The notes under the pieces are model-generated. The model had not been told where the DNA came from. It was given only the letters and a program-made list of their open reading frames with translations, and ran no database searches. A program made the translations under genes and the position numbers. A stretch of DNA of 63,969 bases, counting the filler, from Folioceros fuciformis (lineage: Eukaryota), in the NCBI GenBank assembly GCA_049999805.1. It is 3 parts of one record of this genome, joined end to end, with 100 filler letters (N's around TTAATTAATTAA, not from the genome) between each part and the next. Parts side by side here need not be neighbours in the genome. Positions count along the whole stretch, not along the records: positions 1 to 23,892 come from JBNGIO010006183.1; 2 more parts are not named here. One strand, given 5' to 3'. Below, one piece after another: positions 1-63,969 of the stretch. Positions within the stretch are counted from its first letter, which is position 1. Each line of letters starts with the position of its first letter.

Positions 1-3000
1 TTTTATTATACACCCCATATAATATATAATATATAATATAATACATACCTACATATGTATGTGCTGTACAGCTACAGCTAGGCAGTAATTTTGCAACCGT
101 ACGATATTAGTGGCAGCACACCACAGGCCCGGAGGGGGCGGGTGGTGGGGGCCGGTCCGGGCCGAGACGAGCCGGGCCAGGCCGGGCCGGGCCGGGCCGG
201 CGACCTGGGAGCTCCGCATGGCCTCCGGACTCTGGACTCTCGGGACTCAATCATTCATGTGCTCAGGCCAGTCCCAGTACCCAGTACCCAGTACCCCCGA
301 CTCCGCTCCGGTCATGTCCTGTCCTGTCCGATGCCACTACTGTGCTCCCTTTCCTTTCTAAATTTTCACTATTTATTGTTGTTATTATTATTATTGTGTT
401 GCTGTTTCCAGTTTTCCTGGTTTCATTATTGTGTGCTCCTCCTGTACAAACTCCCCCCCAACCCCCAAAGCCGGCCGGTGCACCCACCGCCCCCCCCAAT
501 GGGACTCCAGTCTACACCCAACACCTCTACTCCACCCAGTTTAACAACCTTTCACGTCTCCCCACAGTTACCTCCATAGCCTGTGCTTGTGCCTGTGCCT
601 GTGCCTTTGCCTGTGCCTTTGCCTGTGCCTGTGCCTTTGCCTTCGCCGGTCCTTCGCTTACCCCACGTGTCGGTCAACAAGTCGCTAATGCCAAACAATA
701 TCCGTACTGTATATGGTTTCCAATACTTATCCAAGAGCTGAGCTGGGCTGGGCAGGGCAGGGCAGGGGGCTAGGGCTGGGCTGGGCTGGGCTGGGCAAAA
801 GGCGCTCCGATGCCGGGTGTGGGCCCCTCGGTGCTTCCCCCCTCTGCAACATGCCGGTACACACACCATCATACCTCGCATCGTTTGCCGCGCTGCGCCG
901 CGCCGCGCCGCGTACACCCACCTACCAAACAACACGCTCCATCCACGCTCGCTCGCTCGCTGGCTGGCTCTCTCTTTTGCCTCCACTCCTAAAATCTACT
1001 CCGTTATTCAATAACTGGTGCACCACGCCATATCATTTTTCCACGCCCCGGGGGACCTACAACGCACGGTACGTCCACACACCACATACATACATACATA
1101 TGTACGTATGTATGTATGTATGTATGTATGTATGTATGTATGCAGTTACGAACCCGCCAGCCCAAGCCCAGGCCCGCCAGCCACCAGCCCGTTTCGCCTA
1201 CCACCATTTACACATATCGTTCCTCCTCGAAGCGGAGGCCCCATGTCTGTCATATATAAAATCGTGGTTACACCCCCCCTATAATATTTACTCCCGGGTG
1301 ACATGGGCCATGGAATGAATGAAAAAGTAGCAAAAGGAGTAGCATGAGAACCACGCCTAGCTATCATGATGCCGCCCAGGGGGTCTTTGTGTCATTCACA
1401 ATAAAGGCTGGCTTCCATTATATATATATCATCCTCCCATCATTCAAGCCCCTATCCAAACCCACTCAACCCATATGGATGGAATACTTCCGTACACTCT
1501 CTCTCTCTCTCTTTCTCTTAAACAATGTGTGTTCCGAGGAGGGGGCGGCGCTGCGCTCCTATCTCTCTCTCTCAAAACGTAATTTCTGTCTTCCATGTGC
1601 ATCATTCCATGCTTCCATGCTGAATATTACAAGCATCATGAAAAAAAGCGCCATCCCGATCTTCCTATCCCCTCTATTCCATAAGAGTACACCCACATGA
1701 GGCCCTTGAGGAGAGCAGAGCAGAGCATAGCAAAGCATAGCATAGCATAGCAGTCGTGACCATCACCACTCAACTCATGCTGATATTGATGCTGATGGCC
1801 ATGGCCACATGGCGATGACACTTCGCCACATGTATATATATATACCCCATATGATATGACCACCACAGGCACTATGCTGTGTACCCTGCTGTTGTCAGTC
1901 TTGTTCAATCAATATGCATGTTTATGATTGTGAAAATATATTTATTCCTACAACTAAATCCTTCCAATCGTCCCTCCCAATCATCCCCTTCCAATCCTCG
2001 CACTAGGCATGCTCCTTAAAAAACTGCCTTGTCTTGCCTTGCCTTGCCTTGCCTTATAAGCAATCTCCATGCTCCTGGCTGCTCCAATCAGGAGGATGTC
2101 GTGTCCCTTATCTCCAATCAAATATCTTGATAAGTCTACTCTACTACTTGTACTTTCTCGTTCCTTTTTATAGCACCACACCACAATTCTCTCTGCATCA
2201 ATCTTCTACTTCCATTTCCTATCGGCTCTCCCTAGAGTTCATCTCAATTCACGTAACTCAAACAAACATTCATGCACAAAATTATCTATGCTTCCATTAT
2301 CATCTTCACATAAAAACTTTCAACACCAGCTCCCAAGAGCACACAATGCTTCTTGCACAAGCCTTTACTCTACATGCCCAATGTATGTGTAGGCATCAGA
2401 TTCATTAATCAAGGAGGAAAAAGAAAGAAAGAGAGAAAAGCATCTAGTTAGGAATCTCTTTTTCTTTTTTGATCACTGTGCATTGCATTGCATTGCATTG
2501 CATTGCATTGCATTGCATTGCATTACATTGCATTGCCTTGCCTTGCCTTGCCTTGCCTTGCCCTGCTAGTGAAATTAAACTTAAACAATAACATCCATCT
2601 CTTAATGTGCCTAAAGTGTGTCCCTGTGTGTGTGTGCCTAAAGTGTGTCCATCTCCATCTATGTGTGTGTGTCTCAGATGGAATCAGATCTAATCATAGC
2701 GCGTGTGGTCCACGCAAGGATATCACCAATAATAAAAAGAAGGCATATTGATACAATGTTCTTCTTCTTTTGTTGGATGAGGATCTTGTGTTAATCAACA
2801 AATGATATTCCAAGATTATTGGAGTGTATGGATGTGGGAAGTTCCCCAAAAACCCACACACACCTAGCTTTTAAGATGCTGATCTAGACTTTACATGAAT
2901 GGTGAGATAAAATAATCAGAAAAATAAAAATAAATTAATAGGGTTATAAAATAAAGATAATATCCCCGAGAGTGAGCACTCCTCCGTAGCACACATTTCT

Positions 3001-4560
3001 AGTCGCCTGACACCACTCAAAGCAAATATTCAAGAATTATGAAATTGGATTCTCTGTAGAATCCCCCTTTTTCAGATTCTAAACAAAATATTCATGGAGT
3101 TAGGAGCTGGAAGATTCACACGGCTTGGATGGCAGCAGCGGGGGGAGAGCGCGCGGTGCTCAATTTATCATGACAAGCAGCAGGAAGCACAGATGCCAGT
3201 GGCCATTCTTCATAAGCAGCAGCAGCAGCAGCAGCAGCAGCCTGTAGGGATACGGCCCAGCCCGGTCTGGTCTGGTCTCGTCTGGTCTCGTCTGGTCCAT
3301 ACCAGTCCACTCCACTCCAGCCCACTCCACTCCAGCCCACTCCAGTTTGGCACGGGGGAAGGAAGACTTTGACCTGGTGGCTACCTCGGATTTCCACCCA
3401 CCCACCCAGCCAAGCCAAGCCTTGGAGCCAAGGCCAGGTCTGGCCTGGATGTTAGCCCTATTTTCTTTCCCCAAGGTCTGTACACGACACGCTTTTTGGT
3501 GTCACGGGAAGTGCAACGCAATGCCCCCCCGGTTCCAGCGAGCAGAGAAGAGGATAAATCCCGCTTCCCGCGGAGGACGTGCAACTTGGCAGGCAACGCC
3601 GCCCAGGACTCCAGGTTACGTGACGGGAACCCACATTCTCCCACCTTTGTCCTTCTTCTTGTCTCATTATTTTCTACGCTACGCTCCCATGACATCACTA
3701 CCGTATCTCCGCGTAAACACATATGTATGTACAGTACACACATACCTAATTACGTCCTATGCGACGGGCTGCGCTCCACTTCGGTCGGGGCCCGTTTTCG
3801 TTGGGATATACGGCATTTACCGAACCCAGCCCAGCCCAGCCTAGCCTGACCGAGCCGAGCACAGCCGAGCCGAGCCGAGCAGCCCGGTTTGTACATATAT
3901 GATGCATAAAAAAATATCACGAGGTGAAGCGACGAAATGACGCAGGCAGGGGTTACAAATGCCGATTATGGATTAGGCAGGAAGAGTACAGGATGTATGT
4001 GCCGAGTCAAGCCTTATCTTGATGTGGATCCGAGTGCGGTGGGAGACGAGGGCTGGACAGGGTCCGGAAGGATGGAGGAGGGCCCCGAGAGGGTTGGAAG
4101 TACAGCCCGGGGCCCTACCGCCCTGAGGCCCAGCTCGGTTCGGAACCCAGCCCCCGACGGAAGTTTAGGGTTAAGGGCCCAAGGGCCGCGTTTATGGGGA
4201 GGACAAGACATCAAAAAAAAAAAAAAAAAAAAATTGATGGCAGATGTGGCTGCCGTCATGGCGGGGCCACGTCTTGGTAGCCCGAGGCTCCGGGAACAGG
4301 ATGCCGGGCCAGCGTGGAGGGTAGTGGGCTTTGGGAGGTCCGGGCCGAACCCACGCCTCCCACACCCACTCCACCTCCGCCTCTCTTTCTCCCTTTCATG
4401 CCTTGCCCTGCCGGGTGCCCTGCCCTTCCCCTCGTCTCGCTCACGCCTCACCCAGCCTCACCCAGCCTCACCCAGCCTCTCCCCCTGCCCCGTCCCGCGG
4501 GCGTGGCCTGCTCGTCGCTGTGCAGTGAAGTGCTGTGCTGCGCTGTGCAGTGCTGCAGGC
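1..4560. repeat. Non-coding region dense in simple sequence repeats
   Basis: (GCCTGT/GCCTTT)n ~579-643; (GGGCT/GGGCA)n ~744-795; (ACAT)n then (ATGT)n ~1084-1142; (GCATT)n+(GCCTT)n ~2480-2562; (CAG)n ~3215-3240; poly-A ~4213-4232. ORFs here are low-complexity translations of the repeats. Confidence 0.85.
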
Positions 4561-5467
4561 AGGCGCCAGCACCAAAGCCAGCGTCCGCCTTCGGGCGCCA
4601 TCACCTCGAGTTGGTGAGTCGGCGAGCTTATCCATGACTTCGCGTCTGTGGCCGCGCTTTCTGCTGCACCGTCACCCGCGCCCTTGTCCTGTAGGCTCTC
4701 CTGCCTTGCCTTAAGACGGGCCCTTCCCCTCCCCTCTCTTGTCTCTTGCCTGTCTTCCTGCCTGCCACTGCCGCCTTCCCCGGCGCCTTCGCTTCTGCCT
4801 GCGCGCGCCCTTGCTTCACCTTCTTCTCGCGCATTGCAAGCTCCGCCTGCTCTACTCTCCTCGCTTCTGCCCTGCTCTACTCTTCGCCAATTGTGACCTC
4901 CTTCCCTCCCCTCCCCTCCGCCCTCCGCTGCCCTCCGTAATTCAGAAGGAAGGCCGGGGGTTTGGTCCATTAGAGTGCCGCCTCCAGATCTGGACTCAGC
5001 CCGGCACGGAAGCGTCTTCTCTCGGCGATAGATACTCATCACCTTCCGGAGGGGGAGAGCAGAGGAGTGGAGGCAAATTTGGGACAGGGTTTAGTAGTTT
5101 GTGGCTGCTCCGTTTCATGTGTTGGCCACCGGCTTGCGCCTTCGTCGCTGGTGGTGCAGGGGCCTATGGAGGACGGCTTCTGCTGACAGCACCCGTGTGG
5201 AAGTGGCGTTTGCCGGAGCTACGGCGGCCGGGCCTGTGACAGCCTTGTGTATGGAAAACGTCAACAGCCGACTCCACAGACTACAACGCAGCTCCTACAC
5301 CAAGCACTGCCCTCCTTGAGCGAGCGGCCGTGGATGAGGAGGAGGAGCGGCGGGGACTTGGCGCCACTGTACTTGCCTCTCGTGTAACTCGCTCGCCTGG
5401 GCTTCTTGATTCTTGGGTTCGCACCATCGTACCTTGGGGCGAGTTTGGCGTCACGTCTTGAAGCACA

Positions 5468-6703
5468 ATGTCGGTTGCTTATGCGTACGAGAACGGGTGG
5501 GACATTGGAGCAGGAGCCCGGGGCGGACATATGATGGTAGCCTCGCAGAGCCATGTGTGCGGAGGAGATGCGCCTACGTTCCGCTCTAAGCATCAGCAGG
5601 ACTCCATGATCCGGGGCTTCTCGGCCATATCCAAGTATATGCACTCCCAGCCCGCTCAGCCGGACTGCTGTAGCAAGCCCTCTCCTCCGTCTCCAGGCCC
5701 GTCCAGTCCGCCTTGCCTTTCTTCTCTGTCCGAAGACAGAATGAGCCCGCCCTCGTCTTCGCCTCCTCCGCACCTCTCCGGAGCCTCCTCTAGAATTGAG
5801 CCTGCCAATGCCGAAGCTCACCCTCAGTCTTCCCCCGGATCCGGTGCCACGTCTTCGGAAATGGCGTCCGATGTCACCGATCAGCCTTTTCTTGGACTTA
5901 GTCAACATGTGGACGACCACGCGGCGAGTGAAGCTCTTTTCATTGACACCCATGTTGAAGGTGATGAACCGCAGCAGCCAGGGGATGGAGCCCTCGTTCC
6001 TCAACGCTTCCCCACTCCGGCATCTTCAGCTTCCTCGCTTTCCTCTTCCATTGGAGAGGCCAGGGATGATAGCTCCTCCTCCTCTGAAGATGACAAGGAC
6101 ATGGAAGCCCAGTCCGCGTATCGTGGACCTCTTGAGCAGATGAGCGAACTCGAGTCTTCTCTCCCGATCAAGTAAGGGTTTCTTTCCCCTCTTCCACCAC
6201 CACCCACTCTTCCTTCCCCCTTCACCGTCCCTTCCCTGTTACACGCCATTCTACTTCCTCGCTCATGACACTGTGGAGTGCCAGTTCTTGGAAGTATCAC
6301 TAACGTACTCTTCCTTAATATTTGCAGAAGAGGTCTGTCACGCTATTTCAACGGAAAGTCTCGATCTTTTACGTCACTGGCAGATGCCTCCTCACTGTTG
6401 GATGTCAAGGAACTGGCCAAGGCCGAGAATCCCTTCAATCGCAAGAGAAAGATGTTTGGTGGTGGTCATCATCGCTGTTTCCCTCCCCTGCCTTCCGGTG
6501 CTGGAGTTTCTAAGAGGACCACTGCCACCAACCGAAGCAACCTGGCTTTATCCGTCTCTATCATTTCGGAAGTGGATCATGCTCCTCCCAGAGGCAGGCA
6601 AAGTAGTTCTGTCCCTCCAAGATCTCCTGCTCCTTCCAGGTCATTTTCGCTCACAGATCTGCCCGGGACAAGTGGCCTGTCGTCATCCTTTCGAGGGGCA
6701 TGA
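5468..6703 (+). CDS. OXS3: OXIDATIVE STRESS 3-like protein; 2 exons (5468-6171, 6328-6703)
   Basis: Spliced motif QSAYRGPLEQMSELESSLPIK|RGLSRYFNGKSRSFTSL...KELAKAENPFNRKRK is the OXS3 family signature. The GT (6172)...AG (6327) intron keeps the frame. Confidence 0.88.
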
Positions 6704-9701
6704 TGGAGGATTTTGTAGTAGCTTGTGAAGAGTGGGCACCGTTCGGGGACTAGATCAAGAAGCTGCTAGTATCTCCTAGCTTTTAGTTAGGTCGTATGGT
6801 TGGAAGATCATCCTGTCAGAAAAAACTTCTACCGACTTGGAGAGCGATCTTGGTCCAAATTTTTCTTTTTGAGCTGCGAGAGGTTGGTATCCATTACTCA
6901 TAACAGGCTTGCCTCTCTTCTCTGTGCGGTGGAAAGAAACATCTAATCACCCGTCTAGAGCTTGAGCTTTATCTTCTTCCTTTGGTGTGGAGTTAGCCAT
7001 CTTCGGTTGCATGTAGAGGAGCTTGTAAACCTGGTGGGGTGGGGAAGGGGTCACACAGATGTTGGGACAGCGCCTTGGGCTGGTGCCAAGAAGGTCGAGG
7101 CCCAAGCTTGAATGTTGATGAAAAAAGTAGAAACCTGAAGAGAAACGAAGGCGGACATTACCTCCTGACTTTAGATTAAACATTTTAATTTGTGGTTAAT
7201 TTGTAAAATACTTTTTTTGTGTGTGCTTAACTAGTTCAGAACGCGCTCCATGCAGAGCTGCCATGTACAACTGCCTATCTGAGTTGTCGATTCGGCTCTC
7301 GGGTTGCTGACCAATTTCTCCTCTTGTTCTTTATCCACCTTGTGCATTTGGGCTGGCCAGGCGTACCGGGGCAGTGTCCAGTGGCCAAATTTAGAGGCTA
7401 GGGCAATCCTTCGTTGGACACGAAGGACTGACAAATCACAGATAACTTTAAACACCATTTAAGTATTTTGAATGAACATTGATGCCAGAATAATGCTTGG
7501 TGTAACCAAGTGTTTCCTACTCAGGGAGTCATCTGTTTATTGATGGTACCCTCATATATAATTATCACGCATTTCCTGTCTGGGGCACAGGTGCACCTTC
7601 TAACAGTATTCAGCAACCTGGTCACCCTGTTCATCGTGCCTATTTTGGTCTTGGGGACGGGGATATACCTTACGCGGGATAAGGTACATCACATAAAATT
7701 AGCTCCTCCATATATAAGAAAGAATTCACTGGAACGAACACTACAAGCTGCAAAACACTTGAGGGTGAATAAACACATTTTGCAGCCTTCCAGGCGTAGA
7801 GAAGAAGAGCAAAGCTGAATTCAAGGACCGAGTATGTATTTCTGTCCAGCCTGCAAAAGTTCACAGCTTCACACGCACTACACTACTGCTACTGAAGAGA
7901 TTCACTGCAAATAAAAATGCTGAATTAGATCGTGCCACCAAAGCGACTACTGCTTCGTCTCCTCTCACAGAAACTGTGCTTGTAGTGTCCTCTTCCGTGA
8001 AACAAGCCTACACGAACCGTAGTGTGCTTTTCTACCCTCCATCAAGCCTTACGACAGCTAATCCTTTTTATACCGAGGAGCTTCTCATCACACGATGTTA
8101 AAGCCAGAACTTTGTGACATCCGACAATGGTTTGCAAATCGGCGATGGCCACAAGTCAGGCTTTCATATGTGTGGTGCCCTCCAAGCACTGAAATCGAGG
8201 TGCTCTATTAGCTTTTTCTCTTACAATGGCCTACCTCCCGACAGAGAGTGTGGAGATAACGATCACCGTGGAGTGTGCCGATTCCAGGTACGTCAAGGGC
8301 TCTGAAGGCATCCTCTTGTCCTCGGGTCTTGGGATGCGCAGCGGCCTAAAAGGATCCAGCTCAAAGCGCTTGCTGAGGCGATATACGTTTTGGGACCACG
8401 GAGTCTGTCCAACTTGCCTCGTAGGCTACTCCCAGCAAGATGGAACTGCCAACCAGATTTGCAGAGCGCTCTGGAAAAGTCTAGGTCTCTCCCATGGTTT
8501 GACGAGCCAGCTTTCCAGAATGGCGCAAACGAGGACCACGACGGTGCTGATAAGAGTGATCCGCCAGTTGAAGTATAACACCCTGCACTGCAACCAAGGC
8601 CTCCTCCTGTCCTATGCCGTAAGAATCTGCGGCAGGGGAGCGCACCAACGGTCAATTGGAACGCAGTCTTGCGCCGCCAGCTCAGCCGAGGTTTACACTC
8701 AACTATCGGCGGCCTTCACCTACTCCTCGTGCACTGGACGCTGGAAATGCTGTAGTGGCAAGGCCAAGTTCCAAGGCTTCTCGAGGTGGTGAAGGGCCGT
8801 TCGATCCAAGGAATGTTGATCGTGCACATACACAATGTGAGGCCCCTGAGGTTACCTGTGCGACATTGCCTCTGCTAGTGAATTCCCAAAGTAACAGTGC
8901 TGTTGCGCACTGTAGGATGCCAATATGAGATGTTGCAAGTCCAGTCACAAACCAGCCCCACCACCGCCAGGTGCCATGGCAGCCAAATAAACGCGGCGTG
9001 ATCCCTCCGACACACGCAGTCTCTTCACGGGATCTCCCGCTCATGCGTCAAGCGTGCCATACTTCTGAAGTCATCCTCCTCTTTCGGTATTGCGTGGCCT
9101 TCCGTAACGAGACAGTTTACTAGATGCCGGCTCGTCGCCACTCATTGTTAGAGGCACGCAACTTGCAATCTTGCTTGTAGTTGTGTGCCCCTTTTTGACG
9201 GAGGCCTGTACGCCTGTAGCTCGATGTGACGAACTGTGCCAGCAGGGTCTTACGAGAATGATTAGGGAGTGGGACTTTGCTGTGGGTTTCCACCCTACGA
9301 TTTCCCACTGCTGGGAAATCGCAGGCGGCGATGATTGTTTGGTGAACAGTAGAGAGTGACGAAAGGCCGGTTCTGTCAAGCTACCACTTGTTGACCTCAC
9401 CGGAAATGTAGCAGATGAGGAAATGGCCAAATTGAGGAGACGGTCTCGGACTTGGCGTTGTCCCTTGCCACAGTCGTTTCCCCTTGGAAGGTTGACAATC
9501 TCTTCGGCGTGAATGACAATGAGCAAAGCATCAGTCGCACAGGTGTATTTCGATATAAAAGATGATTACAAGGATCAAAGAATCTACAATATGACAAGCT
9601 TTCTATAAAAGCTTCATCGTGTTTGTCACAAATGGCCAACGCTGGACCTTGCAAAGATACCTTTCCGGTGGAAAGATCCATTTGGAATTTCCCGCGGTTC
9701 A

Positions 9702-12009
9702 CTATGCTGATACCTCATCCTCATCCAGCAGATCAATAATTCTTGCAAGGACCCGAAAACCTTGCTGGAAATCTGACAACAAACAGTACTCATTTTTCGC
9801 ATGATAAGTGGCCATCACACCTGATCAGGACCAAGAATGGGCTTTTTCAGTGCTCTGGCCACCAAGCAGGGATGACTTGTACAACGTGCACGACGAAAGG
9901 GTTGAGAGGAGTTGCACTAGCCCATGGCTACTTACCATAACCAGCAGTTTGCACATCAAATCCTTCATCCTGCCAAGATATAGGCAGGCACTCCGTCAGC
10001 ATACTTTCAACCTCCTTTCAGTCTTTGTTGATAGAGAAACCGAAACAGGGAACCTACTTGCAGATCTTTAATTAAAGGTAAGGACCCTGTTATTGAGTAT
10101 GGTTTCACGACTCCAATCACTTCTTCCGTGGCTTTGCATAAAGCATGGAAGCCCTTTGAGTCCAACTTGCATGCTACTCCTCTCATCATCTCCTCCTCAC
10201 ACTCCCAAGTGATCCTGCAAGGACATGGAATGGAGCTTCAGCAGTGTAACACTTTTCTTACAGATCCCTTGCAAACCAAGTCATCGACATATAACATGCA
10301 CCTGGCACCAATACTCACCTGCCTTTCAGTCCCTCGTCTGGAAGCTCGTACTTTGATACAGGACCACGGGTTGCCAACTTCTCCAGATTTGCGTTGATGT
10401 CATCTACGTAAGTTCTGATTTTCTTTGCCACAGCTCCAACACTGCAAAACCTCTACCGTCATTTCCTCTTTCTCTCTGTATTGACTGAAGTCCGAACAGT
10501 CGTCATCACGTCCTCCTAATCTCAGCTGTGTCCCTTCGCAGAGTTCAAAATAACAGGAAATGTAGGAAAGGTTGAACGTCTTACTCATAGAACGGTGTTA
10601 TCCTGCAGCCATCAAAAGCTAACCCTGTCAGAGGGCAAAGGCTAAGAGATGTCTGGGAATGACCTTTCCGGGTCATGATTTGCAAGCAAGGGCAACCAAC
10701 CTGCAATCCCCAGAAATGGTGCACTCTGCAGGGATCTGATTGATGCCACCTCCTGGATCTGGACATGGAAATGCAAATCACGAGTCAACGGTTCCATACC
10801 AAACCACGGACCGCGCAAGCCTTTGCTCCACTCACAAGTCCATTGTGTCGGCTTCATTGTTGATGGGGTTGCAAAACCATATCGAACCTCTTCAGGGTGA
10901 GGGGGGAAGTCAGTGTAGAAACGTGTTTGGATCTCTTTCAAAGCTTCCATGGCCAGCTCTAAGGGATTGATTGCCTGCAAGCAAATCAATCTGCCCTTCA
11001 AATAAGGTTCTGCGTCTATGCCACAAAGTTATTACCCGCATCCTGATGTAGAAAAAAGTCCGGCTTGTCAGCCTAGGCTACAAAGTAAGCATTGGGCGAC
11101 CTTGTGGGCGAGACCGCTGTGGAAAAGCTTTCCTGTAGCCCGCAGCTTCCAAGCAATCATCGACCCAGTACCTATGCATGGTTGCTTGTCGGCAGTGTCA
11201 ATCCACATCCTGTCACAGCCATAATGACGTGTCCCATGATGAATGTGCATTCAACTTCAATGACACATAAAACATATTGCAGTGCAGTAGCCCAGGAACT
11301 CACAATGGGCCAGACTTCAGTTTGTCCAGAAGGCCGTCCTTAACAAGTGCATCCACTCCAACTCCTGTAATTGCAGAGTTCTCTTCATTGGCAATAAATA
11401 CTGCCACAACAGAAGTCTTGAGCTTGGGTTTCTCTTGCCCTAGCTGCCGCATGAGCTCTGTCACCAAAGCCACATGCCCCAAGCAATCTGTTGTCCCACG
11501 ACCACAAAGCTTGTCGCCATCGATTTTCAAGGAAAATGGATCGAACTCCTGCAAAAAGTGGTGGCACTCCTCAGAACTGGCATCAGCGTAACCAGCGAGC
11601 AAACTCCCGTCATCAGAACCAGGAAACGCGGATGCGGCTGGAGCTACGAGTCACTAAGCAAAGCAAGGCTCTGAACTGAGCAATAGATCACTCTCACCCA
11701 GTCCTCAGGATTGGCGGTAACGACGTCCATGTGACAGCCCACGAATGAAACAATCTTGCCCTCCTCGCTACCGGGGTATTCCACAATGATATTCCCACGG
11801 CCCTCCACATAGCTTACGTGCTTGACGTAAAGCGGGCCGCCCTCCTCTACGCTCAGCGGGCTCAGAACCTCCAACACATGGCGCGCTGCACGATCTTCCT
11901 TGGGCACCAACTCCGGGGGATTGTTCTGTAGATACTTGGCTTCCCCTATGAGCTTCCCTAGTAGCGACACGAAGCGCTCCGGCTCCAGCTCCAAGTCCTT
12001 CACTGCCAT
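9702..12009 (-). CDS. Acetylornithine deacetylase (peptidase M20 family); 10 exons
   Basis: Motifs GCHMDVV, GRGTTDCLGH, ANEEN, GKLFHSG, YPGGGINQIP, GSLPLI, YHAKNEYC. Exons traced with GT-AG borders: 12009-11698, 11548-11304, 11209-11101, 10974-10836, 10758-10701, 10602-10585 (18-nt microexon), 10441-10319, ~10214-10058, ~9969-9936, 9820-9702. Confidence 0.95.
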
Positions 12010-12489
12010 GTTTGCGCCCCGCTCTCTTTGGAATTGCACAGTTATGGTTACTCTGAGTTTCCTTTTAACTTTCCAGTTATGTATTCGGTAGTGGGATGGA
12101 AACGGGGAGGTAGGTGGCCTGATGATAAAGCCGCAGACCCCTCGCACTGGGGAAGGACTGTCCCGGCGGTGGCTGTGTGCTGGAATACCGGATTCGGATG
12201 GAGGGTAGGAGCAGGGTTCTGCACCTCGAATGGCCTTTCTCCATGATTTTCAATCGGTTCGGGGAGTGCATGCCCCGGCATGGGTGCATGGCGACGGAAC
12301 CTTCTACCCGTGTGGAATGAAACGGATATCTTACATAAGATGTAAAATTATGTATATCTATCTCGAAAAAAGAGGAAAGAAAAAGATGACAAAGGCGACG
12401 GGCCGACGAGGACTAATCTCATGGCGACCATATTTATAACGACCAACGGTACTAATCATATGAGACTTGAAAGGGTCTGTCTATCACTA

Positions 12490-13350
12490 GAGTCGCTAGT
12501 AGAGCTTCAATGTGCTCCCTATTGTTTCTTAAGTAGTGTTTGCCAACGTCCTTTATGGAGTGATGGAGATATAGAGAAACCCATAAACATTTCCTAAGGA
12601 ACCTAGAGAATGCCTTACATATGCCCTCATGGACTCAAATAGTAAGGGAAATGAAGGTATGCCCAATCTGCATGGGGTGTATTGTGGATCTTGGTTGATG
12701 TGTATCCCTCCTCCAACTAACTAGGGGATTAAGGAGGATCTACTCGCATATGAAGTCCTCCATAGGACAAAAAGCCACCTTCCTTGGCCCAAGAAAAAAA
12801 GGGTCTCCCATGACACATTGTGGATAGCAAAATATTGCCCTCCCACATGGAATCAAACTAGATTCATCCCTAAGTCGTTTAGAGGCACCCTACAATTCCA
12901 TGTCAAAAGAGAGCAAGCTTGGGAATAGATCAAATCAAGGCGAAACCTCATTATAATGGAGAATCTTATTGGTGCAATATCGATTCGGAAAGCCTAGATG
13001 CATAGTTGTGCCAAAAGCCAATGCATGAGCATAACATGAGGCAAGCTTGAATTGGTCAAGGAATAGAAGAGTCTCAAAAGAAAATGAGTTGCACTTGCTA
13101 ACATTTCTTCTCAAGAAGAGAAGCGTAAGGCCCACAAATCCTCATTTGAGAAAGTGATAAAAAGTAATGAATAGTAGCCCTTGCTTAGTCAAAAGAGAGT
13201 GACCCGTTTGAAACTTTAGGGACACGTGCAATGCCTAGAAATAAAAAGTGCCCTCCCCAACACCAAGGACAAAAGATTTTAATATGCAAAAAATTCTAAC
13301 AAGGAAGCAAGAAGCCAAGATCTAAGATGAGAGAGCCAAACTCCCAACTG
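12490..13350 (-). mobile_element. Degenerate 5'-truncated CRE-like non-LTR retrotransposon fragment (3' RLE region)
   Basis: Minus-strand translation, with stops and frameshifts, gives GSLALSS*ILASCFL, SFVLGVGEG, SLLEKK, WLLAQLCI*AFRI..MRFRLDL and QIGHTFISLTI*VHEG..FSRF. These are collinear with the C-terminal part of the element at 15233-18382. Confidence 0.8.
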
Positions 13351-13379
13351 CTGTGGACACCAAAACAAGGTGTGAAGTT

Positions 13380-14230
13380 GTATGCTATGTACTGCGGAAG
13401 TGTTGTCTTCTCAGTTTGGAAGTGCTTAAAATGAATTGGAGTAGCGGTACACATGGAATGTGCAAATTGCACCAAACTAGACCTTCAAGACTTTTACATA
13501 GCTTGGTCCAACATAGTACCCAAACCAATAACAATTGCTTACACAATGTCTCGTTTGTCCCCATTGAAATCGCCAACTTTCCTTAAAGCCTTATCCTCAT
13601 TTGTCATGTTCTTCTGAAATTATGCTCTTGCATATGAACTCGCCCAAGCTTTTCAGCATTTGCTACCACATTTTGGCGACTACTACAATAATCAGAGAAA
13701 CGTAATCCGTGTATAAGATTGTGAATTTTAGAAAAAGGCATATCATATTCCTCTTTGTATGTGAATAACTACCAAAAAACAATGAAAATGAACAACAACA
13801 ACCCAACACCGATAGATTGCCTCCCTAGACATAGATTGCATGAGTATCAAATGTAGCACTAGAAACATAACTATTCTCAAAGCAATGTCGAGTTTGTGTA
13901 ACTTATGCACATCACATAAAATGACTCTTTATTCTTGCCACTCTCAAGTGAGATGTATGTTTTGCTAGAGATCATGGGCATGATGAACTTGGTTCATGCA
14001 CGGCTGCTATCTACTCCGAAACCCAAGTGTTTTATGTTCACCTGCTTCAAAAAATTGTTGTGTTTTACCCCATTAATGCAAGTTACCTAGAAAGTATGGA
14101 CACTTACTTGCAAGTCACAGTCATATGGCTGCATAGTAAAGAAAAAACTTGCAACCATCCTAGATTTAGCATCGTAAAACATGTAGAGTTTAGATAAGCT
14201 AAATTGTCTTTCATTTGTAAATGATAATTG
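13380..14230 (-). mobile_element. Possible highly decayed DNA-transposon (hAT-like) relic
   Basis: Broken minus-strand frames contain LGFGVD and ILCDVHKL, loosely like the hAT GxGxDG and CxxH motifs. The sequence is AT-rich and lies between repeats. Confidence 0.25.
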
Positions 14231-14240
14231 TCTTTCATTT

Positions 14241-14460
14241 GGCAGTGGTGATACGGCGATGGTGAGCGTAGGGCAGTGGTGATGGAGAGTAGGGCAGTGG
14301 TGATACGGCGATGGTGAGCGTAGGGTGGTGGTATGGCATAGGTGTGATGGAGAGTAGGGCAGTGGTGATACGGCGATGGTGAGCGTAAGGTAGTGGTGAT
14401 GGAGAGTAGGGCGATGGTGATGAACGTGGAGCGTAGGGTGGTGGTATGGTATAGGTGTGT
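14241..14460. repeat. G-rich compound minisatellite
   Basis: Alternating units ggcagtggtgatacggcgatggtgagcgtag and ggcagtggtgatggagagtag, several copies. Confidence 0.85.
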
Positions 14461-14679
14461 GTGCAACTTTGCTATGCCATTGTGCGGCTACTAGGATTTC
14501 TAAGAGGTGCTCTTTAGGGGTATGGGCCTAGGGTTTCTAAGAGGTGTTCTTTGGGGGAAGAGTTTGGACGATGAAAAGTGATGTAGGGCAAGGCCATGTT
14601 CATTAGGGCTTTGGTTGTGTGTTTGTGTCCACGTGAGGAAGGTACCGAAAAATGGTATACCAATATGGTGGAGCAAGCA

Positions 14680-15170
14680 AGTAAGGTTTAGGGTTTAGCG
14701 GCAGGGCAAAGCGGAATGAGTTTGGTGTTTAGTAAAATGGCATAGTAGAATGACATTAGGGTTAAGTGGCATGGCAGAGCAACAAGGTTTATAGTTTACA
14801 AGCACAGCAGCAACAGAATAGATGGGGGAGAATGAACGTAGGGTTTAGGGGCATTGCGGAGAAAAATAGGTCTAGGGTTTAGCAACATGATGGAGCAAAA
14901 TAGGTTTAGGGTTTAGCCGCATGGCAGAGTGGAGTGGGTTTAGGGTGTAGCGACATGGTGGAGAAAAATGGATTAGGGTTTTTACCAGCATTATGGAGCA
15001 AAAATGGGTTTAGGGTTTAGTGGCATGGCAGAACTAAACAGGTTTAGGGTTTAGTCACACGATGGAGAAAAGTGGGTTCAGGGTTTTATAAACATTGTGG
15101 AGCAAAATGGGTCTAGGGTTGAGCGGCTTAGAGTAGAGCTTATGGAGGGCATTATAGGGTTATGGGTTAC
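14680..15170. repeat. ~34-bp degenerate minisatellite containing the plant telomere motif TTTAGGG
   Basis: Perfect TTTAGGG at 14687, 14844, 14905, 14939, 15009 and 15043; variants at ~14871, 14972, 15078 and 15112. Period ~34 bp; approximate consensus gcatggcagagcaaaatgggtttagggtttagcg. Confidence 0.85.
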
Positions 15171-15232
15171 AATGCAGAGTACAATTGTTTGGTTTTGATC
15201 GTTTTACAAGACTTTCTACATGCCTCTATCAC

Positions 15233-18200
15233 ATGGCGCGTAACACCCAGCCTTTACCTATCAAGAACACCCCTTGCTCAGTGTGTTTTCAACTTTGCTC
15301 CGGGGTCAAGGGGGTGAAATGCCATATTTGTCACAAACATAAGGACTTCGATAGGACCACTTGGGTGGCACAAGTGTGACTTGCTTCTTCTTTCGAACCA
15401 GCTGCCAATCCTCTTCTAATAGATCCTCTGCGGCCGTCCCCAGAGGCTTGGTTGTGGCTTCGAGGGTAATCTGATCACTAGTTGGCTCTTTTTCATGCTC
15501 GTTTTCCATGTCCTCGCCTCTTCCGACATCTCCCTAGGCGCCTACATGATGATATTCCCCTTGCTTATCATCTTCCCTTGGATTGCCTTACTCGGGACCC
15601 GAGGGATGAGAGTGCTTGGATTTTGTTCCTTTTCCTACCTAGATGGTGCCTTCGGCGCTCTAAGGGTGGTCTGTCAGGTCATAGAGGGGTGGCCTCTCGA
15701 CTTCGCCGTTTTCGATTCGGAGATTGGCAAGCTCTTTAGGAGGAGGATTTACAAGTAACAAAATTTCGATTGGAGTCAGCTAACGTTGACAAGGTGTGCC
15801 GTGACCCATTTAAAGTGAGTCTCAAGCGGTGTCTCATGTTGAGCAAGGATAGTGAATATGCTCGGGCTGCTAGAGCATTGCGCCTAGAGCTGGCTGCATC
15901 CACAACTGAGGACACCATTGCTGCACTTCGTGCCCTTCATCCAGAACCTCATGACACTATACCGCAACATCTTCTTGACCACATGGTCGAGCAGCCTTTT
16001 TGCTTAGATAGGGTTGTTTTTGGGCATGCACTCTCTTCTGCGCCGCGACTTTCTGCAGGGGATTTGTTTGGCACAGTTTATGACCATTTTCGAGATTATT
16101 TTTCTCCTGAGGATCCCTCAAGTGGTTTTTCGGAGCTTTATACACTAGCAGTTGTTGTGGCCAGGGGTGAAGTTCTCAATCGAATCTCTCAAGTTTTGGC
16201 GGCTAGTAGGCTACTTGCATTGGAAAAGCCCACCTCAGGAGTGCGCCCTATTGCTGTGGGGGAAGTATTTTTGCTCCTTATCAGCCGAAGTATCGCAATT
16301 CAACTTCATGAGTACTTCCAAGCGCATCTTGCACCCCACCAATTTGGGATTGCTACCCCAAGTGGGTGTGAATCTGCCACTCTCGGCATCCAGGCTACCC
16401 TTGAGTTACATCCTCACTAGGTAACTTTGCAGGTAGATATTGAGAATGCTTTCAACACCATCTCTAGGGTCGCCATCTTCTCAGAGCTCAAGAGTGCAGG
16501 AGGTCAATTGGCAAGTCTTATCCCTTTTGTTCGCTCCTTCCATGTCTCGCCATCCAAGCTCTACTACCAACACGGCCCAACTATTGAGGTGGTCTCAGTT
16601 TTTGATTCAACAATAGGCACAAGGCAAAGGGATCCGCTTGGGGCTGCTCTTTTTGCAATAGCGCATTTTCGTGCGTTGTCCTCTATTGCCTTAGCAGTTC
16701 GGGAATGCCTTTTTTCTTCCATGGCTGATGATACTCATATTCTTGGGCAAGGAGTCACAATCATAGCAGCATTTGATTTCTTCTCATCAGAGCTCTCCAA
16801 GGTGGGGTTGCGGGTCAAGCTATCTAAATGCAGCGTTTGGTCCCCTTCAAGCATCACTCCCCCCCTTCAATATTTGGGGGGGGATATCACCCACTCGCAG
16901 GGACTTCGAGTCTTGGGTGTGCCTGTCGTACCTCCTGATTTTGTTCATAGGTTTGTGAATGAAGCATTGGATGAAGATTTGGCTCATAGCATGGACCTCT
17001 CACAAATCGGTGATCCTCAGATTGCGTTTGGTATCTTTTCTTCTTGTTTTGCACGACGACTAGGTTACCTCACTAGAATTGTTGCACCTTCTCCATTTTT
17101 CTTATCAAGTCTCAGGAAGTTTGATAATCAAGTTATGCAGGCTCTTGGGAACATCATAGGTCCGGGCACCTTCGAGTGTGCTGTCGGTGATTTGGCTCGG
17201 AAGCAAGCTTCTTTGCCAATCGCCTTTGGAGGGGTTGGTCTTTTGGCCATGGAGGCCTCTGCCCCAGTTGCCTTTCTCGGCAACTGGGCCCTCTCAGCTC
17301 CAATTTTGGCCTCTCGCTTTTTGCTACAAGATTCCCCTGTTCTTGAAAGTTTTATTTCAGGTGTTGAGGAGGGCGTTTTCTCTTTACAGGGATCTCTAAG
17401 GCAAGCGAGGGATTCTCTACCTTTGGAGGCTCGCGAGGCTCTACCTCCTTTCACCTCCTTTTCTAGGGAAGGGTTGAAGGGTCTCCAAGCCTCCCTCCTA
17501 GAAAAGAAATATGGCTAAGCACTAAGAGCCCTTCTTTCAGACTCATCCATCCCTAAGTCTTCTTGAGCTCGTATTTGATCTTGTTTAGGTAAAGGAGCGA
17601 GCTCTTGGCTTTAAGCTCGACCTTGCATCCAGGCATTTTGAATCGCACCAGCAACTTTCGCCACCGCAATGAGATTTCGCTTAGGTTTGGCCCACCCCTT
17701 GGCTTTTTCTCTCTCTACATGCAGTTGTGGGGTTGCCATTGTCGATACAGGGTCCCATTTGGCACGTTGTCCCGTTGGGGGGCACCGCATTGCCACTCAT
17801 GATGCAGTTCAAGATGTCATGTTCTCAATGGCTAGGGAGTGTGGGTTTCTTCCGTATAGGGAGCGTCCATGTACTTTGCGCAATGGGGTTTCACTTAGAG
17901 CCGACTTTTTCTTCACTAGGGGAGAACAGGTTTGTGTTGCTAATGTGGTTGTTACGGATCCCACTAGGGATTCGATTTGTGAGCACGTCATCATCAACCC
18001 CCCTGGTTGGGCAGCAGAGGGTTGTGCAAGTGCCAAAGTCCATAAGTATTATCCCTTGCAAGACGGACATACTTTCATCCCCCTTGCTCTTGAGGCTCAT
18101 GGAGCTATGAGCAAGGACTTTTCAAGGTTTATCTAGGAGTGCGCCAAGGTTTATTAGAGCAATAGGAATGGTGTTCTCCCTCTTTCCTCTGTGGTGGTCT

Positions 18201-18382
18201 TCTTTCGACAACGTGTATCCATTACTTTGCAACGAGCATTGGCCAATGCAGTTTTTAGAACAGCAACAAGTGCAGGTCAAGCGGCTTCTTCGCAAGCGGC
18301 TTCTTCGGCGTCGGTGGTAGGTAGGCCTTTTGTTATTCCACATCATGACATTTTAGGAGCAGTACGTAGTTTTAGAAAATGA
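15233..18382 (+). mobile_element. Full-length single-ORF non-LTR retrotransposon of RLE type (CRE-like), inactivated by in-frame stops
   Basis: ORF-track pieces at 15185, 15482, 15770, 16427, 17669 and 18191 share one frame. N-terminal C2H2 finger CSVC-x12-H-x4-H. RT motifs GVRPIAVGE, QFGI, QVDIENAFN, GTRQRDPL, SMADD, LGVP, LPIAFGGVGL. C-terminal RFRLG, CSC-x8-H-x3-C knuckle, THD, RAD, KVHKY, FIPLALE. No APE domain, no LTRs. Confidence 0.92.
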
Positions 18383-18604
18383 TCTTCGCAGGGGAGAGTA
18401 CCTCTTTTTGCCTTTGGCCCTAATGGGGTTGTTCCTCCATCTTTGGAGTAGATGGGACTTTCCATCTCTTTTTCAATCATAGAAAATACTAATTTTTTTG
18501 TAAATGATATAGATATCTAGACATACTAAAATTAATGTCTTATAAGGCATATCATTAATATGATCCCACATTTACCAAAAAGACACAAATTTAAGTTGTA
18601 GCAA

Positions 18605-21600
18605 CTATTCCTCATTAGGGCCCTCCTCTACATCAAGCTTTTGAGGCAATTTAACAAGCTCGTATTCAAGCTGTTGAGGCATTAGTGATTTTCTCCAACC
18701 AGTTGCACCTGGTTGGGGAACCAAAATGGATCTTCTAGTGGGGGATGGATTAGATAACTTTCTAGGTATTGATTGATTAAAGGATGCCCTGTTGCTAGAA
18801 TTGCTAGAACCACCAAATGTATCCATAGAGCTTCCGTTGTTGAATGAACTACGAACACCATTAAAACCGTCTTGCATCATTGCGACAGATGGCTTTGAAA
18901 GATTAGATAATATTTCGCTTGCCTTTTCCGAACCTTCTTGTATAACTTGAATAGATTTTCTAGCTATTTGTGATACGGTTGTCATTGGTGATGCATTTAC
19001 TCCTACATTATATACAAAATATTGATTAATAAGAGCAAAATACTTAATAAATTAAACTTCAAGAGTTGTTAAACATACGGAAAACCTACATCTCAAAACT
19101 TTATTACAAAAGAAGAGATGAAAATCCATCTACCATCGAAAGAAAGTGGGCAATCCAATAAAGAGCACGTACCAAAACTAGCATCCGCTAAATCGATATC
19201 ATCTCCGCTTCGTTGCCATACTTTAAATGCTATAATTGAAATAATTGCAAGCAAAGTTGCAGACCCTATGCTAGATGCAATTATAATGATATTTTTTTTT
19301 GAATTGGTAATACTTCCTGGTAATGAGGAATCGCCTGGGTTTACAAAGGCAGTCGCTAATTTCTGGGTAACATGTAAATCAGCAACTTTTCTACAAGTTT
19401 CGTTAATGTTTGAAACCCATCCTATAGCACAATAACTACAATCAATGCCGGCGTATCCTGCAGGAAAATCAAAGACACAAGTTGAGATTAATTGATATTT
19501 ACAAAGATATTATTTTATATAAAAAGTTATTGAATGAAGAAGGAGCTATACCCAAGAAACAATCACATTGTCCACTTGCATCTAGACAGTGTCCATTTCC
19601 TGCACATGCAATTCCTGCTTTTGGACCTATCGTTGGTACTGGACATGGGTTGGGTACGTAAGGACAATCTTTTAAACAACAATATTTTTTGTCCGAGCTC
19701 GCACTATTTCCTTGCTTATCACATCTTTCCCCCTTTTCGCACATTCCATTTCCACAAATACCAAATCTTTGAATATTGATTACATCCGTAATTTGAATCG
19801 CATCAAACATCTGTACCATACTCACTTCTAAGAGATATAAAATAAGGATGTTATTTTTTTAATTTTAATAAAAAATATCAGAACAATAATTTAGAATTTA
19901 GAGTTCAAATTTTACATCATTATCTTCAGACTCTAGAAATGTTGCTTGCATAAGTGAAGATCGTGCGTCATTTTTTTTCACATGCATGTTTCTCAAAAAA
20001 GTCTAGAAAATCAAAATAATGAAATAAGTAAATAATATATTACAATACCTAATTCAATATCATAGTCTCATTTCACACATTAGACTCTATGAAATAGTCT
20101 TATTTTTTTTAGAACAACAAGATATAAAACCCATCTACCCTAAACTAAGATCATAGAAATCCATTCTTGAAGCACTTATACAAAAATTTGTATGGTAGGT
20201 ATATGTTTAGTAGATTGCTCTTAGACTTTGAAGTATGATACTATGAACTAGTAAGTAAAACGCACAATATTGTACCAGTGGAACTGGAAGAATTGTCAAT
20301 TTAAAAACTCCAATAGACAAGGATGTTCCACCATTCATGCAGTTTTCCATATCTTCACTATTCGTTGTACAATCCATGCTCAAGCTATTGGAAATTTGCA
20401 TTGAGTTCAACAACACAGCAGATGGCTGAACTCCTAATCGAGAGGATACCTAACAGTTTATCCAAACATAATTTAGAAAAAGGATAAAAAAAATATGAGT
20501 TAATCAAGTGGGATACTGTAGATGTGAAGAAAATTAATATCCATAAACTACATACGCTTTGCACAAAAGATATCATGAAGTCTTTCCAAATAGAGGAGCC
20601 GTTTACGTGGAGAGACATAGTGGCATTTATAAATTCTGTAAGAATTGTCACATTTGTTCCACAACTGGTACCATCTCCGTTGCAAATATGACATTCATCT
20701 AGGACACCACTCTTGCAACAAATTCCCTTTTCATCCCGAACAGTAGGGCAACATGTGTTTTGTGAATCCAGAGACCTACGTCAATGCAAACAATTAACTT
20801 GCTTCTATTGTGGCTAATCAATCTTGAAGCAAACCAATGAATGATATCATCTTGTACTAAAGGCCTGAGAGGAAACTCATACTTAGATTTCCCGTCACAT
20901 ACACCACAAGCATCTAAATTCCCGCTTTCGCAACAAAATCCATTCTACAAGAGTTGGTGAGGTAGAATGCATCAGCATGCTTCGTCACAAATCATACATG
21001 TGTGCATTGGGTTTTAGAGGAACATAGCCGAAGAACATTGATACCTGATCAAGTTTTGAGGCATTGTTTGCACAACAATGTTGATATGCATCAATGGTTT
21101 TAAATGGACAGCAACTGACATTTCCATTTGGAAGGTAACCCATTGGTTTTCCCTTACACACTATAGGTCTATCGCAGTATTGTCCTTCCCATTGTGAGGA
21201 GCAAGTACATTGCCCTGCCTGCAAAGTCAAACCCATGCCCCATATTCAATTCATAAAAGAAAACAAAATCTCATCTTAAACTAATTTTCATTCATGATAA
21301 GACTTTCTAAAGTTGATGGGTTTTCATAGAACTTTAACTTACTACACATTTTCCATTTCCAGAACAATTATTGTAGTTGCAATTGTCACAATTGGGATCA
21401 ACTTGTTCGCAGTTGGTTGATGAGGCTGGTTTTAACAATGGATCACAAAGTGATTCAATAACAGAGTCTCCTTCTCCATCAACGCACTAGCAATGTATTC
21501 ACACAATAGTATAATTGTCAATTAGAGTAAATAATCTTATTCAATAAAGTATAAATTATTGATTGTCTTACCTCAACCACACGGTAAACAGTAGCATTGC

Positions 21601-23892
21601 ACTCACTAGGGCATCTTGACCAGTGACCAACCAGCCAAGCATATGTTGCACAGGGCTATGATCCACAAAGACATTACACAAAGATGCTTTCTTAAAGATT
21701 ATTTCTTACAATTTAGGACATTGTTGGATACACATAGATTAGATAAACAAGAGGAAATATGCATATTAAAAAGTTAAAATTATAGTAGAAAACCTTAGAC
21801 AACCTTTACAACAACAATATGCACACCTGGTCATTACATCGTGACTGCACTCTTGGAGGGTCACCAATACATAAGGCATCATCCACAATTGTTTCGTTTT
21901 GCATACAAATACTATCACGAAATCGGAATCCTCCAGCACAAGGCACGTTGCAAAAGTTCCAATTGGGTACTCTCCAGTATGTGCTATTGCATGCTTGTGG
22001 ATTACAACTTCGAGTCTCAGTATCTAACGTGAGCTTCGAGCACATGGAAATATCTGCTATATTTCCAAAGTTGTCAACACAAACCAATTCCCTGTGAAGT
22101 TAGGCTGCAAAGTTAGACTAATACATAGTGCTTTTGCGATACAATTTAAAAATGATAATTGCAAGTGGGATCTAATTATGCAACCTGAATTGAGAGCCAG
22201 AGCCACAAGTCTGGTTGCACTCACTCCAAGGACCTTTAAACAACTTGTATGTTTGGCACGCCACATTATTACAACTCTATGGAGAAAACAAATTATAAGG
22301 ATAATTTGAATAAGTGACATGAATTTGCATAATGAACACAAACTCCATATTTATATCTCACTTGATTTAATTGTGGAAGAGGAAGATAATCACAAAAACT
22401 TGCATTCACCGGCACTAAATCTTTATCATAACATTGCATAACGGCATGCTGGCCATAAGGACATTTCACAAGAAGCAAGATTGAATAGTTAACATTCATA
22501 TAAGATACTTGATGTAAATGGTATAAAATAAAATTACACATACACCTTATTTCCTCCTCCACACGGTTTGTCACATAAACCCCAACCAACAGGGCTCCAA
22601 GAATATTCAGACGTTGTGTCTTGTACCAATATTGGTGGTTGTGATTCCATCTCACAACCACCCTTAAGTTTCCAATTAGTGCAAACAACTAATGGGTCTG
22701 CTTGCATCGCATAATGTATTTTTGAAGTGGAAAAAGCGGCAAACTTAGTTGTTGATTTCTTCTTATCTAAAGAAAATCATTTTACTTTATTTTTCATATT
22801 ATATTATATTGTAGTACCATACAAAATATTTTTATTATTAATTTTATAAAAATATTAGAAAGTTTCTATTATTATCCCTTATATAGTGGTTTAATGGGTA
22901 ATGCTTAGAATATATTTTACAAAGTAAAACAAATAATTTTAAAATATGATGAAGAAATTTAATGAATGACAGCTTACCATTTGGTCCTTTCACATAAATA
23001 TCAAATGGACCTTGATCTCCTCCAAAGCCATCAACCATCTAATATGAAAGCAAAACAAGAAGGATGTTTATGAGTATCATGTTCATCATATCACAGGGCA
23101 CCTAATTAATATTTCAAATTTTAAGAACAAAAGCATATCTAACTTCATCCTAGACACCAAAGTACATCAAGGTTTGTAAAAGAACTCACAATTATATACA
23201 CATGGCCCTTAACAAATGAGATTTGTGGGATCATTGATTGAGCATTACAAGCATCGTCATTGCAAGCTAGTTGATGCACAGTTTGGGCTGTTTTTTCATA
23301 AACTGATAGTAATGTATCAAACTCTGTATCTCCACACAAGGAAATATTTACTACCTGGAAAGCAAGCTTATTGATTTTGATTCATTCATTCATTGTGGAA
23401 CCCTAAACCTTGAAAGTTCTTTTCATTATGTAGACACATTTAAACCCTAAACCCATTGTCAAATCTCAAATTTGGATACTTTGAGCAGATGAAATGTTCA
23501 AGTTAGATGGGCTTTAGGCTATCTTCCATTATGGGTCGATATCTTAAATGAGTGATATAATTCAAACTTAGGCTTATGAAAATGTACCATTGTTTCAATA
23601 GCTGTGAATTGAAATACTGTATCTGGTCCAGAACTATGACAAGAGTCAAAATCCGAATCATATATGTTTTTATAATTTGACGTGTCATCCTCATAGTAAA
23701 AAGGAAGACTAGGAATTATTTTTGGTTGTGCAATCGATTGACCGCAAGGATTATTCGGTGTCTGTCTACACACCGCTATCCATTGAAGAAAACATAAAAT
23801 CTTAGAAAGAGAAAGTCATAGAGTAACATACATTTTTTGCAAGTGAAAATTACAAACCTGTATCTCTAGAAGTAAGGAAGCCTTCAGGAATC
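18605..23892 (-). CDS. Multi-exon Cys-rich type-I membrane protein with 4 TSP1 repeats and EGF-like domains; 5' end lost in gap
   Basis: TSP1 exons: WSPVGWGLCDKPCGGG, GPWSECNQTCGSGSQFR, PNWNFCNVPCAGGFRFR, GHWSRCPSEC. EGF-like: CSGNGKCV|AGQCTCSSQWEGQYC and CAGNGHCLDASGQCDCFLG|YAGIDC. Cys repeats LDACGVCDG and LDECHICNGDGTSC. TM segment IIIIASSIGSATLLAIISIIAF, then a Ser-rich tail ending at TAG 18605. The GT-AG junctions I checked are frame-compatible. Confidence 0.85.
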
Positions 23893-23992
23893 NNNNNNNN
23901 NNNNNNNNNNNNNNNNNNNNNNNNNNNNNNNNNNNNTTAATTAATTAANNNNNNNNNNNNNNNNNNNNNNNNNNNNNNNNNNNNNNNNNNNN
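23893..23992. other. Assembly gap with artificial linker
   Basis: 44 N + TTAATTAATTAA + 44 N = 100 bp; the linker gives stops in all six frames. Confidence 0.97.
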
Positions 23993-24084
23993 GGACCGGC
24001 AAAACCAAGGAGGGCGAAATGGGGCGAAATGCCCCGGTTGATGCTCCCTTGACTGGAGCGATTCGCAGTGCAGAAGGAATCATT

Positions 24085-24119
<35 letters not shown>

Positions 24120-25262
24120 TTCTGCTGCACTTTCTCGCTGCCTTTTGATGAGGCTCGCCTACAATTTCTTCCACCTTGGACGTCGCTCAATCTTCACCTT
24201 GGCCTCCTTTCCTTTGTAAAAATTGTCTTTCCCTGGGATGTGCAATACCATGCGCGTGTGCCCCGCCTCCGCCTTCACGTCCAGCAGCAGCTGCTGGGAA
24301 TCGCGATCTTTCTACTGGTCCAAGCGTGTGCCTTTCGATCCTGCTTCAGCGCCGGGCTCCGTCGTGTTGGTGGAACATCTGCAGTCTGCTGGGTTTGCTC
24401 CTTCTCAGCGGGATCTGTGAGCTTCGCCCGGGGAAACGCTAATTTCGGGCATTTCAGGCTGCATCCCGTCCCGGCTAGTGTGTTGCCTAGTGTGTTGCTT
24501 CAGCCTCTAGCGCATTGCCGAGCTGCAGGCAGGGCCGATCTAGCTCAGGCTGATGCGCGGCATGCTGGAGTGCGAGTAGGTGGGCTGGTGGTAGAAGAAG
24601 CAAGGTTCTTCTGACACGGGAGTGCAGGTGCAGAGTGAAAGCTCCCCCGCCCCGGAGTACACCGGCTGAGCTGCATAATCACTTTCTCTCACTGTCTCTC
24701 GTATGTGGGGAAGGCCTAGTGCATGCCGTACGCGTTTCAGTAGCTGCCTGACTGTGCCGGGGTTTGCACACGGAGAAGGTTGCGCTCCGCTTGAGCTTGT
24801 CGGCAGCTGGCACATCTAGCGTTGTGCGGCTCCATCCCGACCTTGGCACCGTCGCTCCTCGTTTGCAAGTCACCGGGACTGATCCCGCGGGCTGGCTTAG
24901 GTACCGGTGCAGCTGGCAGGCAGGGCACGGTGACGAGCGCACTAGCTCCAGTCGCTCCTGGAATTGTGCTTTGCGCAGGCTGCTGCGGCTCCCAGATTCT
25001 GGTTCGAATCAAGGTGAGGGTTGGAAGCCGGCTGCTACTGATGCTCGCAAGTGTGGATTTCGTTGCTTGCAACGGCCACAAGGCAGTTGTCTGCTCATGT
25101 GTCATGTTCGTGCATTGCTCCCTGTATTTTCGACTGTTTCCGTTCCTGATCCGGTTGCAGACCGCTCCTGTGTGATGCACAGGACTTGGACTCCGTGGCT
25201 CGTGTAGCAGGAGGTCTACTGCTCACTGCCGGTGGAGTGGATAGCCCAACCATCTCTTCAGA

Positions 25263-27239
25263 ATGTACCAGATGAAGAAGTACACGAGTACTCCTCTTGT
25301 GCCTCATCGGGGTCCCCTGGGGCCTCAGCAGCCCAGAGACAGTCTCTACACAACCTCACTTGGTGGGGATGGACTTGTCACCTCAGCGGATCCGAAGCCC
25401 AGGCTTCGTTGGACTCCTGAACTCCACGAGCGCTTTGTTGACGCTGTCACACAGCTTGGGGGTGCTGACAGTAAGCACGCCACAGGACCCTTGACTGTTC
25501 ATCTGAAAAATGTGTGGTGCCAGGCAGAGGCGCAGCCTGGTGAAACGAATACTTTCACTCATTCGTCTTCGCCATATTGCAGAAGCAACACCAAAGACTG
25601 TTATGCGGGTGATGGGAGTAAAGGGCCTAACCCTTTATCATTTGAAAAGTCACCTTCAGGTACCGCCCGTCGCATTCTGCTTTGGCCCTGCTCATGTGTG
25701 CAGAGATCCTCATGCCACATGAGATGTTTTGTCATCTGTGATAGCCTGCACAATACCCTTGTTTGTCGGCGGTGCAGAAGTATAGGCTGGGAAAGCAGTT
25801 CCATAAAGACTCTCACCAGGACAGTAAGGATGGTGAGATTTTTTCCACCTTGGTGCCTTCATGATCTCCTGCCCTCGTCATGTGTTGAGATGTCGTTGTG
25901 GTGCTTTCGGGTTGTTTCCAGGATCGTCTGAAGTGCCTACGAGTACTACCTCTGGCGCTGACAATGTTCCCTCCCAAAATCCCACGGAGTAAGAGCCGCT
26001 CACAGTTTGCTTCGATTTTTTTTTCTTCGAAGAATTTTGCCTTCAACGGTGAGGGAATTGTTTGTAGCCTCATTTAATTCTGAATCTGGATCTGCAGTAG
26101 CTTGCAAATCACTGAAGCTCTCCGTCTACAAATGGAAGTCCAGAGAAGGTTGCATGAGCAATTGGAGGTAAGTTTCAGTGATGCACTTCTAGAAAAGGTG
26201 ACTGCCTCGTATCTGTCCTGGAGGAGATAATGCTGACCTTTTTTTCTGGTCCCTTGCGTATGTCCTCTAGGTGCAGAGACATCTTCAATTGCGAATTGAA
26301 GCACAGGGGAAATATTTGCAATCAATTCTGGAGAAAGCTCGCGAGACTCTGGCTGGCCATACTTCAACCTCACCTGGGCTCGCTGCTGCCGATAATGAAC
26401 TCTCTGATTTGGCCTCGAAAGTTTCTGATGAAGGTCTTAACTCCACTTTCCCTTCATTGATGAGCGCACCTACATTGACTGTACCTGCTATGCCTGATCT
26501 GTCGGAACTTGGGGGAAATCAAAGTTCAACGCAACTGCAGTCACAGTTCACAGACTCTTCTCCTCAGAGCTATCTAACGAGTCTGTCAAGTGAGAACAAT
26601 GAAATGAATGGTAACGAGATTGAGCAAAGAACAGGTATGCAGAGATTTAGACAAGATCTGTTTGGTAGTGATGGAGGAGTAATCAATGCAGATATGCATG
26701 GGGAAGAGGCCAGACCACAAGGGAATAGTGTCAACTCCATTCAAGTGGGAGGGAATGGTAGTCAGGAAGGAATGTTGTTCGAAGGGTCCGCCCAGCGAAA
26801 TCCTGCCTGCGACGTGTCCTTGGGAAGGATGTTGGTTGGTGGGATGCAGCCTGTCGAAAATGCTGAAGAAGCCCAGGCTTCACAGAATAGTGTGATGAGG
26901 ATTAAAAGGCAACCTGAATCTGCATTCGCAGAGTGGTCCACTTGTACTCTTGAAAGACCTGCTGCTAGGAGAGGCTCAACTATTGTTGCTGAGGAACGGA
27001 TGTCCACTATCGTTAAGGCTAGTGCTGTGTCTCTGCAGGGAAGCTACCCAACTGATGAGGCCACAAGAAATGCAACGGACTGTGGGGACGCATCTGGCCA
27101 ACCCGAAGCTCCTGCCAGCTGCAAACGGCTTAAGGTGGTGGAAGGACTGGATTTGAACTCGAGAGGGCCAGATGCTGCCATTCCTGCCCAAAGTGGACCT
27201 GAGCTGGATCTTAATGATAACTCTGGGTGGGATAGGTGA
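25263..27239 (+). CDS. GARP G2-like MYB-CC transcription factor (PHR1-like/PHL family); 6 exons
   Basis: DPKPRLRWTPELHERFVDAV..LGG..KATPK..LYHLKSHLQKYRL and coiled coil [34 protein letters not shown]. Exons 25263-25470, 25583-25659, 25778-25832, 25922-25988, 26098-26167, 26271-27239. Confidence 0.95.
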
Positions 27240-28232
27240 GTCCGATGCTTTCCAACAGGCATATCTGTTGCCCGCCGTGTATTATATATCACTGTGCAGT
27301 TAGATAACATGGCTTTTGTTTGACGGATTACCAACTCCATGGATACGACGGGCCTGTGAGGTTGTATGGGGGTAGGTCCGCCCTGGAGGAGGTGGTTACT
27401 CTGCTGCTGTATGAGTCAGCTGGGTACCCATTGCGGCACTGTACATACGGATTTTTCAGGTTCTGAGGATTACATCAGTACCTATTAGCTGACGGATATT
27501 TCATTTATGTCTGATGTCTATGTACATAGCGTAATACCTGTCGTCCAGAAAGGCTGTATTCGAACGACAGGATGGCCTTATTCGACACACTTATCGACCG
27601 GGAAAGGGTTTATTGTATGTGTGGTTCGAGTACTGGAGTTTCAGGAGTTATGGGAGGTGCGTTCCGTCTTCAGTCGGGAGATTTTTGTTGTTAGGAGGTG
27701 AGGGCTCTTCACATCTGAATATTGAGATACCTAGACTATTTATAAAGCGGGACGTGTCTTTATGTGGCAGTCTTTTGCGTGCGAACTAGGACAAGTATGT
27801 ACAAAGGAGTATACAGTTTTGGAATTATATGCAATCATGAGAATCATGACTCTTTGTAGGATTGTATCACTTTTCCGTGTAACTAGCGTTTGTGCTACCT
27901 ACTTATGTAGTTTCTTACCCAGGCTGTGTTGTGTAGTCGAAGTTGGTGAGGAGAAAGGGTAGTTGTTACGGTTACATATTCCGAAACGTGCAAAACGCCC
28001 ATCTTTGAATCGATCGACCCGCGCCCGCGCCCAGTCCGGTTCTGCTTGTCTCACTCGTTTCGTGTCGTTAATCGTGCCTGAAAACAAGTACATAAGCAAA
28101 TGGTGCGATAGTACATTTCAATGATAAAGAAAATACTTCATCTGCTCCCGGCGAGACCCCTGAGGCTCCTCATCCACGAGTTCCTAAACGACAAAAACTA
28201 TAATAGTACACGATCTGTGCAGGATCAGATCA

Positions 28233-28305
28233 CGCCGCCCGGGGGGCTCGAACCCCCGACCACAAGGTTAAGAGCCTTGCGCTCTACCGACTGAGCTAGG
28301 GCGGC
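28233..28305 (-). tRNA. tRNA-Lys(CTT)
   Basis: GCCGCCCTAGCTCAGTCGGTAGAGCGCAAGGCTCTTAACCTTGTGGTCGGGGGTTCGAGCCCCCCGGGCGGCG folds as a cloverleaf with A and B boxes and anticodon CTT. CAA lies just upstream and a T5 run ~35 nt downstream. Confidence 0.96.
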
Positions 28306-28899
28306 TTGCTCGACGCTTTGTCCCATTTCCAGATCAAGGCAAAGAAACCAGAGACGCCCGTAAGGATCCATCTGCGCCACGTGCAGCGCCTGGCGATCTT
28401 CCCCTTCCCATTCAGTGATGTGAACCCCTCTACGAGTGCCGCCTCCGGTTTCAAAGAACCGCTTTCACTTGGGGCGGCCGTTTCTGTCGCTCACGATCAG
28501 AAATGCTGGTCCAGTCCGTAAGCCTGTTCCACCCACACCGTCGAGTGTCTACCGCTGGGCCGGTTCGCTGCATTGCCTCAGCTCTAGGTTCTATAGCTTT
28601 TGTTAGGCCCCGTCACGATCCAGCCGGGCGTGCTCAGGTCCAAATTGCGGTTCCGTCAGCAGCTGCTGCCCAGGTCAATCTCATCCTGAGCCTGTGATTG
28701 TGACATACGAGCAGGTGGGACAAGGAGTCGGAGAAGGTACTGTACGCTGGGATGTGACCCAACATCCTCACCTTTGCTGTAATGTCAAAAAGTGTCACCA
28801 AGTAACACAAAGAGAGTGTCTTGTCAGAGGAAACCAAGGAACTCGTCCATGGGCTTCACGCCATTGGCACCCACGGGACTGCTGAACAAAGATATCTAG

Positions 28900-30958
28900 A
28901 GATGCTTCTCATCTCCAACCAAAAAACTAAGCACCAGACCGCCCTGGTCTGTCCACCAGCTTTGCCCTGGTTGCCTTCATGCCCTGATCGCCTTTCACCT
29001 CCTCTGCACCTCATGTGCCTGTTCCAACATTTGCACACTGATGTATATGTTTGTCATCAGCACATATGCCGCGGCGTCCTTCTCTAGTTTCATTGCTTCG
29101 TTGAAAGCATAGCGTCCCGCCTTCACGTTACTCCCCTTTTGACAAACACCAACAGCGTGTGTCAAACTGCACCATCAGGCAATACAGGCATTGATCTTGC
29201 CAAAGCTAAAACTAGTGCCTGATGCAGATGTCCTTCTCGACCTACGAGATCCACCATACATGTGTAATGCTCCTCTGTTGGAGGGACGCCAGACAACCTC
29301 ATAGCCTCAAAGTCCTCCCACCCCCTCTCCACTAGACCCGCGTGGCTGCAAACTCGGAGTACGCTAAGGAATGTGATGCTGTCTGGCACTATGCCTTCCC
29401 GCGTCATTCTCTGAACCAAGCGAAATGCTTCGTCACACTCTCCTTGACAGGTGTAGCCTGCAGTCAAAGCATTCCAGGTGACAATATTTGCCTTGGGCAG
29501 TGCATCAACCATGCTCCCGGACTCCCCGTACATGTTAATCAAACTGCCGGCCACGTTTGTACACGCCTGAAGTAGGCACATGAATGTCATGGAGTTGGGT
29601 GTAGTCATTCCTTCATCCTGCATAGCACAGTAGGGACGAAGGGATTCCTGCCCCATGCCCTGCTGGGAATATCCAGCTATCATGGCAGTCCAAGTCACCA
29701 CATCTTTTTCACGAAGTCCATCAAACGCAGTTTCAGCACTTTCCAGGCTGCCACACTTGGCATACATATTCACCAAACTGCTGGCAACAAATACATCAGA
29801 TTCGTACCCTTAATCCCTAATCTGAGCACGAAGCTGCTTCCCCTTGCCTAAAGCTGAAATCCCTCAACTGGCATCTGCCTGCACGAGGCACACAAATGTC
29901 ACAGAATTTGGTACAAGCATGCCCTTTTCTAGCATAGCACTGTAGAGATCAAAAGCCTCCTTGCCCTTCTGGGAATATCCTGATATCATGGCAGTCCATG
30001 TCACCACATTCTTCTGACCAACTGCATCAACCACTCTCCGGGCATCTCCCAAGCTGCCACACTTTGCATCCATGTTCACCAAACTGTTACCTATAAACAC
30101 TCCAGCTTTAAAGCCTTGGTCTCTTACCTGTGCATGAAGAAGATTGCCCTTCTCCAGGGCTGGAGGGCCAACACTTGCACATGCCTGCAGGATGCAGACG
30201 AATGTCACAGGATTGGGTAGGACCAAACCTTCTTCTTGCATCGCATGGTACAGACGGAGGGCTTCATGCCCTACTGGGAATGCCCTGCTACCATAGCATT
30301 CCACATCACCACATCTTTCTTGCCAAGTCCATCAAACACTCTCTTGGCGTCTTCTAAGCTGCCACACTTTGCATAGCTGTCCACCAAGCAACTCGAAAGT
30401 AACAGATTCGGCTTGACACCACTGGCCAGCACGTCAGCATGCAGTTGCTGCCCAGGTTTCAAATAAGACCCCCGTGCACAAGCCTGAAGGGCTGCCACAA
30501 GCACATTGGCCATCTGGCTTCACACCGGACCTTCTCATTCGATGATAAAACTGTAGAGCCTGCTTGTCTTGTCCGTGTTGTACAAGCTCGGAAATTATAG
30601 CAGACCACGTGAAAGCATCCGGCTGAGCTATGGCTTCGAACACGTCCCCCGCGTCTTGCAACATGCCATGAGCAGCATACATTCGCAGGATGTGGAAGCC
30701 CAGGGACGTATCTGACTGGTACCCCTTCCTCACTGTAAAAGAACGAACGTGGCTCCACCGAACAACATCCTTGTTGGCCACACATTTCTTCAGAACAGTG
30801 TAAAAGAGGGTTCCGGAAATGCAACGGCCCAACTGCACAAGAACGTCCAAGGCCTCAACAGCCTGGGTAAGATGCTCCTCATGACACAGCTTGCTCACGG
30901 TTTCAGCCGATACGCCCATGTCGTGAACAGCAGGGCCGCCAGGGTCAGGATCATCCAC
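28900..30958 (-). pseudogene. PLS-class PPR protein pseudogene with E domain and PG(WW) box
   Basis: Repeated motifs LVNMYAKCGSL, DVVTWTAMI.GY and P..VTFVC.LQAC; E-domain YVLMTNIY; PGQSWW at 28953-28970. Frameshifts near 30510, 30275 and 29130; in-frame TGA at 29864 and 29162. Confidence 0.9.
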
Positions 30959-32595
30959 GATCCATGGTCAAATGCATGATGAGCATATATGATACCCATA
31001 TCCGGAGCAAGCTGCCCATCGATCCGACCTGGCTTGGACACGTTCAACCACACCCGAAAATCAGGTTAAAAGAGTGGCTTCGCATTTCGCCTGCTATCCT
31101 GCTTGCCCAACCAAAATCTCTCCTTGCTGCCACCCTAAAAGAATCGTCTCCAGCCACATCCGCCCTTACACTGGTTGGCTGTCTTCCACAAGTGCTGCAT
31201 CTCCTGACATGGCTGCGTGCAAATTCTTTGTTCCTTGATTCCCGTCGAGCGAAAGCCTGGCCTACAGTACTCGGTAACCCACCAGCCATGGCTCGCAGGA
31301 GCACGTCGCGTTCTCGGGATCCAGGCTGACAGACCCACGCAGACGACGTCTCGTCTCGTAGTGGAAGGTTGCAGGCTTTCCACATTATGCACGATGCATG
31401 ACTTCGCCGTGCGGGATAGGATACAGCATGTATGTATATGTATATATTGACACAAAGACTCTCTCCAGCCGTGCATCTTTATGTATGTCTATGGTCACAT
31501 ACCGGCATCTTGCCATTCCGAACATGGTGCATTTATAAAATATACATATGGCCAGTTAATAAATTTATTTGATAATATATATTCAAAATTCTCTAGATTA
31601 CTTTTTTTCTCTAATCTTATAATTAAATTATTTAAATTTATTTTAAAAAAACTATCTATGAGAGATACATAGAGATACTAAGAGCGAACCCCAAAGCCCA
31701 ATGACTATCAATAGCACCACCTAAAATATTTAAAAGATCTACTACTAAAGCTGCTTAGGCAACTTCTCTTACTAAATATATTATATTAGCAATATATTAT
31801 AAATATATTATATTATATTATATTATATTATATTATATAATAATATTATTTCAATGCCTTGATAAAGATCCCTCCTCATGGGACTTATAAAAATTCGTCC
31901 ATGCCCGGAGTTCCGTGTGGAAGGACCGTAACCATCTTCGTCCTTGTCAAGCAAACCGGTGGAGGGTTTCGTCCAGTCGGTGCGTATATACTATGTGTGC
32001 ATGTAGATGCCAGAGCCCCGTTTCACGCGACAGCAACCGTTATGATAATTCCAGGGTTCCTATGAGGTGTAAAGTAGATGACAGCGGAAGCTGTGGCGGA
32101 CGGTGGGAACGTGGCTCGTTTGGCGAATGCTTAAATACTGTTCTGTGTCTCCCGCGGGACAAAGTTGACTCAATCTACTGCCGGAATGCGCGAACCGAAC
32201 TTCGCGTTACGGCCGCGCCCGTTTTTCATATTTTGATCGTTTCCGCGCTTCGACGATCCCTAGGATCAGATTTTCCAGCTGTGTGCCAGTCGAGGACGCG
32301 CTTAGTGCTGCCTCCACTAAGCCCCAGTGCGCGGGCTCGGGTCTCCCACCAGGAGCAGCGCATGAATCCGCCTCTCAACGCTGCTGCCTGCCTGTGGGAC
32401 GCCCGCCAGCCCTGGATCGCTTCCAGGTCGAGCTGCGGGCTGGGGCAATGGAAATGGGAGGGTGCTGGACTGGAGCTGGTCACGGATCTGGTAGCGGGAA
32501 TTGGAGATGATCAGATCGCGTAGGTGGAGGTCCGGATCACGCTGAGTTAGGAAACTCGTGTGCGGATTGGGGACCAGGTTGCAAAGGCCCAGACA

Positions 32596-35120
32596 ATGGA
32601 GCGCAAGCCGGAACGGTTGTACTCGGCCAGGTTCAAGCTTGGCCGACAGTCCTCTCTCCAGCCGAAAGTGGATTCTCAACCTGAGGAAGACGGGGACCTC
32701 ACGCCTGAGGACGAAATGTCCCCTACGGATCAGGACATGGACGTCTTTCAATTGCTCTTCTACGCTCACGAGGGGAATCTGGAAGGAATAAAGTCCCTTC
32801 TTTCGGGAGGATTGGACGTCAACTCCGCGGATCTTGATAAACGCACGGCTTTGCACGTTGCTTCCTGCGAGGGCCACTTGGGGGTGGTCAAGTATCTCAT
32901 ACAAGAGAAACAGGCCAATGTGAATGTGGAAGACCGATGGGGAAGCACGGTGATGCCCGGTTTTGTGGTGCTGTCTGTGCTGTGATTCAATTGCTTTTTC
33001 GATTTTGCGTTTTTGCGCGCATTCGTATGGCACACCTTGACTCTCTGGATAATTGGTGGTTTCCAGCCGTTGCGAGATGCAAACCACTACGGGATGAAGG
33101 AGGTGTCGGAGTTGCTGGAGAAACACGGTGGCAGGATACCTGTTAAGTCTTTTCACCAGACCCTTGTCAAAACTGTATGATTGAAATGGGAGATAAGTCT
33201 TTCGTGGCTACGTTGCCTTTAGGATATCGTGGTTGGTTGTTTGGGATCATTCTTACCACTCTCTGAACCTGTTTTGTGATATGTTGTGGCTCCTCGTTTT
33301 TGTTCGCAGAAAAGCTTTTCATCCATGCGCACCGAGAATCCGCCCGAATATGAAATGAACCCTGACCTTCTACTTTTCGTCAAACCCATTGTAAGTGCAA
33401 TTTGTTCAACCCAGTCGTGTTCTCACTTCCTTAGTCCCACCGAAAGTGTCTTTTGGCCTCTTCATCTTTGTTGGAGTATGTTTTTCAGCATCAAAACGGT
33501 TTTACCATCTTCAGGATGGCAAAGGCAACTATAGCGAGTACAACATGACAGGTACCAAAGTTGTTGTGAAAACTCTGTCCAGCCGAGCTGTGACCACGGA
33601 GAATTTGTAAGTGTTGTGGGCTGTGTAGATGCAGTCATTGAGTCTGCGAGGACGGGTGTAAGAAGACTCACGTTCGTTGAATGTTTGCAGATCATCTTTT
33701 AGAGATGAGCTGAGGGTATTGCAAAAGCTGAGGCACCCAAATGTCGTCCAGTTTCTCGGTGCCGTTACTCAGACAACGCCAATGATGATCGTGACCGAGC
33801 ATCTCCCGATGGTACGTGCATCCTTGTGGTAAAGGACGACTTTGTTTGTGTCTGAATTCAGTGAAATCTTGTGGGGATACTATTGCAAATGAATAATGCT
33901 AGATGACATTTGAGACCCCAATGGCAGGTTTTGCGCGATTATCTGGACAAGAATAAAAGGCTGGAGCCCGCAAAAGCAGTGAAGTTTGCTCTTGATGTGG
34001 CAAGGTAAAGGGTAGTTCAGACATGTGTAAAGCCAGACAAGGTCGAGCCTCTGGAGCTCCCCCGTTCTGAGATTGTTTGCCTGTCCTGTACGCATGACCA
34101 GGGGAATGAATTACCTACATGAACGCAAGCCAGAAGCTATTGTCCTTCATGATCTGAGTCCTAGGTAATGTGAACATCTGTGGTCGCTGGCCTGTTTTCA
34201 ATATCTTCTCTCCACTACCACGAGGATCCAGTGAGTCCTAATATTGGTCTGTCTGAAGAAGTTTCTGGGACATATCACTCATCAATCTACCTTCCAGCAA
34301 GCTATCAGAAGCCTCATGCGGGACAAAGGACGTCATGTGAAGGTGGCAGGCTTCGGTGCAAGTCTACTCCTTCGTGAGGGTCAAGGCGGCCGCCTCCGCT
34401 TTTCTGATTTCAGCACAAAGGTCCGACCATACTACGGGCACGCAGACGAAAGCCGTAAGTCCTATGTGCGCAATGGTTGTCTGGCTCACCAGTGCTACTG
34501 AATTGGACCCCATCTGCCAGTCTATCCTGCCTGGACTCTGTCAGAGTCTCATCTAACCCCCGTCTCCGCGGTTAGGTCGTTACATGGCTCCCGAGTTGAC
34601 CAGAGAAGAAGACTATGACTGCCGTGTGGATGTCTTCTCCTTCGCGTTAATTCTTCACGAGGTAATTGTTGTAGTGGGAAATGAAGTCATCTTGCCTTTT
34701 CCGTTACTAATGAACTTCTGGCGTTTGCGTGGTTCTAAGGCGCCCATCCTTCCGTTGCAGATGATTGAGGGTGCCGTTCCCTTTGCAGAGAAGTCGGCTG
34801 AGGAGGCTGCCAAGTGTTACGCCCAAGGTGACAGGCCTCCATTTAGGGCCAGCTCGCGGCATTATCCTTGCAACTTGAAGGGGTGAGAACTTGGGCAGCT
34901 ATCAAACGATCCTAGCTTTTCAGCTTGTGTGCGTGAGTACTAATAGACGTGATCTGGCAGGCTCATAGAACAATGTTGGCGTAGTGAGCCAAGCAAGAGA
35001 CCAATGTTTGACCACATAATCAAGGATCTCGAAGAGATCCGCCAGCGTTTGAAAGATAGAAAGTGGGTTGCGAAGTTGAAGAACCTCTTCAAGGATAAGG
35101 GCTCCTCCCGAGGTGTCTGA
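32596..35120 (+). CDS. ILK: Integrin-linked-kinase-type ankyrin-repeat Raf-like kinase; multi-exon
   Basis: N-terminal RFKLGRQSSL; ankyrin repeats DLDKRTALHVASCEG and DRWGSTP; kinase motifs LRHPNVVQFLGAVTQ, DVARGMNYLHE, YMAPE, DVFSF. The last exon (34961-35120) ends in TGA. Confidence 0.93.
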
Positions 35121-35456
35121 CGGGGTTGGGCACCAGGCTTCAATGCGGCCTATACCGATCAAAGTCAGGCTGTGGAAGCTTGTATTATATAGTGATAGCA
35201 GTCTTTTATCCCAAATGGGCATTGTTTTGATGGAACGGAAAAAGTAAGAGGCCTATATTGTTTGTCCAAAAAGTTGAAGGTTTTATTTATTGATTTTGGA
35301 ATGAAATATCTAATTTTAATAAAAATATATTTTAAGAGAGATTTTAAAAAAATAAAATAATTATATTTTTATATATTAAATAATCTTTAGTCGTGTAAAT
35401 TTTGTAAGCAAGATCTTAATTGCATTAGGATAGGGGATTCTACAGGTGGATCCCAC

Positions 35457-35740
35457 CCTTGCTTGGGGGCTCAACGAATGGGAGACCTTGCTTAGTAAAT
35501 AGCAGGCTCAATGGATTGGAGGCCTTACTTAGTAGATAGAGGGCTCAATGGATGGGAGACCTTGCTTAGTAGATAGAGGGCTCAATGGATGGGATAGAGG
35601 GCTCAACATATGGGAGACCTTAATTAGCGGAAAGGGAGCTCAATGGATGGGAGACTTTGCTTGAGGATAGGGGGCTCAATGGATGGGAGACCTTGCTTAA
35701 GGGATAGCGGGCTCAATGGACAGGAGACCTTGCTTAGCTT
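35457..35740. repeat. ~37-bp minisatellite, about 8 degenerate copies
   Basis: Unit gggctcaatggatgggagaccttgcttagtagataga, e.g. at 35541 and 35578. Confidence 0.9.
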
Positions 35741-35750
35741 CTACTATTTG

Positions 35751-35895
35751 GCAGATGAGATATGTGACTTAAGAGATGTGTCTTTTGCAGATAAGATATA
35801 TGATTTAAGAGATGTACCTTTTGCGGATGAGATATGTGACTTAAGAGATATGCCTTCTGCGGATGAGATATGTAACTTAAGAGATGTGCCTTTCA
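35751..35895. repeat. 36-bp minisatellite, 4 copies
   Basis: Unit gcagatgagatatgtgacttaagagatgtgtctttt at 35751, 35787, 35823 and 35859. Confidence 0.9.
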
Positions 35896-36740
35896 GTCCA
35901 CATAAGGTGATCAGGAAATTTTTGTATTGGTGGGATAGGAGTGACTTTCGGAATTTTGGATGAATGTACCTAATTGGGCAAACTTTCTACAAAACCAAAA
36001 TGGACTTTGTTGTGGTTAAGCAAAGGGCACCACAATCTCTCTCTAGCACTTGAGCTTTTTGTTGATACACAGCTAACCACTCATGCCATGGATCTACTCA
36101 AGTGTCCACCCATTTTGTTCTTAGATGTATATGATATGATTGCCAAGGGAGAATCATGCATATGTAGTCAACTAACAAATGGCTTGGAAATCACAACATT
36201 GTGACCACAGGTAACAATTTCATGTAGCTCTGTGAACTCACTAGCTTATAATACTTTTGTTTCTTAGCATCTATGAACCTATAGGCAGTAGATGATGAAA
36301 CCTATAAGTGATAGATCAATATATCATCATCTCATCATAGAACATGAACATAATAGGAATACCATAGAATTTGACTCGCATACTGTCCAAAATCAATTCT
36401 CTAACCCCCAAGGTTTCTGCAAGATAGCCTACCAGCTTGAGCCCAAGATCAAGCTCATGCTCAAGCTAAAACTTCAACCCGCATTCCACATATCATCACG
36501 AGAAGAAATTTGTATATCTCATTTAAAATAACTATATATTGGATGAAGAAAACTGTATATGTCATAATAAAACTAAAATGAATAGACTTCAGAGATTGTA
36601 GTGCTGGGTTGTATGAGTATGAACAGGTGATGTAATATGTTATAACACTAAACTATTATGCTAATTTTTATGTCATCCTAGGGATATAATGTCATTATAT
36701 TAGACTATGATGCTAGTTTCTTGGTCTTTCTATACATATG

Positions 36741-36840
36741 NNNNNNNNNNNNNNNNNNNNNNNNNNNNNNNNNNNNNNNNNNNNTTAATTAATTAANNNN
36801 NNNNNNNNNNNNNNNNNNNNNNNNNNNNNNNNNNNNNNNN
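36741..36840. other. Assembly gap with artificial linker
   Basis: 44 N + TTAATTAATTAA + 44 N. Confidence 0.97.
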
Positions 36841-37541
36841 GGATGTATGGTTCCATACCATGGATGAGAATATTCTCTCCACATATTCCATTTTAGTGAT
36901 ATAGAATAACTTGCTGGTATGAATAAGAACATCTAGAAAATATAGAGAACATACAACATAAATTTTGTGTCAAACCAAGCAACCTCTTCGGCAATGAGAA
37001 ATAATATAATAATCCTAATAAGTCTCCTGCAAGACCTTTTCAAAGTGTACAGGTTTTATAAAATCCTAATAATTTAGAATAACTTGCTAGTATGAATAAG
37101 AACATCTAGGAAATGTAAAGAATAAAGTCTATTTTATTAAAAAAAATAGATTATATGTAAAAACAAAAAACACTTCCTGCACAGCCACATCATGGTAATT
37201 GGTGATGACTCCATGTGTAACTTCTAGCAATCATACCTTGCTAGTCATATCTCTTTAGGTTGGGCAAGAATGTTAAAGAAGAGTAAATAATATTAGGGTT
37301 ATGAAAAAATATATTTTATGTATAATTATTTTTAACCAGGATTATGAGAGATTAATTCATGTATTTATTCCCAATTATTTATGATATAAATAATTATTTA
37401 AAATTAATCCCAAAATATGGCACTAGAAAATATACAAATAAAAACTTCATAAATTCTCTACAACAAATAAACATGCGAATTATTTTTAATCTATAAAACA
37501 GTTTTGCCTCAATGCCCTAGAAAGAATCACACCTACTCAAT

Positions 37542-39585
37542 TCAAACGGGCAAATGGCTATCCATAAAAATGATGGATTGCTGGGCATAGATGGTCTGCT
37601 GCTGCTGGATGGGGATGGTAGCATTGATCTGATTGAGAGGGAAGACTACGAAGCCGTAGTCACCAACGTTGTCGTGGTTGGCTCCCTGAACCTTGATGAA
37701 CTGCGTAGTGGCGGGGTTGAAGTTAACTGGTCCGGGGTTTCTGTCGAGGCTGCCGTAAATGGCAAGCACAGGCAGTGGCGAGGTCGTGAGATCCCCGTTG
37801 GCGGTGCTTCCTGCGTTCTGCAGCACTAAGGCAAACACCTTCGGGGACACACTCGCGGATGCAGCACCGTACACAGTGGTGGCAATGGCTCCTCGAGAGT
37901 GGCCTCCCACCACCCAGTGTTGCACTCCTGCACAGCTCACAAAGCAACATTGTGACCCGGTTTAGATCAGCTGTTCGGCTGAGAGGAAGGCAAGTTTGAT
38001 TGTTGCACCAGTTGGCGTGGTGTTGAAGCACGTAGGATTACCGGAAAACGCAGAGCTGTTGATGATTCCGTTCACGTCATCGTCGATGTCAGATAGCACA
38101 AAATTCACAGTGCTGCTGTGCCGGGCCGGGATGTCGAAGACCACCACCAAGTAGCCTCGAGATGAAAGTTCGAAAGCCATGGGGAAGTAGCTGCTCGCGC
38201 TGATCCGTGTTCCGGGCATGTACACGAAGCCTCCCTTGACGGTTGCTGGAGTGAAGACGTTCAAAGTCCTCTGCATATAGTCCAATTGCCCAAAACCTTG
38301 ATGACAGTGTGAGAGGAGAAGCTAGTACGAATCTGGAGATGGCATATCACGGAAAGAGAAGGAAGGCAGTGGGCCTGACCGGAGGGTCTGTAGAGGTGAG
38401 GCCTGGATAGGGCAGTCTGGAGAAGGTGACGAGGTTGGGAGGATCCGTCGGGTAGGCCTTGGAGCCGGGGTTGCCTGGAGTGAGGTTGTTGTTGTCCCCG
38501 TAGCTGAGCGCTCTGGCAGTAGGAAACGTCCAGGGATGAAACCTCAGCATGTTCAGCAACGAGGCCTGGATGATGCCGCCCACCAGCGAGGATTGGGCAG
38601 CCTGCGCGGCCACATCCGCGGGGGTGTTTTGCTTGTCATTCCCCTTGTTCCCCACGCAGGTGCTGTAGGCGAAGTCGTAGTGGTTGGCGTCGGCCACATT
38701 TGCATTTACGAAGGAATCCCCTGCAGGGGGAATCCACCACAGTGAGCAACAACATCTCGCGGCACACGCATTCCCAAATCCAATCGGGGAACCTGCAAAT
38801 CGAGATGATTGCAATTGCCTGGTTACCAGACACAGTGGCAGCGAATGCTGGAATGACCGATGGCGGAGTCTCGGTGTCATTGCCGCCGAAGAAGAGGTAA
38901 GCTCCAAGATTGGATGCGAACACGGAGGTGGTCTCCGGCAGCGCAGAAGCAAGGAAAGCAAGGGCGGTGACGACGGACACTCCCTGCGCTGCCGCCACTG
39001 CGGCAGCCACGTTTCCGGCCTCCGAGCCATGCGCCACCAGCACCCAGGTGAAGATTGTTGGGTTGGCGGCGATGGCGGCGCTAACCAGGCTTGCATCCGT
39101 GTAGGCCGTGATCACCGTATACCTGGCCCGCGCAGCCGAGCCTGCAGCATTTGCTCTCAGATTCCGGGAATTGGTTGACACCATCACACGACGTCCAGGG
39201 CTGTTGCGAACCTACCGATAGCGTAGGGCGCGTACGCTTCCGGAGCCACGTGCTTGTGCGGGATGAACATGGTGCCCCTGGTGAGCACGGTGGCGTTGTT
39301 GTTGTCGGGACCCGCCTGGGAAGGCGGGATGGCACTCACATTGGTGACGGCGAAGTGTAGGCCCCAGGTCTCGTTACCGTAGATCATGCCCTGGGGGATG
39401 GACTGCAGCGCGGCCAGAGCCTGCGCGTTCCCCGAGCACTTGAAGTCATCGCCATTGTTTCTCCCACCATCGCCGTTGCCGTTGCCATTGCTGCCTGCTG
39501 CCCCTCGGAGGACGAGGAGCACGCAGAGCATCCACTCGAACAAGCCGGGAATGAGCTTGCCCTCCATTGCCGTGCGGCTTGCCAT
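37542..39585 (-). CDS. Secreted protein with two tandem alpha/beta-hydrolase (Abhydrolase_5-like) domains; 5 exons, ~557 aa
   Basis: Exons 39585-39216, 39141-38827, 38720-38380, 38270-38009 and 37927-37542 sum to 1674 nt in frame. Hydrophobic leader WMLCVLLVLRGAAG. Domain 2 has GGHSRG, YGSLD and GANH; domain 1 has AHGSEAG, GGND and DANH. Confidence 0.85.
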
Positions 39586-40943
39586 CGGGAGGCGGATTCC
39601 TTCCCAGCATCTTGGAGCTCGCGGATTTGTACCGCTGCTGCGGGCCCGCCTCTGGGTATTGCAGCCTGCCTTGCTGACCTCGCAACTTGGAACGCCGCTC
39701 TCATGTTGCCTTCGCCCACGTGCTCCATTCCCACAACCGTATAACAAAAGCGAGCCCTGTGCGAGATGGGCTCTAAAGATGGATACTTACGCAGTGTGCG
39801 GCCCCTATTCTGGGATCAACTTGCTTTGCATTCCGGAGACATTCTGTGTAGAAATTTCTACTCTCGGCAGTCACGAATACCTCCTACACATTTAACTTCA
39901 GTATGTTGGAGCCTGACTTCAGTATGTTTTCCAGGCTCCAACCCAATTTGGAGTCTGTCATGCAAAGCATCAATAAACAAACAAGGATGGCCGGGCTGGT
40001 TAGCTGGTGGGAGGACGAACGAGAGTGAGATGTGAAAGAAAACGTGGCTGACCTGTTTGCAACATCATCACCACCACTGAAAGGTTAGAATCTGAGTATG
40101 TGAGGGATCTCATCAGCAAGCAGGAGTATGAGCCACAGTGCAACAAGCCCATATCCCGATTCCGAGCTGTAAACGCCACCCTCGGCAACACAGTCCCTGA
40201 CGTCCAGAATCTCATGAAGGGAGAAAGCCCGATCGGTTATCTTGTTGGTGATGCCCTGTTCGCGGATTAGGGTAATGGAATATTCTCGTCCCTAGTTCTG
40301 TGGGTTTCCGACAGGTTGAGCTAGCTGGTTGAGGGACATGGAGGTATGAGATGTGGTGCCCCGCCGTCGTGAATCGGCTTCTTGTGTCTGGACTTCCCTG
40401 ACACGCTTGAGCACAAGGGCGCAGCATCGGATGGCGCGTCTCCGGCCGCGGCAATGCGCCGTGGCAGTCGCTCAATACGTGCAACAGTTCATTACAGCCA
40501 TTGATGCAGTGAACCTAAATGGTTGCCGTGGGCCAGGTCCAGCCTCTGCTTATACATCTACTGACAACCCTCAATCCAGCCCCTCACCTATCCCCTGACT
40601 TCCAAGGAATAGTGATCGGAAGGGATTGGATAGGATTCTCCTGTCTGCACGTGATGCTAGCCTCAGAAGCCTCGAATGAGCCACAATCCGGGCACATACG
40701 TTCGACGTGGAATCATCCTATAATACCTTTCTCAGATCCTTGCCCTGCATTCTTCTGTGTGACGGATTGATAAAAACGACCAGCAGCAGTACAGAATCCT
40801 AAAGCCAATGACGGCATAGCTATGATACAACCCATGGGAACCTTCTCTACCAGTGCACAGGGTGTTTAGCAATGTGTTAGCATGGGTGTTAATCTACACG
40901 TTGGCTTAGAAGTGGATGGCAGGGTGGCGATCAGGCTCGAGCG

Positions 40944-43900
40944 TTACCCATTGCTGTGCGACCTTGTGCGCCTTCTTGAACCAACAGTTTGTGTCTGAGA
41001 CCTCGCTACAAAACTCGGCGAACCCCTAGACTGGCCAGCTTCCAGGGTGTCCCTGTCCTCCACTGATGTCAGGTTCTCCTGCTCTCCAGTCGAGGGAGTG
41101 TGTGCAACTTCATCCTGTCCAGTAACGGGAGCCGCAAGCTTCATCCTGGGAATGGACATGGACTTCAAAGGAGTGGAAGAATTGCCATTCACCTCCTTGA
41201 GCACGGCCGCCGCAGTGGCCGCAGCAGCCACGTCTGCCACAGCTCCCACAAGGTGGACCGCCTGAGTCGGAGGCCTGCTTGCTGAGGGAATGCCAGGGGC
41301 CCGGATGCACGGGCTCGGAGTCACAGGCGGGCGTCCCATGCGCGGATTAGGCGTCCTGTCCACGAGCCCTGAAGATTCAGGCCGTGTTGATGGATACTCT
41401 GGCCTTGAGTACCCAGGCGTTTGGTCCAACCAGGTAACGCGGGGGGATGGCGCTGCAGGACCTGCACTGGCCACCCTTTTCTTGGCTGTGGAGCTGCGCA
41501 ACACCCGTGGACACTGGCCCTGGACAGTTCTGTTGGATGCACCAACGTTTTCCTTATCCCTGTCCTTCATTCCGGCCAGGCTTGGAGTTGTCTCTCCTGC
41601 GCCAGGAGACCTGGCGCTCACAGGGGTCAGTGCTGCCGTTCCGCTTGGAGATGCTCTTTCCTCGGGGCCTCCGTGCTCTGTAGTACGCAGCATCTGTGTG
41701 CCAGATGGCGTTGCTTGTCCTTGCGCGGCTGCTGTTCTGGAAATCTCTGCAGCAGCCACGGCCACCTTCCCACGAGCTTTCGCTGCTTCGTACTTTTGGA
41801 TGTCGTACATAATCTCTTTCTGAAGCTGCTTGTCTGCAACCAAGATCTCTTCGATCTCGTTCTTGTAGTCTTTGAGCAGCACCCGGAGGCACTCCATCAA
41901 CATTCCCACCAGAGGGCTGTTTCTGCTTTCCAACATCCTGCACCGAGTACAAGGTCAGGCAGTGAGCGTGCGGCACTTGCATGCGCGGGTAGCAGAAAAG
42001 CAAGGCAGGAAAGTGCGCTGACCTCTTGAGCTCGATAAAAATGGGGATGGCATTCTGCACAAGGTTCTTCTTCATGAGCTGCGTCACGACGCGTCCCTTC
42101 ACCGCAGCCACAGCAGCTGCATGACCATTTTCTTCCTCCGCATCTAGGCCATCGTTTGCTGCAGCGTGTCCCTTGTTTGTAATATGCATCTCCTTCGACG
42201 CCAGTACTTTCAAGGCATCCTGCACTCCATGGAGATACGATAAACACGTCTTGTCAGTCAGGAAATCTGTCTCCCATTCCACACTTACCAGACAGACCGC
42301 TACCACAGATTTGCCACGTCACACGACATACCTCTAGAACACACTGCGCACAAGGATCACTTATGTCGAGTAGACCATCGACTGCTGCAGCTAGAATTTC
42401 GGAGTATAGCTTCGCTGAAGTGGCTAGGAGATGCTCGGGAGCCATCTGGTGTAGTAGGGAATTGTAGATATGCATCCTCTTGGTGACCATCGAATCGCTA
42501 TTCCCTCTGCACATCACAAAGGATCCAGTCTTCACACGATTGCCCTGACGACTAAGCTATTATTCTGATTCATAACATCAGAACAATAGGGGAGTAGGTT
42601 AAGAATCTGGTGAGACCTTAGAGAGAAAAGCCTGCGCTCACTTTCCGAGCTTCGCAGGGCACTGCTGTATCCTGAGTGGCCTTGACAGTCATTGAGTAAG
42701 AAGATGGTCTCGACAAAGCTGTTGTACGCAAGAAGAGGGGCTTTCACTGTGTTTCACAGCGCCAAACCACGAGACAGGTGTTAGAATTTGACTTTCAGAG
42801 GTTGAAAGGAGATTTGCAAGGCTCGAAGGTGCATGCGGATATTTGTCTCACCTTTAAGAATGGTCCCCATCAGAAAGTTTGCAAGCTGGCATATTCTGGT
42901 AGAATCATCAACCAAGGCCAGAAGAAAACGATGAAAGATCATCCCTCGCCATTTGACGTAATCTCTCTGCCAATCCAGAGGGTCCGACCTTACCATGCTG
43001 AGCTGAAAATATAATAAAAGCATTGACAAAATGACTCTCACTGCTTTTCGGGGGACAGACCAGCTCTCTGCTAGACATGGTGTTGTCAAAGCTTGCATAC
43101 CTGCAGCAGTCTTGCAAGAAGCACAAATGTCTGTCTCCGAACCAGCTCACAAGGATCCTGCAAGGATTTTGTCAACTTGTGAATGTACCTGGCAAAATGA
43201 ACCACAAGATCCACCAATCAGGCCAAAAATCATCACCACGCGTCCTTCAAGAACTTGAAACGCTAGTCGATGAGCACAAGGCTGACTTACCCGTCAACTA
43301 AAGCGGTATAGCGAACACAAAAGTCCGTCATAGCGATCATGATATTGTTGCGAATTGCAGCTGACTTGCTACGATCGAGCTCCTGTTAATGTGGCACCTC
43401 TCAAGTCAGTTTACTCTGAACCTCTTCAAATGTATCACCAAACCCACAAGGCCCAAGCATAAATGTCAGAATCATACCGTAAAGCTCCAAAATTACCTGA
43501 ATGAACAGGGGAATGCAACGCTTGGCCAGACTGTTGTCAGCAAGGCATAGCTTCCCAAGGGTGATCCACACTTGAACGGTGACTTCGGGAGCTACTCCGA
43601 TCACAAAGGAGCTCCCATCCTCATCCGCTTGTTGCGGACCTAAAACTGGTGTCACCTTTTGAGGGGCAACCAAGGCCTGTAATAGGGTTACAAGATGTCC
43701 TGGCTTTTCAGATGGGCATACCAGAACCGCAGCTCCGATGGTGAACACGACTGTCACAAGCTGAGATGTAGGTACTGGCAAGCAGTCCTCAGTAGGTGAA
43801 ACAAGGTGCTTCTCATTCCTTGTACTTTTGGCAGATCCTTTAGGCAAGCTTGGAACCCGAGACTTAGTCTTCCTGCTGCTCCTGGGTTTTGGTGTGGTCA

Positions 43901-46900
43901 ACGTGTCTCCATGGACACGGTTCTGTTCATCTTGTAAGCTCGACTTGGAAATATAAGCCTGCAGGATGTCCCCAGCTTTTCTCAAGATTGTCTTCACCCA
44001 TACAGAAACAAGCTCATCACCCTGCTCCTGTATGTCAGCTTTTCGTCTGCAGAGAGTAGCTAGTGCCTTGACATGTGCTGCAACCTGGACAGTAGGGGGT
44101 TATCTTAGCAGCGTTTGGAACCGGATTCTTAGAGTCTTGTGCAAATTTTGGAAAAACGTCACAGAGAATAAAAGAATGGAACGAGATCATACCTCTGCAG
44201 GATGCATATTGAAGGCCTCCAAATGTGAAAGCAACTCTGAGGCTAGATCATAGATAGCTTCTGATGGAAGTTCCAAAGCTATGTTTGATATAGTCTGCAG
44301 AAGATGCACCCTGTCAGCTGCCCAAGCTGCAGACACAAAGCTGTTCCCGTTCTGTTCCTCATCCAGCCCAGGGGTTTGGGGCTTAGAGCATGAGTACGGT
44401 GTGCTCACAGCCTCTTGAACCCCAGGAGTTCTTTTCGACCTGTCTTGCTTTTCCAGAAGCTGCCAATGGGTTCGCAGAAAGTCCCAACCCACAGCTTTTG
44501 GGACAAATGCAGACACTTCAGCCAAGAGCATCCAGGCTCCTTCAGGTGCTGCATCATACCTCCTCCTTCTGGAGGGTTTTGAACAAGAGGCGTTGATAAT
44601 GTTCTGTAAAGCTAAGGCTACACCAGGTCTCACTCGGTTCCTCTTGCCTAGACCTGTGCAGATTTGCTTCACACAGGAAGCTATAGCACCCCCATCTGCC
44701 ATGCCTTTCAGCGTATCGAGAATACCAGGAGGCAATACGTCTTGAAAGTCTTGATGTTGCTCATCAATGCTGGGTCCTTGACCCTTCCTCTTACCCCTGG
44801 ACCGTTGCAGACGGACGTTCAGACTTGAGAGCTTAATGGCTGAAACTGTAGCAATCCTATCAAGGACAATCTCCTGAAAGATATCCAGGCATTCATCCTG
44901 TATGGACGTTTCGTTGTCCAGCGCCAAAGGCAGAGCAGATTGCAGCCATTCTAGGATCACCTTCTGATCTCCCGGAAATTTCCTCAACACCTGCGCATGT
45001 TCCATAGGTGGAGAGTCAATTCATAATCGATCTGACTTGAAGGTGAGCACAATCCTGAAATGTGAACGCCATAAGTAGTTACCTCTGTAAGGGCAGAAAG
45101 TGCGGCCTTCCTGATACTAACAAGGGGATCAGCACAGGCCGCTCCCATGGCCTGCAGGGTAGACTCATCGGGAGGCTTTCCAGACAGAGCTGCGGTCTTT
45201 TTCATCAGAGAAAGAGCTGCTTTCCGAACACCTGCCTTTTCATCTAGGCATCTTCTTCGCAGAAGTGATCCCAAGTCCCCATGGCCAGCCCCTGGAGTCA
45301 AAGGGGTTGCTGAGGGTCCACATTCGTCCACATCAGGTGTGTGGTCAATGAGCATTGGCGTTTCACACTTGTTCACAGCACCATCTGTCTGTGCAGAGCA
45401 ACCAGTATGTGCTGCCGGAGGATTGACAAAACCCAGCAAAGTCTGCAGGTGTCCTCGACACCTGATTTTTCCAGATAGAAGGTCAACCACCTGGCCCAGA
45501 TTTCCCAAAGCCCGGGCACGGATAGTGGGGACTTTGTCAGAGCATCGATGCAATACAGCCTCAACACAAGAGACTCCCCAAGAGTGATTCACAGTTGAGT
45601 CTATGGCTTCACCATCTTCGCCTCTGTCAGGAGATGCCAAATGTTGGCTTTCTCCCTTGAGTGCAGCGCTCTGAGAAGTCGAGCCTATTCTGGGGCTAGT
45701 GACATATGCTTCTACATCTCTTTCGAAAGGGTCTGGCAGCTTTTCGAACAGGGCAACCGCAACATCTACAGCAAGCAACCGGTGACGAGGCTTCCCCCTT
45801 GAAAGCTTTGCTACAAACTTTCCTAGACGTCCCCATTCCGAGGGCCCCAAGCCCTTCACAATCATCACCACAGCCTCCACGGCCAGGCTACGTGCTTCAA
45901 CTTTCTCTGGGGCTTTAAGGCATAAATACCGTGTAACAGCCACAACTGCTTCTCGAACATCTCTGTTCGACGCAAGGTCAGCAGACACGAACTCTAGAGC
46001 TGCCGCTCGAATTTTCCCTTTCTGATACGCAGTGCCTGCTGCTTGAGTACAAAGTATGCTAGGCGTGAGAGCTCGCAGGACCATAACCGCTGTATCCATC
46101 ACATCTCCATGAGAAGCATCCAGAAGGCCTCGTAAGACACTGAAAGACATGATCAATACAGACATGGAGCCTGCCTTAGCCATCCTTCGAACCTTGCCTC
46201 CTCCCCGAGACGCACCACTCTCCTCACATTCTTCCTCTAAGTCAGCAGTAAGGAGTGGCAAATCAACGACAAGCTCCACCACAATCTTCAACGTGTCCGG
46301 ATGCTCCTTCAAATGCAAGCAGTGCAATACGTTCTGCAAAGCGCCCAGAAATAGCACAACATCCTGCACACAGGCAAGCTCCTTCCTGCCTTGAGACTGT
46401 TCCTGCTCATACCCCTGCGACGCCTGCTCCTGGCTGGGCGACACCTCGTCCACCTCCATTTCGCAACCTGCACTCTCCCTGGACGACTCCGGTCCACGGC
46501 CTCGCTTCCCTTTCCTCCCTTTCCCCTTCACCTTCCCCTGCCGCACCTTGCCCTCCTGCACGGCTCTGCTGGGATTGCAGCAGCCGCGGATGCACTGGGT
46601 CATAACATGAAATGTCAGCGGATTGAATAGGCTGTAGAGAGGACAGTCTTCCACGAGCATCAGACCTAGGTAAATAGCTGCAGCCTTGAGCCCACCGGTA
46701 CCACCCTTCTCCATACTCCGCGACATCCCTCCCACAAAGGCTGCCAACGACACTCGCCTCTCAGCAAGCTCATTCCACAACCCAGAATCCAGTTTACACC
46801 TCTCCCCCCCAGAGTGCGCCTCAGCAAACATCTTGTACAATTCCGACAGCAGGCCTTCGGAAAGCGACCGTCCAGACGCACTACTGCACGGGGCCCCATC

Positions 46901-46987
46901 CTCGCTAGACAGGCTCTCGCATTCTCTGGCCCCAGCTTCTATCAAGGAGCAAACGTGAGCTGCCAGCCCATCGTCCTCCATATCCAT
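40944..46987 (-). CDS. CAP-D3: Condensin II complex subunit D3; multi-exon
   Basis: HEAT-repeat motifs RCSDKVPTIRARAL, CLDEKAGVRKAAL, LGKLCLAD, IRNNIMIAMTDFCVRYTALVD, DYVKWRG, IPIFIELKR, LKDYKNEIEEILVADKQL. Confidence 0.93.
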
Positions 46988-47959
46988 CTGAACTGCCTTA
47001 CAGCAACTCAAGATTGGACCCAGAAACTTTCCTGCAACAGCTTCCGTCTACGGCCAACCTGCATTTCTGTCTCACACCCAGCACCATTCTCACATAAACC
47101 CAAATCCAGGAGTCGAATCCAGCTTGCGAAGGCTCGAGCTTGGCCCCTGGAGTTAGCCCCTGGAGCGTGCAAACAAGAGGAGAAGAAAATTCAAAATACC
47201 GCAACGCGGGAGTTGGAAAGAAAAGGTAAATGGAAGAATAACATTATAGACTTAAGTCTCCGCCTTTCTTCATAAACTTAGTTGGCTAACGTTGTTAGCT
47301 TTGTTAGCGTCGGGCTCCTTTAGGGTTGGAAAGTTCGCTATCACACTGCCCTTCCCTTCCCCTTGGGATTGTTGCTTACACTTAATACTCAGGCACTCGA
47401 TTCGAGAATGCTCGCCAGAATTCTACCAAACTATCCGTTCCAGTCGTGATTTGAGGGCCGAGAAGGGCGTAGTTCCTCACGACAGCATCTCAGGGCATTC
47501 GTCAACGACATTGAATTGTCTGCCGAGCTTTGGTTCCCCCGCCGCTCGGTGCAGCAATCCGTAACTGCTTGGAGATCGTTTCATCGGCGAAGACTACCAG
47601 ATCCCGACGCTGCGTTAGCGGCGGAGAGGAGGTGCGAGACAGGCTGATGATCGCCGCCATCCGAGGCGGGTTCGTGATCAAGTTCAGGAAATCGGCGGTC
47701 TGCGTTTCAGGTTTCAGGCACCGCTGGTTGCATGTTGCTGGCGTCCGCTATATTTATTGCATTACAAATTGCAACGATAGTTCCTGTCCAGTAGTGGACC
47801 TACGTATTTTCATGGAGATAGTTAGATTTGTCTTTGTTCTGACTTTGCTTGTTTGAGGGGAAAGAATTCTAGTTGTAGGTGCTGGGCTGACATGGAGAGT
47901 GCCATCCTGCTTGCAGTGCCGGGCCCGTGGTGGTCTGGACAGGTTGTTCAATTCGGTGA

Positions 47960-50071
47960 ATGTCAACTTCGGACTCAAGCAGGGAGCTTATGACGTCCAA
48001 CGGGGACTATGTCCACTCGCCTCCTAGCACCCCGAGTCCGCAAGGGGGCATGGATTTTGGGAATGACGATGGAGTTGATTACATAGGAGAAGATCATACA
48101 CCATCAGCAAGTGCAGATGATGTTGGGATAGCCAACTCCGGTAATGATGATGGATTTAACCTCAAATCTAGTTCATCTGAGGCAGTTCCATTCTCAGGCA
48201 GTCGAGGATCTCAGTCTCAGAAATCCGGAAATGAGGAGCGGCTTGCCAATCTGATTGAGCTTAATAATACCTTGGTGCAGAAAGTGTCTGCACTTAGGAC
48301 TGACAAGGAAAGTCTCAATGAGAAACTGAAATCCTTGGAAGAGCAACTGAGAATAGTGAGAGCCAACCAGGCAGCAGAGGCGCAAGATGCTCTGCAGACT
48401 TTAGAATCTGTGAAGAAGGACCTGTTGGATGAGAAAGCTAAGGTGGATTTTGAACTGCAATCGTCCATAGACGAGAGGCAGAAGCTTGAGACGCAAGCTA
48501 CAGAGGTCAGACAGTTTATCGACGGTCTTCAAAGGGATTTTGCTGCATTGCTGACCGAGAAGATATTTCTGGAGCAGACGAATAGGGTCTTCGAAAGCAA
48601 GGCCAAGGATGCGTTAGATGCTTTAGAGGGCCTTCGTGGTCAGCACAATGGCGTGTTAGAAGAGAAGAATGAGCTGGAACAAAGTAAAATAGAGTTAGAG
48701 ATGGAGCGTCGGGCTTTGGAGACAGAGGTGTCACAGGTCACCAATAACCTTGATCAGATGAGAAGGGTGCACAATGAGCTGGTTCAGGAGCAGCGGGACC
48801 TGGAGAGGGAAAGGAGGGAAGCTGAAGAGAAGTTCGCCACTTATGTTGCAAAAGTGGATGAACTCAAAGGTGTCATAAAAGATCTGGAAGCAAAAAACGA
48901 GGAATTCTCTCTACGCCACCAGGACCTTCTATCGCAAAAGATTGCTTCCGAAGAGGTGCAAGGAGCATGGGAATCTGAGAATGCTTCACTTCTACAGCGG
49001 ATCCGGGATTTGTCAGAGGAGAAGACCCAACTTACGCAGACTTTGCGAGAGTCGGAGCAGCAGTTGGCTACAACAGTCGCTGCGCTGAAACAATCTGAGC
49101 AGGCCTTGGCCACTGCATCGGCTACAGTGACTGAGCTCAAGGAAGAAGTGGATACTCTACACCACCTGCACATGGAGCTCTCAAGGGACCATGGAAACTT
49201 GCAGATCCAGCAGGGTCACGCTGAGGCTGAGGGAAAGAGGATGATATCGTTGAATGTGGAGCTAGAGGATCAGCTGACAACTATGTCAGATACCCTCAAG
49301 GCTGCGGACGAAGCCCTTGAAGAAGCTAACAGGTCGGTTGATGTACTCCAGTGTGACCTCGGGAGGGAGAATCAACAGAAGCAGAGGGTGGAAAGCATGC
49401 TGGCAGAAGTGACAGTGCAGCTGCAGCAAGTACGCAAAGATAAGGAGGAGGTGCAAGCTAGAGTACACTATCTGGAAGAAAGAGTTGGAGACTTAGAGGA
49501 GGAGCTTTCGGCGGCTGTCACAGAGACTAACAAGGCTATCCGAAGAGCAGAAAGGGAAGCAGAAAGCAGCGAGGCATTGAGAAGGGAAGTTGGCACTCTG
49601 CATGGGGTGAAGGAGGCCCTGGAGGACGAGCTCATGGCGACCAAGTCTTGCCTGGATGCCACTCAAAAGGATTTGACAAGCACCAAGGACTCACTGTCTG
49701 AGATGGAAAATCAGTTGACAGAATATCGGAAGGAGCGGGAGAGCCTCAGAGGTGTGAAAGCGGCCTTAGAGTTGGAAATTCGGAGGATGAGCGGCTCGTC
49801 CGCCGAAACGGCAGACAAGGTGGAGGAGGAATTGAGAATGTGGAGGGAGAAGGTGGAGGAGCTCGCGGAGTCGTTGGAAAAGGCTAGGACTGCAGCAGGC
49901 AGTAATGAGAAAAAGACGTGGGAGGTCATGTCCGAACTCCAGGGTTTGAAGTCTGTGTTGCAGAGAAGGTCGAGGTGGAGCAAGGTCTGCTATCCGGCTG
50001 CAGTCGTCTCAGGAGCAGCGGCCCTTGCAGTTGGTTACACCGTCATCAAGTACAAAGTGAAGCCTCAGTGA
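47960..50071 (+). CDS. Single-exon long coiled-coil protein with C-terminal tail anchor (possibly PMD-like)
   Basis: 703-aa uninterrupted ORF rich in E/L/K/Q heptads, ending in hydrophobic YPAAVVSGAAALAVGYTVI plus basic KYKVKPQ. The PMD assignment rests on architecture only. Confidence 0.85.
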   Translation: MSTSDSSRELMTSNGDYVHSPPSTPSPQGGMDFGNDDGVDYIGEDHTPSASADDVGIANSGNDDGFNLKSSSSEAVPFSGSRGSQSQKSGNEERLANLIELNNTLVQKVSALRTDKESLNEKLKSLEEQLRIVRANQAAEAQDALQTLESVKKDLLDEKAKVDFELQSSIDERQKLETQATEVRQFIDGLQRDFAALLTEKIFLEQTNRVFESKAKDALDALEGLRGQHNGVLEEKNELEQSKIELEMERRALETEVSQVTNNLDQMRRVHNELVQEQRDLERERREAEEKFATYVAKVDELKGVIKDLEAKNEEFSLRHQDLLSQKIASEEVQGAWESENASLLQRIRDLSEEKTQLTQTLRESEQQLATTVAALKQSEQALATASATVTELKEEVDTLHHLHMELSRDHGNLQIQQGHAEAEGKRMISLNVELEDQLTTMSDTLKAADEALEEANRSVDVLQCDLGRENQQKQRVESMLAEVTVQLQQVRKDKEEVQARVHYLEERVGDLEEELSAAVTETNKAIRRAEREAESSEALRREVGTLHGVKEALEDELMATKSCLDATQKDLTSTKDSLSEMENQLTEYRKERESLRGVKAALELEIRRMSGSSAETADKVEEELRMWREKVEELAESLEKARTAAGSNEKKTWEVMSELQGLKSVLQRRSRWSKVCYPAAVVSGAAALAVGYTVIKYKVKPQ

Positions 50072-50918
50072 CGTCCCACTGTATACATGTAGATTTCTGC
50101 ATTGGTTTCCCCTTCCCAGAGCTCACCACCCTTGAGCGCGGCCACCCTCGAGTGCGCTCCCACCCACCCAGTTCCTTGCAAAGACCATGCGAGACTCCAT
50201 TTTTGCCACGAGTTCTGATTGTTTTTGGTGGTTAAAACCGCCCACCAGAGTGAACAGTTGAACGAAGAGGGAGGTCTGTTATGAGCTCTACGTGCCGCCG
50301 CGATGCACAGGCTCGCGGTGCCGAACACCAAGCTCTCAGTATCGGTTCCCGGTGCCCCTGTTAAGAAGTTAGTCACTACCCTGCCATCAGGGAAGTTTCC
50401 ACGGCACTGAGAGTCTCTGACTGGCTGTAATGTCCTGACAGCAAGGCAATGCGATTTGATATCGATGTGATTGGGCAATTTGTTCTTGATGCGATTGTGA
50501 TGAGTGAAAGAAACGTCGGGATCGTGACGGAGGCAAGCCCTCCGTGTCCGGACAGGCGGACAGCGTATAGGAAGTGACCGTTGATGACAGCTGAGCTTGG
50601 CGCGGCTTTCCTGGCAGGTGCAAGCTGGCTGCCAGCAAGTTCCGCGCTCTCTTCCGCTGCTCGAGCAGCTTCGCGCTGGGGACAGCTCGTCCCCCGCGCC
50701 TTGCCTGCCTTCCGAGCCTTAAAAGGCCATGGCGACCTCCCTGATTCCATCAACAGTTGCTCGCTGTCCTCCGCTTCCATCATCGCTACCTCCATCGCAC
50801 CTCCTTCTGTTTCGCCACATTTCTGCAGCGCCTGGCTCTGTCCCCCTTCACTTCTTTTCCGCAGCCGCTATCACAGCTCCCTCTTGGCCTGTGGCGAATC
50901 TCACACATTTCGGAAGCC

Positions 50919-51568
50919 ATGGCTGGATCTGGCGTCTGCTACATCGGCATTCTTCTCCTGCTGGTACTCACCGCAGCGCAGGCACAAGGCAGGGTTCTGA
51001 GCAGCAATGAAGAGCGCACTGCGGGAAGACGCGCGCTCAAGGCCCTGGTGCCGGATCAGCCCCTGGTCCTGGAGTACCACGGCGGGAAGGTGCTGGGAGC
51101 CGGGGCTGGCATCAATGTCTACATTCTGTGGTACGGCGCCTTCTCCCGGGTGCAGAAGAACATCCTCAACGGCTTCATCAAGTCCATCGAGCTAAGCGGG
51201 GGAAGGAGCCCCAGCGTGACCAGCTGGTGGAAGCTCACGGCCGGCTACAGGGATGCCACAGGCGACACCGTCCCCGCGGCCGTGAAGCTGGCAGGGCAGG
51301 CCGAAGACAAGGGCTCCTTGGGCAAGAACCTCAAACAGGCCGACCTGGACTCTCTGGTGCAGCAGGCTCTGGACTCCAAGAAGCTACCTGTGGACGCGCA
51401 CGGGCTGTACTTCCTCCTGACCGCGGCCGACGTCGCCGTGGAGGATTTCTGCATGAACTCTTGCGGCAGCCACGCCGTGCTCAAGGGGCCCGCCAAGCTC
51501 CCTTTCGCTTGGGTCGGCAACTCCGGCAACCAATGCCCCGGCATGTGCGCCTGGCCGTTCGCCGCCCC
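50919..51568 (+). CDS. EXORDIUM/Phi-1 (phosphate-induced protein 1) family; 3' part lost in gap
   Basis: Signal peptide, then LEYHGG, YILWYG, PSVTSWW, LTAADVAVEDFCMNSCGSH, WVGNSGNQCPGMCAWPF. Confidence 0.93.
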
Positions 51569-51968
51569 NNNNNNNNNNNNNNNNNNNNNNNNNNNNNNNN
51601 NNNNNNNNNNNNNNNNNNNNNNNNNNNNNNNNNNNNNNNNNNNNNNNNNNNNNNNNNNNNNNNNNNNNNNNNNNNNNNNNNNNNNNNNNNNNNNNNNNNN
51701 NNNNNNNNNNNNNNNNNNNNNNNNNNNNNNNNNNNNNNNNNNNNNNNNNNNNNNNNNNNNNNNNNNNNNNNNNNNNNNNNNNNNNNNNNNNNNNNNNNNN
51801 NNNNNNNNNNNNNNNNNNNNNNNNNNNNNNNNNNNNNNNNNNNNNNNNNNNNNNNNNNNNNNNNNNNNNNNNNNNNNNNNNNNNNNNNNNNNNNNNNNNN
51901 NNNNNNNNNNNNNNNNNNNNNNNNNNNNNNNNNNNNNNNNNNNNNNNNNNNNNNNNNNNNNNNNNNNN
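51569..51968. other. Assembly gap (400 N)
   Basis: Run of N. Confidence 0.99.
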
Positions 51969-52775
51969 AAGGGGGTGGTGTGCTTGACGCACGGCTATGG
52001 CAACGACACGGGCTGGCTGTTCCAGAGCCTGGCCATGGAGGTGGCGAGGTGGGGGTACATTGCGGCGGCGGCGGACCTCCTGGGGCACGGCCGATCGGAG
52101 GGTCTGCCGGGCTACGTCTTCAGCCTGGATGCCTTTGCGGAGGCGCAGCTCGAGTTCTTCCAGGCCGTACGGGAGAAGCACAAGGGGTTGCCGGCATTTC
52201 TGTTCGGGGAGTCGCTGGGCGCGGCGGTGACGCTGCTCATGCACTGGCAGGATCCATAGGGTTGGGCCGGCGCGGTGCTGAGCGCGCCCATGCTTAAGGT
52301 TCCCGAGCGCATGATGCCGCCGTGGTGGGTGAAGCTCACGGGCTACCCCGTGTTGAGCTTGGCGGATAGCTGGGCCGTGGTGCCCGAGAGGCGGAGGCCG
52401 AATCAGGCTATGTCGGCCAATGCCCAGGCCATCGCTGCCAATCCCAGGCTGTATACGGGGAAGCGCAGGATCGGGACCATACGGGAGATCCTGCGGGTGT
52501 GTGACTACTTCGATCGTAACTTCGAGCGATGTGCCTTGCCCTTCCTTGCGTTGCACGGCGCCAGCGACATGGTGGCTGACATCCAGGGGACCAGGGCCTT
52601 GTACGAGCGGGCAGGCAGCTCGGATAAGACGTTGAAGGTATACCAGGGTGCCAGGCACTCGCTCATACACGGGGAACCGGATGAGGTCAGTACTATTGTA
52701 TTGCAGGATATTAGGGCGTGGCTGGACGACCGCGTGGAGAAGCACCAGATTGGCGATGTAGCTCGAAGGCCTTGA
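51969..52775 (+). pseudogene. Caffeoyl shikimate esterase / monoacylglycerol lipase-like hydrolase; 5' part in gap, one in-frame TAG at 52257
   Basis: THGYGNDTGWLFQ, ADLLGHGRSEG, PAFLFGESLG, PFLALHGASD, DKTLKVY..HSLIHGEPDE. The frame continues across GAT CCA TAG GGT TGG. Confidence 0.8.
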
Positions 52776-53798
52776 CTTGGCTCCTGGCGCAGCAGATGCA
52801 ACGTTTGCCGTTCCCCCTGTGTGTGGGACATTGTTGGTTGAGCAACTCTTCTCAGGTGACTGCTGAATCGGCTTGTCCCTCCCTAGTTTCCAGCATCGGA
52901 CTGAAAAGGGGCATCCTTGATGAAGGAGTGGAATTTCTTCCGGAAGTGCACCTGAGTAACTAGCCGAGCTACGGGGATCGAAGGAAGAAACAAGGCAGGG
53001 ATCCTTTTGCCTTATTTTCAAGGATAGTTTGCACTACCTCAGGTACTCTGGCTAGCTCGTGCCTGCGAAGCACGACAGCCACTAGATACTACGGAGCTTA
53101 CATCCTTCTGCTACGGCAGGAGATGAATATGCTTCACCTAGGGTTTTTGGTGACTGTCGGAGCTCGCAGAGTTTGTACACAACGGTGGCAAGGCAGGCTT
53201 TGTGGCACGGTATGTTACAGTGGGATTTGAATCGGCTATTGAGAACCAGGGAGTACGCACAGCTGACATTTTCCATGAGCCAGCATCATCGGTCATGGGT
53301 GCGACTGGACGCTGGAAGAAGTACGTGAAACACCCGTCAAGGGATTGACATTTCGTGCTTCTCCATGGACACAAGGAATTTGGTTCCTGTCGAAGGAGAC
53401 CAGCGTGGCAACTCCTCGAGTTTGAAAGGGAGAGTTATTAATGATGAAAATCCTGGGGGACAACTCTATAAAAGCAGAAAAATCCGTTTCTCCTCACGCT
53501 TCCTCATGAGTTCTGAGTCGAACCAAATGTCTGCCGAACGTGAAGGGCTTTCAAAGAGGCGGACGGTTAGTAACCGTCACCTTTCTGTGCCCTTTCTGTG
53601 CATGAGACCAGCTGGCTCTTTCTTCGTCCAACACGAATGACGAAGGCATGTCTGTTGCCTGACCTTAGTGATGGAAGCGTGCGTGCGAGGTAGCGGCAGC
53701 GTTCGAAAACTCCTCCTGGGTGGGTTTAGGTGCAACTCCCAAGAAGCAACCCCACGTGCATTGCATAGCACGATCAACAGCTGACGGGGTTGGTAGCG

Positions 53799-56700
53799 AT
53801 GGCCGTGGACAAGAACAAGAACATGACCGCACCGGTGAAGGAAGCAGGTGCCGCCAACAGGCCGTCCTCTCCCTCACGACCAGTGAGACCAGTGGGAGCC
53901 CGGAACAGCCGCTCCGCCTCGCCACCTCGCAAAGGAAGGGCTCCCAGCCGGAAAGAAAGCAACATCAGCCTGAATTGGGTGGAGTACGAGGGCGCCATCA
54001 AGGGCAGGGAAGATGAGCGACTGGAAGAGGCCTACAATGCCCCCAGGGCGCTGTCCCGGGAGGCTTCCAGGCGTCCCAGCCGCAGCTCCACGCCGGAGGT
54101 TGGGACTGCGCTCAGGAGGTCTCCGTCTCCGGACCCGGAGCTGCTGCCCGTCTCCCGCTGGTTCTCCGCCTCGCCCGCCTCGGGTCGGAGCAGCAGGGCT
54201 CTGTCGCCCTCTCCCCCTAGCGGATCTTCCCCTTCCAGAAGCTCCTTCAACTCTCCCTCCCCGCCTGTCTCCTCCCCCAAGGGCTCTTACAAGAGACGAG
54301 GCTCTTCCAGCACGTCGCCATCATCTCCTGCCTCTCCGTCCCTATCGCGCTCTCCATCTCCCGAGGCCCATGTTTCACGGGCTGCCACTCCGTCTTCAGC
54401 TCAGCGGCCCAGTTTGAAGCTAGGTCCGCTGCTCACCAACACGCCCAACTGCAGCTGCGAGGATGGGGATCCCAAGTGTGAGCACCGGCCTAGGAGTCCA
54501 TCGCGGCCTACTTCCTTCGTCACGCTGCTTCCCGAGCCCGAGTCCACCTCAACTTCCTCCAACAAAGCAGAGGGACACGTCCCCAATCCGAACGCGGTGC
54601 AAACCCCCAGGTCAGCATTGCTTTGCTTTTGCCACTGTTAGCAGCTTCGGTGGTGGTGCTTGCGCATGCGGGGTGGTCCTTCTGAGCCAGTGTGTCCGAC
54701 GCAGAGTGCCAGGAGACGAGACGGGGAGCTCTGTAGGACAAAACCCTCAGAATGACTTATCTCAGGTTCCAGCAATTCTGGAGAAAGAGGGACTCTTGCT
54801 CAAAATTCCTAGCTATCTAATCAAGGCACAGGCATCTGCTTTCGGACCCAGTGTGAGGCCTTCGCCAGAACCACAGGAAAACCCTTTTGTAAGGAATGAG
54901 CGTTTCAGCCGCGCCAACATAGACTTGCATGTGCCTACCACCGTGAGACCTAGAAGCAGCATGGACAGTGGTCGCAGGAGCAGCGTCCTGGACTTAATCA
55001 TGCAGGTGAGGTGACCATGCCACTGCTCATGACTGGAGTCGTAACTGTAGTCATCTTGCAGCAAGGCATAAAGGCATCCTTGCTTAAAGGCACACACTGC
55101 CCTATTGATCAGGGCACTGATCTCCGAAACAGAGGCAGCGTTGATGCATCGGCCAAGCAATGTCGAAGGGAGACGGTGACAATCCCTGTGAACGCAAAGC
55201 AATGGCTCCTTCAGTCCATTGGGCTAAAGGACGAACAGATCCGTGCTATGCTGGATCAGGTGATCTGTCTTGGACTGGAATTCTCGTTTCTTGTTGTACC
55301 ATCTCATGTGTCGGACCAGAAGACTATATTGAAATCATCCAGATGGAAGCTGTTCCTTCATCGGCAGCAGATCATGTACGTGAAGTCAAGGCAGAGTGGG
55401 ATGCTTTGGAAGCCCGAGATCAGCGTCTCTCCCCAGCAGCAGAATTTCTTAGAAAGGATCAAGCGCTTCTGCAGAAAGTGAAAGGGCTGCTGCATCGTTT
55501 CACTGACCATCCTCACCCTGAGAAGCGTCTCGACGCAGGCAACTTTCGACAAACTTGATCATCTTCCCCACTGGGCCACCAGATTTTGTGACAGTTGATA
55601 TAGTAGCTACGGACGCAAGTTGAGTGTCACATTAACGGGGCTGGAATACAGGTGCCAGAGACGAGGCAGGGAATGAGAGGAAGACGAGCTTCGAGCAAGC
55701 GGAGGATCTCCTTACAAGCCTTCTAGCCGAAGGCCACATGCCAATCGCTGCTCAACCAGGACAAGGATCTGTGGACCAGGACAGACCTAACAAGACGAGT
55801 GATGATCACACGACTGGGACTCTGTTGTTAGCACCTTCCTCACCCCCAGCAGCTGGACCTGTCAGTACACCAGGGCTTCAACCTCGACGAAGTGTGTCAC
55901 CTGTAGGTAGCATTGTTGGAAAATTTATTTGCCAGTGCTGTGGCGAAATTAATGCCGCTGCTACACCCCACTCCAACGTTGGTCGGAACAGTCCTTTGCC
56001 TAAGGAGATCGCCCAAAGAACACCATCTTTGTTCCCAAGTCTATCCGTACCATCGGGAGCTTCTCTTCCTTCACTTATACCTCTTGACGACTACGTGGTG
56101 CGGAAGGGAATGTTCAAAGTATGTGCCGTTTCATCTTTGTGCGCTGAGCCCCTTTGGTTATTATGTTATGGCTTGCCAGTCCACACTCCCTCCTGATGTC
56201 AAGTGTTGTTGTTCCGTAGCCAGACAACGAGTACAAAGCAGCATTCTCGCACCTGGACAAGAGGTGGTACTTTGTGCTCTTCCCGGCACTTCAGGTAGTT
56301 CATACATTTATCGCCAGATACCCGCGTGCGTGGTGTGTATCAGCTTATGCTCGTGTGGCATATATATGTCCCATGTAATGTTCAATGTTGGGCACTTGGG
56401 GGATAACAGCCAGGTAAAAGGGAGGATGTAGAGCTCTTGGGTGCATGGCTCCAGCATGCCACTCAGCGTAACAGTCGTGAAACACCAGATGGTGCATTTG
56501 AGGATGTCGAATCAGCGTTTGTGTTGCACTGTATTGCGTTTCTGGAGATTGTGAGACAGGTACTCAACTGTTGCAAATGGCAAACCGAGTTGACGAGATA
56601 AAAGACCGTGACTGAAAGCCTTGCCGTGTGACGAGGCACTTAGGAACTTACGAGGGTTGGATGGAATAACAGGTCAGAATTCATTGTGAGGATAGAGGCA

Positions 56701-59700
56701 ATCTTCTTCTCCATCTCTGGCGACAACTCCTCCGAATATTCAACCAGGTCCATGTTCTGTCGGGTTAGCTACTACGCTTCCTCTCTGACCGCCGCAAAGC
56801 TTTTTGACATCCATCATATTCCAAGAAGCATCTTGCTCTTGAAGTTGATCAAGATGAGTGCTTACAGTGTACTTCTGTGGAATCTCCCCTCCAGGTCATG
56901 GTATTGGTGGAGCCCAGATTAAACGCAGCTGAAGAGGAGGTCAGACTTATCAACGAAAAGATGGTTGCAGAGAAAGCAATCTACGAGGAAAGATACAAGG
57001 AAACAGAGATGCTGAAAAACCAAATTGCAGGGCTTGAGCAACTTCAGAAGAAACAAGCATACGAACTGTCCAAGATACATCGATGCCGCCTCTGTCTTTC
57101 TGAGAACATGACTCCAAGGTCTAGGGAGGAGTTGCTTCGAAAGGCACGGGGAAAATGGTTTACCAGCATAAGTGATAACAAAGACGAAGTTGGTGCAAAG
57201 GAAGCCAAAGAGAGCAGCCAAGCAGTTCTCGACATGGGTTACAAGTATAGTCTCAAAACACTGATGCTCCGTGGGTATTGTTTGTCCACGAACATCGCAC
57301 AGGCAGACACTACCTAATTCTTCAGTCTGCAGACATATGGCACAGCTTTGTCCTGCGTGAAATTATCGATGGTAGTTGCATAAGTGTTTCTCATACGATT
57401 ATAGAGCTGCAGCGTTGCAGGACCAGAGCCTTTTTGGTGGTCGCATGAGAAGTGGCTGGAAGATCGTCCACTTAGTTTGTGGTGCTGATGTGGTATTTGT
57501 GAACGACAGAGCGATAGAGGCGGCCAAGGTTGCTCTTGCTGACAAAGAGCGAGAGCACAAAGAATTGAAGAGCGCCATAGACCGGAAAAATCAGGAGGCC
57601 ACATCCAAGAAGCAGGAATCCACCAAGAAATTACACAACGAAGCTCAAAAGGAAAAGGAAAGGGAAGAGGAAAAGGAGAAGGAAAAGGACACGGAGGGAG
57701 ACACCGCCCCAACATCCAAAACCCGTGATTCTAAGGAGAAACAGGATCCTCAACAGTCTGGATGGGAGGTAGGGTGCCGTAAAACTCATCCTTCTTTGCA
57801 ACGTGAAACATGACTACTGCTGTGACTGTTCTCTCTGGGTCGAGCAGAGAATGAAAAAGGTATTGATGGACGCCATAGTAGGAAGTGATGAGGTGCTTCC
57901 ATCGGAAGAAGACAGACAATCAGAGTTATCAGGCTCAGTGTATGCTGAGCGGGAGGATAGTGATAGTGAAAGCAGTGATGAAGATACTGATCGTGATTCC
58001 GGCTCACAAGATTCCTCTGCTGGAAGTGGCGAAAGTAGTGAGTACTCTAGTTCACTAGACTCGGAAGGTGCTGCAGAATTGGAAACGAGGATAGCCTACC
58101 TTTTGACTTTACCAGAAGCATGCACACAAACAGAAGAGGATGAGCTGAAGGAAAGGCACATTCCCAGTAGTGTTGTAGTGCAATCTGCTACAACTTAGGT
58201 TCCGTGACGTATTTCAAGTTCCAGTGGAGTGATTTGTTGGATGGTATGGTTTGAATTACAGGGGTATGCAAAGAGACCCAAGTCTGCTCCTGGAAGGCTT
58301 GAGACATGGTATCCTAAGATAAAAAAAATTACACGGCTGAAGAAGTTTGATGAATTTGCAAGTGATAAGGAAGTGGCGCGTAATGCTCAAGACTCGGCAG
58401 CTGAACTTGATGCCATAGAAACCCAACTAGCAAAATACGGGGCACTTGCCGAGGATACCATTTTCTTCCTGGAGAGTAGCCTTCCTGTTGTGGAGGGCAC
58501 ACTGGCTACCGATATCAAAAGGCTGCTACGAAGGTAGCTATTCTGATCCGGGTTTTGCAGCTGAGAAGACTGCTGGAAGCCCCGTGACAAGTGCTCCCTG
58601 CTTTAGGTACCGAGAGATTACAGGGAGGGATGCAGCTGATGAGACCGAGGACGATGTGTTTATAAGTCCAAGCAGAAGGGGAAGTGTTCAAAGCATTGCG
58701 GAGGAAGGAGATGACGGTCAAGAGGGTGAACCAGCCCGCAGGAGCCGTAGGGGGACCAAAAAGGTTGGAAAGAGACGTGTCGCTGGTTATCTCTCCACGA
58801 CAGCCTCTTCACGCAGTGGCAGCGTTCAGCCAATGGAGGAGATAGTTGGCGACAGGGCCAGTGATTTGAAGTAAGTAGGTGCTGTTTTCTGTTGTCCTAC
58901 TTAACTCTCCTCGTCTCTTCGACTAGGCATGAGGTCAAGTGGGACTTACGCTAGATTTCCATGGCAGGGGACTGGTATCGAAGACGCCTGTTCCGTTAGG
59001 CTTCGGACATTTGATGAACATCAAGGTCTCACCAAAGAACACGCGCTTCATGAACATACGGCAGGTCAGTAATGCTCTTCAGCAGACTCACCTGCCTTCC
59101 AGCACATGGATAGTGTTGAAACCCTGCCCGAGGAAACCCAATCGAGGCAACCATCTCTGAACGTTGCAGCTGACGAGGCTGATATCATCAATATATACTG
59201 CAAAGATCGAGGCTGACATGATCGACGACGACAGCAATCTTGACAGGCAGACCTGTTGTGAATTCATATACGATCACATGCTGCATCAATATGGGCTGAA
59301 AAAGCTGTCTGAGGCAGCGATCCATGGAATGTTCAAAACCATCCGAAGCCTTATAGTTAGTAGGCAGATTGAGAAGGTTCATCGGGTGAGTTTGCACTTA
59401 CCTGTCTCGTGGATATTTCAAAATTACTCGCAGGACGCTGTGTTTGCATGGTCTCCAATTTATGTTACGCTGTCAACTGGGCAGATACGTTTGTTTTCAA
59501 GGTTTGTTGGGTTTGATGCTAAAACCCAGTATGGAGAGCGCGATCTGTACGTGTACTTGAAGGTACAAGGATCTTGCAGGATTTGTTGTGACCTGAAGAA
59601 AGAATCTGCGTACCGAAATAAAGAAGCTGACACCTATGGTGCCTGGGCCAGACACTTGCCAAGGCTCAGGCAAAAGTGGGTACCATCTTCACCACGGAGC

Positions 59701-60897
59701 AGGAGGAGGGCCAGTGCTTCGTGAATTGTGCTCTTCTCTACAATTTCACAGATGAGCCCAGTTTGGTGGAGCGCTGCGGAGGACAGGACGCTACCAGCGC
59801 GCTAGTTGAGAAATTCGCAGCTGGCAATGCTGTCAAGGAAAAGTGTTCTCCTGAGGTAGTGCAGTCGGCTAGAACTTGCACTCCCCGTATGAGGTCCATA
59901 CCGGTCAGGTGGCCCGGCGTCAAACGGTTGTGGGCTGCAGGTGAAGAAACTGGTGAAGCTGAGCGAGGTTCGAAAGCTGGACTGGGATCTGCTCATGGAG
60001 GCAGTTCTTGACACCAAGGAACAAAGAGATCCGGTGAGCAAATTCTGACAAGACTGCTTACTCGCTTTCTGGAAGCGGATGGAAATTCAACCCCTCCGCA
60101 ACAGCTTACACCTCCAATTCCCTCACATAGGCGCAAGACGCCAAGAAACTTGCGGCAAGACGGAAGTCCACACGGGTGCCCTTGTCAAAAGAGAAGGTAA
60201 GGATTCGGGCGGTGGACAGGCTCTCTTTTCTGCTAGACTTTGTTGTGACAAGATAGCTGACAAGGATTGGTTTGCATGGGTGTGGGCGCAGAGGCAAGAA
60301 CTGGAGACTGTATTCATTGCAGGAGACGTCACACAGGAAGGGTTACTCACCTTCAACGACTTCCGAGACATCATCTCAACTGCAAATCCCAGCATAAAGA
60401 GTCAGATTGCCACTCGAATGTACCGTGAGACGCTGGTCCTAATGGATGGAGGAGATCGCATCAGCCCGTCAGCTTTTGCCACCATTGCCCACACCCGCGG
60501 CATCAGTGCTCCTCCAGATGTGATATACATTGTCCTGAAAAGGACTTGGGCCAAGGTTCGCGGACTCACAGTGCCACTAGCTCTTCTCCTAATCATCACA
60601 GCAGCTGCAGGAGGACACATAACGCAGCATTCCCATTTGGTTGCTGCGGGTGTGCAGGCACAACAGCGGGTGAACGTGAACCTGCTGAAAGACAAGGACA
60701 CCAAAGCCGAGTTCGAGGAGGCGCGCGGCGCCCTGGCAGAGATGATCGAGGCAAGAAAAGACCTCAACGCGGCGGTGCAGATCTTCCGTGCTTTTGTGCT
60801 GAAGTTTTGCAAGAGTGCTCCAGACGCTCCAGTGGAGACAATGGACGAAGGAGAAGAGTCGTCGGAGGAGCCGACGTTCGCTTTTCAGGAGGAATGA
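53799..60897 (+). CDS. Large multi-exon putative ciliary protein (axonemal dynein light-chain-like domain, coiled coils, TSNAXIP1-like region, EF-hand)
   Basis: FLEIVRQ|VRIHCEDRGNLLL resembles the p28/DNALI1-type ELIRQVT..C.ERG.LL motif. IYTAKIEAD...FIYDHMLHQYGLKK resembles TSNAXIP1-like proteins. EF-hand-like DVTQEGLLTFNDF. Many GT-AG bounded coding blocks; the full exon chain was not traced. Confidence 0.7.
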
Positions 60898-63099
60898 CCT
60901 GCGGGAAGTTGCATCGACAGTCGCACAGCTTATCACGGCAGAAAGTGCGCTTCAATGCGACAAGAATGACAGAAAATGACAAGTTAATATTTGTTTGCCG
61001 GCAATCCCGTCGTCCCATTCGAGCGTCCTCCGTCCAGCACTCCCGTAACCGCAGTCCCCGTCGCAGTTCACCTCGCATGACAACGGCGAGGGATGGCGTG
61101 GGTTAACCAGCTAGCTGCCTTAACCTCGAAGGGCCCCCCCTCCATCGCTGGCAGCAAACTCACCAAACCCCTGTTTAAGGACATTTGTCACTCAGCACGA
61201 TCGGGGAAGACTATTGCAACCGGGAAGGACACTCTCTCAAATTCCTGGATAGAGATGCTCACAGTAGAATGAATTTCAATAGTGAGATCCTGGATCTGGA
61301 GCTGCAGTGCAATTTATCTACAAGGGAACGGTAAGACCCGGCTCCCTGTCGGGCACCAACAGCACAAGTCTGGCGTGAACTACCCAAGCAGCTCCACTAG
61401 GTCGGTGACGCAAAAGCCACAAGGCAGGTAGGCAGGCAGGCAGATCCGGGACAAGAATCACGATGTCACACAAACATTTTGCAAGCCTTAGCCCAGTTGC
61501 ATCTCCGGTGATAGAAAATTGCATCCCCGAGAGGCAGCCACTGTAGCGCGGTGCTCAATCGCTGTCGCCGGGCCTAGCCTTTCCTCGGGTGGAGGCGGTA
61601 AAAGTTGGCAGAGCTCCGAGTGCGTGGCCATGCGCGGCCATGGCAGTTGGCCGGGTCGTCGGGCCTCGATCCGAGACCCCGGCCCAGACCGGCCAGGTCC
61701 TGGCAGCTTGGCTGCCTCCGCCTCCGATCCACCGCCCTCCCACTTGAATATTCTACCGCACAGCCTGCTGCCTCACCGCAACGAGTGAATCTCGCGCGTT
61801 TCCGAGATTCCACCAACCGCTGCACACTGCACTGCACAATGCATTGTCCACTGCGCAGTGACGTTACTGTGCGGTGAAGCGTAAGCCGACTGTTCGCCCT
61901 CGCCCCATACGAAGCCTCCGTCCCGCGCCACACCCTTGTTATGTTCCCACGCAACCCGCTCGAAAAAGCACCCTTTCTATTTCTATTTCTGTACTCAAAA
62001 AAACATCCCTCTCTAACCACCGTTGCATCAAGCCTCTAATCTATCCATCCCATCGTTAATACAGTATAACGCAACTCATCTAGGACTCATTATCTTGCAT
62101 GCACTCCATCACATTTAGTACAAGTTCCATACGACGTGTCTGTTTCTAGCACAACTGGTTGCTGGCAGGTCGCTATAGCAGCTGTGTCCTTTGGTCCTCT
62201 TCTTACTACCTTATCCCCTCATCGTGCACAAGGCGTCTACCTTACTATCCTCGTTCTTCCCCACTTTCTATGGATCTTGTCTCGTTCTTCCCCACTTTCT
62301 ATGGATCTTGTCTACTTTCCATGGATCACGTCGTTCCTTCATCTTGCCTTACTTACAAATTACAGTACACACTACCTGACACTGTCATTGAGGACAAGCA
62401 ATAAGTACATGAATGTTGCCTGTTGTGATACTACTCCTACCTACCACAACCATGTTCATTGCTCTGACACAATGCGTACTTGCAGTGACTAAATGGCACC
62501 AGCCAACCAATGAGCCATTGTTGTCCGGACTAAATAGCTTTATTGTCCCACGCATTCATAGCCTTACTACCACTAGGGTGCAACGTACACACATGAATGA
62601 GATTGGATCGTAGGGTGCAATGCGCAGCACGACTAAGACTAGATTGTTGTCACTTGTGCGGCAAGAGTTGGGTTGATCTTGATCAATCTTGTACAACCCT
62701 TGAACATTCATCCATAGCTATCAGTGATTTGCAAGACATTGCCCCATGGCTCACACTTGTAAATCTTCCCCTCACCCCCATATGTGTTTGCAAGAGATAT
62801 ATGTAAGAGGGAAGGATTAACTCATAGGGAGCATATTCTGTTCAAGATTTTAGTATTGAGCATGATGATTAGTTAGTAGAGGATTTAGCCAAGGTTGGCT
62901 AAGGCATTTGATGCATAGATGAAAGCCTGTCAAACATGATAAGTAAGAGCACAGCAACCGAAGAGTAGAATATTCTGAGGAGATTAAGAAGGGAGAGAAT
63001 ATTCGGCAATGCTGCATAATTTACTCTCAGAATTTTTTAGGGGGAGAAGGAAAAATGAATCAGTGACGGATTAGGGAGAGGCGGCGGGAAACCGGGAGG

Positions 63100-63969
63100 T
63101 GACCGGACTGGGAGGTAAGAGATGCTCCTCTGCCCTGGCCTGCCCAGCCCTGCCCTGCCCTCTCTCTCTTTGGTTTCGTCCCTGGGCAGCTTTCCGGGCG
63201 TCTCATCTCTTGTGTGCCCACAGCGAAGAGCGTCCTCCCCCTCTCTTCCCGTCGCTGCCATCCTCCCCGTCCGGGCTTGAGCGCCCCTGCCTACTCTGCA
63301 CTGACCTACACCGGCCTCTCCGCGCGCGCCTGCAGACCATCACCTGCCTGCCTGCACCAGACCGTGCTTCAGCTCCCACCTTCGGGACGCCCTCCCCTCC
63401 TCTCATTCCCCAGCCTCTCCGCCTTGTCCACTGGCGGCCCCGGCGCCGGCCCGATTATCCCCGCCCTCTCGCCTGTGCAGCGCCAGTCGGGGTGGCTGCT
63501 GGCCCGATTGACGCCCTCCAGCTGCAGCTGCTGCTGGAGCAGGAGCAGGAGCTGGAGCTGGAGCGGGAGCCCCGGCGGAAGCTGCAGCGGAGCGCCGGCC
63601 GGGCAGCTGCTTAGATTTGTGAGCGGGGATTCCCGGCCAACTCGGGGTAGAGCGTGGGACTTGGCTCCTTGTTGCTGCTGGCTGCGATATGGTTTAGCTT
63701 CCGCTGCGGTAATTGGCGGCTCGGTGGCTTCCGGGTAGGTGGGGAGCTCTCCTGCTGCTGTACTGTGCGGGGAGGCTGCAAGGCGCGAGCCTGGTGGAGG
63801 GGAGGCTCCTTGGGACGCGTTTGAGGTGTTGGGGTGTAGCATTCTGGCACAGGCGCAGCTCTTGATCACGGTAATCTCTTTTCCGCCTCCTTGTGGCTGG
63901 GGTCCGTTGTCTATGTTTTTCTAAGCTACAGGTGGTCATCTGCGGTGCTTGCGGGGGATGCCCGTGTAT
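63100..63969 (+). other. Possible 5' leader and first intron of a gene continuing beyond the window
   Basis: GC- and pyrimidine-rich tract, candidate donor gtgagc ~63619, acceptor tttttctaagctacag ~63931, ATG at 63958. Confidence 0.3.

Follow-up and report, generated by a model that had tools for sequence, protein, structure and literature searches.

Positions 14227 to 18496 of the window (the whole stretch of Folioceros fuciformis DNA that was analyzed, 63,969 nucleotides) are best read, with a probability of roughly 0.85, as a single insertion, complete but dead through mutation, of a non-LTR retrotransposon that has one ORF, is present in many copies, and is of the restriction-like endonuclease (RLE) type; its lineage is found in a liverwort, a lycophyte, and streptophyte algae. 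This reading builds directly on the domain set, homology to R2, a target site duplication (TSD), a 5'-to-3' rise in depth, differing 3' flanks, and single-copy flanks. The mechanistic type is already known, and the element is an ordinary dead transposon copy of the RLE-LINE mechanism class. As originally predicted, the element is a non-LTR retrotransposon of full length, now decayed, that encodes a restriction-like endonuclease, and an APE domain was absent by Pfam, profile, and fold. The land-plant setting was likewise confirmed: the host carries plant genes (PPR, MYB-CC LHEQLE, and Phi_1/EXORDIUM), and named relatives were found in a liverwort and a lycophyte.

Reading frame and protein domains

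Translation of 15233 to 18382 (plus strand) yielded an ORF of 1049 codons and a terminal TGA, with no frameshift and with 12 internal stops (residues 49, 79, 83, 169, 396, 762, 778, 782, 794, 803, 968, and 975). The remaining two plus-strand frames of the same interval contained 28 and 69 stops, and sequences made by shuffling the same bases (n = 1000) averaged 45.7 stops, with a minimum of 29, compared with the 12 observed in the ORF frame. Six stop-free pieces of at least 40 amino acids (15158-15379, 15482-15739, 15740-16420, 16421-17518, 17642-18136, and 18158-18382) share this one frame, in agreement with the prediction of six fragments forming an ORF of about 1050 codons. It had also been proposed that the ancestral ORF could be rebuilt by reverting 12 codons; the number of stops was correct, but those codons are not the whole of the damage. 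In this copy, R replaces G466 in the QGDPL motif, a residue that hardly varies elsewhere, and N replaces the conserved D904 of the RLE. Because these two strongly conserved catalytic-motif residues are changed, the 12 stops are not the sole lesions.

The predicted domain order (C2H2 finger, RT, CCHC, RLE) was supported by Pfam, homologue alignments, and an R2 profile match. The N-terminal C2H2-like zinc finger (C-x2-C-x12-H-x4-H; residues 15 to 36, 15275-15340, plus strand) was identified from the alignment together with the structural model. Its cysteines and first histidine align in four of six close relatives (P0007, P0009, P0164, and P0165), and the predicted structure places a beta-hairpin and a helix at residues 12 to 35; Pfam matches to this finger were weak only. 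The reverse transcriptase core (residues 331 to 563, 16223-16921, plus strand) matched Pfam RVT_1 with an E value of 2.5e-11. Downstream on the same strand, a CCHC knuckle (C830/C832/H842/C846, 17720-17770) was located by homologue alignment and aligned to the R2 CCHC, and the restriction-like endonuclease (residues 856 to 957, 17798-18103, with N at the conserved D904) was located by conservation and the R2 profile match. Across 33 aligned homologues, the columns for C830, C832, H842, C846, H856, E877, D891, D904, and K935 were invariant or at least 90% conserved.

When the ORF and eight relatives, intact ones included, were searched against Pfam, RVT_1 alone scored above threshold; there was no match to RNase H or Myb, and none to the APE family Exo_endo_phos (E ≤ 1 in the ORF, E ≤ 0.1 in the relatives). 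The predicted model contains helices at residues 70 to 160, a region with no Pfam Myb match in the ORF or in the eight relatives. The features of an RLE-type element are present: a LINE-type RT, a C-terminal CCHC with a PD-(D/E)XK-like endonuclease, no APE, and the footprints of target-primed reverse transcription.

Homology to R2

A family profile was compared with PDB sequences, and R2 proteins matched with E values of 7.4e-46 to 9.6e-26, each over two stretches. For 9nl3_A (R2), these stretches were the RT (i-E 2.4e-33) and the CCHC plus RLE (i-E 1.2e-08; profile stretch 773 to 927). L1 ORF2p matched at about 4e-18, an E value about 28 orders of magnitude poorer than that of R2, and over one stretch corresponding to the RT only. 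With its match to L1 ORF2p confined to the RT and with no APE, the element lacks the marks of L1/RTE membership. Among 162 other proteins collected, 72 gave one continuous match from the RT through the RLE. The predicted model (pLDDT 85.9, pTM 0.85) resembled R2 over its whole length at a sequence identity of about 14 to 16%; Foldseek ranks 1 to 7 were R2 chains (E 2e-23 to 4e-18), with L1 ORF2p next. To our knowledge, R2 is the sole RLE LINE with solved structures, and thus R2-clade membership does not follow from this best match.

Boundaries of the insertion

The insertion was delimited by a 13-bp TSD with copies at 14214-14226 (left) and 18497-18509 (right), an exact match on the plus strand. 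This 13-mer is the longest word common to 14100-14245 and 18480-18630, and a length of 13 was reached in 1 of 2000 shuffles. The resulting element, 14227 to 18496 (4270 bp), exceeds the 15233-18382 span first described. At the 5' junction, 15 nt (14227-14241, plus strand) repeat flank sequence located just upstream, with a shared 16-mer at 14202 and 14226; this repeat may be a small target duplication or filler. On the other side, minus-strand ORFs adjoin the 3' flank from 18605 onward.

The 5' leader consists of about 1 kb of tandem repeats with TTTAGGG-like motifs, on the same strand as the ORF. A G-rich tandem repeat of 117 bp (1.9 copies, 14241-14459; TRF period 117, 88% matches) is followed by about ten degenerate monomers of about 34 bp (14680-15154; TRF period 34 and monomer listing), each beginning with TAGGGTTTAG, a motif resembling the plant telomere repeat or telobox. 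With up to two mismatches allowed, GGTTTAGGGTTTAG matched at 10 places in the window, of which 7 fall in the 14680-15154 array, compared with 0.32 expected. Between the array and the ORF, position 15135 was covered by nine contigs of the public assembly X1 and positions 15175-15176 by ten. Since 9 to 10 contigs span this interval, the leader is multicopy too.

The 3' UTR (18383-18496, plus strand, about 110 nt) has a hairpin at 18450-18467, seen in the RNA fold, and no poly(A). Other copies diverge at 18488-18490, where the loose ends behind 18488, 18489, and 18490 numbered 35, 19, and 15 contigs in X1 and 47, 21, and 13 in X2. A related family carries a resembling GATGG-N6-CCATC motif close to its 3' end; folding of the whole 3' UTR was no better than that of shuffled sequences (z = -0.49).

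Copy number and target choice

Contigs of public assemblies from the same organism (X1 to X4) were matched to the window (2844, 3304, 1482, and 20 contigs, respectively; X4 is guessed to be RNA), and their depths were summed; this depth is not equal to copy number. Depth was 8 to 14 on the flanks and 219 to 4137 (X1) or 318 to 6160 (X2) within 14243-18555. In the bin starting at 14243, it jumped from roughly 11 to roughly 318. Between the 5' end of the ORF and the 3' end, depth rose about 8-fold, which is what 5' truncation predicts. The family is high-copy in F. fuciformis, and many copies are probably 5'-truncated. In X3, the 5' arrays were deeper (496 to 718) than the ORF (78 to 482), and the arrays may therefore occur outside the element too.

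Possible target specificity had been suggested, and this was contradicted by the data: the 13-bp TSD lies in single-copy DNA, and other copies run into different 3' flanks. Consensus agreement among copies beyond the 3' end was just 0.43 to 0.55 among the best-supported loose ends (1615 more exist), and in a related family on metagenome contigs, 13 different 3' flanks were counted by eye among 24 loci. Because 3' flanks vary among copies and the flanks here are single-copy, we read the family as not site-specific. The loose-end consensus was AT-rich, frequently with a T-run at its start, so there may be a loose sequence preference. Insertion looks nonspecific or at most AT-biased, with no single repeated target, as judged from contig loose ends. 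An Rfam search over the window found no rRNA, and the RNA gene nearest to the insertion was a tRNA at 28233. With single-copy flanks and no rRNA by Rfam in the window, the insertion is not of the R2 type in 28S rDNA; with single-copy flanks, disagreeing 3' continuations, and a TSD in unique DNA, it does not match the CRE pattern of entry into one repeated target.

Relatives and lineage

The named relatives were unannotated proteins of Riccia fluitans (a liverwort; 43 to 49% identity, fragments), Diphasiastrum complanatum (a lycophyte; 42%), Klebsormidium nitens (39%), and Closterium spp. In a 91-sequence tree without named CRE, NeSL, R4, or HERO references, all 14 of the 14 named proteins and the Folioceros ORF fell into one clade of 26 sequences (SH-like support of 0.93). 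A search of the ESM Atlas with a stop-free ORF piece returned only "Streptophyta" RT clusters, which we treat as a lead. Protein searches by word index returned 4, 23, and 0 matches, with no named LINE clade among them and a fish hypothetical protein as the sole organism name; cluster look-ups for the deeper branches likewise yielded no names. The family may already be catalogued in Repbase/Dfam.

Alternative explanations

Membership in the CRE clade (kin of CRE1/2, SLACS, CZAR, MoTeR, and Cnl1), with site-specific and perhaps telomere-associated insertion and with the upstream TTTAGGG-like repeats as a target remnant, would account for a single ORF with one N-terminal finger, RT, CCHC, and RLE, as well as for the same-strand motifs that cluster immediately 5' of the ORF. 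However, the arrays lie within the TSD and therefore arrived with the element; the telomere-like words are pieces of the monomers of about 34 bp, not telomeric arrays, and the best double repeat, TTTAGGGTTTAGGG, is present only with a mismatch. Single-copy depth on both flanks, the adjoining minus-strand ORFs, and the disagreement among 3' continuations of other copies also argue against it. Nor does the order of finger, RT, CCHC, and RLE define CRE, since Utopia/NeSL (in the excerpted text of PMC4640811) and R2 have the same layout. We consider the CRE explanation highly improbable.

There is a small but real chance that the tandem repeats of 14241-15154 form a satellite in their own right, such as an interstitial telomere-like repeat, beside which the element landed or which it prefers. 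The greater depth of the arrays in X3 would fit, as would the occurrence of the motif array just once in the window and the lack of a clear cluster of TTTAGGG-like motifs upstream of the ORFs of relatives (15 loci on metagenome contigs), but the TSD encloses arrays and ORF as a single insertion. Depth rises from the 14243 bin, close to where the array begins (14241), and remains high, uninterrupted, as far as the ORF; the 9 to 10 contigs that span 15135-15176 are different ones, and ORF and array share a strand. Dualen was originally discovered in a green alga. A further candidate is an element of the Dualen/RandI type, with both APE and RLE, from which the APE has been lost, or else some lineage that falls beyond the classical RLE clades. 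Although Dualen carries both endonucleases according to the excerpt of PMC4640811, only about 200 to 330 residues precede the RT here, and they contain the finger and not an APE; the Pfam searches for Exo_endo_phos and RNase H described above, intact relatives included, and the whole-length fold match to R2 make this origin barely credible.

Comparison with known systems

Like R2 (R2Bm, R2Tg, and R2Pm; PDB 8gh6, 9dou, 9nl3, and 9nl2), the element encodes, in one ORF, a zinc finger at the N terminus, an RT, a CCHC, and an RLE at the C terminus, and it presumably uses target-primed reverse transcription; R2 is its best profile and fold match among solved structures, the RLE stretch included. Unlike R2, which inserts in 28S rDNA, the Folioceros family occupies single-copy DNA with variable flanks; Pfam gave no Myb match here. 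CRE elements have a single ORF with an N-terminal finger, and HERO is mainly an animal clade. By description, the family resembles the CRE clade (CRE1/2, SLACS, CZAR, MoTeR, and Cnl1) in being RLE-type with that ORF and finger, and HERO in nonspecific insertion. The excerpted text of PMC4640811 describes CRE members as mostly target-specific, whereas the Folioceros family has no target specificity that we could see, and names HERO as the one RLE clade said to include many nonspecific families. The same excerpt gives NeSL/Utopia elements one to three N-terminal fingers, an RT, and a C-terminal finger plus RLE, much as here; unlike Utopia, which targets U2 snRNA genes, and NeSL, which targets spliced-leader genes, the Folioceros insertion has no RNA gene at its site. 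Plant L1 and RTE LINEs are also land-plant non-LTR retrotransposons with 5' truncation and TSDs, but they have an APE and poly(A) or (GTT)n tails (PMC9033089, in excerpt), in contrast to the RLE, the lack of an APE, and the lack of poly(A) seen here.

Proposed mechanism

The mechanism is modeled on R2, and we infer every enzymatic step. A full-length RNA would be made from the repeat-rich 5' leader, with the telobox-like monomers of about 34 bp possibly acting as promoter. The ORF protein would bind the transcript that encodes it, close to the 3' end, and its N-terminal finger may bind DNA. The RLE would then nick the target DNA, from which the RT would extend along the RNA template, in target-primed reverse transcription. 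The 13-bp duplication would come from a staggered cut of the second strand, and incomplete copying would leave many 5'-truncated copies.

Implications

In the excerpted text of a 2022 review of land-plant transposons (PMC9033089), L1 and RTE are the only LINEs named, and the excerpt of one liverwort genome paper (PMC11735767) does not report LINE classes at all. Our literature queries, several of which were ranked by plant terms only, turned up no account of RLE LINEs from land plants, and a query combining "restriction-like endonuclease" with "land plant" returned nothing relevant by title and abstract. As a tentative extension, at odds well below even, the family may represent an ancient RLE-LINE lineage, perhaps limited to streptophytes and maybe absent from seed plants, that persisted from Klebsormidium- and Closterium-like algae into liverworts and lycophytes. 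It would be high-copy here, without a fixed target, driven by its own internal array of telobox-like (TTTAGGG) monomers, and outside the L1/RTE-only statement of that review. An abundant plant RLE family whose relatives occur in two streptophyte algal classes as well as in a liverwort and a lycophyte would show that an older endonuclease type survived the transition to land, that RLE LINEs can persist without a safe-harbor target, and that plant repeat annotation misses them. It would also supply plant-native relatives of R2 proteins, which are now in use for gene insertion in plants (PMC13580325, in excerpt).

CpG depletion was not distinctive in the element (0.52, versus 0.43 to 0.61 in five coding stretches of the window). 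A 5'-truncated relative lies at 12578-13345 of the window.

A damaged single-frame ORF of the RLE type

The original prediction had joined six ORF fragments into one frame, ordered as a zinc finger, reverse transcriptase (RT), CCHC knuckle, and restriction-like endonuclease (RLE). Translation of window positions 15233 to 18382 (+) upheld the single frame: 1049 codons and a terminal TGA were interrupted by 12 internal stops and no frameshifts, leaving six stop-free pieces of at least 40 aa. The remaining two plus-strand frames held 28 and 69 stops, and the 12 stops were far below those of shuffled bases of this span (n = 1000; mean, 45.7; minimum, 29). The window ORF has R at residue 466, where homologues have the nearly invariant G466 of the QGDPL motif, and N at the conserved D904; therefore, this copy is damaged beyond its 12 stops.

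A Pfam scan of the window ORF gave RVT_1 (residues 331 to 563; E = 2.5e-11) as the only above-threshold family, and APE (the other LINE endonuclease type), RNase H, and Myb families had no Pfam match in the window ORF or eight relatives. HMMER searches with the ORF against 1.84 billion representatives returned 9597 proteins at E ≤ 1e-3, of which 473 reached E ≤ 1e-30, with identities of only 33 to 37% in the best long matches. Single-stretch matches from upstream of the RT core to past residue 940 were present in 72 of the 162 other proteins collected, indicating a family architecture of RT joined to the C-terminal domain. Across 33 aligned homologues, the CCHC residues (C830, C832, H842, and C846) and, following them, H856, E877, D891, D904, and K935 were invariant or at least 90% conserved. 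The cysteines and first histidine of the N-terminal finger (C-x2-C-x12-H-x4-H) aligned in four of six close relatives; of the other two, one is without an N terminus and one aligned poorly.

The 33-sequence alignment was searched as a profile against PDB sequences. R2 proteins were the closest matches (9nl3_A, 7.4e-46; 9dou_A, 2e-45; 9nl2_A, 3.6e-32; 8gh6_A [R2Bm], 4.5e-30; 8ibw_C, 9.6e-26), each matched over two stretches, which in 9nl3_A were RT (i-E, 2.4e-33) and the CCHC-plus-RLE region (i-E, 1.2e-08). In contrast, human L1 ORF2p matched more weakly and in RT only (E, about 4e-18 to 9e-17). An AlphaFold model built from the same alignment was confident (mean pLDDT, 85.9; pTM, 0.85), and Foldseek against PDB ranked R2 chains 1 to 7 (E, 2.1e-23 to 4.1e-18; TM, 0.46 to 0.61), followed by L1 ORF2p. 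Profile and predicted fold thus place the element in the RLE type, not the APE type; because the solved structures of RLE LINEs are all from R2, these results fix the type and not the clade. The finger, RVT_1, and the conserved C-terminal residues lie in the predicted domain order.

Limits of the insertion and copies elsewhere in the genome

An exact 13-bp word at 14214 to 14226 and 18497 to 18509 is the longest common to both flanks, a length attained in 1 of 2000 shuffles. It is read as the target-site duplication (TSD) bounding a 4270-bp insertion (14227 to 18496), which makes the element larger than the predicted span of 15233 to 18382. Sequence separating the TSD from the first array at the 5' junction repeats a 16-nt word from the upstream flank (14202 to 14241); small junction duplications are known at LINE 5' ends. 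About 110 nt follow the ORF stop, with no poly(A) and a short hairpin at 18450 to 18467. The hairpin motif, GATGG-N6-CCATC, lies ~20 to 35 nt before the 3' end and is common to a related metagenome-contig family (L003 to L080) with protein identity to the element of only 35 to 40%. It could be an RNA mark recognized by RT; the stem is conserved in sequence and thus offers no covariation to test.

Logan contigs from four sequencing runs of the same organism (X1, 2844 placed; X2, 3304; X3, 1482; X4, 20) were mapped onto window positions 12200 to 19000. Summed contig depth, which is not copy number, was 8 to 14 in the flank bins of both X1 and X2, 318 and 374, respectively, at 14243 to 14469, about 500 and about 640 to 1000 at the ORF 5' end, 4137 and 5661 at 18329 to 18555, and about 9 in each from 18556 onward. 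This shows that the element is a member of a multicopy family. By summed depth, the 3' part is represented ~8 times better than the 5' part, the pattern given by 5' truncation. Copies differ mainly by transitions that replace C or G: X1 had 152 C>T and 139 G>A changes against 90 A>G and 77 T>C, and 3 to 17 of each transversion.

Two arrays lie upstream of the ORF inside the insertion: a 117-bp-period repeat of 1.9 copies (14241 to 14459) and about ten degenerate ~34-bp monomers, each opening with TAGGGTTTAG. With up to two mismatches, GGTTTAGGGTTTAG had 10 matches in the window (expected, 0.32), 7 of them in the ~34-bp array. An ORF scan saw no second ORF in the leader. Between arrays and ATG, 9 X1 contigs span 15135 and 10 span 15175 to 15176, indicating that the leader is multicopy and continuous with the ORF; against the arrays being element leader, they are deeper than the ORF in X3. 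The TTTAGGG-like words are parts of the element's own leader and not a telomeric target. Telobox motifs act in plant promoters, and a promoter role is proposed for these words.

Insertion target and clade

The original prediction had suggested target specificity, which is contradicted by the insertion sites. The DNA around the window copy is single copy; a minus-strand ORF ends at 18605, ~100 bp from the insertion, and the only Rfam gene in the window, a tRNA, is 10 kb away. Among the loose ends listed, contigs diverged from the window after 18488, 18489, and 18490 (35, 19, and 15 in X1; 47, 21, and 13 in X2) into AT-rich sequence with a consensus agreement of only 0.43 to 0.55, indicating that 3' flanks vary among copies; the majority (1615) lie beyond those listed, a point against our reading. 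Plant-like, AT-rich metagenome contigs contain a related family, also decayed (70 to 78% identity between copies), that likewise ends at a single point; by eye, its 24 loci had 13 different 3' flanks. Two metagenome-contig relatives, L002 and L006, appear intact, with frames of 1086 and 1069 aa free of stops, about 35% identity, and a GC content of about 0.58; each has a ~450-nt leader and a ~95-nt 3' UTR that ends in a short (ATTGTT)3-4 tail, and the flanks beyond differ. We conclude that insertion is aimed at no single repeated target; a loose preference for AT or T runs is possible.

The RLE clades number five in the available excerpt of PMC4640811, which describes CRE, R2, R4, and NeSL as mostly target specific, unlike this element, and HERO as having many nonspecific families, the closest behavior by description only. 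The domain layout had been taken to define early clades such as CRE; the same excerpt gives Utopia the layout ZF-RT-ZF-RLE, so it does not define CRE. Of the predicted full-length CRE-like RLE retrotransposon in a plant, the RLE type and plant host stand, whereas the CRE label is unproven.

Host and related lineages

Here, a plant genome carries a LINE of the RLE type. The LINEs of land plants are assigned to L1 and RTE in the excerpted text of a 2022 review (PMC9033089), and a literature search for a restriction-like endonuclease in land plants gave nothing relevant, judged by title and abstract. Such an element is uncommon within the searchable plant literature, although its mechanism is of an already known kind.

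Host genes in the window (PPR repeats, a MYB-CC LHEQLE domain, and a Phi_1/EXORDIUM domain) fit a land plant, though a streptophyte alga is also compatible. The named relatives of the ORF, all hypothetical proteins, come from Riccia fluitans (five fragment clusters, 43 to 49% identity), Diphasiastrum complanatum (42%), Klebsormidium nitens (39%), and several Closterium strains. A FastTree tree was built from 91 sequences and 414 columns, after 1 of 92 was dropped for covering 35 residues of the region. It grouped the window ORF and all 14 named proteins in a single 26-member clade (SH-like, 0.93); the remaining 65 sequences have no organism assigned, and clade exclusivity is not readable from the tree. 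The window ORF adjoins Diphasiastrum (0.90), near Riccia. As a lead only, ESM Atlas look-alikes of a stop-free ORF piece were RT clusters, most commonly from Streptophyta.

A PPR gene or pseudogene at 28634 to 30967 (−), split over several frames, has several PPR repeats and a tail at 28995 to 29174 that we take to be E-motif-like; a tRNA (28233 to 28305, −) lies directly downstream. Of the N runs (assembly gaps or masked; 23893 to 23992, 36741 to 36840, and 51569 to 51968), the largest breaks a Phi_1/EXORDIUM-like ORF. A second related RLE LINE fragment, 5' truncated and much more decayed, with frameshifts and stops, lies at 12578 to 13345 (−) and covers C-terminal residues ~683 to 973 at about 34 to 37% aa identity; its depth of only about twice the flank indicates a different family, low copy or older.

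Follow-up and report, generated by a model that had tools for sequence, protein, structure and literature searches.

Extent of the gene

Why does a plant genome carry thrombospondin type 1 (TSP1) repeats, textbook matrix modules of animals and apicomplexans, and to what kind of protein do they belong? This question is raised by a locus of Folioceros fuciformis (assembly GCA_049999805.1) in the window, by which I mean the whole stretch of 63,969 nucleotides that was analysed. An earlier note had placed here, between 18605 and 22740, a gene for an uncharacterised type I membrane protein with TSP1 repeats, interpreted as an adhesion or receptor protein. The gene is a multi-exon gene on the minus strand, running from a TAG stop codon at 18605-18607, which coincides with the lower limit given, upstream to 23891. 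The proposed upper limit of 22740, however, falls within exon 4 and is not the gene start, as coding exons continue to 23891: five more lie upstream, spanning 22978-23891, the first of which is cut by the contig end. In the 18-exon model the product has at least 999 aa and no internal stop, and all introns (82-273 nt) have GT..AG borders.

The contig end at 23892 interrupts the gene, and the joining linker N44-TTAATTAATTAA-N44 is located there. Neither a start codon nor a signal peptide was found in the window part of the gene, and an ATG is absent from exon 0. What the window shows is the C-terminal part of a gene cut by the contig end, and an annotation starting at 22740 would be wrong.

Relatives with a protease domain

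Six bryophyte relatives were compared, from Calypogeia fissa (P0004), Marchantia polymorpha (MPTK1_3g13090, P0117), Riccia (P0118 and P0119), Physcomitrium patens (P0120) and Sphagnum (P0121), to which the window protein is 37-45% identical over 782-873 alignment columns. With phmmer, residues 2-824 of the model match residues 541-1358 of P0004 in a single stretch (756 bits, E 3e-229), and from residue ~541 of the orthologues on, the model is colinear with them through the ectodomain, the transmembrane (TM) helix and the tail motifs. The tblastn matches of P0004, P0117 and P0120 are also colinear with the model exons, from their residue 541-566 onward; no other locus in the window matched the family by tblastn with eight relatives as queries. 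Compared with the bryophyte orthologues, the window copy misses the first ~540 residues (signal peptide, propeptide, S8 domain and linker domain), because the contig ends. No description of the family was found in the literature searches made, nor experimental data for any member, so the epithet uncharacterised still fits.

Peptidase_S8 is found in the six bryophyte proteins and in a Trebouxia protein with 120-142 bits (the two Riccia proteins by a precomputed domain list, the other five by Pfam scans), and the catalytic Asp, His, oxyanion Asn and Ser are conserved in all seven S8-bearing relatives. TSP1_ADAMTS is present in all six bryophyte proteins and stays below the cut-off in Trebouxia (21.1 vs 23.8 bits). 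The best solved relatives of the orthologue catalytic domain are aqualysin and proteinase K-type enzymes, followed by PCSK9. Within the window tblastn gave no match to an S8 domain, the sequence upstream of 23892 lying outside it. The missing 5' part probably encodes a signal peptide, a propeptide and an S8 domain, the presence of S8 in this gene being an extrapolation from its relatives.

Judging from these sequences, the window contains about two-thirds of a gene of land plants, at its 3' side; the complete protein is most likely an extracellular serine protease of the subtilisin type (S8A, proteinase K/aqualysin type) that is tethered to the membrane in type-I orientation. The window part encodes everything that follows the catalytic region: a PPC-like domain, four TSP1 repeats and an EGF-like module, then CC-rich 'DxCGVCxG' units, a SEA-like domain, a CGNGxCExGE motif, another EGF-like module, the TM helix and the 149-aa tail.

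The earlier interpretation supposes a non-catalytic TSP1/EGF protein without protease, acting in cell-cell, gamete or symbiont recognition. In its favour, the models of P0012 (Selaginella) and P0009 (Diphasiastrum) comprise the TSP1-EGF-Cys-TM module without an S8 domain, with a signal-like peptide directly before the TSP1 repeats in P0012, and several other matches, some of them algal, show the same module without S8. Moreover, the named relatives among the matches listed (14 in one list, and 120 of 385 in another) are mosses, liverworts, lycophytes and green algae, that is, only seed-free plants and algae; the lack of fern and seed-plant names among these matches is a weak observation, as ADAMTS proteins crowd the second list. 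The ectodomain probably serves for binding in the protease-bearing form as well. However, a PPC-like domain and the linker exon upstream of it are present in the window gene, features which among the proteins retrieved occur only in S8-bearing proteins (7/7), and it groups with the S8-bearing bryophyte clade, apart from the lycophyte clade that lacks S8. Since this is the C-terminal part of a contig-cut gene, and since all seven relatives sharing its N-terminal domain carry S8 with an intact triad, a stand-alone adhesion or receptor protein seems unlikely to me, and I prefer the membrane-tethered protease.

Exons and domains

Exon 0 (23858..23891, on the minus strand like all others), which the contig end truncates on its 5' side, encodes ..IPEGFLTSRDT(A), corresponding to the last part of the stretch that connects the S8 protease with the domain after it in the orthologues. 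It has GTTTGT as donor and joins exon 1 in the correct phase, aligns with P0004 541-550 and with Marchantia 'SPEGWITAQDTG', and matches the orthologue segment immediately N-terminal to the PPC-like domain. This beta-rich domain starts in exon 1 (23588..23775; PKIIPSLPFYYEDD...PDTVFQFTA), which shows 53-55% tblastn identity to P0004, P0117 and P0120, has its core in exon 2 (23190..23354; ISLCG..FDTLLSVY...CNDDAC) and ends in exon 3 (22978..23038; VDGFGGDQGPFDIYV). Its PPC / galactose-binding-like label is only a lead, coming from an Atlas search with exon 2 only (PPC / GBD_T9SS_assoc clusters, 0.77-0.83); PPC (PF04151) and P_proprotein (PF01483) gave no Pfam match in the exon pieces or in the four orthologues scanned (E<=1).

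Exon 4 (22546..22766) contains a poorly conserved linker and the first half of TSP1 repeat 1 (WSPVGWGLCDKPCGGG), of which exon 5 (22362..22448) contains the second half; Pfam detects the weak start of a TSP1 repeat in 22537-22776 (10.6 bits, E 0.71). The first half of repeat 2 (WSECNQTCGSG) lies in exon 6 (22185..22276), its end and the whole of repeat 3 in exon 7 (21827..22091). Against a cut-off of 23.8 bits, TSP1_ADAMTS (PF19030) scores 26.3 bits for exon 6 (ORF piece 22175-22276(-)), where TSP_1 (PF00090) scores 26.0 bits, and 43.3 bits in two stretches for exon 7 (ORF piece 21809-22099(-)). The W..W / C..C.G / R pattern is found in repeats 1-3. Repeat 4 (WLVGHWSRCPSEC..., 21572-21655) has its first half in exon 8 (21572..21655; PCATYAWLVGHWSRCPSEC) and its end in exon 9 (21343..21486); as an exon piece it has no Pfam match, and it is assigned by its alignment with the fourth TSP1 stretch of the orthologues, four such stretches being found by Pfam in P0004, P0117, P0120, P0121 and P0012. 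The four ADAMTS-style repeats of the earlier note are thereby confirmed, two exon pieces scoring above the Pfam cut-off and the fourth repeat following from the orthologue alignment. A thrombospondin proper (TSP-1) was rejected, the type 1 repeat being the only shared part; type 3 calcium-binding repeats and the TSP C-terminal domain had no Pfam match in window pieces or orthologues.

Both EGF-like modules are split by introns, the first between exon 9 and exon 10 (21045..21218), the second between exons 15 and 16. On window pieces, EGF_2 (PF07974) scores 20.0 bits for exon 15, just under its cut-off of 22.1, and EGF_Teneurin (PF23106) scores 19.9 bits for exon 10, under its cut-off of 24.3, whereas the aligned orthologue modules, with conserved Cys columns, exceed the Pfam cut-offs (e.g. 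30.9 and 28.9 bits in P0012). Two EGF-like modules are probably present, as claimed, but the intron-split window pieces themselves remain below cut-off. Exon 10 also encodes the first CC-rich unit (47-54% identity to orthologues), and further units follow in exon 11 (20883..20944), with LDACGVCDG, and in exon 12 (20556..20775), with LDECHICNGDGTSC. DxCxxCxG occurs twice; the full DxCxxCxGDG reported before overstates the pattern, as the GDG is seen in one copy only.

Exon 12, which is 52-55% identical to the orthologues and gave 116 matches at E<=1e-3 as query of a representative search, continues into an alpha/beta domain that has its middle in exon 13 (20276..20449) and its end in exon 14 (19916..20002). 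Exon 14 has no tblastn HSP of its own, which makes it the least certain exon of the model; it was kept because it restores the orthologue spacing (45 aa vs 42 aa in P0004). SEA domains have a ferredoxin-like fold, adjoin the membrane and often contain a GSVVV self-cleavage site. In the AF2 model of the relative P0007, from which the fold of this region is taken, the beta-alpha-beta-beta-alpha-beta order is as in SEA, most 10-residue blocks having a pLDDT of 62-94. The best PDB match by Foldseek is the Gpr126 extracellular region (E 2.9e-3), with none at E<=1e-3; the window sequence shows no GSVVV-like site, and Pfam SEA had no match in the orthologues scanned. The SEA-like assignment, made on a predicted structure, is only a lead.

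Exon 15 (19552..19810; 44-53% identity to orthologues) encodes the Cys motif GICGNGMCEKGERC...CCLKDC, with CGNGxCExGE columns that are invariant in the alignment, and the first half of EGF-like module 2. Its second half, a stalk, the TM helix and the start of the tail are found in exon 16 (19173..19457), and exon 17 (18605..19002) encodes the cytoplasmic tail, in which the motifs RRS and WRKSLM as well as YELV occur, up to the TAG. The single TM helix (IIIIASSIGSATLLAIISIIAF, 19225-19290; Kyte-Doolittle peak 2.35 at residues 829-830) and the tail of 149 aa after it bear out the one helix and tail of ~150 aa noted before. All 70 Cys and all 14 NxS/T sequons are N-terminal to the TM helix. For the type I layout, the one helix is in place but the signal peptide is not in the window, so that this part rests on the signal peptide-like N-termini of the orthologues P0004, P0117, P0118 and P0119. 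The tail is shorter than those of the liverwort proteins and contains conserved basic-Ser motifs and a YxxPhi-like signal; its RKSL(L/M)M motif is common to the window protein, Calypogeia, Marchantia, Riccia fluitans and P0007.

Integrity and origin of the gene

The odd composition of the gene (GC3 28%, CpG o/e 0.45) could reflect a silenced locus. A decaying or silenced copy, a pseudogene in the making whose AT-richness results from methylation-driven C-to-T decay, would agree with this low GC3, with a CpG o/e that elsewhere amounts to 0.64-0.70, and with a TpG/CpA of 1.31 vs 1.16-1.24 in other stretches above 45% GC. In addition, a LINE lies ~270 bp past the stop codon, and the window's own protein was not found in a large protein set (proteins of 171-2000 residues). 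However, stops, frameshifts or loss of Cys would be expected first, whereas the reading frame is open through all 18 exons, the splice sites are canonical, the window protein has Cys at 58 of the 59 columns where at least five of the six bryophyte orthologues have it, and the TSP1, EGF and Cys-rich modules retain 47-60% identity to the orthologues. Decay is therefore very improbable, and a protease gene cut by the contig end remains the preferred reading.

In the tree, the window protein falls in the moss and liverwort S8 clade with 99% SH-aLRT, not nested within the liverwort clade, and this S8 clade is sister to the lycophyte forms. By this position with mosses and liverworts, the gene is an inherited plant gene and not a contaminant, despite its low GC3; the earlier note was right in placing an animal-style TSP1 protein in a plant. 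Animal ADAMTS proteins match the TSP1 region only, covering 21-31% of the query at 28-31% identity. It is hardly credible that the AT-rich 5.6 kb at the contig end are foreign, whether by contamination, by chimeric assembly or by a recent animal or protist transfer: the composition does step sharply at ~18330 and at the contig end, GC3 of the CDS is 28% against 40-65% in 11 neighbouring ORFs, and TSP1 repeats are familiar mainly from animals and apicomplexans, but the closest relatives are those of the moss and liverwort clade, the ADAMTS similarity is confined as stated, the step at ~18330 lies near the end of a plus-strand LINE-like element on the same contig, which fits an insertion beside the gene, and other non-coding stretches of the window are equally AT-rich (25-31% GC).

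Comparison with known proteins

The plant protein resembles animal ADAMTS and ADAMTS-like proteins in its TSP1 repeats of the ADAMTS Pfam type (PF19030) and in a 'DxCGVCxGDGSxC'-like motif after these repeats, a motif known from the ADAMTS Cys-rich domain; the combination of a protease, here that of the orthologues, with TSP1 ancillary domains is also shared. In contrast to ADAMTS, the orthologue protease is an S8 serine and not an M12B metalloprotease, and the plant protein is membrane-anchored with EGF-like modules, the similarity being confined to the TSP1 region. Reprolysin, disintegrin-like, ADAMTS spacer, PLAC and GON had no Pfam match in P0117, P0120, P0121 and P0124 (E<=1). Membership of ADAMTS was rejected, as the M12B, disintegrin-like, Cys-rich and spacer Pfam families are absent from the window pieces and the orthologues have S8.

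The furin/PC family, S1P/SKI-1 and Plasmodium SUB2 consist of a signal peptide, a propeptide, an S8 domain, an ancillary and a Cys-rich region, a TM helix and a cytosolic tail with sorting motifs, a layout shared in outline with the plant family; these enzymes are not known to carry TSP1 repeats. PfSUB2 has been described as a membrane sheddase with a TSP-related protein as its substrate. The orthologue catalytic domain is closest to bacterial aqualysin/proteinase K-type enzymes and PCSK9, not to kexin/furin, with no P_proprotein found. In plant SBT (cucumisin-like) subtilases a PA domain is inserted into the S8 domain and an Fn3-like domain lies at the C-terminus; Pfam matched neither of these two in the orthologues scanned, whose best PDB matches are bacterial proteinase K-type enzymes. 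The apicomplexan adhesins of the TRAP/MIC2 type also have TSP1 repeat(s), a single TM helix, a short cytosolic tail and a type-I layout; the plant protein differs from them by the absence of a vWA domain, by four ADAMTS-type repeats with EGF and Cys-rich modules, and by orthologues with a protease. None of these observations points to a shared ancestry of the entire protein with TRAP/MIC2.

Possible function and implications

By analogy with the ancillary domains of ADAMTS, the TSP1/EGF/Cys-rich ectodomain may tether the protease to the cell surface and direct it to matrix or cell-wall partners, and the tail could govern trafficking or regulation. A bolder and rather doubtful proposal sees in the family an ancient counterpart of ADAMTS in the green lineage, a serine protease tethered to the membrane that would act on the extracellular matrix by means of TSP1, EGF and SEA-like modules. 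It would have been kept from green algae to bryophytes and lycophytes and lost in seed plants, and would be required for a process that depends on water, for example sperm release, gamete contact or the accommodation of symbionts.

These comparisons show that a conserved family persists in seed-free land plants in which a proteinase K-type subtilase is combined with four TSP1 repeats, EGF-like modules and a membrane anchor, an architecture that parallels ADAMTS with a different class of protease. As orthologues are present in the tractable models Marchantia (MPTK1_3g13090) and Physcomitrium, a knock-out is approachable, and could address the role of extracellular proteolysis at the plant cell surface as well as the apparent absence of the family from seed plants.

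Results

The window gene is a minus-strand chain of cysteine-rich coding pieces at 18605-23892, separated by short AT-rich gaps in stop-to-stop frames, in a eukaryotic region. Assembled by splice sites and reading phase, the pieces give a model of 18 exons (0 to 17, numbered from the 5' end) and 999 residues without an internal stop, ending in a TAG at 18605-18607, and all introns (82-273 nt) are of the GT..AG type. The earlier note had placed the upper end of the gene at 22740, which is wrong: this position falls within exon 4, and coding goes on upstream with the rest of that exon and with 22978-23038, 23190-23354, 23588-23775 and 23858-23891. The most upstream exon lacks an ATG and reaches position 23892, up to which neither a start codon nor a signal peptide is present. 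Positions 23893-23992 read N44-TTAATTAATTAA-N44, with stops in six frames, and I read this as a joint between separate contigs. As the identical 100-base linker is found again at 36741-36840, the window looks like three joined contigs (1-23892, 23993-36740 and 36841 to the end), and parts on either side of a linker may not be true neighbours. Since 23892 adjoins such a linker, the gene is cut at its 5' side by the contig boundary. Exons 0 and 1 (..PEGFLTSRDTAVCRQTPNNPCGQ..PKIIPSLPFYYEDD) align with Marchantia ..SPEGWITAQDTGVCKKTATNRCGQ..PKVIPSLPFYYIDD, which settles their junction and requires that the coding sequence extends upstream.

Some alternative structures were dropped. Exon 0 in frame 2 ('FLKASLLLEIQ', with an acceptor at 23762) was abandoned as the orthologues fit the other frame, a model without exon 14 because the spacing relative to the Calypogeia orthologue P0004 speaks against it, and phase-2 donors ending exon 7 because an in-frame acceptor is absent. 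The CAG|GT donor of exon 7 brings back the 'C..PC' ending of the TSP1 repeat. Three short database proteins (P0001, P0002 and P0003, 76-158 aa), 58-67% identical to exon 12, read into intron-like sequence at the position of its donor (..D|VCGE, ..N|VSFQ). They resemble exon-level open reading frames of closer relatives whose genomes are unannotated, and support a conserved intron position after exon 12.

Pfam, run on the unspliced pieces with curated cut-offs, detects TSP1_ADAMTS at 21809-22099 (43.3 bits, cut-off 23.8) and at 22175-22276 (26.3 bits), while 22537-22776 gives a weak match to the beginning of a further repeat. EGF_2 (20.0 bits) and EGF_Teneurin (19.9 bits) remain slightly below their cut-offs, each piece being half of an intron-split module. 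The spliced protein contains the four TSP1 repeats and the two EGF-like modules that the earlier note had reported, as well as its single transmembrane helix (residues 829-850, window 19225-19290), followed by a tail of 149 aa where about 150 had been estimated. The cysteine repeats that it had written as DxCxxCxGDG are recovered as DxCxxCxG, in two copies. The observation behind that note is thus real, as judged from the Pfam matches and the features of the spliced protein. All 70 cysteines and all 14 N-glycosylation sequons lie N-terminal of the helix. Repeat 2 contains the only CxxTCxxG site, a candidate for O-fucose, and the WxxW motifs are candidates for C-mannose.

PPC, P_proprotein, SEA, ADAMTS spacer and ADAMTS Cys-rich domains were not found by Pfam in the exon pieces or, at E<=1, in four of four orthologues, and the N-terminal domain (exons 1-3) is likewise without a Pfam match in either set. 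In the ESM Atlas, exon 2 leads to PPC / galactose-binding-like clusters with scores of 0.77-0.83, below 0.9, and exon 12 gives only leads below 0.9, without names. A C-terminal domain of the PPC kind is common on bacterial proteinase K-type enzymes, which makes a PPC-like domain in exons 1-3 a plausible but unproven lead. The database relative P0007 was folded from a 27-row alignment (mean pLDDT 76.3, pTM 0.60), and in the predicted model the stretch of approximately 135 aa from the CC-rich units to CGNGxCExGE forms a beta-alpha-beta-beta-alpha-beta sandwich. Foldseek finds nothing in the PDB at E<=1e-3 for this model; zebrafish Gpr126 scores best, through its extracellular region (E 2.9e-3, 145 columns), ahead of ferredoxin-like ribosomal proteins. 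The stretch shows no GSVVV-type cleavage site, and its SEA-like nature is a lead only.

In the cytoplasmic tail, a segment RRxS...RKSL(L/M)M is common to the window, Calypogeia, Marchantia and Riccia fluitans proteins, with KKSLM in Riccia sorocarpa and WRKSVM in P0007 as its equivalents. It is followed by a YxxPhi-type motif, YELV in the window protein, YEGL in P0007, YAKL in Calypogeia and YARL in Marchantia. These motifs may serve sorting or phospho-regulation.

A word-index search of longer proteins with exon 7 gave 9 candidates, none of them significant; this weak evidence is superseded by HMMER, which, run with the 73 aa of exon 12 in full over 1.84 billion representatives, returned 116 proteins at E<=1e-3, 12 of them at E<=1e-10. 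Against these 116, the spliced model has a single outstanding colinear match, P0004 from Calypogeia fissa (1878 aa, 756 bits), with model residues 2-824 corresponding to residues 541-1358. The aligned part of P0004 in turn retrieved 14 proteins. Six are from bryophytes, namely P0004 itself, P0117 (Marchantia polymorpha MPTK1_3g13090), P0118 and P0119 (Riccia fluitans and R. sorocarpa), P0120 (Physcomitrium patens) and P0121 (Sphagnum troendelagicum), and one, P0124, is from the green alga Trebouxia. The other seven, from animals or unnamed, are metalloproteases or proteins with TSP1 repeats (five being ADAMTS-type), which match in the TSP1 region only (28-33% identity, 21-31% of the query covered). 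Identity between the model and each of the six bryophyte sequences is 37-45% (782-873 alignment columns). Their database names are restricted to hypothetical, uncharacterised, 'EGF-like domain-containing' and 'Peptidase S8/S53 domain-containing'. With tblastn, P0004, P0117 and P0120 recover the exon order of the model from their residues 541-566 onwards, and none of eight relatives matches the window outside the gene. Those relatives that bear a name belong to the green algae (Trebouxia, Elliptochloris, Cymbomonas), the streptophyte alga Chlorokybus, the liverworts, the mosses and the lycophytes. Neither a fern nor a seed plant is named among the 14 matches or the best 120 of 385 in a second profile search, a list so crowded by animal ADAMTS proteins that it cannot show absence from these plants.

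In all seven relatives that share the N-terminal domain of the window protein, this domain is preceded by a subtilisin-type Peptidase_S8 domain (120-142 bits), assigned by Pfam scan in five and by a precomputed domain list in the two Riccia proteins. All seven keep the catalytic Asp, His and Ser as well as the oxyanion Asn, and four have signal peptide-like N-termini. The nearest solved structures to the Marchantia S8 domain are of the aqualysin, keratinase and proteinase K type (E 1e-54 to 1e-71), and then PCSK9. Given this consistent arrangement, the coding sequence in the window most probably specifies the ancillary and anchoring portion of a subtilase tethered to the membrane. An S8 domain in the window gene is an extrapolation, because the gene models of the lycophyte relatives P0012 (Selaginella SELMODRAFT_425768) and P0009 (Diphasiastrum) are without one; the Selaginella protein starts with a signal-like peptide, with the TSP1 repeats immediately after.

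Composition raises the alternative that the gene is a contaminant or of foreign origin. Its coding sequence has 39% GC and a GC3 of 28% (40-65% in 11 other open reading frames of the window), its introns have 28% GC, its CpG o/e is 0.45 versus 0.64-0.70 in GC-rich genic stretches of the window, and composition steps sharply at approximately 18330 and at the contig end. However, non-coding stretches elsewhere in the window are equally AT-rich, and the step at 18330 is close to the end of a degenerate LINE-like element on the plus strand (15740 to approximately 18330, open reading frames in three pieces, RVT_1 28.6 bits with a cut-off of 29.6), whose 3' end lies approximately 270 bp past the TSP1 gene's stop codon, as would be seen had an element inserted next to it. 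The other two contigs carry the plant hallmark families Myb_CC_LHEQLE, PPR and Phi_1/EXORDIUM. Moreover, in a maximum likelihood tree (20 family members, 729 columns, quick search, SH-aLRT only, several rows deviant in composition, midpoint root for drawing only), the window protein groups at 99% with the S8 forms of mosses and liverworts and with one unnamed protein. The lycophyte pair is the sister group of this clade (99%), and the green-algal and unnamed sequences lie outside. The low GC3 and CpG could reflect decay driven by methylation, low expression or the composition of the region. Of 59 columns in which five or more of the six bryophyte orthologues have cysteine, the window protein has it in 58, and the TSP1, EGF and Cys-rich modules reach 44-60% identity versus 11-17% in the linker, so the gene looks to be under selection.

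Several other features were observed in the window. A (GA)n/(CT)n microsatellite at 24040-24110 lies immediately past the first linker, and comparable CT/GA and CA runs occur at approximately 600-700. A MYB-CC type transcription factor gene is located at 25245-27239 on the plus strand (Myb_CC_LHEQLE 40.1 bits, preceded by a weak match to the start of a Myb DNA-binding domain). On the minus strand, 29162-30967 contains a PPR gene or its remains, three open reading frame pieces with stops between them (PPR_2 95, 59 and 40 bits), which may be interrupted or decayed. No gene was recognised in the very AT-rich stretch 36000-37500, which flanks the second linker (25-31% GC in 500-base windows, CpG o/e 0.15). 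An unbroken 703-aa open reading frame from ATG (47960-50071, plus strand), very abundant in E, L and Q and coiled-coil-like by eye, has a hydrophobic C-terminal end, AAVVSGAAALAVGYTVI, and thus looks like a tail-anchored coiled-coil protein; Pfam gives only a sub-threshold DUF1664. At 50745-52775 (plus strand) a Phi_1/EXORDIUM-like gene (165 bits) enters a 400-N gap at 51569-51968; the frame stays open on the other side and encodes a Hydrolase_4 (S33) protein there (90.6 bits). The gap bridges two distinct genes, not the halves of a fused one.

Discussion

In this analysis I show the architecture of the window protein, the conservation of this architecture and its kinship to S8-bearing proteins. 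The orthogroup is present in public databases as predicted, unnamed proteins, and the gene is thus not new to sequence space. A search of the full texts of openly available articles turned up no description of a plant subtilase that carries TSP1 repeats, nor of Mp3g13090, and a broader search on land-plant subtilases brought up no relevant paper.

The TSP1-EGF-Cys-TM module is also observed in P0073 and other unnamed proteins with quite different N-terminal parts (K319L-like PKD, Fn3_assoc, CHB_HEX_C, DUF4215), and, judged from these sequences, it seems to be a reusable membrane-anchoring cassette.

For the proposed membrane-tethered subtilase, the zymogen would enter the secretory pathway, and the single transmembrane helix would anchor it so that the protease and the ectodomain face outward. 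Its TSP1, EGF, Cys-rich and SEA-like modules could then hold and orient the protease to partners in the matrix or on the cell surface, while the tail may control trafficking. The plant protein, being without M12B, disintegrin-like and spacer domains in the Pfam scans, does not belong to the ADAMTS proteins, nor is it a thrombospondin proper. By analogy, the proposed plant protein would nevertheless follow the same logic as ADAMTS and the membrane-bound convertases, with other building parts.
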